From NCBI GenBank assembly GCA_003135555.1, contig PLCF01000009.1, positions 1 through 50,458 on the forward strand: a DNA stretch of 50,458 bases. Direction: 5' to 3'. Positions 1 through 50,458 of this stretch are shown here, in pieces. Under the pieces are notes generated by a model, which had not been told where the DNA came from, ran no database searches, and worked only from the letters and a program-made list of their open reading frames with translations. Position numbers and translations under genes: made by a program. The stretch comes from Vulcanimicrobiota bacterium (GTDB lineage: Bacteria; Vulcanimicrobiota; Vulcanimicrobiia; Vulcanimicrobiales; Vulcanimicrobiaceae). How positions within the stretch are numbered: position 1 is the stretch's first letter; every line of letters starts with the position of its first letter.

Positions 1-4
1 GGTC

Positions 5-1303
5 GTGATCGGCGGTCAGCGGATCGTCGGACTCGACCTGAGCACGATCCTGGGCCAGGGGGATCCGCAGCGGCAGATCCTCGAGCTCGCGTACGAGCGC
101 GTCGAGCACGCGTTCTACAAGCCGGTTGCCGACCAGCTCCTCGTGGCCGGCGAGCAAAAGGCGCTCACCGCCTTTCTCAAGGCCAAGAAGGTCGCCGACC
201 CACAGGTGCCGCGCAACACCGCCACCGGCGAGCGCGGACGCGACCTGGCGATTCTCGAGAGCACGCTCACCAGCGTGCAAAAGCGCTACGCGCACGTCGC
301 CCCGCGCAACGTGTACACGCAGGTCGCGCTCATCGGCATGCTCGGCGGCCTGGGCGATCCGTACACGACCTACATGTCGCCCCAAGAGATCAACGGGCTC
401 GACGAACAGCTGCGCGGCGGCAACTTCGGCGGGATCGGCGTCTACATCATCAAGGACCCCAAGAACGGGGCGATCCTCGTCGATCCGATCGAAGGCAATC
501 CGGCGATCAAGGCCGGCGTGCGACCGGGCGACATCATCCTGGCCGTCGACGGCCGGTCGACGCTAGGACAGACGCTCGACACCGTCGAGCACGCGATTCG
601 CGGCCCCAACGGCAGCATCGTATCGCTGACCCTGCGCCGCCACGGCGGCGACGCGGCGTCGACCGTGCACGTAACGCGCGCCGAGATCCACGTACCGTCG
701 GTACGAGCCAAGATCGAGAACGGGATCGAGTACGTCCGGCTGCTCGACTTCGGCGCGCGCTCCGCCGACGAGGTGCGCCAAGCGTTCCTCGACGGCAAGA
801 AGCACAACGTCCACGGCTACATCCTCGACCTGCGCAACAACGGCGGCGGGTTGCTCGACGCGGCCGTCGACATCTCAAGCCTGTTCATCCCACAGGGAAC
901 GATCGTGTCGACGATCGACCGCGCCGGCGACCGCGACGTCCACAGCGCGAGCGGCCACACGATCGATACCAAGCCGCTGGTGCTGCTCGTCAACCGGTAC
1001 ACCGCGAGCGCCTCGGAGATCACTGCGGGCGCGGTGCAAGATTACGGCGCCGGAACGCTGGTGGGCGAGAAGACGTTCGGCAAAGGCGTCGTGCAGAGCG
1101 TCTACAACCTGCCCGACAAGGGCGCGCTCAAGATCACGACGGCCCGTTACGTCACCCCCAAAGGTCGCGACATCCATCACAAGGGCATCGTCCCCGATGT
1201 CATCGTGACCCAGCGCGTGGATCTGCCGATCATCGACACGCCGGCCGACAAACAGCTCAGTGAAGCGAAGAAGATCATCGAAAGCAAGAAGGACCTCCAA
1301 TGA
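5..1303 (+). CDS. ctpA: S41A C-terminal processing peptidase (PDZ + protease), probably 5'-truncated by the window edge
   Basis: LGDPYTTY, GIG PDZ entry, LDLRNNGGGLL, catalytic Ser in TASASEI and Lys in FGKG; frame is open to the window start. Confidence 0.93.
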   Translation: MIGGQRIVGLDLSTILGQGDPQRQILELAYERVEHAFYKPVADQLLVAGEQKALTAFLKAKKVADPQVPRNTATGERGRDLAILESTLTSVQKRYAHVAPRNVYTQVALIGMLGGLGDPYTTYMSPQEINGLDEQLRGGNFGGIGVYIIKDPKNGAILVDPIEGNPAIKAGVRPGDIILAVDGRSTLGQTLDTVEHAIRGPNGSIVSLTLRRHGGDAASTVHVTRAEIHVPSVRAKIENGIEYVRLLDFGARSADEVRQAFLDGKKHNVHGYILDLRNNGGGLLDAAVDISSLFIPQGTIVSTIDRAGDRDVHSASGHTIDTKPLVLLVNRYTASASEITAGAVQDYGAGTLVGEKTFGKGVVQSVYNLPDKGALKITTARYVTPKGRDIHHKGIVPDVIVTQRVDLPIIDTPADKQLSEAKKIIESKKDLQ

Positions 1304-2730
1304 AACGCCTCGTCACCGTCGCCCTGGCCGCGCTCCTGACACTGGCCACCGCCCGGGTCCCCGCCGCAACCGCGGCGGCACCCTCGCTCAACGCGACGCA
1401 AACCGAAGAGCTCGTCACGAGCTACGTGCGGCTCACCGCCGACTTCTACAAGAAGGTCGACCGGCAAGCGGCGCTCGACGGTGCGCGCACCTCGATGATC
1501 GACTATCTCAAGAAGCACAAGGTCCCCAACGCCGCACTGCCGGCCCTCCACGCCAGCGACGACGACGCCTCCAACGCGGATTCGCTCAATCGCGAAGTCG
1601 GCACCGCGGTAACCGAATACGCGTCCCGCCTCGACCCGGTGGAAACGCTCTCGGGCTCGACGCAGATCACCTACGCGGCGATCGCAGGGATCCTCGGCTC
1701 GGTCAAGGATCGCTATACGGTGTTCTTGTCGCCCAAAGAGTACGCGGCGCTCAACGAAGGGCTCGACGGAACGTCGTTCGGCGGCGTCGGGATCTCGTAC
1801 AGCATCGACGACAAGACGCACTTCCTGCACGTCGAGAACGTCATCCTCGACGGCCCCTCCGACAAAGCGGGCCTCCAGCCCGAGGACATGATCAGCGCGA
1901 TCGACGGTAAGGCCGTTCCGCAGATCCTCGAAGGGACGACCACGCTCGAAGTTTGGCAGAAGCGAATCACCCAAGTGCTGCGCGGCGAACCGGGGACGCG
2001 CGTGCGGCTTACCATCGTGCGCTCGGGCAAGCCGCTCGAACCGGTGACGATCACCCGTGAGACCATCCATCAGCCCAGCGTGAGCTCGAAGATGCTGCCC
2101 GGCAGCATCGGCTACGTCGACCTGGCCGTGTTCGGCGCGACGACCGCGAGCGAGCTGAGCACTGCGCTCAAGCGGCTCGACGCGCAAGGCGCCAAGGCGT
2201 ACGTGCTCGACCTGCGCTACAACGGCGGCGGCTACCTCAACGCCGCGGTCGACGTCGCGTCGAAGTTCATCTCGAGCGGACCGATCGTCAGCGTGAAATC
2301 ACGCGCCGGAACCGATACCGAGTACGACGCGGAGAACACGGCGATCGCGCCGCGCCCGCTCGCCGTCCTCGTCAACCAGTACACCGCCTCGGCCTCGGAG
2401 ATCACCGCCGGCGCGATCCAGGACAGCGGCGTCGGCACGCTGGTCGGGACGAAGACCTTCGGCAAGGGCGTCGTGCAGACGATCTTCCCGATGCGCGACG
2501 GCTCGGCCGTGAAGATCACGACCGCGCGCTACTTCACTCCGAAAGGACGCGACATCAACGCGGTCGGGATCGAGCCCGAGATCAAGAGCGAGCTGGCCAA
2601 AGACCAGAAGATCCGGCCCGGCGACATCGCCCAGGATCCCCAACTCGTCGCCGCGCTGAACTTCATCAACGGCCGCATCGCGCAGCAGACGACGCCGCCC
2701 GCGGCCCCGCCGGTGAAGTCGCGCTACTAG
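1300..2730 (+). CDS. ctpA: Second S41A C-terminal processing peptidase with signal peptide
   Basis: Signal peptide MKRLVTVALAALL; DLRYNGGGYL, TASASEI, FGKG, TTARY; ATGA overlap with the upstream paralog. Confidence 0.93.
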   Translation: MKRLVTVALAALLTLATARVPAATAAAPSLNATQTEELVTSYVRLTADFYKKVDRQAALDGARTSMIDYLKKHKVPNAALPALHASDDDASNADSLNREVGTAVTEYASRLDPVETLSGSTQITYAAIAGILGSVKDRYTVFLSPKEYAALNEGLDGTSFGGVGISYSIDDKTHFLHVENVILDGPSDKAGLQPEDMISAIDGKAVPQILEGTTTLEVWQKRITQVLRGEPGTRVRLTIVRSGKPLEPVTITRETIHQPSVSSKMLPGSIGYVDLAVFGATTASELSTALKRLDAQGAKAYVLDLRYNGGGYLNAAVDVASKFISSGPIVSVKSRAGTDTEYDAENTAIAPRPLAVLVNQYTASASEITAGAIQDSGVGTLVGTKTFGKGVVQTIFPMRDGSAVKITTARYFTPKGRDINAVGIEPEIKSELAKDQKIRPGDIAQDPQLVAALNFINGRIAQQTTPPAAPPVKSRY

Positions 2731-3359
2731 GCTAGAAACAGCACCGCGGCGATCTCGTCGAACGACGAGAACGACGTACACTCCAGACCGCGCTCCCGGC
2801 AAAACGTTTCGAGGGCGCGGTCTTTTTTTGCGAAGCGCACGTCGGCTTCACGTGCCGCCTCGAAATCGCTGATGCCGTCCCCGACGTAGACGGTGCGCGC
2901 GCCCCCGGCGCGAGCGGCGCGGACGCGGGCCGCCTTATCGTGTCCCATCACCGAGTCGTCGATGAAGGTCAGGCGCCAGCCATCGGCGCGACAGTCGACG
3001 TCGTTGGCGAAGACGGGAACGTCGACCCCGGCCCGCTCGAGCGCCGGCCCGATCACCTGACGCATCCCCGCCGAGACCACGCCGACCCAGGCTCCACGGG
3101 CGTGCGCGGTCCGCACGAAGGGCGCAAACGCCGGGTCGACGCGAGCACGCATCTCCAGCAGCGCGAGCGCTTCGGGCTCGGAATACCGGATCAGCTGCGC
3201 TTGGCGTGACAGCGCCTCGCGCAGCGTGATCCGTCCCGACCAGAGTTCGTCTTCGAGCCGGTTCCACGAGTCGTCACCGGCCGCCGAGCGCACGAGCACG
3301 TCGAAGGTGTCGACGTCGGTGATCGTGCCGTCGAAGTCGACGAAGATCGCGAGACTCAG
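2727..3359 (-). CDS. HAD-IB family phosphatase (MtnX/phosphoserine phosphatase-like)
   Basis: Motif I IFVDFDGTITD lies upstream of the ORF-track start (3299); motif II VVSAG; motif IV YVGDGISD. Start extended to the in-frame CTG overlapping the rne stop. Confidence 0.85.
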   Translation of the reverse strand: MSLAIFVDFDGTITDVDTFDVLVRSAAGDDSWNRLEDELWSGRITLREALSRQAQLIRYSEPEALALLEMRARVDPAFAPFVRTAHARGAWVGVVSAGMRQVIGPALERAGVDVPVFANDVDCRADGWRLTFIDDSVMGHDKAARVRAARAGGARTVYVGDGISDFEAAREADVRFAKKDRALETFCRERGLECTSFSSFDEIAAVLFLA

Positions 3360-6355
3360 GATTTCTTCCGGGTCGTCGTCACTTTCTTGGCCGCCGGCGC
3401 TTTGCGTGCCGCCGGTGCCTTCTTGACGCTCGCCGCCGCCTTCGCCGGCGCCGCCTTCTTGGCGCTCACGGCGCGCGCAGCGGGTGCTTTCTTCGCCTTG
3501 GCCGGCGCGGCGGCACCGGCGGATTTGCGGCCTGCGGCCGGCTTCACGGCGACCGCCTCAGCCGGCGCCGTGGCGACGGCGGCTGCCGGCGCCGCGGCAG
3601 GGCCGCGCGCGCGCGTGCGGCCCCGCCGCGGTTCCGCGTCACCGGATGTTGCCGCGGGCGGGGCGGGCAGCGCGCGAACCGGCGCCGCGGCCTCGAGCTG
3701 GCCACCGCGGGCCACGGCATCACCGGCGCGTCCGCGCCGTTGCGACGGCCGGGCCGCCTTGACGGGCTGCGATCGCTCCGGGGGCGGCGTGATCACCGGC
3801 GGGGGCGGCCCGACGGCGACGTCGCCGCGTTTGCGGTTCCAGGGCGCGATCGCGCGTGACGGGACCGGGGGTGCGGTCTCGCCGGTCGGATGCGCCCCGC
3901 CCTCGGAGTCGACCCGGAAGATGGCGCGATCGGGGACCGGCGGGCGGGCGGGCAGCCCTTCGGCACTCGCCGCCTGACCCTCGGCTCCGGCTCCACCACG
4001 GCCGCGACGGCGGCGGCGGCGCCGGCGGCGCTTGCGCTCGCCGTTCTCGCCGGCTGCGCCGGGCTGCGCCACGGCGACGTCATCCTCTTCGTCCTCGGCA
4101 TCGGCGACGGCGGTCGCGACGGCGCTCGCCGGCGCGGCGGCGCCGGCAACTGCGGCCACGTCGCCTCCGCGCCCGCCGCGGCGGCGGCGCCGGCGGCGCG
4201 GACGGCGGCCTGAAGCGTCGTCACCCTCGTGTTCGAGCTCGCCGTCGACGGCGGCGCTCGCAGCCGCCGCCGGGCGGATCGGGGTCGGGGGCGGCGGCGC
4301 GCTTACGCCGACGCGGTCGCCGGAAAGCTTCTCGCCCGGCAGGACGGCGGTGCCGACAGCGTGTCCTGACGCGGTGTCACGTGGGCGTGAGCCTGTCGAA
4401 GGGCGCGGCCCCGAAAGTGATTCTCCCGGCAGCAGCACCGCGCGCCCGTCGGCGGCCTTCTGAGCCGTCGTCTTGGGCCCGGCTTTCTTCGCTGCGACCT
4501 CTTCGGTCGTGGAGATCCCGATCGCGGTCCGGCCGTCGAGGCCTTTCTCGGCTTCCTCGGCCAGCGCGCGCAGCTCGGCAGCCTGCTCGGCGGCGGTGAG
4601 CTCGCGCTTGCGCCCGCGCCCGCCGCGCCGGCGCTTCTTCGGGGTGCGGGCTTCGCCGATCGTGGCGACGGCTTCGACCGGGCTGCGCGGCTCGGCCAGG
4701 ATGTCGCTGCCGTCGACATCGAGGATGCGGATCTTGATCGTCTTGCCGGCTGCGTTGGCAGCGTTCTCCACTTCGACCAGCCGCCCGGCCACGATCGCCG
4801 CGGCCGAGGTCGCGTTGGGCAAGCGCGTCGAGAGCAGCTCCACTTCGAACTCGTCGCCGACGCGGATCGGTCCCAAGGTGGGCAGCTTGTCGTCGCCCCA
4901 CACGATGCGCGGCCGTTCGGGATGGACCGCCGTATCGACGAAGACGTCGATCTGCGCGCCGACGCGTTCGGCGAGCTGCACGCGCTCGTCTTCGTACCAA
5001 TACTCCGCCTGCGCCGCCACGGTCGGCGCAGCCGCGATGTGCACGTGCTTGGCCGGGCCGTTATGGTGGGCGAGGATCTCGCGGAACGCGCCGATCGTCA
5101 CCGATTCCGGCGACATCACGCTGCCGAGGCCTTCGCAGGTCGGACACTTGCCGCGCAGCTGCTGACCCAAATCCTTGCCGACGCGCTTGCGCGTGAACTC
5201 CAACAGCCCCAGCGGCGAGAACGACTGGATCGTCGAGCGCGTGCGATCCTTGCGCAAGCCTTCCTGCAGCGCGGTGATGACGCGGTTGCGATCCCCTTCC
5301 GACGACATGTCGATGAAATCGCACACGATGATCCCGCCGATGTCGCGCAGCCGCACCTGGCGCGCGACCTCGGTCGCGGCCTCGACGTTGGTGCGCACGA
5401 TCGTGTCGTCGAGGTTCTTGCCGCCGGTGAACTTTCCGGAGTTGACGTCGACGACGGTGAGCGCCTCGGTCGACTCGATCACGATCGAACCGCCCGACGG
5501 AAGCTTCACCGTCGGCTTCATCAGCCGCGCGATCTCGTCTTCGATCTTGAAGTCGGCGAACAGCCGCTTGCCGTGCTCGTAATACTTGATACGGTCGACG
5601 TACTGCGGTCCGAGGAGCCGCATGAAGTCTTTGACGTTCTCGGTCTCGGTCTCGTCGTCGAGCCAGACATGGTCGACATCCGGCGTGATGAAGTCGCGCG
5701 CCGTCTTGTAGACGAGGTTCATGTCCTTGTGCAGCAGCGCCGGCGCCGTGACGCGCTTGAACTGCTCGAGGATTCCGTGCCACATCCGGATCAGGATGCC
5801 AAGGTCCGCGATCAGCTCGGCATTGGAGACGCCGCCCGCAGCCGTGCGCACGACGGTCGCCATCCCGTCGGGACGGATCGCCTTCATGATCGCCTTGAGC
5901 CGGTTGCGCTCGTCGGCCGACTCGATCTTGCGCGAGACGCCGCTGAACTTACCGGTCGGCATGAGGATCAGGTAGCGCCCCGGGAGCGAGATGTTGGTCG
6001 AGACGCGCGCGCCCTTGAGGCCGCGCGGCTCCTTGACGATCTGCACCAGCACGTCGTCGCCGCGGCTCACCTTCTCGGTGATCGTGTAGCCGCTACGGCC
6101 TTGGGTGACCTCGACGTCGCCGATGTTCAGCGGCGTCTTGTTGATGTCGTCGACGTACAGAAATGCATTGCGGCCCAAGCCGATGTCGCAGAAGCTCGCA
6201 CCCATCCCGGGCAGGACGTTGACGACCTTCCCTTTGTAGATCGAGCCGATGACGCGCTCTTCGCGCTCGACGTAGACTTCGGCAAGCCGGCTGTCCTCGA
6301 GGATCGCGACGCGGTTTTCCCACGGATCGCTCGAGATCAGGATGTCGGTAGGCAA
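3356..6355 (-). CDS. rne: Ribonuclease E/G family endoribonuclease with long disordered C-terminal region
   Basis: S1 domain (IYKGKVVNVLPGM), VQIVKEPRGLKGARVS, VVDVNSG, RLRDIGGIIVCDFIDM, Zn-link CPTC; TTG start at 6355 behind a GAGAGG RBS; Arg-rich and Ala/Lys-rich tail. Confidence 0.95.
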   Translation of the reverse strand: MPTDILISSDPWENRVAILEDSRLAEVYVEREERVIGSIYKGKVVNVLPGMGASFCDIGLGRNAFLYVDDINKTPLNIGDVEVTQGRSGYTITEKVSRGDDVLVQIVKEPRGLKGARVSTNISLPGRYLILMPTGKFSGVSRKIESADERNRLKAIMKAIRPDGMATVVRTAAGGVSNAELIADLGILIRMWHGILEQFKRVTAPALLHKDMNLVYKTARDFITPDVDHVWLDDETETENVKDFMRLLGPQYVDRIKYYEHGKRLFADFKIEDEIARLMKPTVKLPSGGSIVIESTEALTVVDVNSGKFTGGKNLDDTIVRTNVEAATEVARQVRLRDIGGIIVCDFIDMSSEGDRNRVITALQEGLRKDRTRSTIQSFSPLGLLEFTRKRVGKDLGQQLRGKCPTCEGLGSVMSPESVTIGAFREILAHHNGPAKHVHIAAAPTVAAQAEYWYEDERVQLAERVGAQIDVFVDTAVHPERPRIVWGDDKLPTLGPIRVGDEFEVELLSTRLPNATSAAAIVAGRLVEVENAANAAGKTIKIRILDVDGSDILAEPRSPVEAVATIGEARTPKKRRRGGRGRKRELTAAEQAAELRALAEEAEKGLDGRTAIGISTTEEVAAKKAGPKTTAQKAADGRAVLLPGESLSGPRPSTGSRPRDTASGHAVGTAVLPGEKLSGDRVGVSAPPPPTPIRPAAAASAAVDGELEHEGDDASGRRPRRRRRRRGGRGGDVAAVAGAAAPASAVATAVADAEDEEDDVAVAQPGAAGENGERKRRRRRRRRRGRGGAGAEGQAASAEGLPARPPVPDRAIFRVDSEGGAHPTGETAPPVPSRAIAPWNRKRGDVAVGPPPPVITPPPERSQPVKAARPSQRRGRAGDAVARGGQLEAAAPVRALPAPPAATSGDAEPRRGRTRARGPAAAPAAAVATAPAEAVAVKPAAGRKSAGAAAPAKAKKAPAARAVSAKKAAPAKAAASVKKAPAARKAPAAKKVTTTRKKS
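4388..4403 (+). repeat. REP-like core TGAGCCTGTCGAAGGG inside the rne coding region
   Basis: 16/16 match to units 2 and 3 of the array at 25924-26058. Confidence 0.6.
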
Positions 6356-6690
6356 TGGAGTAACTGGCCTCTCTCGGACGTCGGCGGCCGTCGTCCGCGC
6401 GCACATCGCGACAACTGTCACCCTGACGTGGCCACGTGCGCGTGGACCTGTCGAGGGTAAGCGTCATCGAGCGGGCGCCGCGGGCGGATGCTCTCGTCTC
6501 TCTCGTTTAGTATCGTGAATCTTTAATGGCTGTGAAATCTTGCAGGACGCACCCGGACGATCCAACGCGTTCGCCTGCCGGCCCGCGCAATCGCCCCTCG
6601 GATGCTGTCTTGAAGCTTGGCTTCCGGGGGTTGCCAGGATGGTCCTGGTCTGAAGGCCCCAGGCTTGGCCGGGCCGCAGCCGGGCTCGCA
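6356..6690 (-). promoter_or_regulatory. Long (~330 nt) putative structured 5' leader of rne
   Basis: No credible ORF; GC-rich hairpins (e.g. CCAGGA-cca-TCCTGG) followed by an AU-rich stretch at about 6490-6540. Confidence 0.5.
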
Positions 6691-6692
6691 AC

Positions 6693-6701
6693 AGCTTAGC
6701 A
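6693..6701 (-). promoter_or_regulatory. Putative extended -10 promoter element (TGcTAAGCT) for rne
   Basis: Minus strand reads TTGCTAAGCT, resembling TGnTATAAT, in the rodA-rne gap. Confidence 0.4.
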
Positions 6702-6755
6702 ATACGAGCGAGACCTTGCTGCGCCCGATCGAACGGGGCCGTGCGCGCCTCGCGC

Positions 6756-7877
6756 CTAGGCGCGGCGGGCGGCGGCGTCGCCGAAGACGAGCCGGTCTTT
6801 CTGCAACACGATGTTGATCAGGATGCCGACCGCGATGTAGTCCGTCATCAGCGCGCTGCCGCCGTAGGACATGAACGGCAGCGGGATCCCGGTGATCGGC
6901 ATGATCCCGATGGTCATCCCGACGTTGACGATGATGTGAAAGGCGAGCATGGCGACGAGCCCGACCGCCAGCAGCACGCCGAAGCGGTCCTTCGCCGCGA
7001 GCACCGACCGCATCGCGGCGGCGATGGTGACGGTGTAGAGCGCCAGCAGCACGATCGCTCCCGCGAACCCGAACTCTTCCCCGACCGCCGTGAAGATGAA
7101 ATCGCGTGAGTTCTCCGGGACGAACGCGAGCTGCGTCTGCGTCCCGCGAAACAGCCCTTTGCCGAACCACTCGCCGCTGCCGACGGCGATCTTGGACTGG
7201 TTGAGGTTGTATCCGACGCCTTGCGGGTCGAGCTTGGGGTCGAGGAAGACCAGCAGACGCGCGCGCTGGAACGGCTTGAGGATGTGCTCGCTGGCCAGAA
7301 CCCAGGCGGCGGCGCTGACGACCCCGCCGATGTAGAGGCCGAAGTCCAGCAGGTTGGGTAGCCCGAAGTACAACTCGGCGGTGAGGATCGCGCCGATCAC
7401 CAGCGTCGTTCCGAGGTCCGGCTGTTTGAGGATCAGGACCGCGGGGATGGCCGTCGCGGCCAGCGGCAACCAGAGCTCTTGGACGCGGCGGTACGTGCCG
7501 CGGCACAGCAACGCGGCGATCGAGATCGCGAGCACGACCTTGGCCGGTTCCGAGGGTTGGAATTGGAACGGCCCGACCGCGATCCAGCGCACCGCACCCT
7601 GCGCCCCGTGCCCCTTGAAGGTGATGTAGATCAGCAAGCCCAGCGTGACGAGGTAGAGCGGGAGCGCCCAACGCCGCCACACGCGGTAGTCGACGAACGC
7701 GGTTCCCAGCATCATCGCGATCCCGACCACGCCGTAGACGAGTTGCTTGCGCCACTCGTCGGCCGCATACGGAGCGTGCAAGGTTGCGGACCGAATGAAC
7801 ACGATGCCGAGCATCGTGATGACGATCGGCGCGATGGCGAGCGGCCAGTTGAACCGGGTGTACCAGGGACGTTCCAT
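6756..7877 (-). CDS. rodA: Rod shape-determining SEDS protein RodA
   Basis: GAVRWI, FQPSEPAK, KQPDLGT, GYNLNQSKIAVGSG, DFIFTAVGEEFG, PITGIPLPFMSYGGS; follows minE. Confidence 0.95.
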   Translation of the reverse strand: MERPWYTRFNWPLAIAPIVITMLGIVFIRSATLHAPYAADEWRKQLVYGVVGIAMMLGTAFVDYRVWRRWALPLYLVTLGLLIYITFKGHGAQGAVRWIAVGPFQFQPSEPAKVVLAISIAALLCRGTYRRVQELWLPLAATAIPAVLILKQPDLGTTLVIGAILTAELYFGLPNLLDFGLYIGGVVSAAAWVLASEHILKPFQRARLLVFLDPKLDPQGVGYNLNQSKIAVGSGEWFGKGLFRGTQTQLAFVPENSRDFIFTAVGEEFGFAGAIVLLALYTVTIAAAMRSVLAAKDRFGVLLAVGLVAMLAFHIIVNVGMTIGIMPITGIPLPFMSYGGSALMTDYIAVGILINIVLQKDRLVFGDAAARRA

Positions 7878-8077
7878 GCGTTACCAGACCAAGCCGGCCG
7901 GGTGAGGGGGACTCGGCGCATCTTCGTCACCGTCCCGGAGAGCGCCCGCGCCCGCCGCAACCGAACGCGAGCGGATCTTCGCGCACGACTCGCGCGCGTA
8001 TACGCCCGGGCCGTACGCGAACGGAGAGGGCCTCCTCGCCGCGTTCGACCGGCACTATCTGACGACGATGCGCTAGC

Positions 8078-8500
8078 TCAGGCCGGCGAGAGCCCCGCGG
8101 TGGCCGGCGCGGAGGGGTCGGCTTGACGACGGCGCTTGCGCTTCGCGCGCCCGGGCGCACGCGGCACGCCGTTCGCCGGCGCGTCCGCGGCCGGTTGCGG
8201 CGCGGTCCCAGCCGGTTTGCGCGGCGTCGTGCGCCGCGGCATCGGGCGCGCGCGCATCGCCAGGATGGGCACGTTTGCGAGCATCGCGACGCGCTTCTCC
8301 TGCTGCTCGAAGGTCACGTCACAGTTCGCCGCGTCGACGTCGACGTAGCGTGAGATCACCTCGATGAGATCGTGCTTGAGCGCCTCGACGACGTCGGGCG
8401 CCAGCGAGAGATGATCGGAGAGCAGGACGAGGCGGAGGCGTTCCTTCGCCGTCGCGCTCGACGACGGCTTGCCGAAGAATCGCGCTAGGAACTCAAACAC
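8078..8500 (-). CDS. minE: Cell division topological specificity factor MinE with Pro/Ala/Arg-rich C-terminal extension
   Basis: N-terminal amphipathic FEFLARFF, SSATAKERLRLVL, DLIEVISRYV, ANVPI; GTG start 8 nt after GGAG. Confidence 0.92.
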   Translation of the reverse strand: MFEFLARFFGKPSSSATAKERLRLVLLSDHLSLAPDVVEALKHDLIEVISRYVDVDAANCDVTFEQQEKRVAMLANVPILAMRARPMPRRTTPRKPAGTAPQPAADAPANGVPRAPGRAKRKRRRQADPSAPATAGLSPA

Positions 8501-8502
8501 TA

Positions 8503-8576
8503 GGAGCACTCCGTGCGACGACGTGCGGATTGGCCGAAGGCCAAACGCGAGGTGTCCGCCGTAGGCGGACCCACTA
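8503..8576 (+). repeat. Palindromic repeat family 2, copy A
   Basis: GGAGCACT..GCGGAT-[TGGCC GAA GGCCA]-AACGCGAG-[GTCCGCC GTA GGCGGAC]..CACTA; same layout as 31619-31709. Confidence 0.65.
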
Positions 8577-9410
8577 TTTGTGGCTCCCGAACAGCTTTTC
8601 GATGAACGACCGCTCGCGCGGAATCGCCGGCGGTTCGCTCAGCGCGCCGGTAATCCGTTGTGCGATGCGGCGATACGCCGCGCCGACGGGCGAGGCCGGA
8701 TCGAGCGCCACCGGCTCGCCGCGGTTGGTCGATACGATCACGTCGGGGGCATCTTCGATCACGCCCAGCAGCGGCAGGCGCAGGATGCTGTTGACGTCCT
8801 CGACCGAAAGCATCTTGCCCTTGCGCACCATCGCCGGCCGCAGCCGGTTCACGATCAACTGCACGCTGCGCTCGTCGCCCAACAGGCCGACGACGCGGTC
8901 GGCGTCTCGCACCGCCGCGACCTCCGGGGTGCAGACGATGATCGCCTCGTCCGCGCCGGCGATCGCGTTGGCAAAGCCCTTCTCGATCCCGGCCGGACAG
9001 TCGATGAGCACGAAGTCGAAGCGGTCGCGCAAGGCGCCGATCAGCTCGCGAAATGCGTTCGTGTCGACGTCGTCCTTTTCGCGCGTCTGCGCGGCGGCGA
9101 GCAGCCGCAGCGACGGCACCCGCTTGTCGGTCACCAGCGCCTCGTCGAGCGTCGCCTGACCTTCGAGCACGTCGAGCACGTGATGCCGCACCCGCGCTTC
9201 GAGGCCCATCACGATGTCGAGATTGCGCAGCCCGACGTCGGCGTCGACCAGCACGACCGATGCACCGCCGGCGGCGAGCGCCGCGCCGGTGTTCGCGGTC
9301 GTGGTCGTCTTACCGACCCCGCCTTTTCCGCTGGTCACCACGATCGCACGACCGCGGCGACGGGGGATCGAGCTGGTCGCCGGCGCTTCGGGCGCCATCA
9401 TCTCTTGCAT
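8574..9410 (-). CDS. minD: Second MinD paralog
   Basis: Deviant Walker A SGKGGVGKTT, DADVGLRNLD, IDCPAGIE, C-terminal membrane-targeting helix SFIEKLFG; ATG at 9410 overlaps the stop of the first minD. Confidence 0.92.
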   Translation of the reverse strand: MQEMMAPEAPATSSIPRRRGRAIVVTSGKGGVGKTTTTANTGAALAAGGASVVLVDADVGLRNLDIVMGLEARVRHHVLDVLEGQATLDEALVTDKRVPSLRLLAAAQTREKDDVDTNAFRELIGALRDRFDFVLIDCPAGIEKGFANAIAGADEAIIVCTPEVAAVRDADRVVGLLGDERSVQLIVNRLRPAMVRKGKMLSVEDVNSILRLPLLGVIEDAPDVIVSTNRGEPVALDPASPVGAAYRRIAQRITGALSEPPAIPRERSFIEKLFGSHK

Positions 9411-10195
9411 CAACCGGCCTTCCGGAAAAGTCGCCCGAAGAAGCCGGGCGTGCTGAGCTGGGTGAACGGAACCAGGTCGCCTTCGAGCCGGCGCGCGATC
9501 TTGTCGTAGATGATCCCCAGCCGGGACTCGACCTGCAGCCCGATCGGCTCGCCCTTGTTGGTCGTGTCGATCACCTCTTCGTCGTCGGGGACGATCCCGA
9601 GCAGTTCGGCCGAGAGGATATCGGTGACGTCGTCGACCGAAAGCATATCGCCGCTGCGCACCATCTCGGGCCGGATCCGGTTGATGATCAGCCGCAGCGG
9701 GAGGCTGCGCTCGTGCAGCTTGCCGATCACGCGGTCGGCGTCGCGGATCGCGCTGACCTCGGGCGTGGTGACCACGATCGCCTCGCTCGCTCCGGCGATC
9801 GCGTTGCGAAAGCCGTGCTCGATCCCGGCCGGGCAATCGATGAGGACGTAGTCGCACATCTCGCCGAGCTGTTCGATGACCTGCGCGAATTGCAGCTCGC
9901 CGATCGCGGTCTTGTCGCGCGTCTGCGCGGCCGGAAGGATCGATAGGTTCTCGATGCGCTTGTCCTTGATGAGCGCCTGGCGCAGCTGACAGCGCCCCTC
10001 GACGACCTCGACGATGTCGAACACGATGCGCTTCTCGACGCCCAGCACGAGATCGAGGTTGCGCAGCCCGATGTCCGCATCGACGAGGATGACGCGGTGC
10101 CCACGCTTGGCCAGCACAGCGCCAAGGTTGGCCGTCGTCGTGGTCTTTCCAACGCCGCCCTTGCCCGAAGTGATCACGATCCGCCGTGCGCTCAT
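9410..10195 (-). CDS. minD: Septum site-determining ATPase MinD
   Basis: SGKGGVGKTTTTAN, DADIGLRNLD, IDCPAGIEHGF, TPEVSAIRDADR, MTS GFFGRLFRK. Confidence 0.96.
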   Translation of the reverse strand: MSARRIVITSGKGGVGKTTTTANLGAVLAKRGHRVILVDADIGLRNLDLVLGVEKRIVFDIVEVVEGRCQLRQALIKDKRIENLSILPAAQTRDKTAIGELQFAQVIEQLGEMCDYVLIDCPAGIEHGFRNAIAGASEAIVVTTPEVSAIRDADRVIGKLHERSLPLRLIINRIRPEMVRSGDMLSVDDVTDILSAELLGIVPDDEEVIDTTNKGEPIGLQVESRLGIIYDKIARRLEGDLVPFTQLSTPGFFGRLFRKAG

Positions 10196-11037
10196 GCGTG
10201 TTGTTGCTCCCGGCGGAGGTCCGCCTCGGCGAAGGGGACGACGACGATGCGGTCGCCGACGATCGAGGCGTGCTCGGGACCGCGCGGCTTGTCGCCGGCG
10301 TCGCCGCTGGCGATCGCCGTCGCGATGCGTAGCTGCGTCGCCGCCAGCTCGAGTGCGATCACCCGGGCCGCGCGATCGCCCTGGGCGCCGGCGTGCGCCA
10401 CGCCACGCAGCGCCCCGAACACGACGATGTCGCCCGACGCGACGAGCTCGGCGCCGGGGTTGACGTCGCCGATGACGACGAGGTTGCCGAGGTTGTGCAG
10501 CGCCTGGCCCCCCCTCAGTGTGCCGCGGTGGTAGAGCGTCGAGATGCCGACCGGGAGCGCGCGCGCGGCGGCGGTCTGCGGCAGGGTCACCCCGGCCGAG
10601 GCGACGGCTGCGGCGGGCGCGTACTTGCGACGGCGCACCATGTCCTCGCGGGCGCCCGCAAAATCCGCCACCAGCGAGCGCGCGTCGTCGGAGAGCCGGA
10701 TCTCGCGATCGCGGCGCTGCCGGGGGAGCGGCGCGACCTCCGGTGCGGTCGTCGAGGGCACGCCGAGGTACGCCAGGTCCAGCTCGGCGACCGCGCCGGC
10801 GATCGCATCGACGCCGCTGACGCCGTCGAGGGTGATCCCGTACTCGGCCAACAGGTCGCGAAAGGCCGCGATCTCGTGTGCGGGCGGCTCGAGGATACCG
10901 AGGTTGGCAACCGCCCGGCTCCCACGGTAGAACTCGCCCCGGGCTTCGAACTGCGCGCGCAACTCTTCAACCGCGGCTGCTAAGGCGCGGTCGACGGCGA
11001 TCTCGAGGCTGCGGCCGCGCCCGCGAACGGTGCTCAA
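10192..11037 (-). CDS. minC: Septum site-determining protein MinC
   Basis: C-terminal beta-helix GTLRGGQ..LVVIGDVNPGAELVASGDIVVFGALRGVAHAGAQGD; TTG start after AAGGAG. Confidence 0.92.
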   Translation of the reverse strand: MSTVRGRGRSLEIAVDRALAAAVEELRAQFEARGEFYRGSRAVANLGILEPPAHEIAAFRDLLAEYGITLDGVSGVDAIAGAVAELDLAYLGVPSTTAPEVAPLPRQRRDREIRLSDDARSLVADFAGAREDMVRRRKYAPAAAVASAGVTLPQTAAARALPVGISTLYHRGTLRGGQALHNLGNLVVIGDVNPGAELVASGDIVVFGALRGVAHAGAQGDRAARVIALELAATQLRIATAIASGDAGDKPRGPEHASIVGDRIVVVPFAEADLRREQQHA

Positions 11038-11128
11038 CGGCGTCGCTCCTTGACCATGATCGCCCGCGGTTCCCAAGGGCCGGGACTCGCCCCTGCGCGT
11101 TCCACACGGAATGCACGGGAAACTTCGG

Positions 11129-11137
11129 TTGTCCACA
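11129..11137 (+). promoter_or_regulatory. Possible DnaA box TTGTCCACA in the divergent minC / M48 promoter region
   Basis: Exact match to the TT(A/G)TCCACA box form; a single site only. Confidence 0.35.
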
Positions 11138-11238
11138 CACAATCCTCAGATTTTTACGTTAGTAGTGGAGAGCTACGGACCCCCGTCGAACCATAGGGGT
11201 CCGGCTCAGACCGGTCGACCGCCATCCGAGGATAGCCC

Positions 11239-13254
11239 ATGCCGTTCCGCCGCATCGTCGTCATCGCCCTCAGTATCGCGATGATGAGTGCCAGCATCCC
11301 GTCACCCGTCTTGGCCACGTCGACCTCGACCGAAGTTCAGATCGGTAAGGAGTACGACAAGCAGATCACCGACTCGACGGTGGTAGTGACCGACCCGCTG
11401 CTCAACCAGTGGGTCAACGACATCTCCACCAAGCTGTGGGCTCAGACGGCGCGCAAAGACGTCCCGTACTCGATCAAGATCCTCGACGTCGCGGACATCA
11501 ACGCGTTCTCGACGATGGGCGGCTACGTCTACATCAACGAGGGCACGCTGGACTTCGTCCAGAGCGACGACGAGCTGGCCAGCATCATCGGCCACGAGAC
11601 CGGGCACATCGAACGGCGCCATGCGGTCACCGCGCAGAACAAGGCCTCGATCCTCAACGTGATCTTCGGCGTCGCGTCGCTGTTCTTTCCGCTGGTCTAC
11701 CGCTTCGGTCAGCTCGCGCAAGCCGGTACACTGGCGCGCATCGCCCGCGACGACGAAAACGAAGCCGACAAGTACGGCCTCATGCTGATGACGCGCGCCG
11801 GCTACGATCCCGATGCGATGCCTTCGTTCATGGCGCACCTGGGCGCGGTCGAGTCAACGAATCGCGACCTCATCTCGAAGTATCTCGCCGACCATCCGGA
11901 CAACAAGAAGCGGCTGGCGAACCTCAACGGGGATCCGGAGCTCAACCCGAACCTGCGCACCGACGACCAACGCGTCGCGCAGGCGACCCACGATTTCGAC
12001 ACGGGCCGCTACAACATCGCGTCAATGAAGTTCTCCGACATCCTCAAGCGCCGGCCCGACGATGCGACGGCACGCTTCCAGCTCGGCCAGTCGCAGCTCG
12101 CGCTGGGCCAACTTTCCAAAGGCGAACAAAACCTGGCGGGGGCTGCGGAAAAGGTCTCACCGCAGGCTAAGGCGCTGGCCGACGTGCGCATCAAAGCGCT
12201 GCGCGACGCCGAGCGCCGCTTGAACTTGCTCCACCCCGATCTCGCGCCGCTGCGGACGATGCTGGCGACCGCGCAAAGCAACGAGACTCTGTCCGCGACC
12301 GCCATCGCGACGCGCCGCCAGGAAGGGCTCGATCAGATCAAGTCCTTGCGGAACCGCATCGAGAACATCGTTTACGGCATCCCGGACCTCTCGCGAGTGA
12401 AGCCGCGCAAGGATTCGCGCCTCGACACGCTGCTCCACAACGTCAACACGATGTCCAAATCGCTCGACACCGCGACGAACAAGACCGCCGAAACGATCAG
12501 CGGCGTCGGCTCGCTCGAGCGCAACAAAGAAGGCGGGCTGCTCAAAGAGAACGCCGACATTCTCAACGAGCTGTCGGCGCCGCTCAAGCTCGACAACCCG
12601 CCGCCGCAAGCCCTGGCGACGTTCCCGTCGTATCCGGGGATGTTCGCATCGATCGGCGCGGCCGACTCGGACATGGTGCGCGGCGTCGACGCCGCGCGCG
12701 CGTCGCTGGCGATCCTCGACGTCGGTCTGGGCGATCTCGATCTGTTCGTGCAAGAGCTGCGTCATGCCACGATCGACGTGACGGGCGACCTGGGGATGTC
12801 GGACTACCACCGCCTCGAGCCGCTGATGACCAAAGCCGTCGACTCGCTCAACAAGGCCGCGGTCGGCGCGACGCAGGCGTCGCAGCTGTTCAACATGGCG
12901 CGCTCGCGCCAGCTCCAGACCCGCATCGACATGCTCGGCGTCCAGGAGTCGGCGGACCGCTACGCGACCTTCCAGCACGCGCTCGACGTGCGCTTCCACA
13001 CCAAGGGCCTCGACTTCGACCAGCTCGCGCGAGAGAACGTGACGCCCGGACAGGTGGCGGCCGCGGTCATCGTGGGGGCCGACACCAACGCGGCGCCGCA
13101 GGCGATCCTGGCCGAGGCCAAGGCCTCGGGCAAGAGCATCGTCGACCTCGCCAACTCGCGCGGGATGTACGCTCAGTCGCTCGAGATCTTCCTCGGGATC
13201 CTGTACCTCAACTACACCGACGACCCGGACAAGGAAGCGCGCGGCCGCACGTAA
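11239..13254 (+). CDS. Exported M48 family Zn-metalloprotease with TPR and long helical C-terminal region (BepA/YfgC-like N-half)
   Basis: Signal peptide; INAFSTMGGYVY, GHETGH (HExxH), ENEADKYG, AGYDP, DHP; TPR-like helices follow. Confidence 0.85.
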   Translation: MPFRRIVVIALSIAMMSASIPSPVLATSTSTEVQIGKEYDKQITDSTVVVTDPLLNQWVNDISTKLWAQTARKDVPYSIKILDVADINAFSTMGGYVYINEGTLDFVQSDDELASIIGHETGHIERRHAVTAQNKASILNVIFGVASLFFPLVYRFGQLAQAGTLARIARDDENEADKYGLMLMTRAGYDPDAMPSFMAHLGAVESTNRDLISKYLADHPDNKKRLANLNGDPELNPNLRTDDQRVAQATHDFDTGRYNIASMKFSDILKRRPDDATARFQLGQSQLALGQLSKGEQNLAGAAEKVSPQAKALADVRIKALRDAERRLNLLHPDLAPLRTMLATAQSNETLSATAIATRRQEGLDQIKSLRNRIENIVYGIPDLSRVKPRKDSRLDTLLHNVNTMSKSLDTATNKTAETISGVGSLERNKEGGLLKENADILNELSAPLKLDNPPPQALATFPSYPGMFASIGAADSDMVRGVDAARASLAILDVGLGDLDLFVQELRHATIDVTGDLGMSDYHRLEPLMTKAVDSLNKAAVGATQASQLFNMARSRQLQTRIDMLGVQESADRYATFQHALDVRFHTKGLDFDQLARENVTPGQVAAAVIVGADTNAAPQAILAEAKASGKSIVDLANSRGMYAQSLEIFLGILYLNYTDDPDKEARGRT

Positions 13255-13286
13255 CCACCCTCTGCCCAGCGGGGTAGGAGCGTAAC

Positions 13287-14297
13287 GTGAACGCTTCTTC
13301 CGCCGCCGCGGCCTTCGAACGCCTGCGTGGATCGCTCAACATCGGGGCCGTGCACGCGGGCGCTCGGCGTCCCTTCAAGTTCTTCGTCTGCGGCGACCCG
13401 GCGCTGCTGGGCGAGCTACGGGCGACCCTGCTGGCGGGGCACGACGGGGATTCGATCCCGCCCGAGGCGGCGGCAGCGTTCGAAACCCTCGACCTGCAGC
13501 GCAGCGTCGACTCCTCCGACGCCCGAGCGGTGGTCTGCGTCGCGCGGCCCGGCGATCGCGCCACCCTGCCGCTGCAGCGGTTTACCGCCCTGCAGCTGCC
13601 GGTCTTCGTGCTCATCCTCGATCCGGCGGCGACGGCGACGACCGGGCCGACCCAGCCGCCGCCGGCGGGCGGCGCCGAGGAATACGTTGTCGACCGCATC
13701 GCGATCGAGACGCTGCGCGGACGTTTTCTGCCCCACCTCATCGAGTGCTGCAAGGGGATCGAGGTCGCCGTCGGGCGCCGGCTGCCGGCGCTGCGCGACA
13801 CGGTCGCGGCGAAGCTCACCCGCGACGCGGCGCTGAGCTCGCTCAAGGTCGCGGGGGCCAGCGCCGTCGTCGACCACATCCCCGTCCTGGGCGTCGTGCT
13901 GGGCGCGTTCGCGTCGGGCGCCGACATGTTCGCCATCACCGGGATCCAGATGACGCTCATGCTCAACATCGGGGCGACCTTCGGGCGCGACCCGGACCTC
14001 TCGCAGCTCTGGGAGCTGCTGCCCGTGGTCGGGGGCGGATTCGGCTGGCGCGCGCTGGCGCGCGAGCTCTCCGGCTTCATCCCGGTCGGCGGGATCTTCA
14101 TCAAAGCGGCGATCGCCTACGCCGGAACGGTCGTCGTCGGCGAGGGAGTCACCTTTTACTACCGCAACGGCCGCCAGATGGGCGTCGACGACGCGGCGCG
14201 CGTGTACGACGAGGCGAAGGCGACCGCGATGACGTTCGCGCGTGATATCCTAGCGCGCTTTCGCGGCAACGGCGACGGCAAGAACGGCGCTGCCTAA
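13287..14297 (+). CDS. Conserved hypothetical protein with DUF697-like hydrophobic C-terminal domain
   Basis: IPVLG..ADMFAITGIQMTLMLNIGATFG..IPVGG..IKAAIAYAGT pattern; good codon bias. Confidence 0.6.
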   Translation: MNASSAAAAFERLRGSLNIGAVHAGARRPFKFFVCGDPALLGELRATLLAGHDGDSIPPEAAAAFETLDLQRSVDSSDARAVVCVARPGDRATLPLQRFTALQLPVFVLILDPAATATTGPTQPPPAGGAEEYVVDRIAIETLRGRFLPHLIECCKGIEVAVGRRLPALRDTVAAKLTRDAALSSLKVAGASAVVDHIPVLGVVLGAFASGADMFAITGIQMTLMLNIGATFGRDPDLSQLWELLPVVGGGFGWRALARELSGFIPVGGIFIKAAIAYAGTVVVGEGVTFYYRNGRQMGVDDAARVYDEAKATAMTFARDILARFRGNGDGKNGAA

Positions 14298-14326
14298 GCG
14301 CGGTCGCTCCGGGTGAGTGCGCTCGT

Positions 14327-15055
14327 TCAGATGCGCACGAGATATTCGAGCAGCGCCTCGTCGCCGAGCGGCGGGTGCTCGTCGCGCAGCGTCGGCCGGA
14401 CGCGATCGGCGATGCGCGTCGCGAGGCGCATCCGCGCCGCCGGGTCGAGCGTCGCGCGACGGGCCAGAAACCGTTCGATCAACAACCGATCCGCTTCGGC
14501 GATGCCGCTCGCGCTGCGCGTCGCGCGTGAGAGATAGGCATCGAGGTCGGCCACCGCGTCGGCGCGGTCGCGCACGACGATCGTTCCGGCCGCGAAGTCA
14601 CCCAGACGTTTGTTCTCCGGTGAGATCAGCGCGCTGATCGCCGACAGCGCGTAGAAGCCGAGCCCGAACTCGACGATGCGCACGAGGTTGCGGATGATCG
14701 CGGCTCCGGCATCGATCGGAAAGCCGCCGTCGCGCACGACCCGCAGGCCCAGCGCGCGCTTCCCCGGGCTGCGTCCCGACCACCACGTCTCGAAGATGAT
14801 GAACCAGCCGAAAAAGATCAGGAAGAAGAGCAGGACCGCGAACGCGATCCCCCACGCCGCCAGGTTCTTTGCGCCGACCGGGATCAGGCGCACGATACCC
14901 TGACCGGCGACCGCGAACGCGAACAGCAACGCGATGGCGACCGCGACTTGTGCGATCAAGTCCACCATGACCGCGAGAAACCGGCTCCCCAGGCCGGCCA
15001 GCTCGTAGCGGATCGCGACGGCCTCCCCCGTCCTAATTTCGACGCTGCGCTCCAT
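14327..15055 (-). CDS. RDD family membrane protein
   Basis: LAGLGSRFLAVMVD, GRSPGKRALGLRVV, IRNLVRIVE, KRLGDFAAGTIVV. Confidence 0.9.
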   Translation of the reverse strand: MERSVEIRTGEAVAIRYELAGLGSRFLAVMVDLIAQVAVAIALLFAFAVAGQGIVRLIPVGAKNLAAWGIAFAVLLFFLIFFGWFIIFETWWSGRSPGKRALGLRVVRDGGFPIDAGAAIIRNLVRIVEFGLGFYALSAISALISPENKRLGDFAAGTIVVRDRADAVADLDAYLSRATRSASGIAEADRLLIERFLARRATLDPAARMRLATRIADRVRPTLRDEHPPLGDEALLEYLVRI

Positions 15056-15059
15056 TTTG

Positions 15060-15176
15060 AAGGCGCTTCGCCCCTGGCTCCGCGCCCCCCGCGCGCTTTA
15101 GCGCGCGGGGCCCCCAAAAGTGCGCGCGCTCGCGATGGTCTCGTGGCGCCATTCCCCCAGGGCGCGCGCTTGCAAC
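15060..15176 (-). repeat. Structured repeat family 1, copy 1
   Basis: Shares CTsGGGGAAT, GGGGGCCCC-hairpin-GGGGGGCGCGsAGCC and GGGGCGrAGCGCC with copies at 41383 and 42626. Confidence 0.8.
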
Positions 15177-15211
15177 CGGGTTGGCTTCGCTCGGGAAGCG
15201 AATGGGACGGT

Positions 15212-16270
15212 ATGCGGGAGCGGCGGTTCGTGATTTCGCGGCGGGAGCGGTGGGATCGGCTGGGGGCGTTGGTGGATCGCGCGGCGCGCAAGGGCGTGCG
15301 ATCGCTGCGTGCCGCCGAGATCGACGAGCTCGCGCTGGCGTACCGGGCGGCGACGAGCGACCTCGCGATCGCCAAGACCCGCGGTGAAGACCCCGTCATC
15401 CTCGACCACCTCAACCGGCTCACCGCACGCGCGCACTCGGTCGTCTACGTCGCGACCGCGCGCACCGGCTGGTCGCGGCTGGTCGATTTCATCGTGCGGG
15501 CCTTTCCCCGTGAGGTGCGGCGGTCATGGGCCCCGATCATGCTCTGCACCGCGATCACCGTGATCTCCGCGATCGTGGCGTACGCCTCGGTGTCGGCGGA
15601 CCCGACCAACGTGCACGCGCTCGTCCCCGGGGTCCAGATCCCAAGCATGGACAAGGGGCTGCACGACTCGAACTTCGGTTTCGACCGCGCGAACTCGCCC
15701 ATCGCGGCCACCGAGATCATCACCAACAACGTCCAGGTCGCCGCGGTCGCGTTCGCGGGCGGGATGACGGGCGGGCTCCTCACCGGCTGGATCATCCTCA
15801 CCAACGGCCTGATGGTCGGAGCGCTCGCCGCGCTCTACGCCAAGGCGGGCTTTTCGGCCGATTTTTGGGCCACGATCGCGCCGCACGGCGTCATCGAGCT
15901 CAGCGCGATCCAGATCGCGGGCGGGGCCGGCCTGGTGCTCGCCGCCGGCTACTTGCGTCCCGGCCGGGCGCGGCGCAGCGACGCGCTGGTGGTCGCGGCA
16001 CGACGGGCCGGAACGTTGGTGATGGGCGTCGCGCTGCTGCTCTGCGTCGCCGGAACGATCGAAGGCTTCGTCTCGCCGATGCGGCTCTCGATCCCGGTAC
16101 GCGACGGGATCGGCGTGCTCACCGCGATCGGGTTGCTGGCGTATCTCTTGGGCGCGGGCACGCGGCGTTCACAGCAGCCCGCGCGTCTTGACGTCGACGT
16201 ACGCGTCGAGCAGCGCGATGGTGAGCTCGGCCGCGGGCACGTCGACGACGAGCACCCCGCGATCGCGTAG
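15212..16270 (+). CDS. Stage II sporulation protein M (SpoIIM/DUF95) family membrane protein
   Basis: Start MRERRFVISRRERWDRL; YRAATSDLAIA, IITNNVQVA, NGLMVG, PHGVIELSAI, GTIEGFVSP; 3' end overlaps the convergent DUF58 gene by about 100 bp. Confidence 0.88.
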   Translation: MRERRFVISRRERWDRLGALVDRAARKGVRSLRAAEIDELALAYRAATSDLAIAKTRGEDPVILDHLNRLTARAHSVVYVATARTGWSRLVDFIVRAFPREVRRSWAPIMLCTAITVISAIVAYASVSADPTNVHALVPGVQIPSMDKGLHDSNFGFDRANSPIAATEIITNNVQVAAVAFAGGMTGGLLTGWIILTNGLMVGALAALYAKAGFSADFWATIAPHGVIELSAIQIAGGAGLVLAAGYLRPGRARRSDALVVAARRAGTLVMGVALLLCVAGTIEGFVSPMRLSIPVRDGIGVLTAIGLLAYLLGAGTRRSQQPARLDVDVRVEQRDGELGRGHVDDEHPAIA

Positions 16271-17476
16271 CGTCGCCACGGCGCGGTCGCGTTCTTCGGA
16301 CAGCGTCGCCGCGACCGCCGCGCGGTAGGCGTCGTCGGCGTCGAGGGGGACGCGTCGCAGCGCGGCGCCGATCGCCGCGTCATTCATCAACACTACCAGG
16401 CAGAGATGCCGCGCGGTCAGCAGCTTCGCCGCGGCCAACACCGCGCCCGACGCGACCGGATCGAACAGATCGGTGAACAGCACGATGAGGCTGCGCCGCT
16501 TCAGGGTGCGCCCGATCTCCAGAAACGCGCGCTCGTAGTCGGCTTCCTCGAAGCGCGGCTCCACGTCGGAGAGCAGATCGGTGAGGTGCGCGCTATGCTG
16601 CGTCCCGCTCCCCGGCGACAGGCGCGCCAGCACGGTGGAAGCGAACGCGATCACGCCGACCCGATCGGCGGCGAGTCGCGCCATCGCGGCGATCGCGAGC
16701 GCGGCGCTGACCGCGTAGTCGAGCTTGCGCCGGTCGCCCAGCCGCGGCGTCATCAACCGGCCCGCGTCGATCGCGACGACGATCTGCTGTGCCCGCTCGA
16801 CTTCGTATTGCGTGACCATCGGTTTTCCGCGCCGCGCCGATGCCTTCCAGTCGATGGAGCGGAACGCGTCGTCGGTCGTGTACTCGCGCAGGCTGGCGAA
16901 CTCGCCTCCCATGCCGCGCCGCCGCAGGCGCCGCAAACCCGAGTCGATGAGCTTGGTGCGCGCGACCAGATCGCCGCTGCGATCCAAAGCGGAGAGGTCC
17001 GGCATCACGCGCACCGCGACTGGCGCCGCGAAGGCACGGCGCAGCTCGACGATCCCCAGCCGCGACTGGATTCGCGCGTGGTACGAGCGCAGCGCGGTCC
17101 GGCCGCGCTCGCGCGGCACGACGCCCAGCGTCAGCTCGGTGCGGGTACGCGGCGGGAGGACGGCCCGCGCCTCGTCCACATCGATCACCAGCCGGTCCGC
17201 GGGCGCTTCGACGAGCGCGACGCGGCGTTCTCGCGGCGTACGGTTCACGACCTCGTAGCGCAGCACGTCGTGGCGTGCTAGGGCGAGCCGCGGCGGAGCG
17301 GCCCGGACGATCTCGACACTGCCTTGCAGCAGCACGACGTCGTAGACGATCAGGATGCCGAACGCCAGCAATGCGACGCCGGCGGCGACCGGCCAGGCGA
17401 ACGAGCCCGCCAGCAGGTAGCCGACCAGCGCCAGGACCAGCAACGCCGCGACCCCGCGCGGCGCGATGCGCGGCAT
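16169..17476 (-). CDS. DUF58 domain (vWA-like) protein, typical MoxR partner
   Basis: GEFASLREY..DAFRSIDWKASARR, IDAGRLM, DRVGVIAF, LIVLFTD. Confidence 0.9.
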   Translation of the reverse strand: MPRIAPRGVAALLVLALVGYLLAGSFAWPVAAGVALLAFGILIVYDVVLLQGSVEIVRAAPPRLALARHDVLRYEVVNRTPRERRVALVEAPADRLVIDVDEARAVLPPRTRTELTLGVVPRERGRTALRSYHARIQSRLGIVELRRAFAAPVAVRVMPDLSALDRSGDLVARTKLIDSGLRRLRRRGMGGEFASLREYTTDDAFRSIDWKASARRGKPMVTQYEVERAQQIVVAIDAGRLMTPRLGDRRKLDYAVSAALAIAAMARLAADRVGVIAFASTVLARLSPGSGTQHSAHLTDLLSDVEPRFEEADYERAFLEIGRTLKRRSLIVLFTDLFDPVASGAVLAAAKLLTARHLCLVVLMNDAAIGAALRRVPLDADDAYRAAVAATLSEERDRAVATLRDRGVLVVDVPAAELTIALLDAYVDVKTRGLL

Positions 17477-17501
17477 CAGGTGCGCCCGCGCGACGCGCAG
17501 C

Positions 17502-18458
17502 TCACGTCTCGGGCGCCGCGACGCTGGCCAAAACGCGGGTGATGACCTCGTCGGCGGTCGTCCCGTCGAGCTCCGCTTCGGGACGCACGATGATGCGGTG
17601 CGGGAGGACCACCGGCGCGACGTCCTTCACGTCGTCGGGCGTGGCGAACGCGCGGCCGTCCAGATATGCCGCCGCCTGCGCGGCTACCACCAGCGCCAGC
17701 GCGGCGCGCGGGCTCGCGCCCAGCGCGACGTCGGGCGAGCTGCGCGTCGCAGCGACGAGATCGTACAGGTACCCTTGCAACGACTCGGCGACGTGGATCC
17801 CACGCACCGCTTGCTGGGCCGCCAGCAGCTCCTCGCCGCTGACCACGGTCGTCACGCCGGCGGCGTCGAGATCGCGGGCGTCGAATCCGGCGACCGCGCG
17901 CGCGATCAGCGCCCGCTCGTCGGCCGGCGCCGGATAGCCGGTGCGGACGCGCACCAGAAAGCGGTCGAGTTGGGCTTCGGGGAGCGGATAGGTTCCCTCG
18001 AACTCGACCGGATTCTGCGTCGCGCACACCAGGAACGGCGGCGCCAGCGGATACGTCGTCCCGTCGATGGTAACGTGGCGCTCTTCCATCGCTTCGAGCA
18101 GCGCCGCTTGGGTCTTGGGCGGCGTCCGGTTGATCTCATCGGCGAGCAAAATATTGGAGAAGATCGGGCCGCGGCGCAACGAGAAGGTTGCGCTGCGCTG
18201 ATCGAAGACGGTCGTGCCGACGACGTCGGACGGCATCAGATCGGGCGTGAACTGAATGCGCCCGTACGTAACGCCCAGCAGCCGGGCCAGAACCCGAACG
18301 GTCAGCGTCTTCGCGGTTCCCGGGACGCCTTCGATGAGCGCGTGACCGCCGGCGAGCAGCGCGACGATCAGCCCGAAGCCGACGCGATCAGCGCCGACGA
18401 CGACGCGCGCGAGCCCCTCTCGCAGCCGTTGCGATACTTCGGTCGGGGCTGGTTGCAC
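17502..18458 (-). CDS. moxR: MoxR family AAA+ ATPase
   Basis: GHALIEGVPGTAKT, RIQFTPDLMPSD, LADEINRTPPKTQAALLEAMEE, ATQNPVE, YPLPEAQLDRF, GASPRA; GTG start after GAGGAG. Confidence 0.95.
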   Translation of the reverse strand: MQPAPTEVSQRLREGLARVVVGADRVGFGLIVALLAGGHALIEGVPGTAKTLTVRVLARLLGVTYGRIQFTPDLMPSDVVGTTVFDQRSATFSLRRGPIFSNILLADEINRTPPKTQAALLEAMEERHVTIDGTTYPLAPPFLVCATQNPVEFEGTYPLPEAQLDRFLVRVRTGYPAPADERALIARAVAGFDARDLDAAGVTTVVSGEELLAAQQAVRGIHVAESLQGYLYDLVAATRSSPDVALGASPRAALALVVAAQAAAYLDGRAFATPDDVKDVAPVVLPHRIIVRPEAELDGTTADEVITRVLASVAAPET

Positions 18459-19548
18459 GGACGATCTCCTCTCGGGCACTGCGGGCAAGTCCGGCGACGG
18501 CGACCAAGGCGGCGTCGTCGCGGAGCGGGTCGGTTTGGGCCGCATCGATGCGGGCGGCCAGCGCGCGATACGTCGCGCTCTTGGGCGAACGTGCGAGCGC
18601 GCGGCGCGCGTCCGCGAGCAGAGCTTGGCGCGCATGGTCTCGAGCGCGCGCGCGCTGGTACAACGACGCTACCGCGTCGACGAACTCTTCGGAGGTCGGC
18701 TCGCGTGGCGCGCGCAACCGGATCGCCGGCCCGAGCGGAACGATGCCGTAAGCGATCCACAACAACGCCGCCAGCCCGACCAGCGCCAGCGCGACGAGCT
18801 CCGGTACGGTGAGCGCCTTGTACCACGGCTTCTCGACGATGTCGCCGCGGATCGCTTCGTCGAACGCGACGACGCCGCCCGAGCGGCCGGGCTGTGCGAC
18901 GAGGTACGCCAGGCGCGCGTCGTCTCCGGCGCCCAACGCGCGGTTCTCGAAGGCTCCGGCGTTTGCGACGCCGATCACCTCGCCGCGGCCGTACCGGTAG
19001 CGCACCACCAGCGCCCCGGCACGATCGCGCAGCAACACCTCGATACGCGTACCCTCGAAACGCTTCCCACTGATCGGCTCGAGCCGGTACTTTCCACGGT
19101 TCGGCACGCCGGTCACCAGCGTCGACCACGGCCCGCGCAATGCGCCGAGCGGTTCGGTCGCGTCGCCGAGCGCAACGCTCTCATCCTTCGCGTCGTCTTT
19201 GTCGACGGTCGGCGTCAAGCCGATGTCGACGAGACGCCCGCCGTTGCGCACCCAGGCGCGCAACGCGTCGCGCTCCGCCGCGCCCCACTGGTGCGGCAGC
19301 GTCGGATCCGGGAAGGCGGCGACGAGCGTGTCGACGCCGCTGCCGCCCAAGGCGTCGTGATGCCGGCGGAAGCGTTCGACACGCAGGCCCTCACGGGCAA
19401 GCATTTCGTACCACGCACGATAGCCGCCGAAGCTGAAGTCCGCGCTCGCACGCGTCGCCGCCTGCGGGGCTTCGACCCGGCGGTTCAGCAGCGAGACGGC
19501 GAACAGCGCCAAGAGCGCAAGTCCCGCAACGATGATGTCCCGCCTCAT
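18388..19548 (-). CDS. DUF4350 domain membrane protein
   Basis: N-terminal TM, GYRAWYEML, WVRNGGRLV, YGRGEVI, VAFDE, second TM, EFVDAVASLYQRA; position in MoxR cluster. Confidence 0.75.
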   Translation of the reverse strand: MRRDIIVAGLALLALFAVSLLNRRVEAPQAATRASADFSFGGYRAWYEMLAREGLRVERFRRHHDALGGSGVDTLVAAFPDPTLPHQWGAAERDALRAWVRNGGRLVDIGLTPTVDKDDAKDESVALGDATEPLGALRGPWSTLVTGVPNRGKYRLEPISGKRFEGTRIEVLLRDRAGALVVRYRYGRGEVIGVANAGAFENRALGAGDDARLAYLVAQPGRSGGVVAFDEAIRGDIVEKPWYKALTVPELVALALVGLAALLWIAYGIVPLGPAIRLRAPREPTSEEFVDAVASLYQRARARDHARQALLADARRALARSPKSATYRALAARIDAAQTDPLRDDAALVAVAGLARSAREEIVRATSPDRSIATAARGARARRRRR

Positions 19549-20159
19549 GCCGGAACCACCACCCGCGCATACTCTTCACGCATGCGCTCGACGAGCGCGG
19601 CGTCGACGCCGCGGTCCCCGAACAACGCGATGACCGCGTCGCGTGCGAGCGCGTCGAACGCGGGATCGCGCACGGCGCGGCGCCATTCGCCGGGTGTTCG
19701 CGCCGGATCGAAACGCACTCGGCCGCGCTCGTCGAGCGCGCGCAACGCCGAGGCCCACAGGAGCGCCGCCGCTTCGTGATGGCGCCCCTGAGCCGCCGCG
19801 GCAAGCGCGCGCGCGAACAGCGTGCGCGAGTCCGCGTCCTCACCCAGCCCGATCGCGCCCCCGCACAGCGGCGCGCTGCGGCGTCCGCCGATACCCGAGG
19901 CATAGCGTGCAACCACGACGACGAGCAACGCCGCGGCCGCGATGAGAACGACGATCCCCACGAAGTTCGTGAACGTGCTGTTTCCCACCAGGTGGTTGAG
20001 CGGCTCGGTCAGACGCCGCCACAGCTCGTCGATCGCGTCAGCGAGCTGTTCCCACCACGGCTTATCGCCGGGGCGCACGGGCGTCGTTTGATACCGGCCA
20101 TCGGTGAGGATGCGATGCGCGACGTCGCGCGGATCACCGTGCGTCCATGGTACGTTCAT
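19545..20159 (-). CDS. DUF4129 domain membrane protein
   Basis: Single TM, then helical domain with AALLWASALRALDERG..PARTPGEW; position in MoxR cluster. Confidence 0.72.
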   Translation of the reverse strand: MNVPWTHGDPRDVAHRILTDGRYQTTPVRPGDKPWWEQLADAIDELWRRLTEPLNHLVGNSTFTNFVGIVVLIAAAALLVVVVARYASGIGGRRSAPLCGGAIGLGEDADSRTLFARALAAAAQGRHHEAAALLWASALRALDERGRVRFDPARTPGEWRRAVRDPAFDALARDAVIALFGDRGVDAALVERMREEYARVVVPA

Positions 20160-20184
20160 GTCGCCGCCGCAGGCCGAATGGCGC

Positions 20185-21132
20185 TCATGCGACCGCGGGC
20201 GGCGGCTCCGCGACGATGTCGATCCCTTCGCGCCGCACGCGGACGTCGATGGCGTAGACCACGACGAATGCGGCGATGAGGCCTTCGAGCAACACGCTAC
20301 CGGCGCCGAGGATGGCGAAGTACAGCGCGTCGATGTGCGTCAGCATCGTGGCGACGGCCGCGATGCCGATAATCGGCAACGCCCCGCCCTCGCTGAGCAA
20401 AAAGATGACGAGGCCGCCGACGATGGTACGACGGCGCATCCCCTTGGCCGCGCCGCGCCGCAGTCCGTAGCCGATCGCATCGATCGCGTTGCGCGTCTCG
20501 GTTACCACCGCGACGGCGGCGAGCTGGTAGGTCATGAAGATCCAGCTTCCGAGCCCAACGAAACCGCCGATCACGATCAGCCCGCCGATCACGCCGACGA
20601 CGACCGCTACGGGCGTGACGTGCAACGCCGCCAGCGCGATGACCGCGAAGATCAGGATCACATACAGGATCAGCAGCGGGATCGCCGCAATGAAGCCGAG
20701 TACGCCGAACACCACCGCAATGAGCAGCTGCTGCGGCCAACGCCGCAAGCCGACGCCATAGGCCTGGGCGAGCGTGATCGAGGCGCCCGCATAGGCGTTC
20801 GAAACGACGGTCACGATCGCACTCCACGCCAGCAGCCGCACGCAGACGCTGGCGAGAACGAGCAAAGCGGTGAGGCCGACGGCCGGGCTGTCACCCTCGA
20901 GAGCCTGCGCTGCGGCGCGCGAGGCCGGGCCGTTTCCGGCACTGCTCAACACTCGACCCATGTCGGAGAACATGTGGCCGGACCGGGGCGAGACAAATGC
21001 CTCGAAGGCGATCAGCGGCACGACGGCCACGGCCAGCACGACCACGATCGGAATGAAGTGCCGGACGAAGATCGTCACCGCGCGGTCGAGCAGCTCGCCC
21101 GCGCCCAATGGGCGCAATTCGGTGTTGAGCAC
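20185..21132 (-). CDS. Polytopic membrane protein of the MoxR cluster (paralog 1)
   Basis: N-terminal LRPLGAGELLDRA, several TM helices, C-terminal IDVRVRREGIDI; GTG start inferred. Confidence 0.75.
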   Translation of the reverse strand: MLNTELRPLGAGELLDRAVTIFVRHFIPIVVVLAVAVVPLIAFEAFVSPRSGHMFSDMGRVLSSAGNGPASRAAAQALEGDSPAVGLTALLVLASVCVRLLAWSAIVTVVSNAYAGASITLAQAYGVGLRRWPQQLLIAVVFGVLGFIAAIPLLILYVILIFAVIALAALHVTPVAVVVGVIGGLIVIGGFVGLGSWIFMTYQLAAVAVVTETRNAIDAIGYGLRRGAAKGMRRRTIVGGLVIFLLSEGGALPIIGIAAVATMLTHIDALYFAILGAGSVLLEGLIAAFVVVYAIDVRVRREGIDIVAEPPPAVA

Positions 21133-21174
21133 GCGCCAAAAGCGTTCGCGCGGTCGCGGCGCGAATCCCGGGAC

Positions 21175-21807
21175 ATGGACGTCGGCCGGATCGCCGGGTT
21201 GTGGCGCTATCCCGTGAAGAGCCTCAAAGCCGAGCCGCTCGGGCGCGTCGCGGTTTTGCCCGACGGCCTGGAGGGCGACCGGACCGCGGCCCTCGTCGTC
21301 GAAACGCCGAGCCACGCGCGAGCCGGCAAGCCGTACCGCGGCAAGGAATCGTCGCGGCTGCACCTCACCGGCGACGTGCAGACCGCTGCAACCTACGCCG
21401 CGGACGCAAACGTGCTCGTCACGCTGGACCGCGCGGCGCCGCGCTGGTTCGACGCCGGGACAGTATCCGTGCTGCTCGACCTCTGGGTCCACGACGTCGA
21501 GGCGCTCGTCGGTGAGGCGCTCGAGCCGCTGCGCTGGCGGCCCAACCTCTACGTCGCGGCGGCGCCGGGTTTCTCCAAGCGCGAGCCCGATCTGGTCGGC
21601 ACCACCCTCCGTGCGGGGAGCGTCGAGCTGCAGGTCGTCGCCACCATCAAACGCTGCGTGACGCCCACGTACGACGTCACGACCGGCGCGGCGCTGCCGC
21701 TCGTCCTCGAGGCGGTCGCCGTGGAACGCGCAAACGTCGTCGGGGTCTATTGCGACGTGCTCGAGCCCGGCGACCTCGCCTGCGGAGACGTCGTCACCCT
21801 GTCTTGA
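21175..21807 (+). CDS. MOSC domain protein
   Basis: GRIAGLWRYPVKSL, GLEGDR, RWRPNLYV, conserved Cys in KRCVTP, GVYCDVLEPG. Confidence 0.88.
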   Translation: MDVGRIAGLWRYPVKSLKAEPLGRVAVLPDGLEGDRTAALVVETPSHARAGKPYRGKESSRLHLTGDVQTAATYAADANVLVTLDRAAPRWFDAGTVSVLLDLWVHDVEALVGEALEPLRWRPNLYVAAAPGFSKREPDLVGTTLRAGSVELQVVATIKRCVTPTYDVTTGAALPLVLEAVAVERANVVGVYCDVLEPGDLACGDVVTLS

Positions 21808-22475
21808 ACGGCGAGCATGACCTCGAGATCGCGGCCGCGACGCTCGTCCAAGAACGCGTCGCGCCACAGCACCACGAACACCATGGCAATCGTGTCGACG
21901 AGCGCCTGGGGGATGACGAGCACGGCGCGGACGACCGGCCAGTCCGGCAGGGGTAGCTCGTAGAGCACCCACCAGACTCCGTACGTCAACAGGGTGACCG
22001 CGAGTGCCCCGACCAGGTTGACCCCGAGCCGGGACGGCCGGCACACCTCGCGCAGCCAAAAGGCGAGCGCGTGAATCGGCGGTACATTCTCGGAGACGCT
22101 ATCCGTGAGCGCAAGCATCGACGCAAACACCGCTAGCGAGACGACGAGCGCTACCGCGATTCCAGCGAGGTCGGAATCGAAGGGGTTTGCCCAGAGTTCG
22201 ATCCACGCGAAGACCGTGTACACGATGAACGTTCCCGGTCGCCGCAGCGCCGCGCCGAGCGCGCGCGAGATCGGGGCGCCGCGCAGCACGCAAACCGCGG
22301 AGGTTCGCGCCCAGATCTCGGACAGCGAAGCGGCGATCAGCCAGACCATGTAACCGGGCCCGGCGTAGCCGGTTAGCGCGCCGACGAGTTTGTCGACACC
22401 ATCACAGACAACGAATGGCAGGGCGAGGACGAACGCGCGGGAGACGGCAAGGTGCACTGCATGGTCGAGCCGCAT
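21747..22475 (-). CDS. Polytopic membrane protein (divergent paralog 2)
   Basis: Several hydrophobic helices, C-terminal DERRGRDL; start uncertain. Confidence 0.55.
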   Translation of the reverse strand: MRLDHAVHLAVSRAFVLALPFVVCDGVDKLVGALTGYAGPGYMVWLIAASLSEIWARTSAVCVLRGAPISRALGAALRRPGTFIVYTVFAWIELWANPFDSDLAGIAVALVVSLAVFASMLALTDSVSENVPPIHALAFWLREVCRPSRLGVNLVGALAVTLLTYGVWWVLYELPLPDWPVVRAVLVIPQALVDTIAMVFVVLWRDAFLDERRGRDLEVMLAVQDRVTTSPQARSPGSSTSQ

Positions 22476-22500
22476 CCCGATACGGCTGCATGCTACCTCG

Positions 22501-23319
22501 CTACAGCGCCGGGCGGCCTTCGACGGCGTGCACGGCGGCAGCATCCACCGCCGCCGCCAAGTCGGTCCCTTCGCTGCGCACACGGTAGTCCAGCGCGGCA
22601 ACGGTGAGCAGCGAGGTCGCCAGCGTACTGAGCAGCAGGTTGTTCACCAGCGGCACGAACACGTTGACGAACCAAAGACCCGGTAGGTCTGCAAGCGTTT
22701 CGAGCCCGGCTACCACCGCGAATGGGATCCCGAAGAAAAAGACGAGGAGGGCCAGGCCGAGCAAACACGCCCGCCGCAGGCTGTCACGTCTCGCGCGCTC
22801 GACCGCACGCCGGACGGCGACGCCCGCGCCGACGTTCTCCAGGACGACGATTGGAAAGGCCAGGGAGGCCACGAGCCACGGAAACGCCGCCAAAGGAATG
22901 AGCGCGACCGTGACGACGATACCGGCAATTCTCCCGGCGAGCCGCGCGGCCACGAAGCCGGGAATCAGGAAGAGAACGAGGCCTATCAGGATGAGCACGC
23001 TGATGACGATCGTTGCTCCCAGCAACGACCGAAAGCGTGCCAGCGCCGCGCGCAGGACTGCCGACGCGCTGCGAGGCGTCTCGTCGGCGCCGGCCGCGAG
23101 CACGACCGCCGCGGCGATGATCGAGCTGATGCCGACATCCAGGAGGAACTGGCCGAACAAGGCGCCATTGTCCGGGCGTCCGTGCGCAAGCGCAGCGATG
23201 AGCACGTCGGGTGCCGCCCAGAGCACCCCGAGAATGCTGAGGACTCTCCAGCGCCGGACGACGATCGTCACGGTGCGATCGAAGATCTCTGCGATCGTGA
23301 GCGGTCGCTCGACGATCAC
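22501..23319 (-). CDS. Polytopic membrane protein (paralog 3)
   Basis: N-terminal RPLTIAEIFDRT, TM helices, PIVVLE, C-terminal LDYRVRSEGTDL; GTGA overlap with recR. Confidence 0.75.
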   Translation of the reverse strand: MIVERPLTIAEIFDRTVTIVVRRWRVLSILGVLWAAPDVLIAALAHGRPDNGALFGQFLLDVGISSIIAAAVVLAAGADETPRSASAVLRAALARFRSLLGATIVISVLILIGLVLFLIPGFVAARLAGRIAGIVVTVALIPLAAFPWLVASLAFPIVVLENVGAGVAVRRAVERARRDSLRRACLLGLALLVFFFGIPFAVVAGLETLADLPGLWFVNVFVPLVNNLLLSTLATSLLTVAALDYRVRSEGTDLAAAVDAAAVHAVEGRPAL

Positions 23320-23918
23320 AAGAGGCGGCGGCCCTCGATGGCGCGCGCGAGGGTGTTCTCGTCGGCGTAATCGAGATCGCCGCCGATCGGCAAGCCGTAG
23401 GCCAGGCGCGTCACCTTGACGCCGCTCGGTGCCAACAGCCGCGAGAGGTACAGCGCGGTCGCCTCCCCCTCGGCGTTCGGATTCGTTGCGACGACGATCT
23501 CCGCCGGTGACTCCGTCGCGACGCGGTCGACCAGCTCGCGCACGCGCAGTTGCGACGGCCCGATCCCATCCATCGGAGAGATCAGCCCGCCCAGCACGTG
23601 ATACCGGCCGTCGTACGCCGACGTCCGTTCGATCGCGAAGACGTCCTTCGCCTCGGCCACGACGCAGATCATCGACGCGTCGCGGCGCACGTCACCGCAC
23701 ACCGCGCACGGATCATCCTCGGTGATCGAGAAGCAGCGCGAACACAGGCGCACCCGCTCCTTGAGCGCCACGATCGCGTCGGCAAGCGCGCCGGCGTCCG
23801 CGCGCGAACCGTTGAGCAGGTGAAAGACGAGCCGCGCGGCCGTCTTGGGACCGATCGTCGGGAGCTTGCTGAACTCATTGATCAGCGCCTGAACGGGTCC
23901 CGCAATCTGCGTCGAGAT
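23316..23918 (-). CDS. recR: Recombination mediator RecR
   Basis: HhH LPTIGPKTAARL upstream of the ORF-track start, C4 zinc finger CSRC..CAVC, YHVLGGLISPMDG, Toprim ATNPNAEGEATA, GGDLDYAD; inferred ATC start. Confidence 0.95.
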   Translation of the reverse strand: MSTQIAGPVQALINEFSKLPTIGPKTAARLVFHLLNGSRADAGALADAIVALKERVRLCSRCFSITEDDPCAVCGDVRRDASMICVVAEAKDVFAIERTSAYDGRYHVLGGLISPMDGIGPSQLRVRELVDRVATESPAEIVVATNPNAEGEATALYLSRLLAPSGVKVTRLAYGLPIGGDLDYADENTLARAIEGRRLL

Positions 23919-23962
23919 GATCCCGCTCCCTTATCTGCGGCGGCGCCGGCGATCGATGCCGC

Positions 23963-24268
23963 TCACATCATCCCGGGGATCTTCAATCCACCGGTGACCG
24001 AGCCCATGCGCTTGGCCGCGAACTCCTCGGCCTTCGTGCGCGCATCGTTGAAGGCTGCGATGATGACGTCCTCGAGCGTCTCGACGTCCTCGGGATCGAC
24101 CGCTTTCGGGTCGATCGCGATCTTGGTGACGCGAAAGTCGCCGCTCATCGTGACCTTGACCAAGCCGCCGCCCGACGCGCCCTCGATCGTCGCACTCTGG
24201 ATCTCTTCTTGTGCCTTCGCCATCTCGTGCTGCATCTTGCGCAGCTGGTTCATCATCTGTGGATTCAT
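23963..24268 (-). CDS. ybaB: YbaB/EbfC nucleoid-associated protein
   Basis: GASGGGLVKVTMSG, IDPKAVDPEDVETLEDVIIAAFNDA; between dnaX and recR. Confidence 0.95.
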   Translation of the reverse strand: MNPQMMNQLRKMQHEMAKAQEEIQSATIEGASGGGLVKVTMSGDFRVTKIAIDPKAVDPEDVETLEDVIIAAFNDARTKAEEFAAKRMGSVTGGLKIPGMM

Positions 24269-24280
24269 CGTGTCCCCGTC

Positions 24281-25906
24281 CTAGGTGAGCTTCTCGAGCG
24301 CGTAGCGCATCAGATCGTCGTCGCGACGTTCGCTGCCGCCGTCCGCGACGCCGGTTCCAGCCGATCCGGTCCCGCTCTCGGACGGCGGCGCGGCCGCTCC
24401 CAGCGCCACCCGGACCTCCAGGTTCCGGCCCGTAACGTCCGCGATCGCTTTCTTCACGGTCGCTGTCTCGCGTTTGAGGATATCGGCATTGACCGGGTCG
24501 GGGACGCGCAGCGTCAGCGTCGTGCCGTCGAGCGCGGCGACGTGCGCGCGCGACAGCGCCGCCCGCAGCGAGCTCTTGTCGCTCTCGGCGCGGGTACGAA
24601 TGTTCTGCCAGAGCGTGCGCAGCTTTTGCAGCGAGAGCTCCGCATCCGGCGGCGTGGCGGCGGCGGCGGGTTCAGCACGCGGCGGCGGCTCAGCACGCGG
24701 CCGCGGCTCGGCACGCGGCGGCTCGACGCGCGGCGCCGGTTCGGGCGCGACCGGCGCGAAGGCGCTGAGCTTGACGGGCGCGCCTTCGAGCGCGGTCAGG
24801 CGCGCGGCCAGCGCGTCGAGCGCCGGGTCTTCGGGCGTGAGGATGAAGCGCAGCAAGGCGGCTTCGAGCTCCAGCCGCGCGTTCCCGGAGCCGCGGGCGG
24901 CGGCGAGCGCGTCGGAGAGCAGCCGCAGCGCGCGCACCAGGCGGGCTTGCGGCGTCCCGGCCGCGCGCTCGCGGGCGATGCGCGCGTCGTCCTCCGCCAA
25001 GTCGCGCGCGAGCAGCTCGGGGTTCACCCGGGCGACGAGCAGGTGGCGGAACTCCGCGACCGTGCTGCGGATGAGTCCGGTCATGTCGGCGCCGGCGTCG
25101 GACGCTTCGTCGATGAGGCGCAAGGCTTCGGCCGCACCGCCGTCGAGGCTCACGTCGCGCAGCGCGCGAGCGAACGCGCGGCCCGTCTGACCGAACGCGG
25201 CGTCGACCGTCGCGGCGTCGACCGGGCCGTTGGCGAACGCCGAGACCTGCTCGAGCATCGTCAGCGCGTCGCGCAAGCCGCCGTCGGCACGGTAGGCGAT
25301 CGCACCCAGCGATGCGTCGTCGATCTCGATCCCTTCGGCATCGGCGATCTGACGCATCCGGGCGATCATCGTCGGTATCGCGATACGCCGGAACGCGTAG
25401 CGCTGGCAGCGCGACAGGATCGTCGGCGGAAGCGCTTCGGGCGCCGTCGTAGCCAAGATGAAGACCGCCCACTCGGGCGGTTCTTCGAGCGTCTTGAGAA
25501 ACGCGTTGGCGCCTTCTTTGGTCAGCATGTGCGCCTCGTCGATGATGTACACTTTCTTGCGCATCATCGCCGGGGCGAACTTCACCGCATCGCGCAGCGC
25601 ACGGATCTCGTCGATCCCGCGGTTCGACGCCGCGTCGATCTCGAGAACGTCGAGCGCGCTGCCTTCCAGAATCGCCACGCAGTTGTCGCAGCTGTTGTCG
25701 GGGTGTGCGGTCGGCCCGTTGACGCACTCGATGCAGCGCGCGAGAATCTTCGCCGCCGAGGTCTTGCCCGAGCCGCGCGGTCCGGAGAACAAGTACGCGT
25801 GCGCGAGCCGGCCGGTCTCGAGCGCCGTCGTGAGCGTCTTGACCACGGCGTCCTGTCCGACCAGGTCGGCGAACGCCCGCGGCCGCCAGGTTCGGTAGAG
25901 CGACAC
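24281..25906 (-). CDS. dnaX: DNA polymerase III subunit gamma/tau
   Basis: LYRTWRP..LVGQ, HAYLFSGPRGSGKT, EIDAASNRG, IIDEAHML, LKTLEEPP, TILSRC, GGLRDA. Confidence 0.97.
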   Translation of the reverse strand: MSLYRTWRPRAFADLVGQDAVVKTLTTALETGRLAHAYLFSGPRGSGKTSAAKILARCIECVNGPTAHPDNSCDNCVAILEGSALDVLEIDAASNRGIDEIRALRDAVKFAPAMMRKKVYIIDEAHMLTKEGANAFLKTLEEPPEWAVFILATTAPEALPPTILSRCQRYAFRRIAIPTMIARMRQIADAEGIEIDDASLGAIAYRADGGLRDALTMLEQVSAFANGPVDAATVDAAFGQTGRAFARALRDVSLDGGAAEALRLIDEASDAGADMTGLIRSTVAEFRHLLVARVNPELLARDLAEDDARIARERAAGTPQARLVRALRLLSDALAAARGSGNARLELEAALLRFILTPEDPALDALAARLTALEGAPVKLSAFAPVAPEPAPRVEPPRAEPRPRAEPPPRAEPAAAATPPDAELSLQKLRTLWQNIRTRAESDKSSLRAALSRAHVAALDGTTLTLRVPDPVNADILKRETATVKKAIADVTGRNLEVRVALGAAAPPSESGTGSAGTGVADGGSERRDDDLMRYALEKLT

Positions 25907-25923
25907 CCGCTTTGATTTCTCGC

Positions 25924-26058
25924 TTTTAACCCTGAGCCTTGTCGAAGGGTCCTTTTTAACCCTGAGCCTGTCGAAGGGCCCTTTTTAACCCTGAGCCTGT
26001 CGAAGGGTCCTCTTTGATCCTGAGCCTTGTCATCCTGAGCTTGTCGAAGGACGAAGGG
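25924..26058 (+). repeat. Tandem array of REP-like palindromes (core CCTGAGC(C)(T)TGTCGAAGG), 5 cores, one nested in another
   Basis: Three ~29-bp units TTTTAACCCTGAGCC(T)TGTCGAAGGGYCC, then ATCCTGAGCCTTGTC[ATCCTGAGCTTGTCGAAGGAC]GAAGGG. Confidence 0.9.
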
Positions 26059-26108
26059 CGAGGCCCAGCAGGGGGTGCGCCGCCGAAACCCCGCCGGGTG
26101 TTCACGGC

Positions 26109-26133
26109 GTTTTAAGAAGGACCGGGTAGGGTA
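26109..26133 (+). promoter_or_regulatory. Possible SigB/SigF-type promoter (GTTT-N16-GGGTA) upstream of recQ
   Basis: GTTT at 26109-26112 and GGGTA at 26129-26133. Confidence 0.35.
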
Positions 26134-26142
26134 CCCGGAGTG

Positions 26143-26221
26143 CACCGGCTCGTTGACGGCCGTGACGCCCGCTTTCCAAGCGAGGCGTTGCCTGTCGTCC
26201 CAGCGGGTGGCACAGCCGGTG
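26143..26221 (+). promoter_or_regulatory. Structured 5' leader of recQ
   Basis: CACCGGCT/AGCCGGTG closing stem with inner GTGACGCC-CGCTT-tcc-AAGCG-a-GGCGTTGC hairpin; ends at the GAGGGA RBS. Confidence 0.45.
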
Positions 26222-26228
26222 AGGGACG

Positions 26229-27866
26229 ATGGAGACCACGGTCGATCTGCGCGAGGCGCTGCGCGAGAAGTTCGGTTACGATCGGTTCAATCCGGGCCAG
26301 GTCGAGGTGATCTCGCGCGTGCTCGAAGGCGAGGACACGCTCGCGATCCTGGCGACCGGCGCCGGAAAGTCGCTCTGCTATCAGCTGCCGGCGCTGATGA
26401 TGGAAGGCACCACGATCGTGGTGTCGCCGCTCATCGCGCTCATGAAGGACCAGCTTGACATGCTCTCCGAGCGCGGCGTCACCGCCACCGCCGCGCTCAA
26501 CTCGACGCTCTCGGAGGACCAGGAGTTCGCGGCGATGGCGCGCATCGCGTCGGGCCAGCTCAAGATCGTCTTCGTGACGCCCGAGAAGCTCGAGGACGAC
26601 GGCTTCGTCGATACCTTGCAGCGCCTGACCATCCCGCTGTTCGTCGTCGACGAAGCGCACTGCATCTCGCAATGGGGCCACGACTTCCGGCCCGCGTACT
26701 TGAACCTCGGCAAGGTCATCCGCCAACTGCGCAACCCGACCGTACTAGCGCTGACCGCCACGGCCACACCGGCGGTGCGCGAAGACATCCTCATCCAGCT
26801 CGGTATCCCCGACGTCAAGCCCATCGTCAAAGGCTTCGACCGGCCGAATCTGCAGTACATCGTCAAGCGCGCCGACAGCGAGGCCGGCAAGCTGCGAGAG
26901 CTCAAGGAGCTCTTCGAGCGGGGCGAGCTCGAGCAGACCGGGATCGTGTACACGGCGACGATCAAGAACGCGCTCGAGGTGCAGAAGTACCTGCAGGACG
27001 AGCTCGGGCTCCCCGCCGCGGTGTACCATTCGAAGCTCCAAAAACACGACCGTACGGCCGTGCACGAGCTGTTCATGCAGGAAGCGATCCGCGCCGTCGT
27101 CGCGACCAACGCGTTCGGGCTGGGCATCGACAAGCCGAACATCCGCTTCGTCGTCCACTACGATCTGCCGGGCTCGGTCGAGGCGTACACGCAGGAAGCC
27201 GGGCGTGCCGGCCGTGACGGCGATCCGTCGAAGTGCGTGCTGATCTATCGCATGAGCGACACGCGCGTTCAAAACTATTTCCTGACCGGCAAGTATCCCG
27301 ATGTCGAGGAAGTCCAGAAAGTGTTCGGGACGCTGGAGATCTTCGGCGCGCAGGAAGGCGGCGTGAGCCTTACCGACCTGCGTAAGATCACGCAGCTACC
27401 GCTCACCAAGCTCAAAGTAATTCTGGCGCTCCTCAAGAAGGGCGGCTTCATCGAGAACTCGATGCGCGGCAAGTACGTGCTCACCGAGGCCGCGCGCGAA
27501 CAGCGCGAGCTGCTGCTCAACCTCGCGAACTACGAGACCAAGAAGAAGTACGACCAGTCGAAGCTGGCGATGATGCTGCAATACGCCGAGACGACCGGCT
27601 GCCGCCGCCGCTTCATCCTGAACTACTTCGGCGAGGACTTCGACGCCGAGACCTGCGGCGCGTGCGATAACTGCCTCCAAGGGCGCCGCGTGCTGACCTC
27701 CTCGGGTTACCGGATCGCCGACGTGGTCTACCACGCGAAGTTCGGGCAAGGCACGGTCGAACGCGCTGAGAAGGACCTCGTCACGGTGCTCTTCCCCAAC
27801 GTCGGATACAAGACTTTGCTCGCGTCGGCAGTATCGCGGGAACCTGCCGCCCAAAAGATCGCCTAA
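26229..27866 (+). CDS. recQ: RecQ family ATP-dependent DNA helicase (no HRDC seen; C-terminal Tudor-like domain)
   Basis: [56 protein letters not shown], Zn site CRR..CGACDNC. Confidence 0.95.
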
Positions 27867-27892
27867 CGTCCATCGCCCGGATAAGGAGTCGC

Positions 27893-29578
27893 TTGCGACG
27901 CGTCCTCGCGCCGTTCTCTAGCCTCGCGCTCGTCGTCGCCGTCGCGCTCGCCGCCTCGGCGCAGGTGAACCCTCCCGTCCCGCCCCCGCCCGGTCCGGTC
28001 AACCCTCCGGGGAACATCGTGACGCCCGCGCCGGCGGCGCCGACTCCGAGCCCCACGCCTGACTCTTCCGGCACGACGCCGTCGCCCGAGGCGTCGCCGC
28101 TCCCACTCGCCACACCGACGCAGCCGCCGATCATCGTCGAGCCGCCGCAGGTCAGCGTGGAGCCCGGCAAGACCACGGTCGCGCGGGTCAACGGCTCGCT
28201 GGGCGGCTTGACCGCGACGGTCGCCGACCCGACGGTCGCGACGGTGGTGGTCGATCCCGCCCAGCGCGTGGTCTACGTCACCGGGGTCAAGGTCGGCACG
28301 ACGACCGTGACGGTCGCCGACTCGCGTGGCGTCACCCGCGACGTACCGGTGCGCGTGGCGTACGCCGCGGGAAGCGTCGCCGACGAGGCCTCGCTGCGGG
28401 TCACCGGCAACCCCGCCTCGACCGACTACCTGCGCGACGCGATCGCCGCGACGGTAAGCCGGGCCGCGACGCTGCGGCCGGGCGCGTCGGTGACCGTCCC
28501 GCTCGAGACGATCCCGCTGCACGGCGACCTCAAGCTCGACAATCGGACCGAGCTCGACGTCCCGGTTCAGATCTCCGGCACCGGATACCTGACGGTCAGC
28601 CGCAGCACGCACGTCGTGGTCGAGAACACGGCGCTCCCCGCGATCCAGCCGGTCCGCCTGCTGGTGAGCGACTACCCGGAGCGGCTCACCGCGAACGGGG
28701 TGCTGTTCACCGCGCAGCTGGACCGTGCGCAAGCGCAGCGCTTTCTCTACTACCACTTCAATCCGGCGACCGAGCCGGCGCGGCGCATCCTGCTCAAGGC
28801 GCGCAACACGTCGAGCGAGCCCGCGACGGTGCAGATGATCGACGGCATTGCCGGACCCGGGCTCAACGAGATGGAGGTCGGACACACATCGACCAAACGC
28901 TTTCTCGTGCGCGAGGCCCGTAACGAGGGCCAAGTGCTCACCGTCCCGCCCGGCGCCACGATGAATCTGGTCGATCATCCGCTGCCGCCGCAGAACGTAG
29001 TCAGCGCGATCCTGCAGCTGCGCCTGGTCAGCGGCGATGCGCTCGATCTCGCGCTGGTGGCGCAGGATGCCAACGCGCCGCTCGACCAATCGGTCGACAC
29101 GACGGTGCTCCTGGCCGGCGGTGCGCCGCACGCTCGCGGCATCTACCTCGTCCCAACCTTCTTCTTCGAGCGAACGTACGACGTCGACGGGGCCGACCTC
29201 GACATCCCGATCGGACAGCTTCCGCTGCCGAACCTGCGCCAAGGCGAAGCGCTCAGCGGCGACTACGGCGTCGAGCAGTCGATGAACGTCGTGATCGTCA
29301 ACATGACGCGCGGCCCGCGTTCGATCGCGCTCTACGCCAACCCGCGCGGCGGCCGCGCCACCGGCACGTTCCTGATCGACGGGACGCTCGTGCAGGCGCA
29401 CGCGCTGGCGGCGTTCTCACGATTCAAGATCTGGCAGGAGACGATCGGGGCCGGAACGTTCCGCCGCATTCGTCTCGTCACCATGCCCGAAGGCGGCTCG
29501 TCGTATCCGTTGCGCTTGACGTTCGCGCAAGACGACGGCTCCGTCGCCCCCGGCGCCCCGGGCTCGCCGATCTACTGA
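27893..29578 (+). CDS. Exported protein with Pro-rich linker and Ig-like domain resembling pilus-secretin N-terminal domains; remainder unknown
   Basis: Signal peptide; P/T-rich segment; VADPTVATV..VYVTGVKVGTTTVTV; beta-rich C-terminal part. Confidence 0.65.
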   Translation: MRRVLAPFSSLALVVAVALAASAQVNPPVPPPPGPVNPPGNIVTPAPAAPTPSPTPDSSGTTPSPEASPLPLATPTQPPIIVEPPQVSVEPGKTTVARVNGSLGGLTATVADPTVATVVVDPAQRVVYVTGVKVGTTTVTVADSRGVTRDVPVRVAYAAGSVADEASLRVTGNPASTDYLRDAIAATVSRAATLRPGASVTVPLETIPLHGDLKLDNRTELDVPVQISGTGYLTVSRSTHVVVENTALPAIQPVRLLVSDYPERLTANGVLFTAQLDRAQAQRFLYYHFNPATEPARRILLKARNTSSEPATVQMIDGIAGPGLNEMEVGHTSTKRFLVREARNEGQVLTVPPGATMNLVDHPLPPQNVVSAILQLRLVSGDALDLALVAQDANAPLDQSVDTTVLLAGGAPHARGIYLVPTFFFERTYDVDGADLDIPIGQLPLPNLRQGEALSGDYGVEQSMNVVIVNMTRGPRSIALYANPRGGRATGTFLIDGTLVQAHALAAFSRFKIWQETIGAGTFRRIRLVTMPEGGSSYPLRLTFAQDDGSVAPGAPGSPIY

Positions 29579-29634
29579 TCGTCTCCGGTCGCGGTCACTT
29601 TGGATCGTGGTTGGGCGAGTTGGGGACACTGCCC

Positions 29635-30705
29635 TCATTCGGCCGCGACCCGCCCGTAGATCGCTTGCATCTGCGAAGCGGTCGTGGACCAGTCGAAGCG
29701 TGCCGTCGCGCGCGGGCGTATGGCTGCGGCGCGTGATTCGGCGGCGGCGCGGTCGGCGAGGAGGGCGCGGATCGATTCGGTCCAGGCTGCGACGTCGTCG
29801 GGATCGATTAGCGGAACGTCTGCGCCTGCGACCTCGACGAGCGACGAAGAGCGCGCCGCGAGCGCGGGGAGTCCGGCGCACATCGCCTCGGCCAGGGCGT
29901 AGCCGAAGCCCTCATAGCACGACGGGATCAGGGCGCAGGCGGCGCGGGCATAGAGATCGTCGAGTTCCGCGCGTGTGACATAGCCGCGCACGTCGAGGCG
30001 GTCGCCGACTCGCAGCTCGGCGGCGCGCGCGCGCACGACGATGGCGTAGGGCGTCGCCGGGCCCACCGCAACGACGCGCAACGACGGCAGCGCCGGCAGC
30101 GCCTCGACGATCCTCAGCAGGTTCTTGCGCGCTTCGACGGTGCCGACGACCAGCGCGAACGGTTCATCGTCGGGGCGGCGCACGATCGTTGCGAAGCGGG
30201 CGTCGACGCCGGGATGAACGACGTCGACCTGCGCGCCGGGATCGACGAGCTCGCGGTACTCGCCCGCGCTGAAGGCCGAGTCGCATACGACCGCGGCCGC
30301 GCGCCGGTACTGGCGCGCTTGCAGCGCGCCGAAGTAGGCGCGCGCGTAGCCGCGCGTGTGGCTCTGCACGCGATGCCAGGCGAGGTCGTGGACGGTGACG
30401 ACGGTAGGCAGCGTGCGCACCAGCGGCATCGTTCCCCCCGAGGCGTGCAGCACCGACGCACCGCTGCGCGCGGCGGCGGCGGGCAGCAGCACTTGATCCC
30501 ACAGCACCCGACGGTCGAAACGCCACGGATCGAGCCACGCCGCGCAGAGTGCGCGCACATCCGTGCCGGCGGCGCGCAGCGCTGCGGCGAGGTCGCGCTG
30601 ATAGACCCCGATCCCCGTCGCGGTCCCGACCGCCAGCTGCGTGTCGAGCGCGACGATCACCCGCAGGTGAGGCGCAGCCGTCACCCGCTGGTGAGGCGCA
30701 GCCAT
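29635..30705 (-). CDS. GT4 (group 1) glycosyltransferase
   Basis: TGIGVY, VTVHDL, VGTVEARKN, PSCYEGFGYALAEAMCAGLP (EX7E). Confidence 0.92.
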   Translation of the reverse strand: MAAPHQRVTAAPHLRVIVALDTQLAVGTATGIGVYQRDLAAALRAAGTDVRALCAAWLDPWRFDRRVLWDQVLLPAAAARSGASVLHASGGTMPLVRTLPTVVTVHDLAWHRVQSHTRGYARAYFGALQARQYRRAAAVVCDSAFSAGEYRELVDPGAQVDVVHPGVDARFATIVRRPDDEPFALVVGTVEARKNLLRIVEALPALPSLRVVAVGPATPYAIVVRARAAELRVGDRLDVRGYVTRAELDDLYARAACALIPSCYEGFGYALAEAMCAGLPALAARSSSLVEVAGADVPLIDPDDVAAWTESIRALLADRAAAESRAAAIRPRATARFDWSTTASQMQAIYGRVAAE

Positions 30706-30708
30706 CAC
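30657..30708. repeat. 24-bp tandem duplication at the GT4 start
   Basis: TCACCCGCAGGTGAGGCGCAGCCG followed by TCACCCGCTGGTGAGGCGCAGCCA; encodes MAAPHQRV-TAAPHLRV. Confidence 0.85.
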
Positions 30709-31562
30709 GTGGTGCAGCGTTTGAGGGCGGCTCCGACTTGCGGATCGCCCGCGGGATCGCGCGCCTTTGCCGGCGCGCGCGCGTACAAGCCGCGGGCGTG
30801 CGCGAGGTGCTCGCGGGCGCGTACGCAATCGCCCGCCGCGGCGGTGGTCCAGGCCAGCCCGGCATAGGCATCGGCGCTGTTGGGGACGACCTCGGCGGCG
30901 CGCGTGTACCAGCGCGCCGCCGCGGCGACGTCACCGTTTGCCAGCGATTGAAAGCCCGCCGCGAGCAGGTAGGTTTCTTCGTTCGGAGCGAGCGCCAGCG
31001 CGTGCTCGTAGGCGCGTTCGGCGTCGCGCCAGTAGGCGGTTCTGCGCGCGGGCTGGTGGGTGCCGGCGGCGGCTCGAAGCTGGCCCAGCCGCCACCACGC
31101 CTCGCCGGCGACCTCGGCGGCGTTCGGATCGTCGTGCAGCGCTGCGACGAGGCGGCCCTCGTCGCGCAGCGCCGCGGGCGGGTCGCTTGCGGCGAGCGCG
31201 TCGATCAGCGCTTGCGCTCGCACGACGTCACCGGCGGCGACGTACGCATCGATCGCGCCGGCCGAGTCGCCCCGAGCTTGCGCGATCCGGCCGCGCAGGT
31301 CGGCCGCCTCGGGGCCGGGCGCAAGGGTCGCGACCAGACGCTGCGCCGTTGCGAGGTCACCGTTGTGAATCGCCGCCGCGGCGCGGGCCGCCGGCCCCCC
31401 CAGGAGCGGCCGCAGCAGCGACGGCGCGCGGTCGTGCAGCAGGGCCGGTAAGGACGGGCGCGCGGCGAGGTCGCCGTAGGCCGCGGACGAGGCGAGCTGC
31501 ACCGCGCCCAGCCAGGCGGCCAACGCGATCAAGGCGAGCACCAGGGCCGTACGCAGCACCAT
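30705..31562 (-). CDS. Tetratricopeptide repeat protein with N-terminal signal/TM anchor
   Basis: MVLRTALVLALIALAAWLG; AWWRLGQL, YEHALALAP, YTRAAEVVPNSADAYAGLA. Confidence 0.75.
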   Translation of the reverse strand: MVLRTALVLALIALAAWLGAVQLASSAAYGDLAARPSLPALLHDRAPSLLRPLLGGPAARAAAAIHNGDLATAQRLVATLAPGPEAADLRGRIAQARGDSAGAIDAYVAAGDVVRAQALIDALAASDPPAALRDEGRLVAALHDDPNAAEVAGEAWWRLGQLRAAAGTHQPARRTAYWRDAERAYEHALALAPNEETYLLAAGFQSLANGDVAAAARWYTRAAEVVPNSADAYAGLAWTTAAAGDCVRAREHLAHARGLYARAPAKARDPAGDPQVGAALKRCTT

Positions 31563-31571
31563 CGGGTCCCT

Positions 31572-31610
31572 ACAACACGAATGCCCCGGAACCTGGATTC
31601 CGGAGCATTC
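31572..31610 (-). terminator. Possible intrinsic terminator or stabilising hairpin downstream of the SLH-OMP gene
   Basis: Minus strand GAATGCTCCGGAA-tccagg-TTCCGGGGCATTC (13 bp with one G-U) followed by a weak GTGTTGT tail. Confidence 0.45.
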
Positions 31611-31618
31611 TTGTTCGC

Positions 31619-31709
31619 GGAGCACTATCGTGATGCAGCCCGTAAGGCTCGGGCGGATCGGCCCGTCAGGGCCGAACGCGAGTGTTGGGGCCTTGGCCCC
31701 AACACACTA
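31619..31709 (+). repeat. Palindromic repeat family 2, copy B
   Basis: GGAGCACT..GCGGAT-[CGGCCC GTCA GGGCCG]-AACGCGAG-[GTGTTGGGGCC tt GGCCCCAACAC]-ACTA. Confidence 0.65.
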
Positions 31710-34391
31710 GAACCGGATCGAGAAGTTCAGGTCTTCGCGATTCTGGTTGAAGTTGTACGCCGGAATCACGTTGTCGCTATACTTCTGATTCCGGAAGAGC
31801 GCCGAGATCGAGCTCGTCGTCTTGGGGATGTTGTAGGTCAGCGTTCCCTGGTACTGATCCTTACGCTGGGCGATGTTCTGACCGGTCGTCGTCCCGTACG
31901 ATCCGTGGAACGCCTGACTGTTGTAGCCGGCACCCAAAACCAGGTCCTTCGTCAGCGGCAGCGTCGCGCCGATATCCAGCGTGGTGTGGTACTCGTCGAT
32001 GAAGTTCGGGAAGAACAGGATCGGCGTCGCACCACCGCCGAGGTATGCGTTGAGTGCCGCGCCCGAGGACGGGTCGGGACCGCCGGTGAGCGGGTTGAAC
32101 GGCACGTAGCTATACGCCGTCTGGTCGTTGCGGCTGAGGTGCTCGACCGCGCCGCTCAAGTTGAGCGCCAGGCTGTTGCCGAACACCGGCACGCCGAACT
32201 GCAGCCCGCCCTCGAGCTTGTCGAACTTGAGCAGTTGGTGTGAGGAGAAGCCCGGACCGTACGCCAGCTGCCCGAAACCGTTGGGCACCATCTCCGAGAG
32301 ATGCTGGCCCATGATGCGGCCCTGCAGCTTGATGTCGCCCAGGCGCAACGGTGTCGTAATGTTCGCGGTGACACCCCGTGAGTTCGGCGCGAACGCGCTG
32401 AAATACTGAGGGCCGCTGGCTACGAACGGGTTGAACACCGGGTAGATGTAGGTCAGGTTCGCGTTGTTGCGCGTGCAGGCCGTGCCGGCGCAACCCGGCG
32501 TGACGGCGCCGTCGAAGATCTGGTTGATCGCCAGATTGTTCGCGAAGCCGTAGAACTGCGGGAAGAAGTTTCCGCGCCAGAATTGGAACGTCGGCGGCGC
32601 CGGACCGAAGTAGCGCAGCGGGGCGCCGTCGAGGAAGTTCGCCCCGACCGCCTGGTACTGGACCGTCGCCGTCGCTTGGAAGATCTTCAGGCGCAGGCCG
32701 ATCACGGCGGCGCTGTCAGTAATCGCCGGCGTGTTGTAGAAGTCCGGCGTGTACTTGCTGAACGCCCCTTCGGCGAAGATCACCGGGTGTTGCGTTTTAT
32801 CGCTGCCGAGCGTGATGAACGCGAGCGGCAGCTGCGCGTCCAAACCGAAGACCGTGTCGCTGACCGCCCCGAATCCGTTCGCAGCCGGGTTGCCGTTGGG
32901 GGCCGACTGGTAGAAGTTGGTGCCCTGCGAGTTGGACAGGTCGACGAAGTCGAAGATGCGGCTCACCGAAACGCCGAGCTCGGCGCCGGGCAGGCCCTTG
33001 AACTTCTGATTGATCCGCGCGTTGAAATGATAGCGCTGGTATTGGTCGTTGTTGTTGTACGTCAGCCCGACGTAGGTGATCTGCACGGTCGAGCCGGCCG
33101 GCAGCGGCGAGGTGAACACGACCTGATTGGTCGCGTCGATGTAGTAGTAGCCGCCGCCCGGTGCCGCCGCGCTGATGCCCAGACAGTCGCCGCCGCCGGC
33201 GCGCTGACCGTTGATGGTGCACGGCGTGCCGTTGATCGACGACACGTACACGGTGCCGATCGTCGCCTTGCGGGAAAGGTAGACCGAGGTGATCGGGCCG
33301 GCGCTGGCGACGAACGTGTCGGTGCGCGACGCGCCGCCGCTCCCGTTGGGCGCGCCGGGCTGGAACAGGCTCGTCTGCGGGCGGGTCACGATGAAGAAGT
33401 AATTGTTGTTCGCGAACTCACCGTTGGGATCAGGCACGTTGGTGAGCGTGTTGATCATGGACTGGTCCATGCGCGTCCATGAGAACTGGAACTCGGTGAG
33501 CCCGCCCAGGATGCCGCCGATCTCGAAACCCTTCTCGTAGGGCTGCACCGGGTTCTCGTAACCGGGGCCCTGCTGGGTCGCGTCCGGGGCGCGGTACGTC
33601 AGGCCGACGCGCGACGACTTGAGGTTGTCGAGCTGACCGTCGCGGAAGTAGACGTTCGTCAGCGCGCCGACCTTCGCGATGTTCACCACGACGTCGGGCT
33701 GGATCGAATACTTCGCCTGCGGCGTGAACTCGCCGCCGTACTCGTAGTTGATGATGTGGACCGGGATCGAGACGGTGAGGTTCTCGTTGATCGTGTACGT
33801 GAAGTTCAACTTGTCGTCGAACCGGATCAGGTTGCCCGCGCCGGTTTGCTCGAGCGCGCTGTTGTTGGACGGCGACGTGAGGAAGACGTTGACGAACGGA
33901 TCGATGGCGCCGTGCGCGATCGTCTGCGGGACGCCGTAGCGCTGACGGAAGGAGTTGTTGTCGAGGATCGCGCCGTGCAGCTGGATCGACTGCGCAAACT
34001 TCGTGCGCTTGTCGAGCGCGTCGAGCGCGTCTTCGAGGTTCGTAACTCGAACGCCGAGCGAATCGAGCTCGTCCTTGAGCGCGTCGATGAGCTTCTGCAG
34101 CTTGTCGAGGTCCGCTTTGGAAGCGTAGCCCGCGCCGTTGGCCTGGAGCTTCGCGATGACGCGTGCGACGAGCACGGCCATTTCGTAGCGCGTCAACGGC
34201 CGATCACCCTTGAACTTACCGTCGGGATACCCCTCGACCAAGCCGTCGGCCGCGAGCGACTGGATCGCTTGATACGCCCAGTGGTTCGCAGGCACGTCCG
34301 AGAACGGCGTTGCGGAGGCGCCCTGACCCAACGCCAAGAGCGAGCCCAAACTGAAGCTCGCCGCCAGGACGAGGGTAGCGAGACGCTTCAT
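31707..34391 (-). CDS. SLH-domain + coiled-coil + beta-barrel outer-membrane protein (OmpM/SlpA-type tether)
   Basis: Start MKRLATLV after GGAGGA; SLH FSDVPANHWAYQAI..GYPDGKFKGDRPLTRYEMA; coiled coil; alternating beta strands; terminal NFSIRF. Confidence 0.88.
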   Translation of the reverse strand: MKRLATLVLAASFSLGSLLALGQGASATPFSDVPANHWAYQAIQSLAADGLVEGYPDGKFKGDRPLTRYEMAVLVARVIAKLQANGAGYASKADLDKLQKLIDALKDELDSLGVRVTNLEDALDALDKRTKFAQSIQLHGAILDNNSFRQRYGVPQTIAHGAIDPFVNVFLTSPSNNSALEQTGAGNLIRFDDKLNFTYTINENLTVSIPVHIINYEYGGEFTPQAKYSIQPDVVVNIAKVGALTNVYFRDGQLDNLKSSRVGLTYRAPDATQQGPGYENPVQPYEKGFEIGGILGGLTEFQFSWTRMDQSMINTLTNVPDPNGEFANNNYFFIVTRPQTSLFQPGAPNGSGGASRTDTFVASAGPITSVYLSRKATIGTVYVSSINGTPCTINGQRAGGGDCLGISAAAPGGGYYYIDATNQVVFTSPLPAGSTVQITYVGLTYNNNDQYQRYHFNARINQKFKGLPGAELGVSVSRIFDFVDLSNSQGTNFYQSAPNGNPAANGFGAVSDTVFGLDAQLPLAFITLGSDKTQHPVIFAEGAFSKYTPDFYNTPAITDSAAVIGLRLKIFQATATVQYQAVGANFLDGAPLRYFGPAPPTFQFWRGNFFPQFYGFANNLAINQIFDGAVTPGCAGTACTRNNANLTYIYPVFNPFVASGPQYFSAFAPNSRGVTANITTPLRLGDIKLQGRIMGQHLSEMVPNGFGQLAYGPGFSSHQLLKFDKLEGGLQFGVPVFGNSLALNLSGAVEHLSRNDQTAYSYVPFNPLTGGPDPSSGAALNAYLGGGATPILFFPNFIDEYHTTLDIGATLPLTKDLVLGAGYNSQAFHGSYGTTTGQNIAQRKDQYQGTLTYNIPKTTSSISALFRNQKYSDNVIPAYNFNQNREDLNFSIRF

Positions 34392-34431
34392 CGTGTCCTC
34401 CGAGATAGGTGGGACGTGCTGTCCGTGCTGG

Positions 34432-34539
34432 GCGCATCGCGCTCGCAGTCCGATTTCGGGTATCCCTGTTGCCCCGTGACCGGTTCGGCGAGAAGAACCC
34501 GTCTCGGACTTTACCGCGGCGGGCACAACGACGACGCGC
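34432..34539 (-). promoter_or_regulatory. Long hairpin in the 5' leader of the SLH-OMP gene
   Basis: Minus-strand nested pairings GCGCGTCG/CGATGCGC, AGTCCGA/TCGGACT, CGGGT/ACCCG, CCG-aac-CGG. Confidence 0.5.
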
Positions 34540-34600
34540 TCGATACGGAACGCATGCCGAGGTCGCTATACCGAAACGAGCGTCTGGACTCCTGCCCTCA

Positions 34601-34993
34601 TTAAGAAGCCTTGAGGAAGCGCTCGGCTATCAGGAGCGCGGCATAGTCGTCGACGGGGCGGTCCGGGAGCAGCATCCCGAGGGGGATCAGCCGGCGCCAG
34701 CCCCGCGGGGGGTGGTCTCGGAAGAAGCGCGCCCGGGCCCGCAGCGTCGTCTCGCGCTCGTCGACCAGCTCGACCCGCAGCCCCAGGGCCGTGGCGACCG
34801 CCGCGACCGCGGCGGCGTTGGTCCCGCGCCCGATCGCGGCCACGCTGACCGGGTTCGCGGCCAGGATCTCGCGCAGCCGCTCCGCCAGCGATTCGAACGG
34901 GGCGATCCCCAGCGTCACCGGCGGCGCGCCGAGCCCGGTGACGATCGCGTAGCCGCACTTGCGCATCCCGGGGTCCAGGCCGAGCACCATCAT
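34601..34993 (-). CDS. YqgF/RuvX-like RNase H-fold nuclease
   Basis: VLGLDPGMRKCGYA, LVDERETT, PVDDYAALLIAERFL. Confidence 0.8.
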   Translation of the reverse strand: MMVLGLDPGMRKCGYAIVTGLGAPPVTLGIAPFESLAERLREILAANPVSVAAIGRGTNAAAVAAVATALGLRVELVDERETTLRARARFFRDHPPRGWRRLIPLGMLLPDRPVDDYAALLIAERFLKAS

Positions 34994-35934
34994 CGCGGCA
35001 CGAGCGAGTAGTTGAGCAAGATCCCGCCGGAGTGCGGGTACAGGTCCAGGCCGGCCTTGGCGACGAGGCGGTAGCGCCCGCGCAGCCGGCCGAGCTGGCT
35101 GAGCACCTCGAGCGCGTTGTTGCTGGGCTGGGGGTTGAGCGAAAACGCCGCCGGCATCCCGCGCTTGCGTATCTCGACGATCGCCGCCGCGGTCAGTTCC
35201 TGGAGCGGGATGAGGCTCGTCCCTTGCCCGCCCTGGACGTCGACCGATGCCAGCACGTCGCCGGCGGCCGCAACGCGGACGTCGAGATACGGTTGCAGCT
35301 GAAACGAGATGAGGTCTCCCTTGAAAAGATTCTGCGCCACCAGCGGCAGGAACAGCACCGGCGAGTCGCCCGGGAACCGGTCGCGAATCCGCCGCAGCTC
35401 CTCGCGCAGCTTGGCTTGGATCTCTGGTTCGGCCGCCTTGTGGTGATAGGCCTTGAGGTCGTAGGGCGGCCGGGCAAACTGGGCGTTGGCCTGCTGGACG
35501 GTACTGTCGAAAAACCCCGAGAGCTGCGCCATCACGACCGCGTCGGGCTGGGAAGGCCGGGTGGTGAGCGCGATGTTCGCGATGGGGTAACCGATCGGCA
35601 AGCTGATGTCGCCGATGCGCGTCGTCTCGAGCTCCTTCTGGGTCGCGATCGCTTGCGCTTGGAGGTCGTTGATGCGCGCGTTGATCTGCCCGAGGCGAAA
35701 GAAGGCCGTGCGCACCTGCTGCGAGCCGACCAGGGCGACGAGGGTCACCGAGAGCGCGATGAGCATCCCGGTCGCGACGGCGACGATGGTCGACGTGTAC
35801 TTGGGGCGCAGCCCGAACAGCGTGAGGCGCTTGCGGCCGACCTGGTGGCCGACGCGGTCGCCGATGTAGGCGATCCCGCCGGCGACGACGGTGATCGCCA
35901 GCACCAGCGCGATCCCCGACAGGTCGGCGATCAT
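34990..35934 (-). CDS. DUF3084 domain membrane protein
   Basis: GGIAYIGDRVGHQVGRKRLTLFGLRPKYTS signature; ATGA overlap with lptF/G. Confidence 0.85.
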   Translation of the reverse strand: MIADLSGIALVLAITVVAGGIAYIGDRVGHQVGRKRLTLFGLRPKYTSTIVAVATGMLIALSVTLVALVGSQQVRTAFFRLGQINARINDLQAQAIATQKELETTRIGDISLPIGYPIANIALTTRPSQPDAVVMAQLSGFFDSTVQQANAQFARPPYDLKAYHHKAAEPEIQAKLREELRRIRDRFPGDSPVLFLPLVAQNLFKGDLISFQLQPYLDVRVAAAGDVLASVDVQGGQGTSLIPLQELTAAAIVEIRKRGMPAAFSLNPQPSNNALEVLSQLGRLRGRYRLVAKAGLDLYPHSGGILLNYSLVPR

Positions 35935-37076
35935 ACGCGCGACGCCCGGCGCAGCAGCGACGCGCCGATCACGGTGAAGAGCAGATTCGACGCCCAGGCG
36001 GCCGGGCCGGCGAGCCACGTCGCGGCGCTGCCGACGCTCAGGAAGATCGTCGAGATCACGTAGTAGACGAACACGATCGCGACGGCCAGGCCAAACCCCA
36101 GGCCGGTGCCGCCGCCGCGCACCGGACGCAGCCCGAAGGGCACCGCGATGAGCGTGAAGACGAACGCGGCGAACGGCCGCGCCAGCTTCGACGCGTAGGT
36201 CGCGGTGAACGAGCGCTGCTGCTGCGGCGCCAGTTGACCCGAGTCCAGCCGCGACTTGATCTCGGCGCGCGAGAGCTGCTCGGGGTCGGTGATCTGCAAG
36301 GACTGCTTGGCGATCTGATTGGGGCGCTCGCCGATGTCGACGATCATCTGCGGAGCGGTCTGCGTCAGCACCGTGCCGTCGGCTTGAAAGTCGTACGTCT
36401 TCGAGTTCTCGAAGGTCCACGTCGGCGCGACGTAGCGCGCGCGGTCGGCGACGATGAGGTCGATCGGTTTTTGCTTGGCATCGTAGCGTATCACCGTCAC
36501 GTTGAGCAACGTCTGCGTCGCGAGGTCGAGCCCGGCCGCGATCGTGACCTGCTTCCCGCCGCCCGGGAGCGGCGTCACCGCCTGCAGGCTCGACGACGCC
36601 GGCGACCCGTGCTCAATCGCCTGTTGCTTCACGTACGCGGCCTTGTCGTTCGCGAACGGAACGAAAAGCTCTTGCACGGCCAGCGCCAACAGCGAGACGA
36701 CGAATCCGACGATGAGCAGCGGCGCGACGATGCGCGACAGCGAGATGCCGCCCGCCTTCATCGCGGTGATCTCGCTTTCGCTGGACAGCCGTTGCATCGC
36801 GAGCAAGGTGCCCAGCAGCATCGCCATCGGGATCACCAGCAACAGGTACGCCGGCATGTCCCACAGGAAATATTCGACCGCAGCCCACAGCGGCGCGTGT
36901 TCTTCGGAGACGAGCCGGCCGATCGCCAGGATCTGCGTCGCGACGAAGATCAGCGTGAAGGCCGACAGGCCGAAGAGCGACGGCCCGCCCAGCTCGGCGA
37001 TGAGATAGCGGTCCAGAATCGTCGGTCGCCACGGCGCGCGCGGTGCGGTGTGTCCGAGGCGCTCGGCGCGGGTCAC
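35931..37076 (-). CDS. LptF/LptG family LPS export permease
   Basis: ILDRYLIAEL, RLSSESEITAMKAGGISL, periplasmic beta-jellyroll, KLARPFA, AAWASNLLF. Confidence 0.92.
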   Translation of the reverse strand: MTRAERLGHTAPRAPWRPTILDRYLIAELGGPSLFGLSAFTLIFVATQILAIGRLVSEEHAPLWAAVEYFLWDMPAYLLLVIPMAMLLGTLLAMQRLSSESEITAMKAGGISLSRIVAPLLIVGFVVSLLALAVQELFVPFANDKAAYVKQQAIEHGSPASSSLQAVTPLPGGGKQVTIAAGLDLATQTLLNVTVIRYDAKQKPIDLIVADRARYVAPTWTFENSKTYDFQADGTVLTQTAPQMIVDIGERPNQIAKQSLQITDPEQLSRAEIKSRLDSGQLAPQQQRSFTATYASKLARPFAAFVFTLIAVPFGLRPVRGGGTGLGFGLAVAIVFVYYVISTIFLSVGSAATWLAGPAAWASNLLFTVIGASLLRRASRV

Positions 37077-37816
37077 AGGCGGAAGCTCTCCCCAAGGTAG
37101 AATTTGCGCGCCACCGGCGAGTCGAGCACGTCCTGGGCCGTACCGCTGACCTCGATCTTGCCGTCGTTGAGGATGTAGGCGCGGTCGACGATGGCCAGCG
37201 TCTCCCGCACTTGGTGATCGGTGATCAGGATACCGAGGCCGCGGTCGCGCAACTGCCGGATCATCGCCTGGATGTCGGCAACGGCGATCGGGTCGATCCC
37301 GGTGAAGGGCTCGTCGAGCAGCAGGAACGCCGGTTCGGTCGCGATCGCGCGCGCGATCTCGACGCGCCGCCGCTCACCGCCGGAGAGTGAGTCGCCGCGC
37401 TGGTCGACGAACTGCGACAGCCCGAACTCCGCGAGCAGCTCGGGGAGGCGGCGCTCGCGCTCGGCGTTGGGGATCCCGTTCATCTCCCAGATCAAACGCA
37501 GGTTGTCGCCGACAGAGAGTTTGCGGAAGATCGAGTTCTCCTGCGCCAGATACCCGATCCCGGCCCGGGCCCGTTCGTGCATCGGCGCGCCGGTGATCTC
37601 GCGCACGGCGCCGTCACGTTCGAGGACGACCGTTCCGCCGTCGGGCCGGATCAACCCAACCACCATGTAAAACGTCGTGGTCTTGCCGGCGCCGTTGGGT
37701 CCGAGCAGACCCACCACCTCACCGCGCCGAACCTCCGCGGTGACGCCCTTGACGACGGTGCGCGGGCCGTACGTTTTGACGAGGTCGCGCAGAACGATGC
37801 GGTCGCCGCCGGTCAC
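37073..37816 (-). CDS. lptB: LPS export ABC ATPase LptB
   Basis: GLLGPNGAGKTTTFYM, GIGYLAQENSIFRKL, LSGGERRRVEIARA, LLDEPFTGIDP, LITDH, YLGESFRL. Confidence 0.96.
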   Translation of the reverse strand: MTGGDRIVLRDLVKTYGPRTVVKGVTAEVRRGEVVGLLGPNGAGKTTTFYMVVGLIRPDGGTVVLERDGAVREITGAPMHERARAGIGYLAQENSIFRKLSVGDNLRLIWEMNGIPNAERERRLPELLAEFGLSQFVDQRGDSLSGGERRRVEIARAIATEPAFLLLDEPFTGIDPIAVADIQAMIRQLRDRGLGILITDHQVRETLAIVDRAYILNDGKIEVSGTAQDVLDSPVARKFYLGESFRL

Positions 37817-38394
37817 TTGCGGCCCCGCGTGATCTTCACGTCCTGCAGCTTGACGTCACCGTCGATGTCGTCGCCGGCCATGTCGACGCCGTTGGGCGCG
37901 TGCAGCTGAACGTTGCCCGCGCCGTGCAGCCGCTCGGTGTTCGCGTCGTAGCGCAGCGTGTCGCACGTCAGCAGGATCCCCGCGCTGGTTCGCGCGTGCA
38001 CTCCACCGGTCATCACCACGCTCTTGTCCCGTTCGCTGCTGTGCGCCTTCGGGGCGTCGGCGATGGTCTTGGCGCCGGTCTTGTCGATGAAGGTGACGTG
38101 GGGCTGCTCGAGGTCGCCGGTCGCTTCGCTCGTGCCGCTGCGCTGCATCTCGCCGGAGAGCGCTCGGATCGTGTACACCTTGCGGCGATGGCTCGTCTCC
38201 ACGATGGTGACGTACTCGCCGTTGCGACTGTGCGTTTCGACGTGGATCGGGATCGGGGAGGCGCTCGGTGATGCGGCGCTCGACGCAGCCGGCGCAGCGG
38301 GTGCCGGGCTCGAAGCCGGGCCGGCCGCCGGTTGCCGCCCGCAGGCGGTCGCGCACACCAGTGCCAGGCCGAGCGCGGCCCTAACGAAGCGCAT
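37813..38394 (-). CDS. lptC: LptC-like beta-jellyroll protein with lipoprotein-type signal
   Basis: LALVCATAC signal; VVMTGGVHA..LTCDTLRYDANTERL jellyroll pattern; directly upstream of lptB. Confidence 0.7.
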   Translation of the reverse strand: MRFVRAALGLALVCATACGRQPAAGPASSPAPAAPAASSAASPSASPIPIHVETHSRNGEYVTIVETSHRRKVYTIRALSGEMQRSGTSEATGDLEQPHVTFIDKTGAKTIADAPKAHSSERDKSVVMTGGVHARTSAGILLTCDTLRYDANTERLHGAGNVQLHAPNGVDMAGDDIDGDVKLQDVKITRGRK

Positions 38395-39571
38395 TGGTTC
38401 GTATTACGGCGAGCGCAAGTGGAACGACCTGGAGGCCCAGCGGGAAGAACAGGTTGAGCGTGTTGATCCCGACGTCGATGAACAACGCGAGCAGCGCCGC
38501 CGCCAGCCCGAAGCCCAGTGTACGCGCGGTGCCCGCGGCGCCGCGAGCGCTGCGCAGCACCGTGACCACGACGATCGTGAACGAGGCGAACAGGGTCACG
38601 AGCGCTACGCTACCGCCTTCGGCTGCGAAGGCTATCGGAAGCGAGTGCGGATCGAAGGCGACCGCCGTGCGCGTGCCGGGTGCGTCCGGCGGCCGCAGCG
38701 CGTCGTAGGTGTGGGGGAAGGCGAACGGGCCCACGCCCAGCAGCGGGAAACGCTCGAAGGTCGACAGTCCGGTCTGCCAGGCCACGGCGCGGGCACGGGC
38801 GTCGCGCGGGTTGTGATGCGCCGCGCCGGCAGCCGCGTCGAGGGCGATTCCGGCCACGGCCGCCACCACGGCCGCCACCAGGAGGGCCCGTGCCCGGGCG
38901 GCCAGCCCGTAGGCCGCTACCCCGCAGACCGCCGAGAACGCGCCCCAGCGCGAGAAGGTCGCCGCCAGCGTGACCACCAGGATCGCTGCGCTGACCGTCG
39001 CCAGCCGGTCGCGGCCGCGCGAGACGAGCGCGAGCGGGACGGCGACGCCCAGCGCGACGATGGCGTAGGCGGCCAACTCGTTGGGGTTGAGGAACGTCCC
39101 GATCGCCCGACCCGCATTGAATGCGTACAACGCGACCGGGCGCTGCGAAACGACCATCGCCAGTGCCAGCACCGACGCGCCCAACGCCGACCACAAGAAG
39201 CTGCGGATGCACAGGCGGGTGGTGGCGGCGTCGGCGACGCGCGCCAGCGTCAGTCCGGCCGCGCCGAGCCCGGTCACCATGACGCCGAGCCCGATGCCCA
39301 GCAGCGGATCGAACCCGGGGATGGCGGCCAGGATCGTCGCCGCCCCGGGTGCCAGGAACGCAACGGTCAGCCAGTCCCGCCGGAGCGCTCCGCGCGCCGC
39401 CGGCACGACCGCGAGCACGGCTGCGAGCCCGACCAGGCCGATCGCAGCCGCCACGGAGCGCGGGACCAGCGGCGGGATCCCGGGGCTCGCCGGCGCGAAC
39501 CCGCCGAACGTGCCGTAGAGCGGGATGATCGCGAACAAGACCACCAGCCCGGACGCCGAGATCCGGTTCAT
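38381..39571 (-). CDS. O-antigen ligase (WaaL/Wzy_C) family membrane protein
   Basis: RAIGTFLNPNELA, TFSRWG, R..AWQTG..FPLLGVG, PHS..AEGG. Confidence 0.85.
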   Translation of the reverse strand: MNRISASGLVVLFAIIPLYGTFGGFAPASPGIPPLVPRSVAAAIGLVGLAAVLAVVPAARGALRRDWLTVAFLAPGAATILAAIPGFDPLLGIGLGVMVTGLGAAGLTLARVADAATTRLCIRSFLWSALGASVLALAMVVSQRPVALYAFNAGRAIGTFLNPNELAAYAIVALGVAVPLALVSRGRDRLATVSAAILVVTLAATFSRWGAFSAVCGVAAYGLAARARALLVAAVVAAVAGIALDAAAGAAHHNPRDARARAVAWQTGLSTFERFPLLGVGPFAFPHTYDALRPPDAPGTRTAVAFDPHSLPIAFAAEGGSVALVTLFASFTIVVVTVLRSARGAAGTARTLGFGLAAALLALFIDVGINTLNLFFPLGLQVVPLALAVIRTNALR

Positions 39572-40656
39572 GCGGCGCCCGCCAAGTCGACGACGGCCTG
39601 GGCGATCGCGCGGGCTCCGCCCGGGCCGCCCATGCGCTCGCGTCCGACGGCGCTCATCAGCTCGCGCCGCGCGGCGTCGCGCAGCAGCGCGGCGACGGCG
39701 TCGGCCGCGGGTTCCGGGTCACCCGGAACGAGCGTGAGCGCTTCGCCCAACAACCCCATCTGCCGCTTGCGGTACCAGGCGTCGCGCGGGGCGTCCTCGA
39801 GCTCGAGCGCCACCACCGGGATCCCTTGTGCCGCGGCGGCCTCGTTCGCGGTGCCGCTTTGGCCCAGCGCCAGCGTCGCCCCATGCAGCACGCCGCCGAG
39901 CGGGCCGTGCCACGCGCGCAGGTCGCCCAGCTCGAGCGCCGGCGCAAAGCGCCGCTCGTCGAGATTCGGCGCGACCGAGAGCACCGCGTCGAGCGCACCG
40001 GCGCGTTCTCGCAGCGCGACGACGACCGCGGCGATGCGCAGCGCGTCGGCGTAGGCCCGTTCGCGCGAGCCCGGCAGGATCGCGAGCCGCAGCGGCGTTT
40101 GCCACTCGACGCGCGTCTGGGTCGCCAGCAGATCCACGATGACGTTGCCGGGAGCCTCCGCCGCGAGACCGTGCGCGCGCAGCTCGCTTGCCGTCGCGGC
40201 GTCGCGCACGAAGATGCGCGCGGCGCCGCGCAGGATGCGCCGTTCGCCCGCGCCGTACGGCGCGACGTACACGCTCTTCGCGGTTCCGACGTACGCCAGC
40301 GGGGCGCGCGCCAAGCGCGCGAGCGCGCACGCGTAGGCGTCGCCGACCGCGATCACCGCCGCGTAGCGTCCGCGCGCAGCGCGCAGAAACGCGATTTGGC
40401 GCGCGAACAAGCCGGCCAACCCGGCGCCGAGATCGCGCGCCAGGGCGCGCACGTTGCCCATCGCGACCAAGCCGCCCGACGGCATCGCCTGTTGCGGGCC
40501 GACATCGACGAACTCACCGCCGCCGAGCCGCTCGCCGACGAGCGCCAGGTGTTCGGTGCGCAGCGGCGCGAGCGCTCGCGCTTCCACGGCGATCCGGGCG
40601 GCGATCGCGGCTTCACCGTGACCGTTGGAGACGAAGAGGATCGCGGCGTGCGTCAC
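39568..40656 (-). CDS. Lipid-A-disaccharide-synthase-related GT-B glycosyltransferase (TIGR03492-like)
   Basis: LFVSNGHGE, MPSGG, AVGD, GTAKS, FVRD, GN, ILPGSR, SGTANE, RMGGPGGARAIA; GTGA overlap. Confidence 0.8.
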   Translation of the reverse strand: MTHAAILFVSNGHGEAAIAARIAVEARALAPLRTEHLALVGERLGGGEFVDVGPQQAMPSGGLVAMGNVRALARDLGAGLAGLFARQIAFLRAARGRYAAVIAVGDAYACALARLARAPLAYVGTAKSVYVAPYGAGERRILRGAARIFVRDAATASELRAHGLAAEAPGNVIVDLLATQTRVEWQTPLRLAILPGSRERAYADALRIAAVVVALRERAGALDAVLSVAPNLDERRFAPALELGDLRAWHGPLGGVLHGATLALGQSGTANEAAAAQGIPVVALELEDAPRDAWYRKRQMGLLGEALTLVPGDPEPAADAVAALLRDAARRELMSAVGRERMGGPGGARAIAQAVVDLAGAA

Positions 40657-41378
40657 CGCAGCGGTTCCAACGCAAAATCGGTGATCCGCGCACGGCCGGT
40701 CGCGTCGCGGACGAGCTCCGAGCGCGAGGCGAAGGCGCCGTACGGACCGGCGTGCACGATCGGCACCTCGCCGACGTACTGGGGCTCGGGCAACGTGTCG
40801 TGGCTGTGGCCGCCCAGGATGAGGTCGAGCCGCGGCACCCGCGCGGCCAGCAACCGATCGTGGCGCAGACCGAGGTGTGACAGCGCGATCAGCGTCGTAT
40901 CCGCGGGCGTCGTCGCAGCGATGCGCTCGGCGACGCCGATCGGGTCGAGGAAGCGCCATCCGAAGAGCTTCTCCCAGGGCGAACCGGTCGGATATTGCAC
41001 CACGAGCAAGCCGAAGAAGCGCACCGCCGCGCCGCCGTCACCGCAACCCCGCACCAGGTCGGGTTCGAACGGCAGCTTGCGACCGCGCGTGTCGACCAGG
41101 TTCGCGCACAGCAGCGGGTGGTTCATCTGCGCCGCCCGCGCGCGAACCGCGCCGAACACGTAGTGGAACTCGCGATTTCCCATCGCTTGCACGTCGACGC
41201 CGGCTGCGTCGAGCTCGGCGATGATCGGTTCGCGGCGGTGATAGATGGTCTGCGAGCCGCGCAAGCTGTCGCCGCAATCGACGTACAGCCCGGGCTTGGC
41301 GGCGCGCAAGGCGGCGATCGGCGCGGCGATGTGCCGCCGATCGTGCACGTCGCTCGTATGATAGATGCGCAGCTTCAA
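40653..41378 (-). CDS. Cytoplasmic calcineurin-like metallophosphoesterase (5'-nucleotidase N-terminal domain only); candidate UDP-2,3-diacylglucosamine hydrolase
   Basis: HTSDVH, DCGD, GNREFH, LLCANL, LSHLG, ILGGHSH; no signal peptide and no C-terminal nucleotidase domain. Confidence 0.85.
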   Translation of the reverse strand: MKLRIYHTSDVHDRRHIAAPIAALRAAKPGLYVDCGDSLRGSQTIYHRREPIIAELDAAGVDVQAMGNREFHYVFGAVRARAAQMNHPLLCANLVDTRGRKLPFEPDLVRGCGDGGAAVRFFGLLVVQYPTGSPWEKLFGWRFLDPIGVAERIAATTPADTTLIALSHLGLRHDRLLAARVPRLDLILGGHSHDTLPEPQYVGEVPIVHAGPYGAFASRSELVRDATGRARITDFALEPLR

Positions 41379-41382
41379 GTTG

Positions 41383-41508
41383 AAAGGCGCTTGTTCAACG
41401 GCGCTCCGCCCCGGGCTGCGCGCCCCCCACGCCTGCGGCGCGGGGCCCCCCGGTCGAGCGCGCGCTCATGATTTCGGCCGCGCGAGATTCCCCGAGGGCG
41501 CGCGCAAC
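41383..41508 (-). repeat. Structured repeat family 1, copy 2 (overlaps the lpxB 3' end)
   Basis: Aligned by eye with copies at 15060 and 42626. Confidence 0.85.
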
Positions 41509-42621
41509 AGCCGGGTTGCTTTCGGCGACCGTTTTGAGAACCCAGTCGGCGTTGCGCTGGAGTGCGTCGGGCGGGCCCAGCGCTTCGCGGACGCGCGCGT
41601 ACCCGGCGCTCTGCCGCAGCGGGTCGTCCAACAGCGTCAGCATCGCATCGGCCAGCGCCGCGGGCGTCGCGGCCTCCTGCAGCAGCTCCGGCACGACGGG
41701 TTCGCCGACGACGAGATTGGGCAGCGTGATGTACTGGCCGCGATAGATGCGGCGCGCGATCTTCGCCTGCGCCGGAGCCATCACGTAGAGCGCGACCGCC
41801 GGCGTCCCGATCAGCGCCGCCTCCAGCACCGCCGTGCCCGACGCGACCGCGGCGACGTCGGCCGCGCGCAGCGCGGCGCGTGCATCGCGCACAACCTCGA
41901 GCGGCAGCGGCGAACGGAACGAGAGGAGGTGCGCGACGTGCGCGTGCGCGTCGTCGTCGGCCGCAACGAGCACCGCGCGCACGTTGGGCCGCGCTTCGCG
42001 CACGCGCGCGATCGCGTCGAGGAGCCGCGGCGTATGACGCTCGATCTCGCCGGCCCGGCTGCCCGGCAGCAGCGCGACCAGGCCGCCGTCCGCGGGCGCG
42101 GCAGGGCGCGGCTCGCGCCGCGCGATCGTCGTCACCAAGGGGTGCCCGACGTAGCCGATCGGCAGGCCTAGCGTGCGATAGAACTCCGCTTGATGCCGGA
42201 AGATCGTCAGCGCGTCGCACAGCGACGCAACGGCGCGCGCACGTTTGGGATTGTCGAGCCAGGCCGCGGGCGGCGCGTAGTAGACGACGGGCTTCGCAAA
42301 GCCCAGCAGGCGCAACGTGCGGGCGAGCCGGACGTTGAAGGCGCCGAAGTCGACCAGCACGACACAGTCCGGCGCCGTGCGCCGCAGCCGCAGCGCGGTG
42401 CGCGCCATGATCGTCCACAGCTTGGGGATCTTGCCGATCGCGTCGAGCGGACCCAAGGATGCCCAGCCGCGGTTGCGCCGCACGATCTGCACGCCGGCGT
42501 CGGCCAAACGTGCGTCGCCGATCCCTTCGGCCTCGACCGCAACGCGCTCGCGCAGCGCACCCAACAAGTCGGAAGCCAACAACTCGCCCGATGCCTCGCC
42601 AGTGCTAAAGAAGATTCTCAT
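41395..42621 (-). CDS. lpxB: Lipid-A-disaccharide synthase LpxB
   Basis: IFFSTGEASGE, LVDFGAFN, YVGHPL, ALLPGSRAGE, ASGTAVLE, LPNL..VPELLQ. Confidence 0.93.
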   Translation of the reverse strand: MRIFFSTGEASGELLASDLLGALRERVAVEAEGIGDARLADAGVQIVRRNRGWASLGPLDAIGKIPKLWTIMARTALRLRRTAPDCVVLVDFGAFNVRLARTLRLLGFAKPVVYYAPPAAWLDNPKRARAVASLCDALTIFRHQAEFYRTLGLPIGYVGHPLVTTIARREPRPAAPADGGLVALLPGSRAGEIERHTPRLLDAIARVREARPNVRAVLVAADDDAHAHVAHLLSFRSPLPLEVVRDARAALRAADVAAVASGTAVLEAALIGTPAVALYVMAPAQAKIARRIYRGQYITLPNLVVGEPVVPELLQEAATPAALADAMLTLLDDPLRQSAGYARVREALGPPDALQRNADWVLKTVAESNPAVARALGESRAAEIMSARSTGGPRAAGVGGAQPGAERR

Positions 42622-42625
42622 GTCT

Positions 42626-42741
42626 AAAGGCGCTCCGCCCCTGGCTGCGCGCCCCCCACGCCTATGGCGTGGGGCCCCCAGACCGTCGAGCCCGGCGACA
42701 TTTCGGTACGATCCGGATTCCCCGAGGGGGCTCGTAACAAC
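42626..42741 (-). repeat. Structured repeat family 1, copy 3 (lpxA-lpxB gap)
   Basis: Aligned by eye with copies at 15060 and 41383. Confidence 0.85.
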
Positions 42742-42748
42742 ATGATCT

Positions 42749-43522
42749 CTACTTGAGTATTCCGCGTTCGGAATCGGCTTCGAGAAAGGCGAGCAGCGTG
42801 CGGCCTTCGTTGGTGTTGACTGAGTCACGTAGTGCGGCGATCGCTTGCGACACGTTCTTGTCGGATTGATAGATCGTCTTGTACGCCTCCTTGAGCTCGA
42901 TGAGCGCTTCGCGCGAGAACCCGGCGCGGCGCAAGCCGACCGCGTTGAGCCCGTAGACCTCGGGCGGATTGCCGTCGCACAGAAAGTAAGGCGGGAGATC
43001 CCGCCCCAGTTTGCTATAGCCGCCGACGAACGAGTAGCGGCCGATGCGCACGAACTGATGGATCCCCGCCATCGCTCCGATCAAGGCATGGTCTTCGACC
43101 ACGACGTGCCCCGCCAATTGCGCGAGGTTCGACATGGTCACGTTGTTGCCGACGCGGCAGTTGTGCGCGACGTGGCCGTACGCCAGGATGAGGCAATCGT
43201 CACCGACCGACGTCTCGGCGCCGGCCTCAGCGGTGCCGCGATGAATCGACACGTACTCGCGGATCACCGTGCGCGCGCCGATTTTCGTGTATGCCACCTC
43301 GCCGAGCTCGGCTTTGCGGTCTTGCGACGGCGCGCCGATCGAGGCGAACGGATGGATGACGGTCTCGTCGCCGATCGTGGTGCGGCCGGTCACCACAACG
43401 TGCGCGAGCAGCTTTGCGCGGGCGCCGATCGTGACGTGCTCGCCCACGACGCAGTACGGGCCGATGTCGACGCTCTTGGCGATCTTGGCGTTGGGGTGCA
43501 CGACCGCGCTGGGATGGATCAC
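42749..43522 (-). CDS. lpxA: UDP-N-acetylglucosamine acyltransferase LpxA
   Basis: Hexapeptide repeats, QDRK, IREYVSIHRGT, HVAHNC, LAGHV, HQFVRIG, GLNAVGLRRAGF. Confidence 0.96.
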   Translation of the reverse strand: MIHPSAVVHPNAKIAKSVDIGPYCVVGEHVTIGARAKLLAHVVVTGRTTIGDETVIHPFASIGAPSQDRKAELGEVAYTKIGARTVIREYVSIHRGTAEAGAETSVGDDCLILAYGHVAHNCRVGNNVTMSNLAQLAGHVVVEDHALIGAMAGIHQFVRIGRYSFVGGYSKLGRDLPPYFLCDGNPPEVYGLNAVGLRRAGFSREALIELKEAYKTIYQSDKNVSQAIAALRDSVNTNEGRTLLAFLEADSERGILK

Positions 43523-43992
43523 GTGTGCAGCACCGTCGCGTCGTCAGCGAACGCCGAGGGATCGGTGGTGACCGAGAAGGTCAGCTCCGCGCTGACGACC
43601 GGCTTGCCGTCGACGCTGGCCTCGACCGCGACCCAGCCGATGTTGAGCTTGTGGCGCAGCACGCGCGCCTCCATGTCGAGCCGGTCGCCGGGGACGACCG
43701 GGCGGCGGAACTTCGCCTTGTCGATACCGGCCAGATACGGGACCTTGCGCGCCATCTCGCCGGCTTCGATGATCGCCGTGCCGCCCAGCTGCGCGAGCGC
43801 CTCGATCATGTACACTCCGGGCAGCAACGGGTTCCCGGGAAAATGGCCCATCAGCATCGGCTCGTTGGCGGAGACGTTCTTGTAGCCGCGCGCGAGCACC
43901 ATCGGCTCGAGCTCGGTGATACGGTCGATCAGCAGCATCGGGTAGCGGTGCGGCAAGATCTTCATGATCTCGCGCACGTCGAGAATCGGCAC
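43519..43992 (-). CDS. fabZ: 3-hydroxyacyl-ACP dehydratase FabZ
   Basis: LPHRYPMLLIDR, GHFPGNPLLPGVYMIEALAQ, KFRRPVVPGD. Confidence 0.97.
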   Translation of the reverse strand: MPILDVREIMKILPHRYPMLLIDRITELEPMVLARGYKNVSANEPMLMGHFPGNPLLPGVYMIEALAQLGGTAIIEAGEMARKVPYLAGIDKAKFRRPVVPGDRLDMEARVLRHKLNIGWVAVEASVDGKPVVSAELTFSVTTDPSAFADDATVLHT

Positions 43993-44007
43993 GCGCTCAG
44001 ATGTCCT

Positions 44008-44172
44008 TAGTGTGCTGAACCAGCGGTTCCGTGCAATAGATCGCGAAGGATTTTTTCTCGGATCGAGGAGTGATGAGGGAGCAACGCCGTAGCGTTGTGA
44101 CCGAAGAACGACGAAGAGCCGGGCAAAAAGCCGAGTGAGATTTTGTGCGCGAACTGCTGGTTCAGCACACTA
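44008..44172. mobile_element. MITE-like element (165 bp including flanking TA) with terminal inverted repeats
   Basis: TAGTGTGCTGAACCAGCGGTTC ... GAACTGCTGGTTCAGCACACTA (21/22 match), TA at both ends, lower GC than flanks, no ORF. Confidence 0.85.
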
Positions 44173-45015
44173 GGAGGTGGCGGAAACTGCGGTCGACTCC
44201 CCGCCGCCGTGCGGAAGGAGCTCGCGCACCGCGGTGCAGTGCAGCTTGTGACCGCTCTTGACCGCGATGACCTCGCACTGCGGGTACGCGCCGAGCAGCG
44301 CGAAGTCGCCGACGAGGTCGAGGATCTTGTGGCGCGCCGGTTCGGTCGGCGAGCGCAGCGGCGTCAGCGGTCCGTCGGGACCGAACACGGCGGCGTTCTC
44401 GAGGGTCCCGCCCCGCGCGAGCCCGCGCTTGCGCAGCCCTTCGACTTCGTGCAGGAACCCGATCGTCCGGTTCGGGGCGATCTCTTGGCGATACGTCTCC
44501 GGCGTGATCTCCGCCTCGACGTACTGCGCGCCGATCGGGGCCGGATAGTCGACGGTCATCCGCACCCGGAACGACGACGCCGGCGCGACGACGAGCAGCT
44601 TCTCGCCGTCGCGAAACACGCGCGGCTCCGTCGGGATCCAGCGGACGCGGGTTTCGTGCAGCGTCACGAGCCCCACGGCCTCGAACGCGTCGGCGAACAC
44701 CTTGGCGCTGCCGTCGGCGACCGGGATCTCCGGACCGTCGACCGCGATGAGCGCGTTGTCCACACCGCAGCCGAGCAGCGCGGAGAGCAGATGCTCGACG
44801 GTGGAGACGCGATGCTCGCCCACGCCCAGGACGGTCGCGCGCAGCGTCTCGACGACGTAGTCGGCGCGCGCCGGAAACTCCACCGCGTCGTTGAGGCGGA
44901 AGCGCAGGCCGTGGCCTGCAGGAGCGGGGAGGAGGCGGACCCGGGCGGGGACGCCGGTGTGGAGGCCGGCGCCTTCGAATGCCACCGCGTCGCGCAACGT
45001 CGTCTGGTACTGCAC
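44170..45015 (-). CDS. lpxC: UDP-3-O-acyl-GlcNAc deacetylase LpxC
   Basis: QTTL..GAGLHTG, STVEHLLSAL, EIPVADGSA, IAPNRT, RHKILDLVGD, SGHKLH; GTG start inferred. Confidence 0.96.
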   Translation of the reverse strand: MQYQTTLRDAVAFEGAGLHTGVPARVRLLPAPAGHGLRFRLNDAVEFPARADYVVETLRATVLGVGEHRVSTVEHLLSALLGCGVDNALIAVDGPEIPVADGSAKVFADAFEAVGLVTLHETRVRWIPTEPRVFRDGEKLLVVAPASSFRVRMTVDYPAPIGAQYVEAEITPETYRQEIAPNRTIGFLHEVEGLRKRGLARGGTLENAAVFGPDGPLTPLRSPTEPARHKILDLVGDFALLGAYPQCEVIAVKSGHKLHCTAVRELLPHGGGESTAVSATS

Positions 45016-45021
45016 TTGGAG

Positions 45022-45081
45022 GAGTCGCCTTCGGCGAACCCGTCGCATTCGGCCTTCGCCCGCGCGCCGGAGCCGCCCGAA
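45022..45081 (-). repeat. Degenerate palindromic repeat family 2, copy C
   Basis: Minus strand TCGGGCGGCTCCGGC..GGCCGAATGCGAC..TCGCC GAA GGCGA resembles TCGGGCGGATCGGC..GGCCGAACGCGAG of copy B. Confidence 0.45.
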
Positions 45082-46104
45082 TCACCGCTTTTCTAGGGCA
45101 TCTACCCGAGCGTTGAGTTTCGGCAGGCGGCGGATGTACGCCTGGAGGCGCACGTGGTCGCGATGATTGTGGGCCGGCTGCCCGCTCACGAACGCGTCGT
45201 CGGGGACGTCGCCCCAAACGTGCGAGGCGCCACCGATGGTGACCCGGTTGCCGATGGTGGTGTGACCGGGGAACAGCGCCTGCCCGCCGATCCGGCAGTA
45301 GTCGCCGATCGTCGTCGTCCCGGCCAGCCCGGCGAAGGCCGCGATCGCCGTGTGCGCCCCGATCCGGCAGTTGTGGCCGATCTGGCACAGGTTGTCGATC
45401 TTGGTCCCCGTGCCGATCGAGGTCACGCCGGTTTGCGCGCGGTCGACGCACGTGTTCGCCCCGATCTCGACGTCATCGGCCAGCGTGACGATGCCGATCT
45501 GCGGGATCTTCACCAGCCGGCCGTCCAGCGTCGCCCAACCGAACCCGTCGCTGCCGATCACCGCGCCGGCCTGCAGCACCACGCGGTCGCCCGCGACGCA
45601 GCGGTCGGCCAGGCAGGCGCGAGGGTGGAACAAACACGCTTCGCCGACGACCGCGTCGGCGCCGACGACCACCCCGGCTTGGAGCACGGTCCGGTCGCCG
45701 ATCCGCGCGCGAGCCCCGACCGCGGCGTGCGCGCCGATCCAGACCTGGGCACCCAGCACCGCGCTGGGGTCGACCGCGGCCGTCGGGTGCACGAAGGGGC
45801 CCTGCGGACGCGCCGGCTCGAGCCCTTCGAGCAGCGCGGCGAGAGCGACCCGCGCCGAAACGACCGCCAGGATCGGCTTGGCGTACATCTCGCCCGCCGC
45901 CACCAAGGTCTCGTCGGTGAGCACGGCCGCGGCGCGGGATTCGAGCGCGCTGCGCAGATAGCGCGCGTCGACCGCGAAGGTCAGCGTTCCGGCGCCCGCG
46001 TCGTCGACCGCCGCGATGCGCTCGATCGGCGTGGCCGGGTCGCCGATGACGCGACCGCCGGTCCGCCCGGCGAGCTCTCCGAGCGTCCCCAGCGCCGGGT
46101 TCAC
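45082..46104 (-). CDS. lpxD: UDP-3-O-(3-hydroxyacyl)glucosamine N-acyltransferase LpxD
   Basis: IGSDGFG, KIPQIG, VEIGANTCVDR, TKIDNLCQIGHN; hexapeptide repeats. Confidence 0.96.
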   Translation of the reverse strand: MNPALGTLGELAGRTGGRVIGDPATPIERIAAVDDAGAGTLTFAVDARYLRSALESRAAAVLTDETLVAAGEMYAKPILAVVSARVALAALLEGLEPARPQGPFVHPTAAVDPSAVLGAQVWIGAHAAVGARARIGDRTVLQAGVVVGADAVVGEACLFHPRACLADRCVAGDRVVLQAGAVIGSDGFGWATLDGRLVKIPQIGIVTLADDVEIGANTCVDRAQTGVTSIGTGTKIDNLCQIGHNCRIGAHTAIAAFAGLAGTTTIGDYCRIGGQALFPGHTTIGNRVTIGGASHVWGDVPDDAFVSGQPAHNHRDHVRLQAYIRRLPKLNARVDALEKR

Positions 46105-46508
46105 GGCGCCGGCGTGCCCTTGTCCTCGATCTTGAGGATCTTCTCCACCTCGGGCGTGATGTCGACCCCGCCGTACCCGATGTACTGGCGGGTGAAGACG
46201 TAGGTCAGGTGTTTGTCGGCCGCGACTTGTTTCGCCGCCGTCATCACGTCGGCGCTGAGCTCGTTTTGGGCTCGTGAGAAGCGGCGCTGCAACTGCGCCC
46301 GCGCCGTGGCCTTGTCGCGGTCAGGCCGCCGCGAACGCTCGATCGTCTGCGCGTCGTTGGCGAGCTGGTTCTGGTAGTTCTGGAACTTGGGCCAGTTCTG
46401 CGAGATGCGCTGAACGTCCACCAGGCCGATCTGGCTCTTCGGACCGTTGGAGCAGGCGCACAGCGATGCGAGCAGCGCCGAGGCGACAAGTGCGCGATAC
46501 GATTTCAT
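46101..46508 (-). CDS. Small Skp/OmpH-like lipoprotein
   Basis: Lipobox LCAC; IGLVDVQRI..AAKQVAADKHLTYVF..YGGVDITPEV. Confidence 0.75.
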   Translation of the reverse strand: MKSYRALVASALLASLCACSNGPKSQIGLVDVQRISQNWPKFQNYQNQLANDAQTIERSRRPDRDKATARAQLQRRFSRAQNELSADVMTAAKQVAADKHLTYVFTRQYIGYGGVDITPEVEKILKIEDKGTPAP

Positions 46509-47851
46509 TCGTGCAGGCTTTCGATGTCTTTGAGAGCGTCCGGCGTGAGATCGACTCCGCCGGCGGGTGCGACGACGTCGCTGAGGACGACCGAGATGCC
46601 GCGCTGCTGCGCGATCAGCCGAACCTCGCGGTTGATCTGGGCGGTGATCTCCCCGTAGAGATCATCGCGTTTCTTGCGCAGCGACATGATCTGAGCCTGG
46701 CCGCCCTGCTGCGAGGCGAGATCGATTCCGTGGAGCTCGCGGTACCGCTGCGATAGGCCCGCGCGCGTCTTCTCGAAGTCCGCAATGGTCGTCTTCGCGT
46801 CGTCCTGGAAGCGTTTTTGATAGTCGCTGTGGAGCTGCTCGATGCGCGAACGCAGCGCCGGCGGCAAATTCGGATTGACCTGCTGCTGCAGCCGGCCAGC
46901 GACGCTGGTCGTGCGTACCACCGGGCCGCCGAGCGTCGATACCTGCCTGGACAGCGTGGACTGCCGTTGCGCGTACGAGCCTGCCGAACGTTTCTGGATG
47001 GCGGTCACTTGGGCGTTCAAATCGCTCTGCACCTGAACTTTGAGCGTGCCCTGCAGCACGGCGAGGGTCTGTTGATCGCGATTGCGCTGCGCGGCGACGG
47101 CATCGGCTTCCTTGCGATCCAACGCGGCGAGCTGTTTTTGCGCGTCCTCGCGTGCGGCGTCGTCGAGCGCCAGGGACGACAGCTTGGTGCGCAGCGCGAG
47201 CCGCTGCGCGGCGTCTTCACTCGCCAGCTTGAGCGAGAGCGCCGACTCTTTGGACTGGAGCTCTTCGGCTTTGGCGCGATAGCTGCGGTCGGCACGGTCG
47301 GCCAGCGCCTTTTGTGCGGCGGTGACCTGCGCTTGATCCTGCTTCTGCAGCGACACGCGATACGAGTTGAGATCGCGCAGCGCCTGGCCCGCGACGCTGC
47401 TCTGCTGCTGGCGCGCCGTCGCGTCGACGTTGCCGGCGATCTGGTTGGCGCTCGGACCCGCGACGCCGGCACCGCGCAAGGCTGCGGCGATCGCCGCAGC
47501 CTCTTCCTGCGCATACTGTTGCTGCTTCGCGTCGATCAGCTTCTTGGTGCGGTCCGCGGCGTCGGTGAGCTGCTTCTGCAACGCGCGATCCCGCGCGGCG
47601 AGCCGCGGATCGGCGGCGACGGCCCTTGGCGCGGTCGCGGTGAGGTCGAACGCGTCGATGCTGCGGTCGTAGCGCGCGAGCTGATCGTAGAGCGGGTGTT
47701 TGTGCACCAGCTCCTCCATGCGCACGTAGCCGATCGCGCCGGGACCGCTCGCGGCCGGGCCCTGGGACGCCTGGTGCGTGCACGCCGCGAGCGCCGCCAG
47801 CGCGGCGGTCGCAACGATGCGGCGGGCTCCGCCGGAGGCGGCAGCCATCAT
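46505..47851 (-). CDS. Extended Skp/OmpH-like lipoprotein with very long coiled coil
   Basis: Lipobox LAAC; IGYVRMEELVHKHP at N-terminus and IAQQRGISVVL..GGVDLT at C-terminus around Q/A-rich helices. Confidence 0.7.
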   Translation of the reverse strand: MMAAASGGARRIVATAALAALAACTHQASQGPAASGPGAIGYVRMEELVHKHPLYDQLARYDRSIDAFDLTATAPRAVAADPRLAARDRALQKQLTDAADRTKKLIDAKQQQYAQEEAAAIAAALRGAGVAGPSANQIAGNVDATARQQQSSVAGQALRDLNSYRVSLQKQDQAQVTAAQKALADRADRSYRAKAEELQSKESALSLKLASEDAAQRLALRTKLSSLALDDAAREDAQKQLAALDRKEADAVAAQRNRDQQTLAVLQGTLKVQVQSDLNAQVTAIQKRSAGSYAQRQSTLSRQVSTLGGPVVRTTSVAGRLQQQVNPNLPPALRSRIEQLHSDYQKRFQDDAKTTIADFEKTRAGLSQRYRELHGIDLASQQGGQAQIMSLRKKRDDLYGEITAQINREVRLIAQQRGISVVLSDVVAPAGGVDLTPDALKDIESLHE

Positions 47852-48657
47852 TTCAGCTTGTCGGTGACGTCTTTGGTGATGTCGGTCCCGCCGAAGACGA
47901 TGTTCCCCTTGTCGACGACGAGGATCAGGCCTTTGGTTCGAGCGACATCCGAGATCGCGCCGCGCGTCGAGTCCACCACCGGCTTGAGCGTCTTGGTCTG
48001 GCGATCGTCGAGCGTCTTGCGGTAGTCCTTGAGGATCGCGTCGCGTTCGGCGTCGGTCTTGGCGCCCTTGAGCTTGTCGCCGGCCGCTTTGTCCTGCTCT
48101 TGCTTGAATTTCACGAACTCGTCGGTCGCCGACTTGACCTTGGGCGTCTGGTCGACCGCCGCCTGATCGACGTAGCCGACCTTGGACGGCGGCGGCGTCG
48201 AAACCGGCGGGACCGGATCGCCGACGCTGCTGAGCAGGTCGCGGACGTTGCCGGTGATGTCCTGGCCGCCGAACACGACGATGCGCTTGTCGACGACGAC
48301 CGTGAGATTCTTCGACGACGCAACCGAGGCGATCGCGACTTGCGCCTTGGCGAAGAGCGGCCCGAAGAGCTGGCGCTGCTTCTCGGCCATCTTCCCCTGA
48401 AACTCCGCCGCCAGCCGCTGCTGCGCGGCCTGCGACGCATGCCGCGCCCGGGCGACGTACTGCCGCTGCAGCGTCGCACCATAGCCGGTAAGTTGTTTGT
48501 TGGCCGCTTGAAACGACGGCAGCGCTGCGAGCGCCGCCTGATCGAGCGAACCGATGTCGGTGACGTCCGTCGCGCCGATCGCCGGCGTTGCTACGATCGC
48601 CGCCCCAAGGGCGAACGCGAGCGCAGCGGCTCGGCCGCGCGTGAAAGCTTGGTTCAT
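47848..48657 (-). CDS. Tandem two-domain Skp/OmpH chaperone
   Basis: Signal peptide; IGSLD..VASSKNLTVVVDK..FGGQDIT repeated as VGYVD..VARTKGLILVVDK..FGGTDIT. Confidence 0.85.
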   Translation of the reverse strand: MNQAFTRGRAAALAFALGAAIVATPAIGATDVTDIGSLDQAALAALPSFQAANKQLTGYGATLQRQYVARARHASQAAQQRLAAEFQGKMAEKQRQLFGPLFAKAQVAIASVASSKNLTVVVDKRIVVFGGQDITGNVRDLLSSVGDPVPPVSTPPPSKVGYVDQAAVDQTPKVKSATDEFVKFKQEQDKAAGDKLKGAKTDAERDAILKDYRKTLDDRQTKTLKPVVDSTRGAISDVARTKGLILVVDKGNIVFGGTDITKDVTDKLK

Positions 48658-48661
48658 TGTC

Positions 48662-50458
48662 TTAGAAACTCTGTCCGATGCCGAACGAGGTGTGCGTTCC
48701 CTGGCTTCCCTTCGCGAAGTCGAGACGAATGGTGCGAAGTCCGAGCTGCGGTACGTCGAATCGGAGACCGACGCCGATGTCGCCGTGGAAGGTGTAACGG
48801 TTGAGATCGAAGGTGGTCGTCGTCAGCCCCGAGGCGTCGGTGGTCACCGACTTACCGCCGCGGATCCGAGTTCCACCGCTCTCGACGAAGCCGACCACGG
48901 CGAACTTCCGGTCCTGCGTGAGCGGCACCCGCAACTCCGCCTGGCCCAACAGGATGTCCGTTCCGTAGAACGGGTCCGAATACCCGCGCAGGTCCTGGTC
49001 GGAGAAGATGAACAGCTTGTTGGTCGGAATCGCGCCGGTCGAGAGGCCCGCACGCCCGTGGAGGCCCAGCGTCGCGTTCTTGAGGATCGGGAAGAACTTC
49101 GAGCCGTCGACCGTGAGCAGCTGGTAGTTGAAATCCGATCCGAGCGAGTGGGTGCTGACCTCGTCGTTGACCGTGAGGTTGATGCCCCGGCGGGGATTGA
49201 AGACGTCGTCACGCGAGTCGGCCCCGGCGCCGAAGAGCAGGCTGCGCACGCGGTAGGCCTGGCCGCCGACGATCTGCGCGATCGACGGTGCCGTGACGCC
49301 CAAGGCGTTGTTGAGCGTCTGGCACGAAGAATCCAGCGGGTTGCTCGTGGTGCAGGTCGGGGACGTGAAGACGCTCTGCGCCGTCGGGAAGACGAAGCCC
49401 GACGGGAGGCTGGCGTCGGCGGAGACCTGTTGCACGTTGGCGCCCGCGCTGACCCGGTAGACGTCGGACAGCCGGCGGCCCAGGCTCAGCGACACGCCCG
49501 TCGAGCGCGACGTGTACGTCGAGACGACGCCGTTGACGACCGAGAAGTTGGTCGGGTCCGACGGCACGATCGTCACCGGGAACGCCGAGCCGTCGCTCGG
49601 ACAGACGCCGCTCCCGGTACCGGTGCCGCCGCCGGTCCCCGTCGAGCAGGCCGCATAAACCGGGTAGTAGTTGGTCTGCTGCTGCGTGAAGAGCGTCGCG
49701 CCGAAGCTGTAGCGCTGTGACTTCTCCGTCTTGCCGACGTAGGGCACGGTCACTGAAAGCTGCGCATCGCTCACGCGCGTGCCGCGCTCGAGCCGAATGG
49801 AGGCGCCGTTGCCGGTCCCGTTGATGTTGCTGTTCTGGTAGGAGAGGGTACCGGTGAGGCCGGTTCCGGTGAGGCCGCCCGAGTAGCCGGCGCCCAGCGT
49901 CGCGGTCCCGGTGCGCTGCTCTTTGACCTGCCAGTTGACGGTGATAAGCCCGGGGCGCTTGGGATCGGGTCCGGCCTTGCCTTGGAAATCGATCTTCTCG
50001 AAGAACCCGAGGTTGTTGAGCCGGTCGTAGTCACGGCGCAGGCCGCTGTCGGTGACCACCATCCCGGGCCGCAGGCGGAGCTCGCGCCGAATCACGTCGT
50101 CGTGGGTCTTGGTGTTGCCGGTGATCTCGACGACCCCGACGCGCAGGACGCTGATCGTGTAGCGGACGTCCGCCGTCCCGGCCTTCTGGTCGATGGTCGA
50201 GGGATCGACCCCGGCCTCGACGTCGCCGATCTTGAGGTCATACTTTTCGTAGAGGGTCTTGAGCGCTTCGTAGTCCTTGTCGCGCTGCTCCTCGGAGTAC
50301 GGGCTGCCCGGCTTGGTGACCAGCGCGGCGATGATGACGTTCTGAGGGAGAAGCGGGTCGCCGTCGGGCGGCGGCGTGACGATGATGTTCTTGACCGTCA
50401 GCCCCTCTTGCAGTTTGAGGGTCAGGACGCCGTCGGGGGCGATGTTCACGTCGGTGAC
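48662..50458 (-). CDS. bamA: Omp85/BamA outer-membrane protein assembly factor (5'-truncated by window end)
   Basis: POTRA ITGNTKTHDDVIRREL..LNNLGFF, VKEQRTG, loop-6 motif LRGY, GVGLRF, IRLDFA, terminal GIGQSF. Confidence 0.93.
   Translation of the reverse strand, partial: VTDVNIAPDGVLTLKLQEGLTVKNIIVTPPPDGDPLLPQNVIIAALVTKPGSPYSEEQRDKDYEALKTLYEKYDLKIGDVEAGVDPSTIDQKAGTADVRYTISVLRVGVVEITGNTKTHDDVIRRELRLRPGMVVTDSGLRRDYDRLNNLGFFEKIDFQGKAGPDPKRPGLITVNWQVKEQRTGTATLGAGYSGGLTGTGLTGTLSYQNSNINGTGNGASIRLERGTRVSDAQLSVTVPYVGKTEKSQRYSFGATLFTQQQTNYYPVYAACSTGTGGGTGTGSGVCPSDGSAFPVTIVPSDPTNFSVVNGVVSTYTSRSTGVSLSLGRRLSDVYRVSAGANVQQVSADASLPSGFVFPTAQSVFTSPTCTTSNPLDSSCQTLNNALGVTAPSIAQIVGGQAYRVRSLLFGAGADSRDDVFNPRRGINLTVNDEVSTHSLGSDFNYQLLTVDGSKFFPILKNATLGLHGRAGLSTGAIPTNKLFIFSDQDLRGYSDPFYGTDILLGQAELRVPLTQDRKFAVVGFVESGGTRIRGGKSVTTDASGLTTTTFDLNRYTFHGDIGVGLRFDVPQLGLRTIRLDFAKGSQGTHTSFGIGQSF

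Follow-up and report, generated by a model that had tools for sequence, protein, structure and literature searches.

Among the lipid A genes of a Vulcanimicrobiota bacterium we identified a stand-alone metallophosphoesterase (MPE) which, going by its sequence and surroundings, may well represent a fourth family of UDP-2,3-diacylglucosamine pyrophosphatases, recruited independently of the other three. The case for it rests on the fold, the intact metal ligands, an invariant arginine, the operon position, the conservation throughout the phylum and searches in which LpxH and LpxI were not found. Lipid X formation is the lipid A step that evolution has solved several times, by LpxH, LpxI and LpxG. 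These three classes are still the only ones named, as of 2026, in the part of PMC13018214 that deals with them, and a fourth class of UDP-2,3-diacylglucosamine hydrolase was not found in our literature search. MPE is the best candidate for the missing lipid X step, since it lies inside the lipid A cluster of a phylum in which neither LpxH nor LpxI was detected.

Layout of the lipid A gene cluster

The window, i.e. the whole stretch of DNA that was analysed (50,458 nt), covers positions 1 to 50,458 on the forward strand of contig PLCF01000009.1 from assembly GCA_003135555.1, a Vulcanimicrobiota bacterium genome that is 84.44% complete. MPE (241 aa) is encoded at 40653..41378 on the minus strand, as are all features described below, and was recognised from its ORF, PF00149, an AF2 model and structural matches. 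Upstream of it, Pfam and NCBIfam identified lpxD (45082..46104; Hexapep and PF04613 LpxD), lpxC (44170..45048; PF03331, E 9.7e-84), fabZ (43519..43992; PF07977, FabA-like), lpxA (42749..43522; Hexapep and Acetyltransf_11) and the lipid A disaccharide synthase gene lpxB (41395..42621; PF02684, E 1e-68, and TIGR00215, 195.2 bits, above the cut-off of 190.25), with the lpxB start placed at the methionine of MRIFFSTGE. The same databases identified, downstream, a GTG-initiated gene for a 362-aa LpxB-homologous glycosyltransferase, referred to here as TIGR03492-like (39568..40656; TIGR03492, 183 bits, below the cut-off of 219.2), a gene for a Wzy_C membrane protein resembling O-antigen ligases/polymerases (38381..39571; PF04932, E 1.4e-12), lptC (37813..38394; PF06835 and TIGR04409), lptB (37073..37816; ABC_tran, with 75–95% identity across the loci of the phylum) and an lptF/lptG-type permease gene (35931..37076; PF03739, E 7.3e-73).

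The lpxB stop and the MPE start are 16 nt apart, and the TGA stop of MPE overlaps the GTG start of the TIGR03492-like gene (GTGA, 40653–40656). The domain matches and the 16-nt gap agree with the initial annotation, which had seen lpxD, lpxC, lpxA and lpxB in the cluster and MPE directly after lpxB.

MPE protein and its motifs

The MPE ORF starts with TTG, and the open frame upstream of it holds no earlier start. There is thus no room for a signal peptide, as the first strand of the fold, with the DxH motif, begins at residue 2. PF00149 Metallophos was the only Pfam domain detected (residues 3–193, E 5.2e-5); 5_nucleotid_C (PF02872) was sought by Pfam and not found in the protein, which ends at residue 241. 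Among NCBIfam models, the best partial matches were to SoxB (E 1.7e-19), UshA-like proteins and CpdB, in each case to the metallophosphoesterase part and well short of the cut-off, and the LpxH model was absent among the 11 NCBIfam matches at E ≤ 0.01. MPE is therefore predicted to be a cytoplasmic protein of the UshA/5′-nucleotidase N-terminal-domain type, without a signal peptide or C-terminal domain; the ORF, the Pfam content and the model all support this earlier description of a 241-aa calcineurin-like protein.

The metal-binding motifs are motif I (D10-V11-H12, 41343..41351), with D in 71 and H in all of the 72 rows of alignment A1, motif II (G36-D37, 41268..41273), which holds the bridging ligand and is invariant in A1, H168 (40875..40877), also invariant, and the GHxH motif (G190-H191-S192-H193, 40800..40811), in which both histidines are invariant. 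The full dimetal ligand set (D10, H12, D37, N68, H168, H191 and H193) is conserved in 71–72 of the 72 rows. Motif III (G67-N68-R69-E70, 41169..41180) has an arginine at the place of the catalytic histidine of 5′-nucleotidases, and the sequence confirms what had been read there, GNREFH and not GNHEFD, with the other metal motifs kept.

This arginine is conserved in the orthologues, being invariant in A1 and part of GNREFH in all 80 Vulcanimicrobiota orthologues. Among the best 150 relatives from a search of 1.84 billion representatives, 76 were stand-alone proteins of 225–290 aa, and 73 of these 76 carried GNRE. The proteins of at least 390 aa among the same 150 (n = 42) had GNH[DE] in 35 cases, neither motif in 4 and GNRE in 3, the last being one TIGR03492 fusion, one protein with an LpxB match joined and one with no LpxB or TIGR03492 match. 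The motif III arginine is not due to chance. JGI labels the relatives generically, as 2′,3′-cyclic-nucleotide phosphodiesterase or 5′-nucleotidase.

Tree and structure

The stand-alone GNR proteins formed one strongly supported clade, on a branch marked 100*, which excludes the long, secreted nucleotidases with GNH, and the His-to-Arg replacement in motif III had essentially a single origin at this branch. The tree derives the GNR clade from 5′-nucleotidase-type enzymes and separates it from LpxH.

The AF2 model of MPE (pLDDT 97.1, pTM 0.93) best matched the N-domains of 5′-nucleotidase, NadN, UshA and SoxB (Z 25.6–28.3), with Z of 26.6–28.3 over 230–233 residues for the 5′-nucleotidase-type N-terminal domain, Z of 23–28 for the wider 5′-nucleotidase family and a Foldseek TMq of 0.75–0.82 against structures of this type. 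When the MPE family profile was compared with PDB, UshA-type domains were the closest (E 1.2e-36 to 5e-35) and no LpxH chain was matched at E ≤ 10. The Pseudomonas aeruginosa LpxH structure 5b49_A ranked 43rd against the model (Z 10.4, rmsd 3.4 over 159 residues). In LpxH the acyl chains are held by a helical cap that forms an insertion; in the corresponding region, the MPE model shows only two short helices (134–139 and 146–156).

Lipid A pathway content of the phylum

We examined 121 Vulcanimicrobiota genomes, 108 of which had a completeness of 90% or more and a contamination of 5% or less. LpxB was present in 119 of the 121 and a match to the MPE family profile in 120. LpxH exceeded its cut-off in none of the 121 genomes, with a single match of 17.9 bits, and neither did LpxI_C, with a single match of 16.9 bits, while the E. 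coli and Bacteroides LpxH and the Caulobacter LpxI used as controls were recovered. The genome of the window likewise gave no match to LpxH (TIGR01854) or LpxI_C (PF06230) at E ≤ 10, as the initial annotation had suspected; the absence of known lipid X-forming hydrolases refers here to the LpxH and LpxI models only. Six other metallophosphoesterase genes of this genome were considered for the hydrolase and rejected, namely two YfcE-like genes, two uncharacterised paralogues of ~390 aa on one contig (C82), SbcD and a TIGR00282 gene, none of which had an LpxH-like family match or an LPS neighbour.

LpxK and WaaA were each found in only one of the 121 genomes, so that the pathway is a cyanobacteria-like "four-enzyme" lipid A pathway and its final lipid differs from Kdo2-lipid A. 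To our knowledge, no enzyme is known for the lipid X step in bacteria that have only lpxA, lpxC, lpxD and lpxB. This reduced pathway was described for cyanobacteria and Dictyoglomi in 2010 (PMC3087551). MPE had initially been proposed for the fourth step of the Raetz pathway; lacking LpxK and WaaA, the organism runs this truncated form and not the full pathway.

Gene order and the TIGR03492-like partner

Of 80 Vulcanimicrobiota loci, 79 had the order lpxD-lpxC-fabZ-lpxA-lpxB-MPE-TIGR03492-like on each side of MPE; the exceptions, L061 and L041, each lack one side and lie at contig ends. Among 14 genomes belonging to other families of the phylum, 13 had the TIGR03492-like gene next after MPE and 11 had lpx genes at the locus, and altogether the order is kept across 18 families. 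Over the same Vulcanimicrobiota loci MPE showed 59–80% identity versus 46–80% for LpxB and is thus no less conserved than LpxB. The linkage to the cluster is not a matter of chance, because it survives this divergence (LpxB down to 46% identity). The linkage to lpxB that the initial annotation had stressed is thus conserved. What it had missed is that the tightest and most conserved partner of MPE is the TIGR03492-like gene rather than lpxB, given the 79/80 and 13/14 adjacencies, the overlapping stop and start and one natural fusion of an MPE-type domain to TIGR03492 (P0153). In three genomes (L184–L186) the pair was found away from lpx genes.

By hhalign, the TIGR03492-like protein is homologous to LpxB with a probability of 98.6% (E 8.2e-16), and the PGSR and GT..E motifs of the two coincide in the alignment. 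Searched against PDB, the TIGR03492 profile retrieved no LpxB chain and only weak UDP-GlcNAc 2-epimerase matches (E 2e-4), and it also matched in the Synechococcus and Deinococcus controls. Complex prediction for this protein and MPE scored 0.00 in both runs, which is no evidence either way. For the rest of the conserved genes in the examined clusters, other functions can be assigned (GnnA/GnnB-like, LpxB-like and PEMT/ICMT-like). No RNA sequencing run carrying the locus was listed, and in three peat metatranscriptome runs, sequence words of the locus were next to absent.

Joined LpxB-MPE gene calls were considered as further fusion evidence and rejected. P0176 joins an LpxB match to an MPE domain, P0157 has LpxB matches with its MPE-domain match coming from a separate search of relatives, and P0126 has no LpxB match; all three were set aside because they lie on high-GC contigs and may be read-through gene calls.

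MPE is associated most closely with the TIGR03492-like gene, P0153 and L184–L186 included, and may therefore serve the reaction of that transferase itself. It would then act at a different step of the truncated pathway. It would either cleave UMP from a UDP-linked disaccharide formed ahead of hydrolysis or dephosphorylate lipid X or the disaccharide at position 1, yielding a lipid A free of phosphate like that reported for cyanobacteria; we regard this as possible, though rather unlikely. Besides the adjacency, the fusion and the pairs without nearby lpx genes, a final lipid unlike Kdo2-lipid A speaks for this, as do UshA-type enzymes being monoesterases too; a phosphate-removing role is conceivable in a truncated pathway. 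Cyanobacterial LPS is described as lacking phosphate in PMC3087551. Against it, LpxB still requires its acceptor and no other candidate gene was seen, and the second GNR subclade, described below, has no TIGR03492-like neighbour, yet lies beside Kdo and Lpt genes. Moreover, clusters of other classes contain a PEMT/ICMT-type methyltransferase which, if it is LmtA-like, would mean a retained 1-phosphate, as the LmtA-type methyltransferase of Leptospira implies. The His-to-Arg change also seems to suit a phosphate leaving group, as in a pyrophosphate, better than a monoester, if the account of LpxH in PMC5016852 is extended to MPE.

Subclade II and other phyla

A second GNR subclade (II) was found in contigs that NCBI names Armatimonadota. 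Its members have no TIGR03492-like neighbour; kdsD/kdsC/kdsA/kdsB or lptC adjoin in 5 of the 12 annotated loci, and 7 have no LPS neighbour. Since subclade II adjoins Kdo and Lpt genes, the link of the GNR family to LPS is independent of one gene order. At one of its loci (L111) a separate 5_nucleotid_C ORF lies immediately upstream, a hint that this may be an ordinary nucleotidase split in two. The Vulcanimicrobiota sample contained no true member of subclade II (best score 241 bits versus 340–363 for real members), and the profile scan of genome contigs returned Vulcanimicrobiota-type loci only.

The seven loci without an LPS neighbour and the generic JGI labels would fit a general cytosolic UDP-sugar/dinucleotide pyrophosphatase, whose place among the lipid A genes would be functionally meaningless. 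This is very improbable in view of a gene order found in all 79 loci per side where the DNA is present, in 18 families and with translational coupling, and of the existing fusion to a lipid A-type transferase.

The metagenome scan was made with the 13-row alignment A3. Among the named matches of the searches for the GNR family there was no cyanobacterial member. Other four-enzyme organisms must therefore solve the lipid X step differently, and their solution could also exist in Vulcanimicrobiota.

Proposed function

In the reading that we favour, MPE would be a cytoplasmic, binuclear-metal enzyme that hydrolyses UDP-2,3-diacylglucosamine to UMP plus lipid X, which LpxB needs as its acceptor. 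It would have derived from the N-terminal catalytic domain of UshA/5′-nucleotidase-type enzymes, for which the pyrophosphate of UDP-sugars is already a site of cleavage; UshA itself hydrolyses UDP-sugars at this bond, and its NCBIfam model is named accordingly. D10, H12, D37, N68, H168, H191 and H193 would hold two metal ions, and water would be activated against the alpha-phosphate. R69, in place of the general-acid histidine of motif III, would neutralise the leaving sugar-1-phosphate, which is what Arg80 does in LpxH. The translationally coupled TIGR03492-like protein or LpxB probably makes up for the lost nucleoside-binding C-terminal domain. Substrate, products and the role of a partner protein are all inferred.

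A bolder version, which we put forward only as a long shot, makes MPE and the TIGR03492 protein one two-protein enzyme. The glycosyltransferase fold would bind UDP-diacylglucosamine, replace the lost C-terminal domain, present the substrate to the metal site and perhaps condense lipid X at once; such a lipid X synthase/condensing metabolon would complete the four-enzyme pathway of Terrabacteria-type diderms.

The position of MPE between two UDP-releasing transferases and its place in the 5′-nucleotidase clade would also fit a product-clearing nucleotidase that draws the reactions of LpxB and the LpxB-like transferases forward by hydrolysing the UDP or UMP they release. We consider this improbable, as MPE lacks the nucleoside-binding C-terminal domain and the catalytic histidine, cytoplasmic UDP is normally recycled, and the lipid X step would be left without any enzyme.

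The original proposal of a recruited lipid X-forming enzyme is strengthened by the searches that found no LpxH or LpxI, the linkage, the arginine and the tree, and is qualified by the closest partner and the truncated pathway. If it is true, a gap would be closed throughout a soil phylum of global abundance, Vulcanimicrobiota/Eremiobacterota, and probably in Armatimonadota too, and two separate branches of the metallophosphoesterase superfamily would each have acquired the LpxH-type His-to-Arg change. MPE would then be a concrete, clonable candidate, with one cultured species available and E. coli lpxH complementation established, and attention would be drawn to a family of LpxB paralogues without assigned function.

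Comparison with known enzymes

LpxI (PF06230/PF17930) resembles MPE in the proposed reaction only; it is described as having an unrelated fold and attacking the other phosphate (PMC13018214). LpxG from Chlamydia is reported to be a Mn2+-dependent phosphoesterase of the calcineurin-like kind that came to this step independently of LpxH, a 37 kDa protein with an N-terminal transmembrane helix and DXH, GDXXDR, GNHD and GHXH motifs (PMC4807358). MPE shares with it the metallophosphoesterase fold and GHSH and differs from this published description in lacking an N-terminal helix or extension and in having GDSLRG and GNRE instead of GDXXDR and GNHD.

By sequence and fold, MPE is closest to the N-domain of UshA and the 5′-nucleotidases (also NadN, CD73, SoxB and CpdB), with equal metal-ligand motifs. 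It differs from them in having no signal peptide and no 5_nucleotid_C domain, in GNREFH versus GNHEFD, and in being a cytoplasmic protein of a separate clade (100*), encoded in an operon with lipid A genes.

With LpxH (TIGR01854), MPE has in common the metallophosphoesterase fold, the binuclear metal site, the motif III arginine (GNR), the cytoplasmic location, a size of ~240 aa, the encoding with lipid A genes and the proposed reaction. LpxH is presented in PMC5016852 as alone among metallophosphoesterases in having the motif III histidine replaced by an arginine, which binds the phosphate of lipid X, and the initial annotation had quoted this correctly. However, there is no sequence-level relationship between the two proteins and they are structurally distant (Z 10.4 versus 26–28 for 5′-nucleotidases), so that the GNR arginine of MPE and that of LpxH are convergent.

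The phosphoesterase gene and its product

The phosphoesterase gene (40653-41378, minus strand) has 241 codons with a TTG start. The motifs that the initial annotation had read in it are all there, namely D10-x-H12, G36-D37, G67-N68-R69-E70, H168 and G190-H191-S192-H193, and GNRE lies at exactly 41169-41180. Its sole Pfam match is PF00149 (residues 3-193, E 5.2e-5); Pfam shows no C-terminal domain of the 5'-nucleotidase type, in line with that annotation. The annotation's claim that a signal peptide is lacking also holds, because the DxH-bearing strand, the first of the fold, begins at residue 2. Against NCBIfam, SoxB (E 1.7e-19), UshA-like proteins, CpdB and UshA were matched in part, over their metallophosphoesterase regions, all far under the whole-protein cut-offs.

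The AlphaFold2 model, built from 72 sequences, had a mean pLDDT of 97.1 and a pTM of 0.93. In structure comparison it resembled a set of N-terminal domains, from NadN (Z 28.3), a 5'-nucleotidase of Thermus (Z 27.9), UshA of E. coli (Z 26.6) and SoxB (Z 25.6), whereas LpxH from P. aeruginosa came far below at rank 43 (Z 10.4, 159 residues). Searched against the PDB, the family profile matched 5'-nucleotidases (E about 1e-36) but none of the LpxH chains at E<=10. Therefore, the protein is a lone 5'-nucleotidase-type catalytic domain, outside the LpxH family.

Gene neighbourhood in the window

Annotation with Pfam and NCBIfam placed lpxD, lpxC, fabZ, lpxA and lpxB on the same strand, followed by a 16-nt gap and the phosphoesterase. 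The next gene (39568-40656, minus strand) encodes a 362-aa LpxB homologue, and its GTG start overlaps the TGA stop of the phosphoesterase (GTGA, 40653-40656). It is referred to here as TIGR03492-like, since it matched NCBIfam TIGR03492 ("lipid-A-disaccharide synthase-related protein"), although its score of 183 bits stays below the 219.2 cut-off. Profile-profile comparison with LpxB gave a probability of 98.6% (E 8.2e-16, 270 columns), and its LLPGSR and GT..E motifs align with the pyrophosphate and ribose contacts of LpxB listed in Table 3 of PMC5785501. As these donor-binding motifs line up, it looks like an active UDP-sugar-using transferase. Judged by gene spacing, the phosphoesterase is probably co-transcribed with LpxB and this homologue. 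Genes for a Wzy_C protein, lptC, lptB and lptF/G were annotated 3' of the TIGR03492-like gene by the same databases.

After lptF/G, the same strand carries a gene for a DUF3084 protein (34990-36420, minus strand), whose ORF call probably begins too far upstream, and a weak RuvX-like gene (34601-34993, minus strand). A 939-aa protein (31707-34526, minus strand) has one N-terminal SLH domain (residues 74-117), with no Pfam match in its long C-terminal part; we take it to be like the OmpM-type outer-membrane tethers/porins of Terrabacteria-type diderms.

Conservation of the neighbourhood across the phylum

A scan of genome contigs reported 116 relatives, and the following figures come from the best 80 of these 116, all Vulcanimicrobiota-type with 59-80% identity. 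Linkage to lpxB, which the initial annotation had put forward for checking, is kept: lpxB lies directly upstream in 79 of the 80 loci, the exception (L061) being a contig whose start falls within the gene. Directly downstream, again in 79 of 80, is the TIGR03492-like gene, and here the exceptional contig (L041) ends inside the gene. Wherever the contig extends, lpxD, lpxC, fabZ and lpxA, and downstream Wzy, lptC and lptB, are kept as well. LpxB identity ranges over 46-80% across the same loci, so constraint on the phosphoesterase is no weaker than on LpxB.

In a further sample of 14 genomes from other families of the phylum, the phosphoesterase is followed by the TIGR03492-like gene in 13 (the exception is genome G001), and the locus includes lpx genes in 11, with the pair standing alone in L184, L185 and L186. 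The TIGR03492-like gene is thus the most constant partner, within lipid A clusters. The other-family clusters add GnnA/GnnB-like genes, a second, weak LpxB-like transferase and a PEMT/ICMT-type membrane methyltransferase, none of these additions being a phosphoesterase.

Sister lineages carry the GnnA/GnnB-like genes, for a GFO/IDH/MocA oxidoreductase and a DegT aminotransferase, between fabZ and lpxA (L177:2089-3057, L179:2575-3546, L181:8020-10178, L116:3214-4314), and these genes suggest that lipid A in those lineages has a backbone of 2,3-diamino-glucose; the window's cluster has no such genes. In other classes, the weak transferase and the methyltransferase (~190 aa) are inserted between lpxB and the phosphoesterase (L179:5630-7364, L182:5383-5967, L183:5330-7089, L189:5403-7319, L180:5360-7327), and in G001 they are fused into 656 aa. 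We liken this methyltransferase to Leptospira LmtA, and by that analogy it may be a lipid A phosphate methyltransferase. In genus g37 (L177:3904-6345, L178:3309-5834), LpxB makes up the first 350-400 residues of a protein of 814-842 aa, whose C-terminal ~450 residues had no Pfam match.

Known lipid A enzymes in the genome and the phylum

Close homologues of the phosphoesterase carry the names Candidatus Elarobacter, Vulcanimicrobiota or Eremiobacteraeota. The window's genome (3.57 Mb, 98 contigs, 84.44% complete) was searched for LpxH and LpxI, as the initial annotation had proposed, and neither TIGR01854 nor LpxI_C found a match at E<=10. Neither LpxK nor WaaA was found in it, nor KdsB above its cut-off, and its six other metallophosphoesterase genes are neither LpxH-like nor near LPS genes. 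Since an incomplete genome proves little, the searches were widened to 121 genomes from the whole GTDB phylum (18 families, 61 genera), 108 of them with completeness of 90% or more and contamination of 5% or less.

LpxB is present in 119 of the 121 and the phosphoesterase family profile matches 120; both tallies take in one unpublished genome (G110), on which alone no statement rests. No genome had LpxH or LpxI_C over cut-off (one match each, of 17.9 and 16.9 bits), with the same models matching in the positive controls E. coli, Bacteroides and Caulobacter. LpxK gave a marginal match in one genome, and WaaA was found in one, which has 9% contamination. With LpxB near-universal and LpxK and WaaA each in 1/121, the phylum has the four-enzyme pathway lpxD-lpxC-fabZ-lpxA-lpxB. 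PMC3087551 describes this pathway in cyanobacteria and Dictyoglomi, with LPS that has neither Kdo nor phosphate. Given the LpxK and WaaA counts and the KdsB result in the window's genome, lipid A of the phylum is probably devoid of Kdo and the 4'-phosphate too. LpxB nevertheless requires its acceptor, and LpxH and LpxI, the hydrolases searched, were not found to make it. LpxG, the third known hydrolase, is itself a calcineurin-like enzyme, described as membrane-anchored and with GNHD (PMC4807358).

Origin of the arginine motif

With phmmer, 5014 matches at E<=1e-3 were obtained from a set of 1.84 billion representative proteins. Among the best 150 of these, 76 proteins are of 225-290 aa (73 GNRE, 2 GNH, 1 neither) and 42 have at least 390 aa (35 GNH[DE], 4 neither, 3 GNRE). 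One of the three long GNRE proteins, P0153 (650 aa, from a low-GC 17.6-kb contig), is a clean natural fusion of a GNRE phosphoesterase (4-250) with a full TIGR03492 domain (263-644; 305 bits, above cut-off), and no other fusion of this kind occurs in the best 150. The other two are P0157, with an LpxB match and the phosphoesterase domain further along, and P0126, which matched neither LpxB nor TIGR03492; in P0176, with neither motif, an LpxB match is joined to the phosphoesterase domain. These last three were set aside as fusion evidence because they may be read-through gene calls.

We built a maximum-likelihood tree of 94 rows: 37 of the 73 GNRE representatives (every second), 20 context-labelled loci, the window's protein, two short GNH proteins and 34 N-domains excised from long proteins. 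In this tree, a branch with SH-aLRT 100 has the 58 GNR rows and one short GNH row (P0187) on one side, and the 35 remaining GNH rows are all across it. As the label needs two changes, the His-to-Arg replacement arose essentially once, with loss of the signal peptide and C-terminal domain. P0187 (243 aa, stand-alone, inside subclade II of the GNR clade) reads GNHEF and appears to be an Arg-to-His reversion.

In the 72-row GNR alignment, D10, H12, D37, N68, H168, H191 and H193 are kept in 71-72 rows, and the invariance of GNRE there is an effect of row selection. Conservation of the arginine, also marked for checking at the outset, was borne out in unselected orthologues, 80/80 of which read GNREFH.

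A second subclade in another phylum

The GNR clade divides into subclade I, with the window, every sampled genome of the phylum and loci L108 and L116, and subclade II (SH-aLRT 99), whose named members are Armatimonadota according to NCBI. No true subclade II member was found in the 121 phylum genomes (best profile score 241 bits, vs 340-363 for real members). A metagenome scan yielded a non-Vulcanimicrobiota stand-alone GNR gene in 21 of the 80 loci kept; 14 were annotated with Pfam, the other 7 being on short contigs. L108 and L116 again have lpx genes and the TIGR03492-like gene.

In 5 of 12 subclade II loci, LPS genes adjoin the phosphoesterase: KdsD-KdsC-phosphoesterase-ArnT-like-GT2 (L098, L100), KdsB-KdsA-KdsD-phosphoesterase (L150), KdsD-phosphoesterase (L097) and phosphoesterase-ArnT-like, then LptC and LptB (L104). 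In the other 7, an M28 peptidase gene adjoins (L105, L107), other neighbours are present (L106, L110, L096, L112), or a separate 5_nucleotid_C ORF lies just upstream (L111). Thus, the LPS link recurs in a different phylum with different partner genes, though not at every locus. The ORF in L111 (L111:7217-7891, 225 aa, 5_nucleotid_C only) slightly overlaps a GNRES stand-alone phosphoesterase, so that one lineage of subclade II may have a nucleotidase split in two, with its parts in swapped order.

The main alternative to the function proposed below is that the phosphoesterase acts for the TIGR03492-like transferase at a different step of the truncated pathway, for example by releasing UMP from a UDP-linked disaccharide or by removing the 1-phosphate. 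We consider this rather unlikely, as subclade II members have no TIGR03492-like neighbour and a phosphate leaving group fits the His-to-Arg change. Moreover, the methyltransferase of sister clusters may methylate a retained 1-phosphate, as LmtA does.

Proposed function

We lean towards the reading that the phosphoesterase splits UDP-2,3-diacylglucosamine into UMP and lipid X. Its fold and ligands match a functional binuclear hydrolase, and the closest relatives that have been characterised cleave the pyrophosphate of UDP-sugars. Metallophosphoesterases account for two of the three known UDP-diacylglucosamine hydrolases, the arginine that marks LpxH is present and invariant, and the protein is cytoplasmic and, by gene spacing, co-transcribed with LpxB and the LpxB homologue. 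Finally, lipid X or some equivalent acceptor is required in these organisms, in which LpxH and LpxI were not found. Clearing of the UDP or UMP product would fit these data poorly and is quite improbable, and an unrelated housekeeping role, fitting them no better, is less probable still.

In the proposed hydrolysis, R69 would neutralise the leaving sugar-1-phosphate. The C-terminal domain of UshA supplies a nucleotide-binding surface; here, the TIGR03492-like transferase or LpxB would offer a surface for nucleotide and lipid in place of the missing domain. Among the controls, Synechococcus elongatus and Deinococcus radiodurans also match TIGR03492, yet there is no cyanobacterial GNR protein among the named matches, so the GNR enzyme cannot be a universal answer for four-enzyme organisms.

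Comparison with known UDP-2,3-diacylglucosamine hydrolases

Three classes of UDP-2,3-diacylglucosamine hydrolase are named in papers up to 2026 (PMC13018214), and in literature outside subscription journals we found no description of the GNR family or of a role for TIGR03492. PMC5016852 presents LpxH as the sole case in which the motif III histidine is replaced by arginine in all known sequences, its Arg80 forming a bidentate salt bridge to the lipid X phosphate. By sequence, the family described here would be a second, independent case. The reaction and the superfamily are already known; what appears to be new is an independent family with a convergent active-site arginine and a TIGR03492-like partner.
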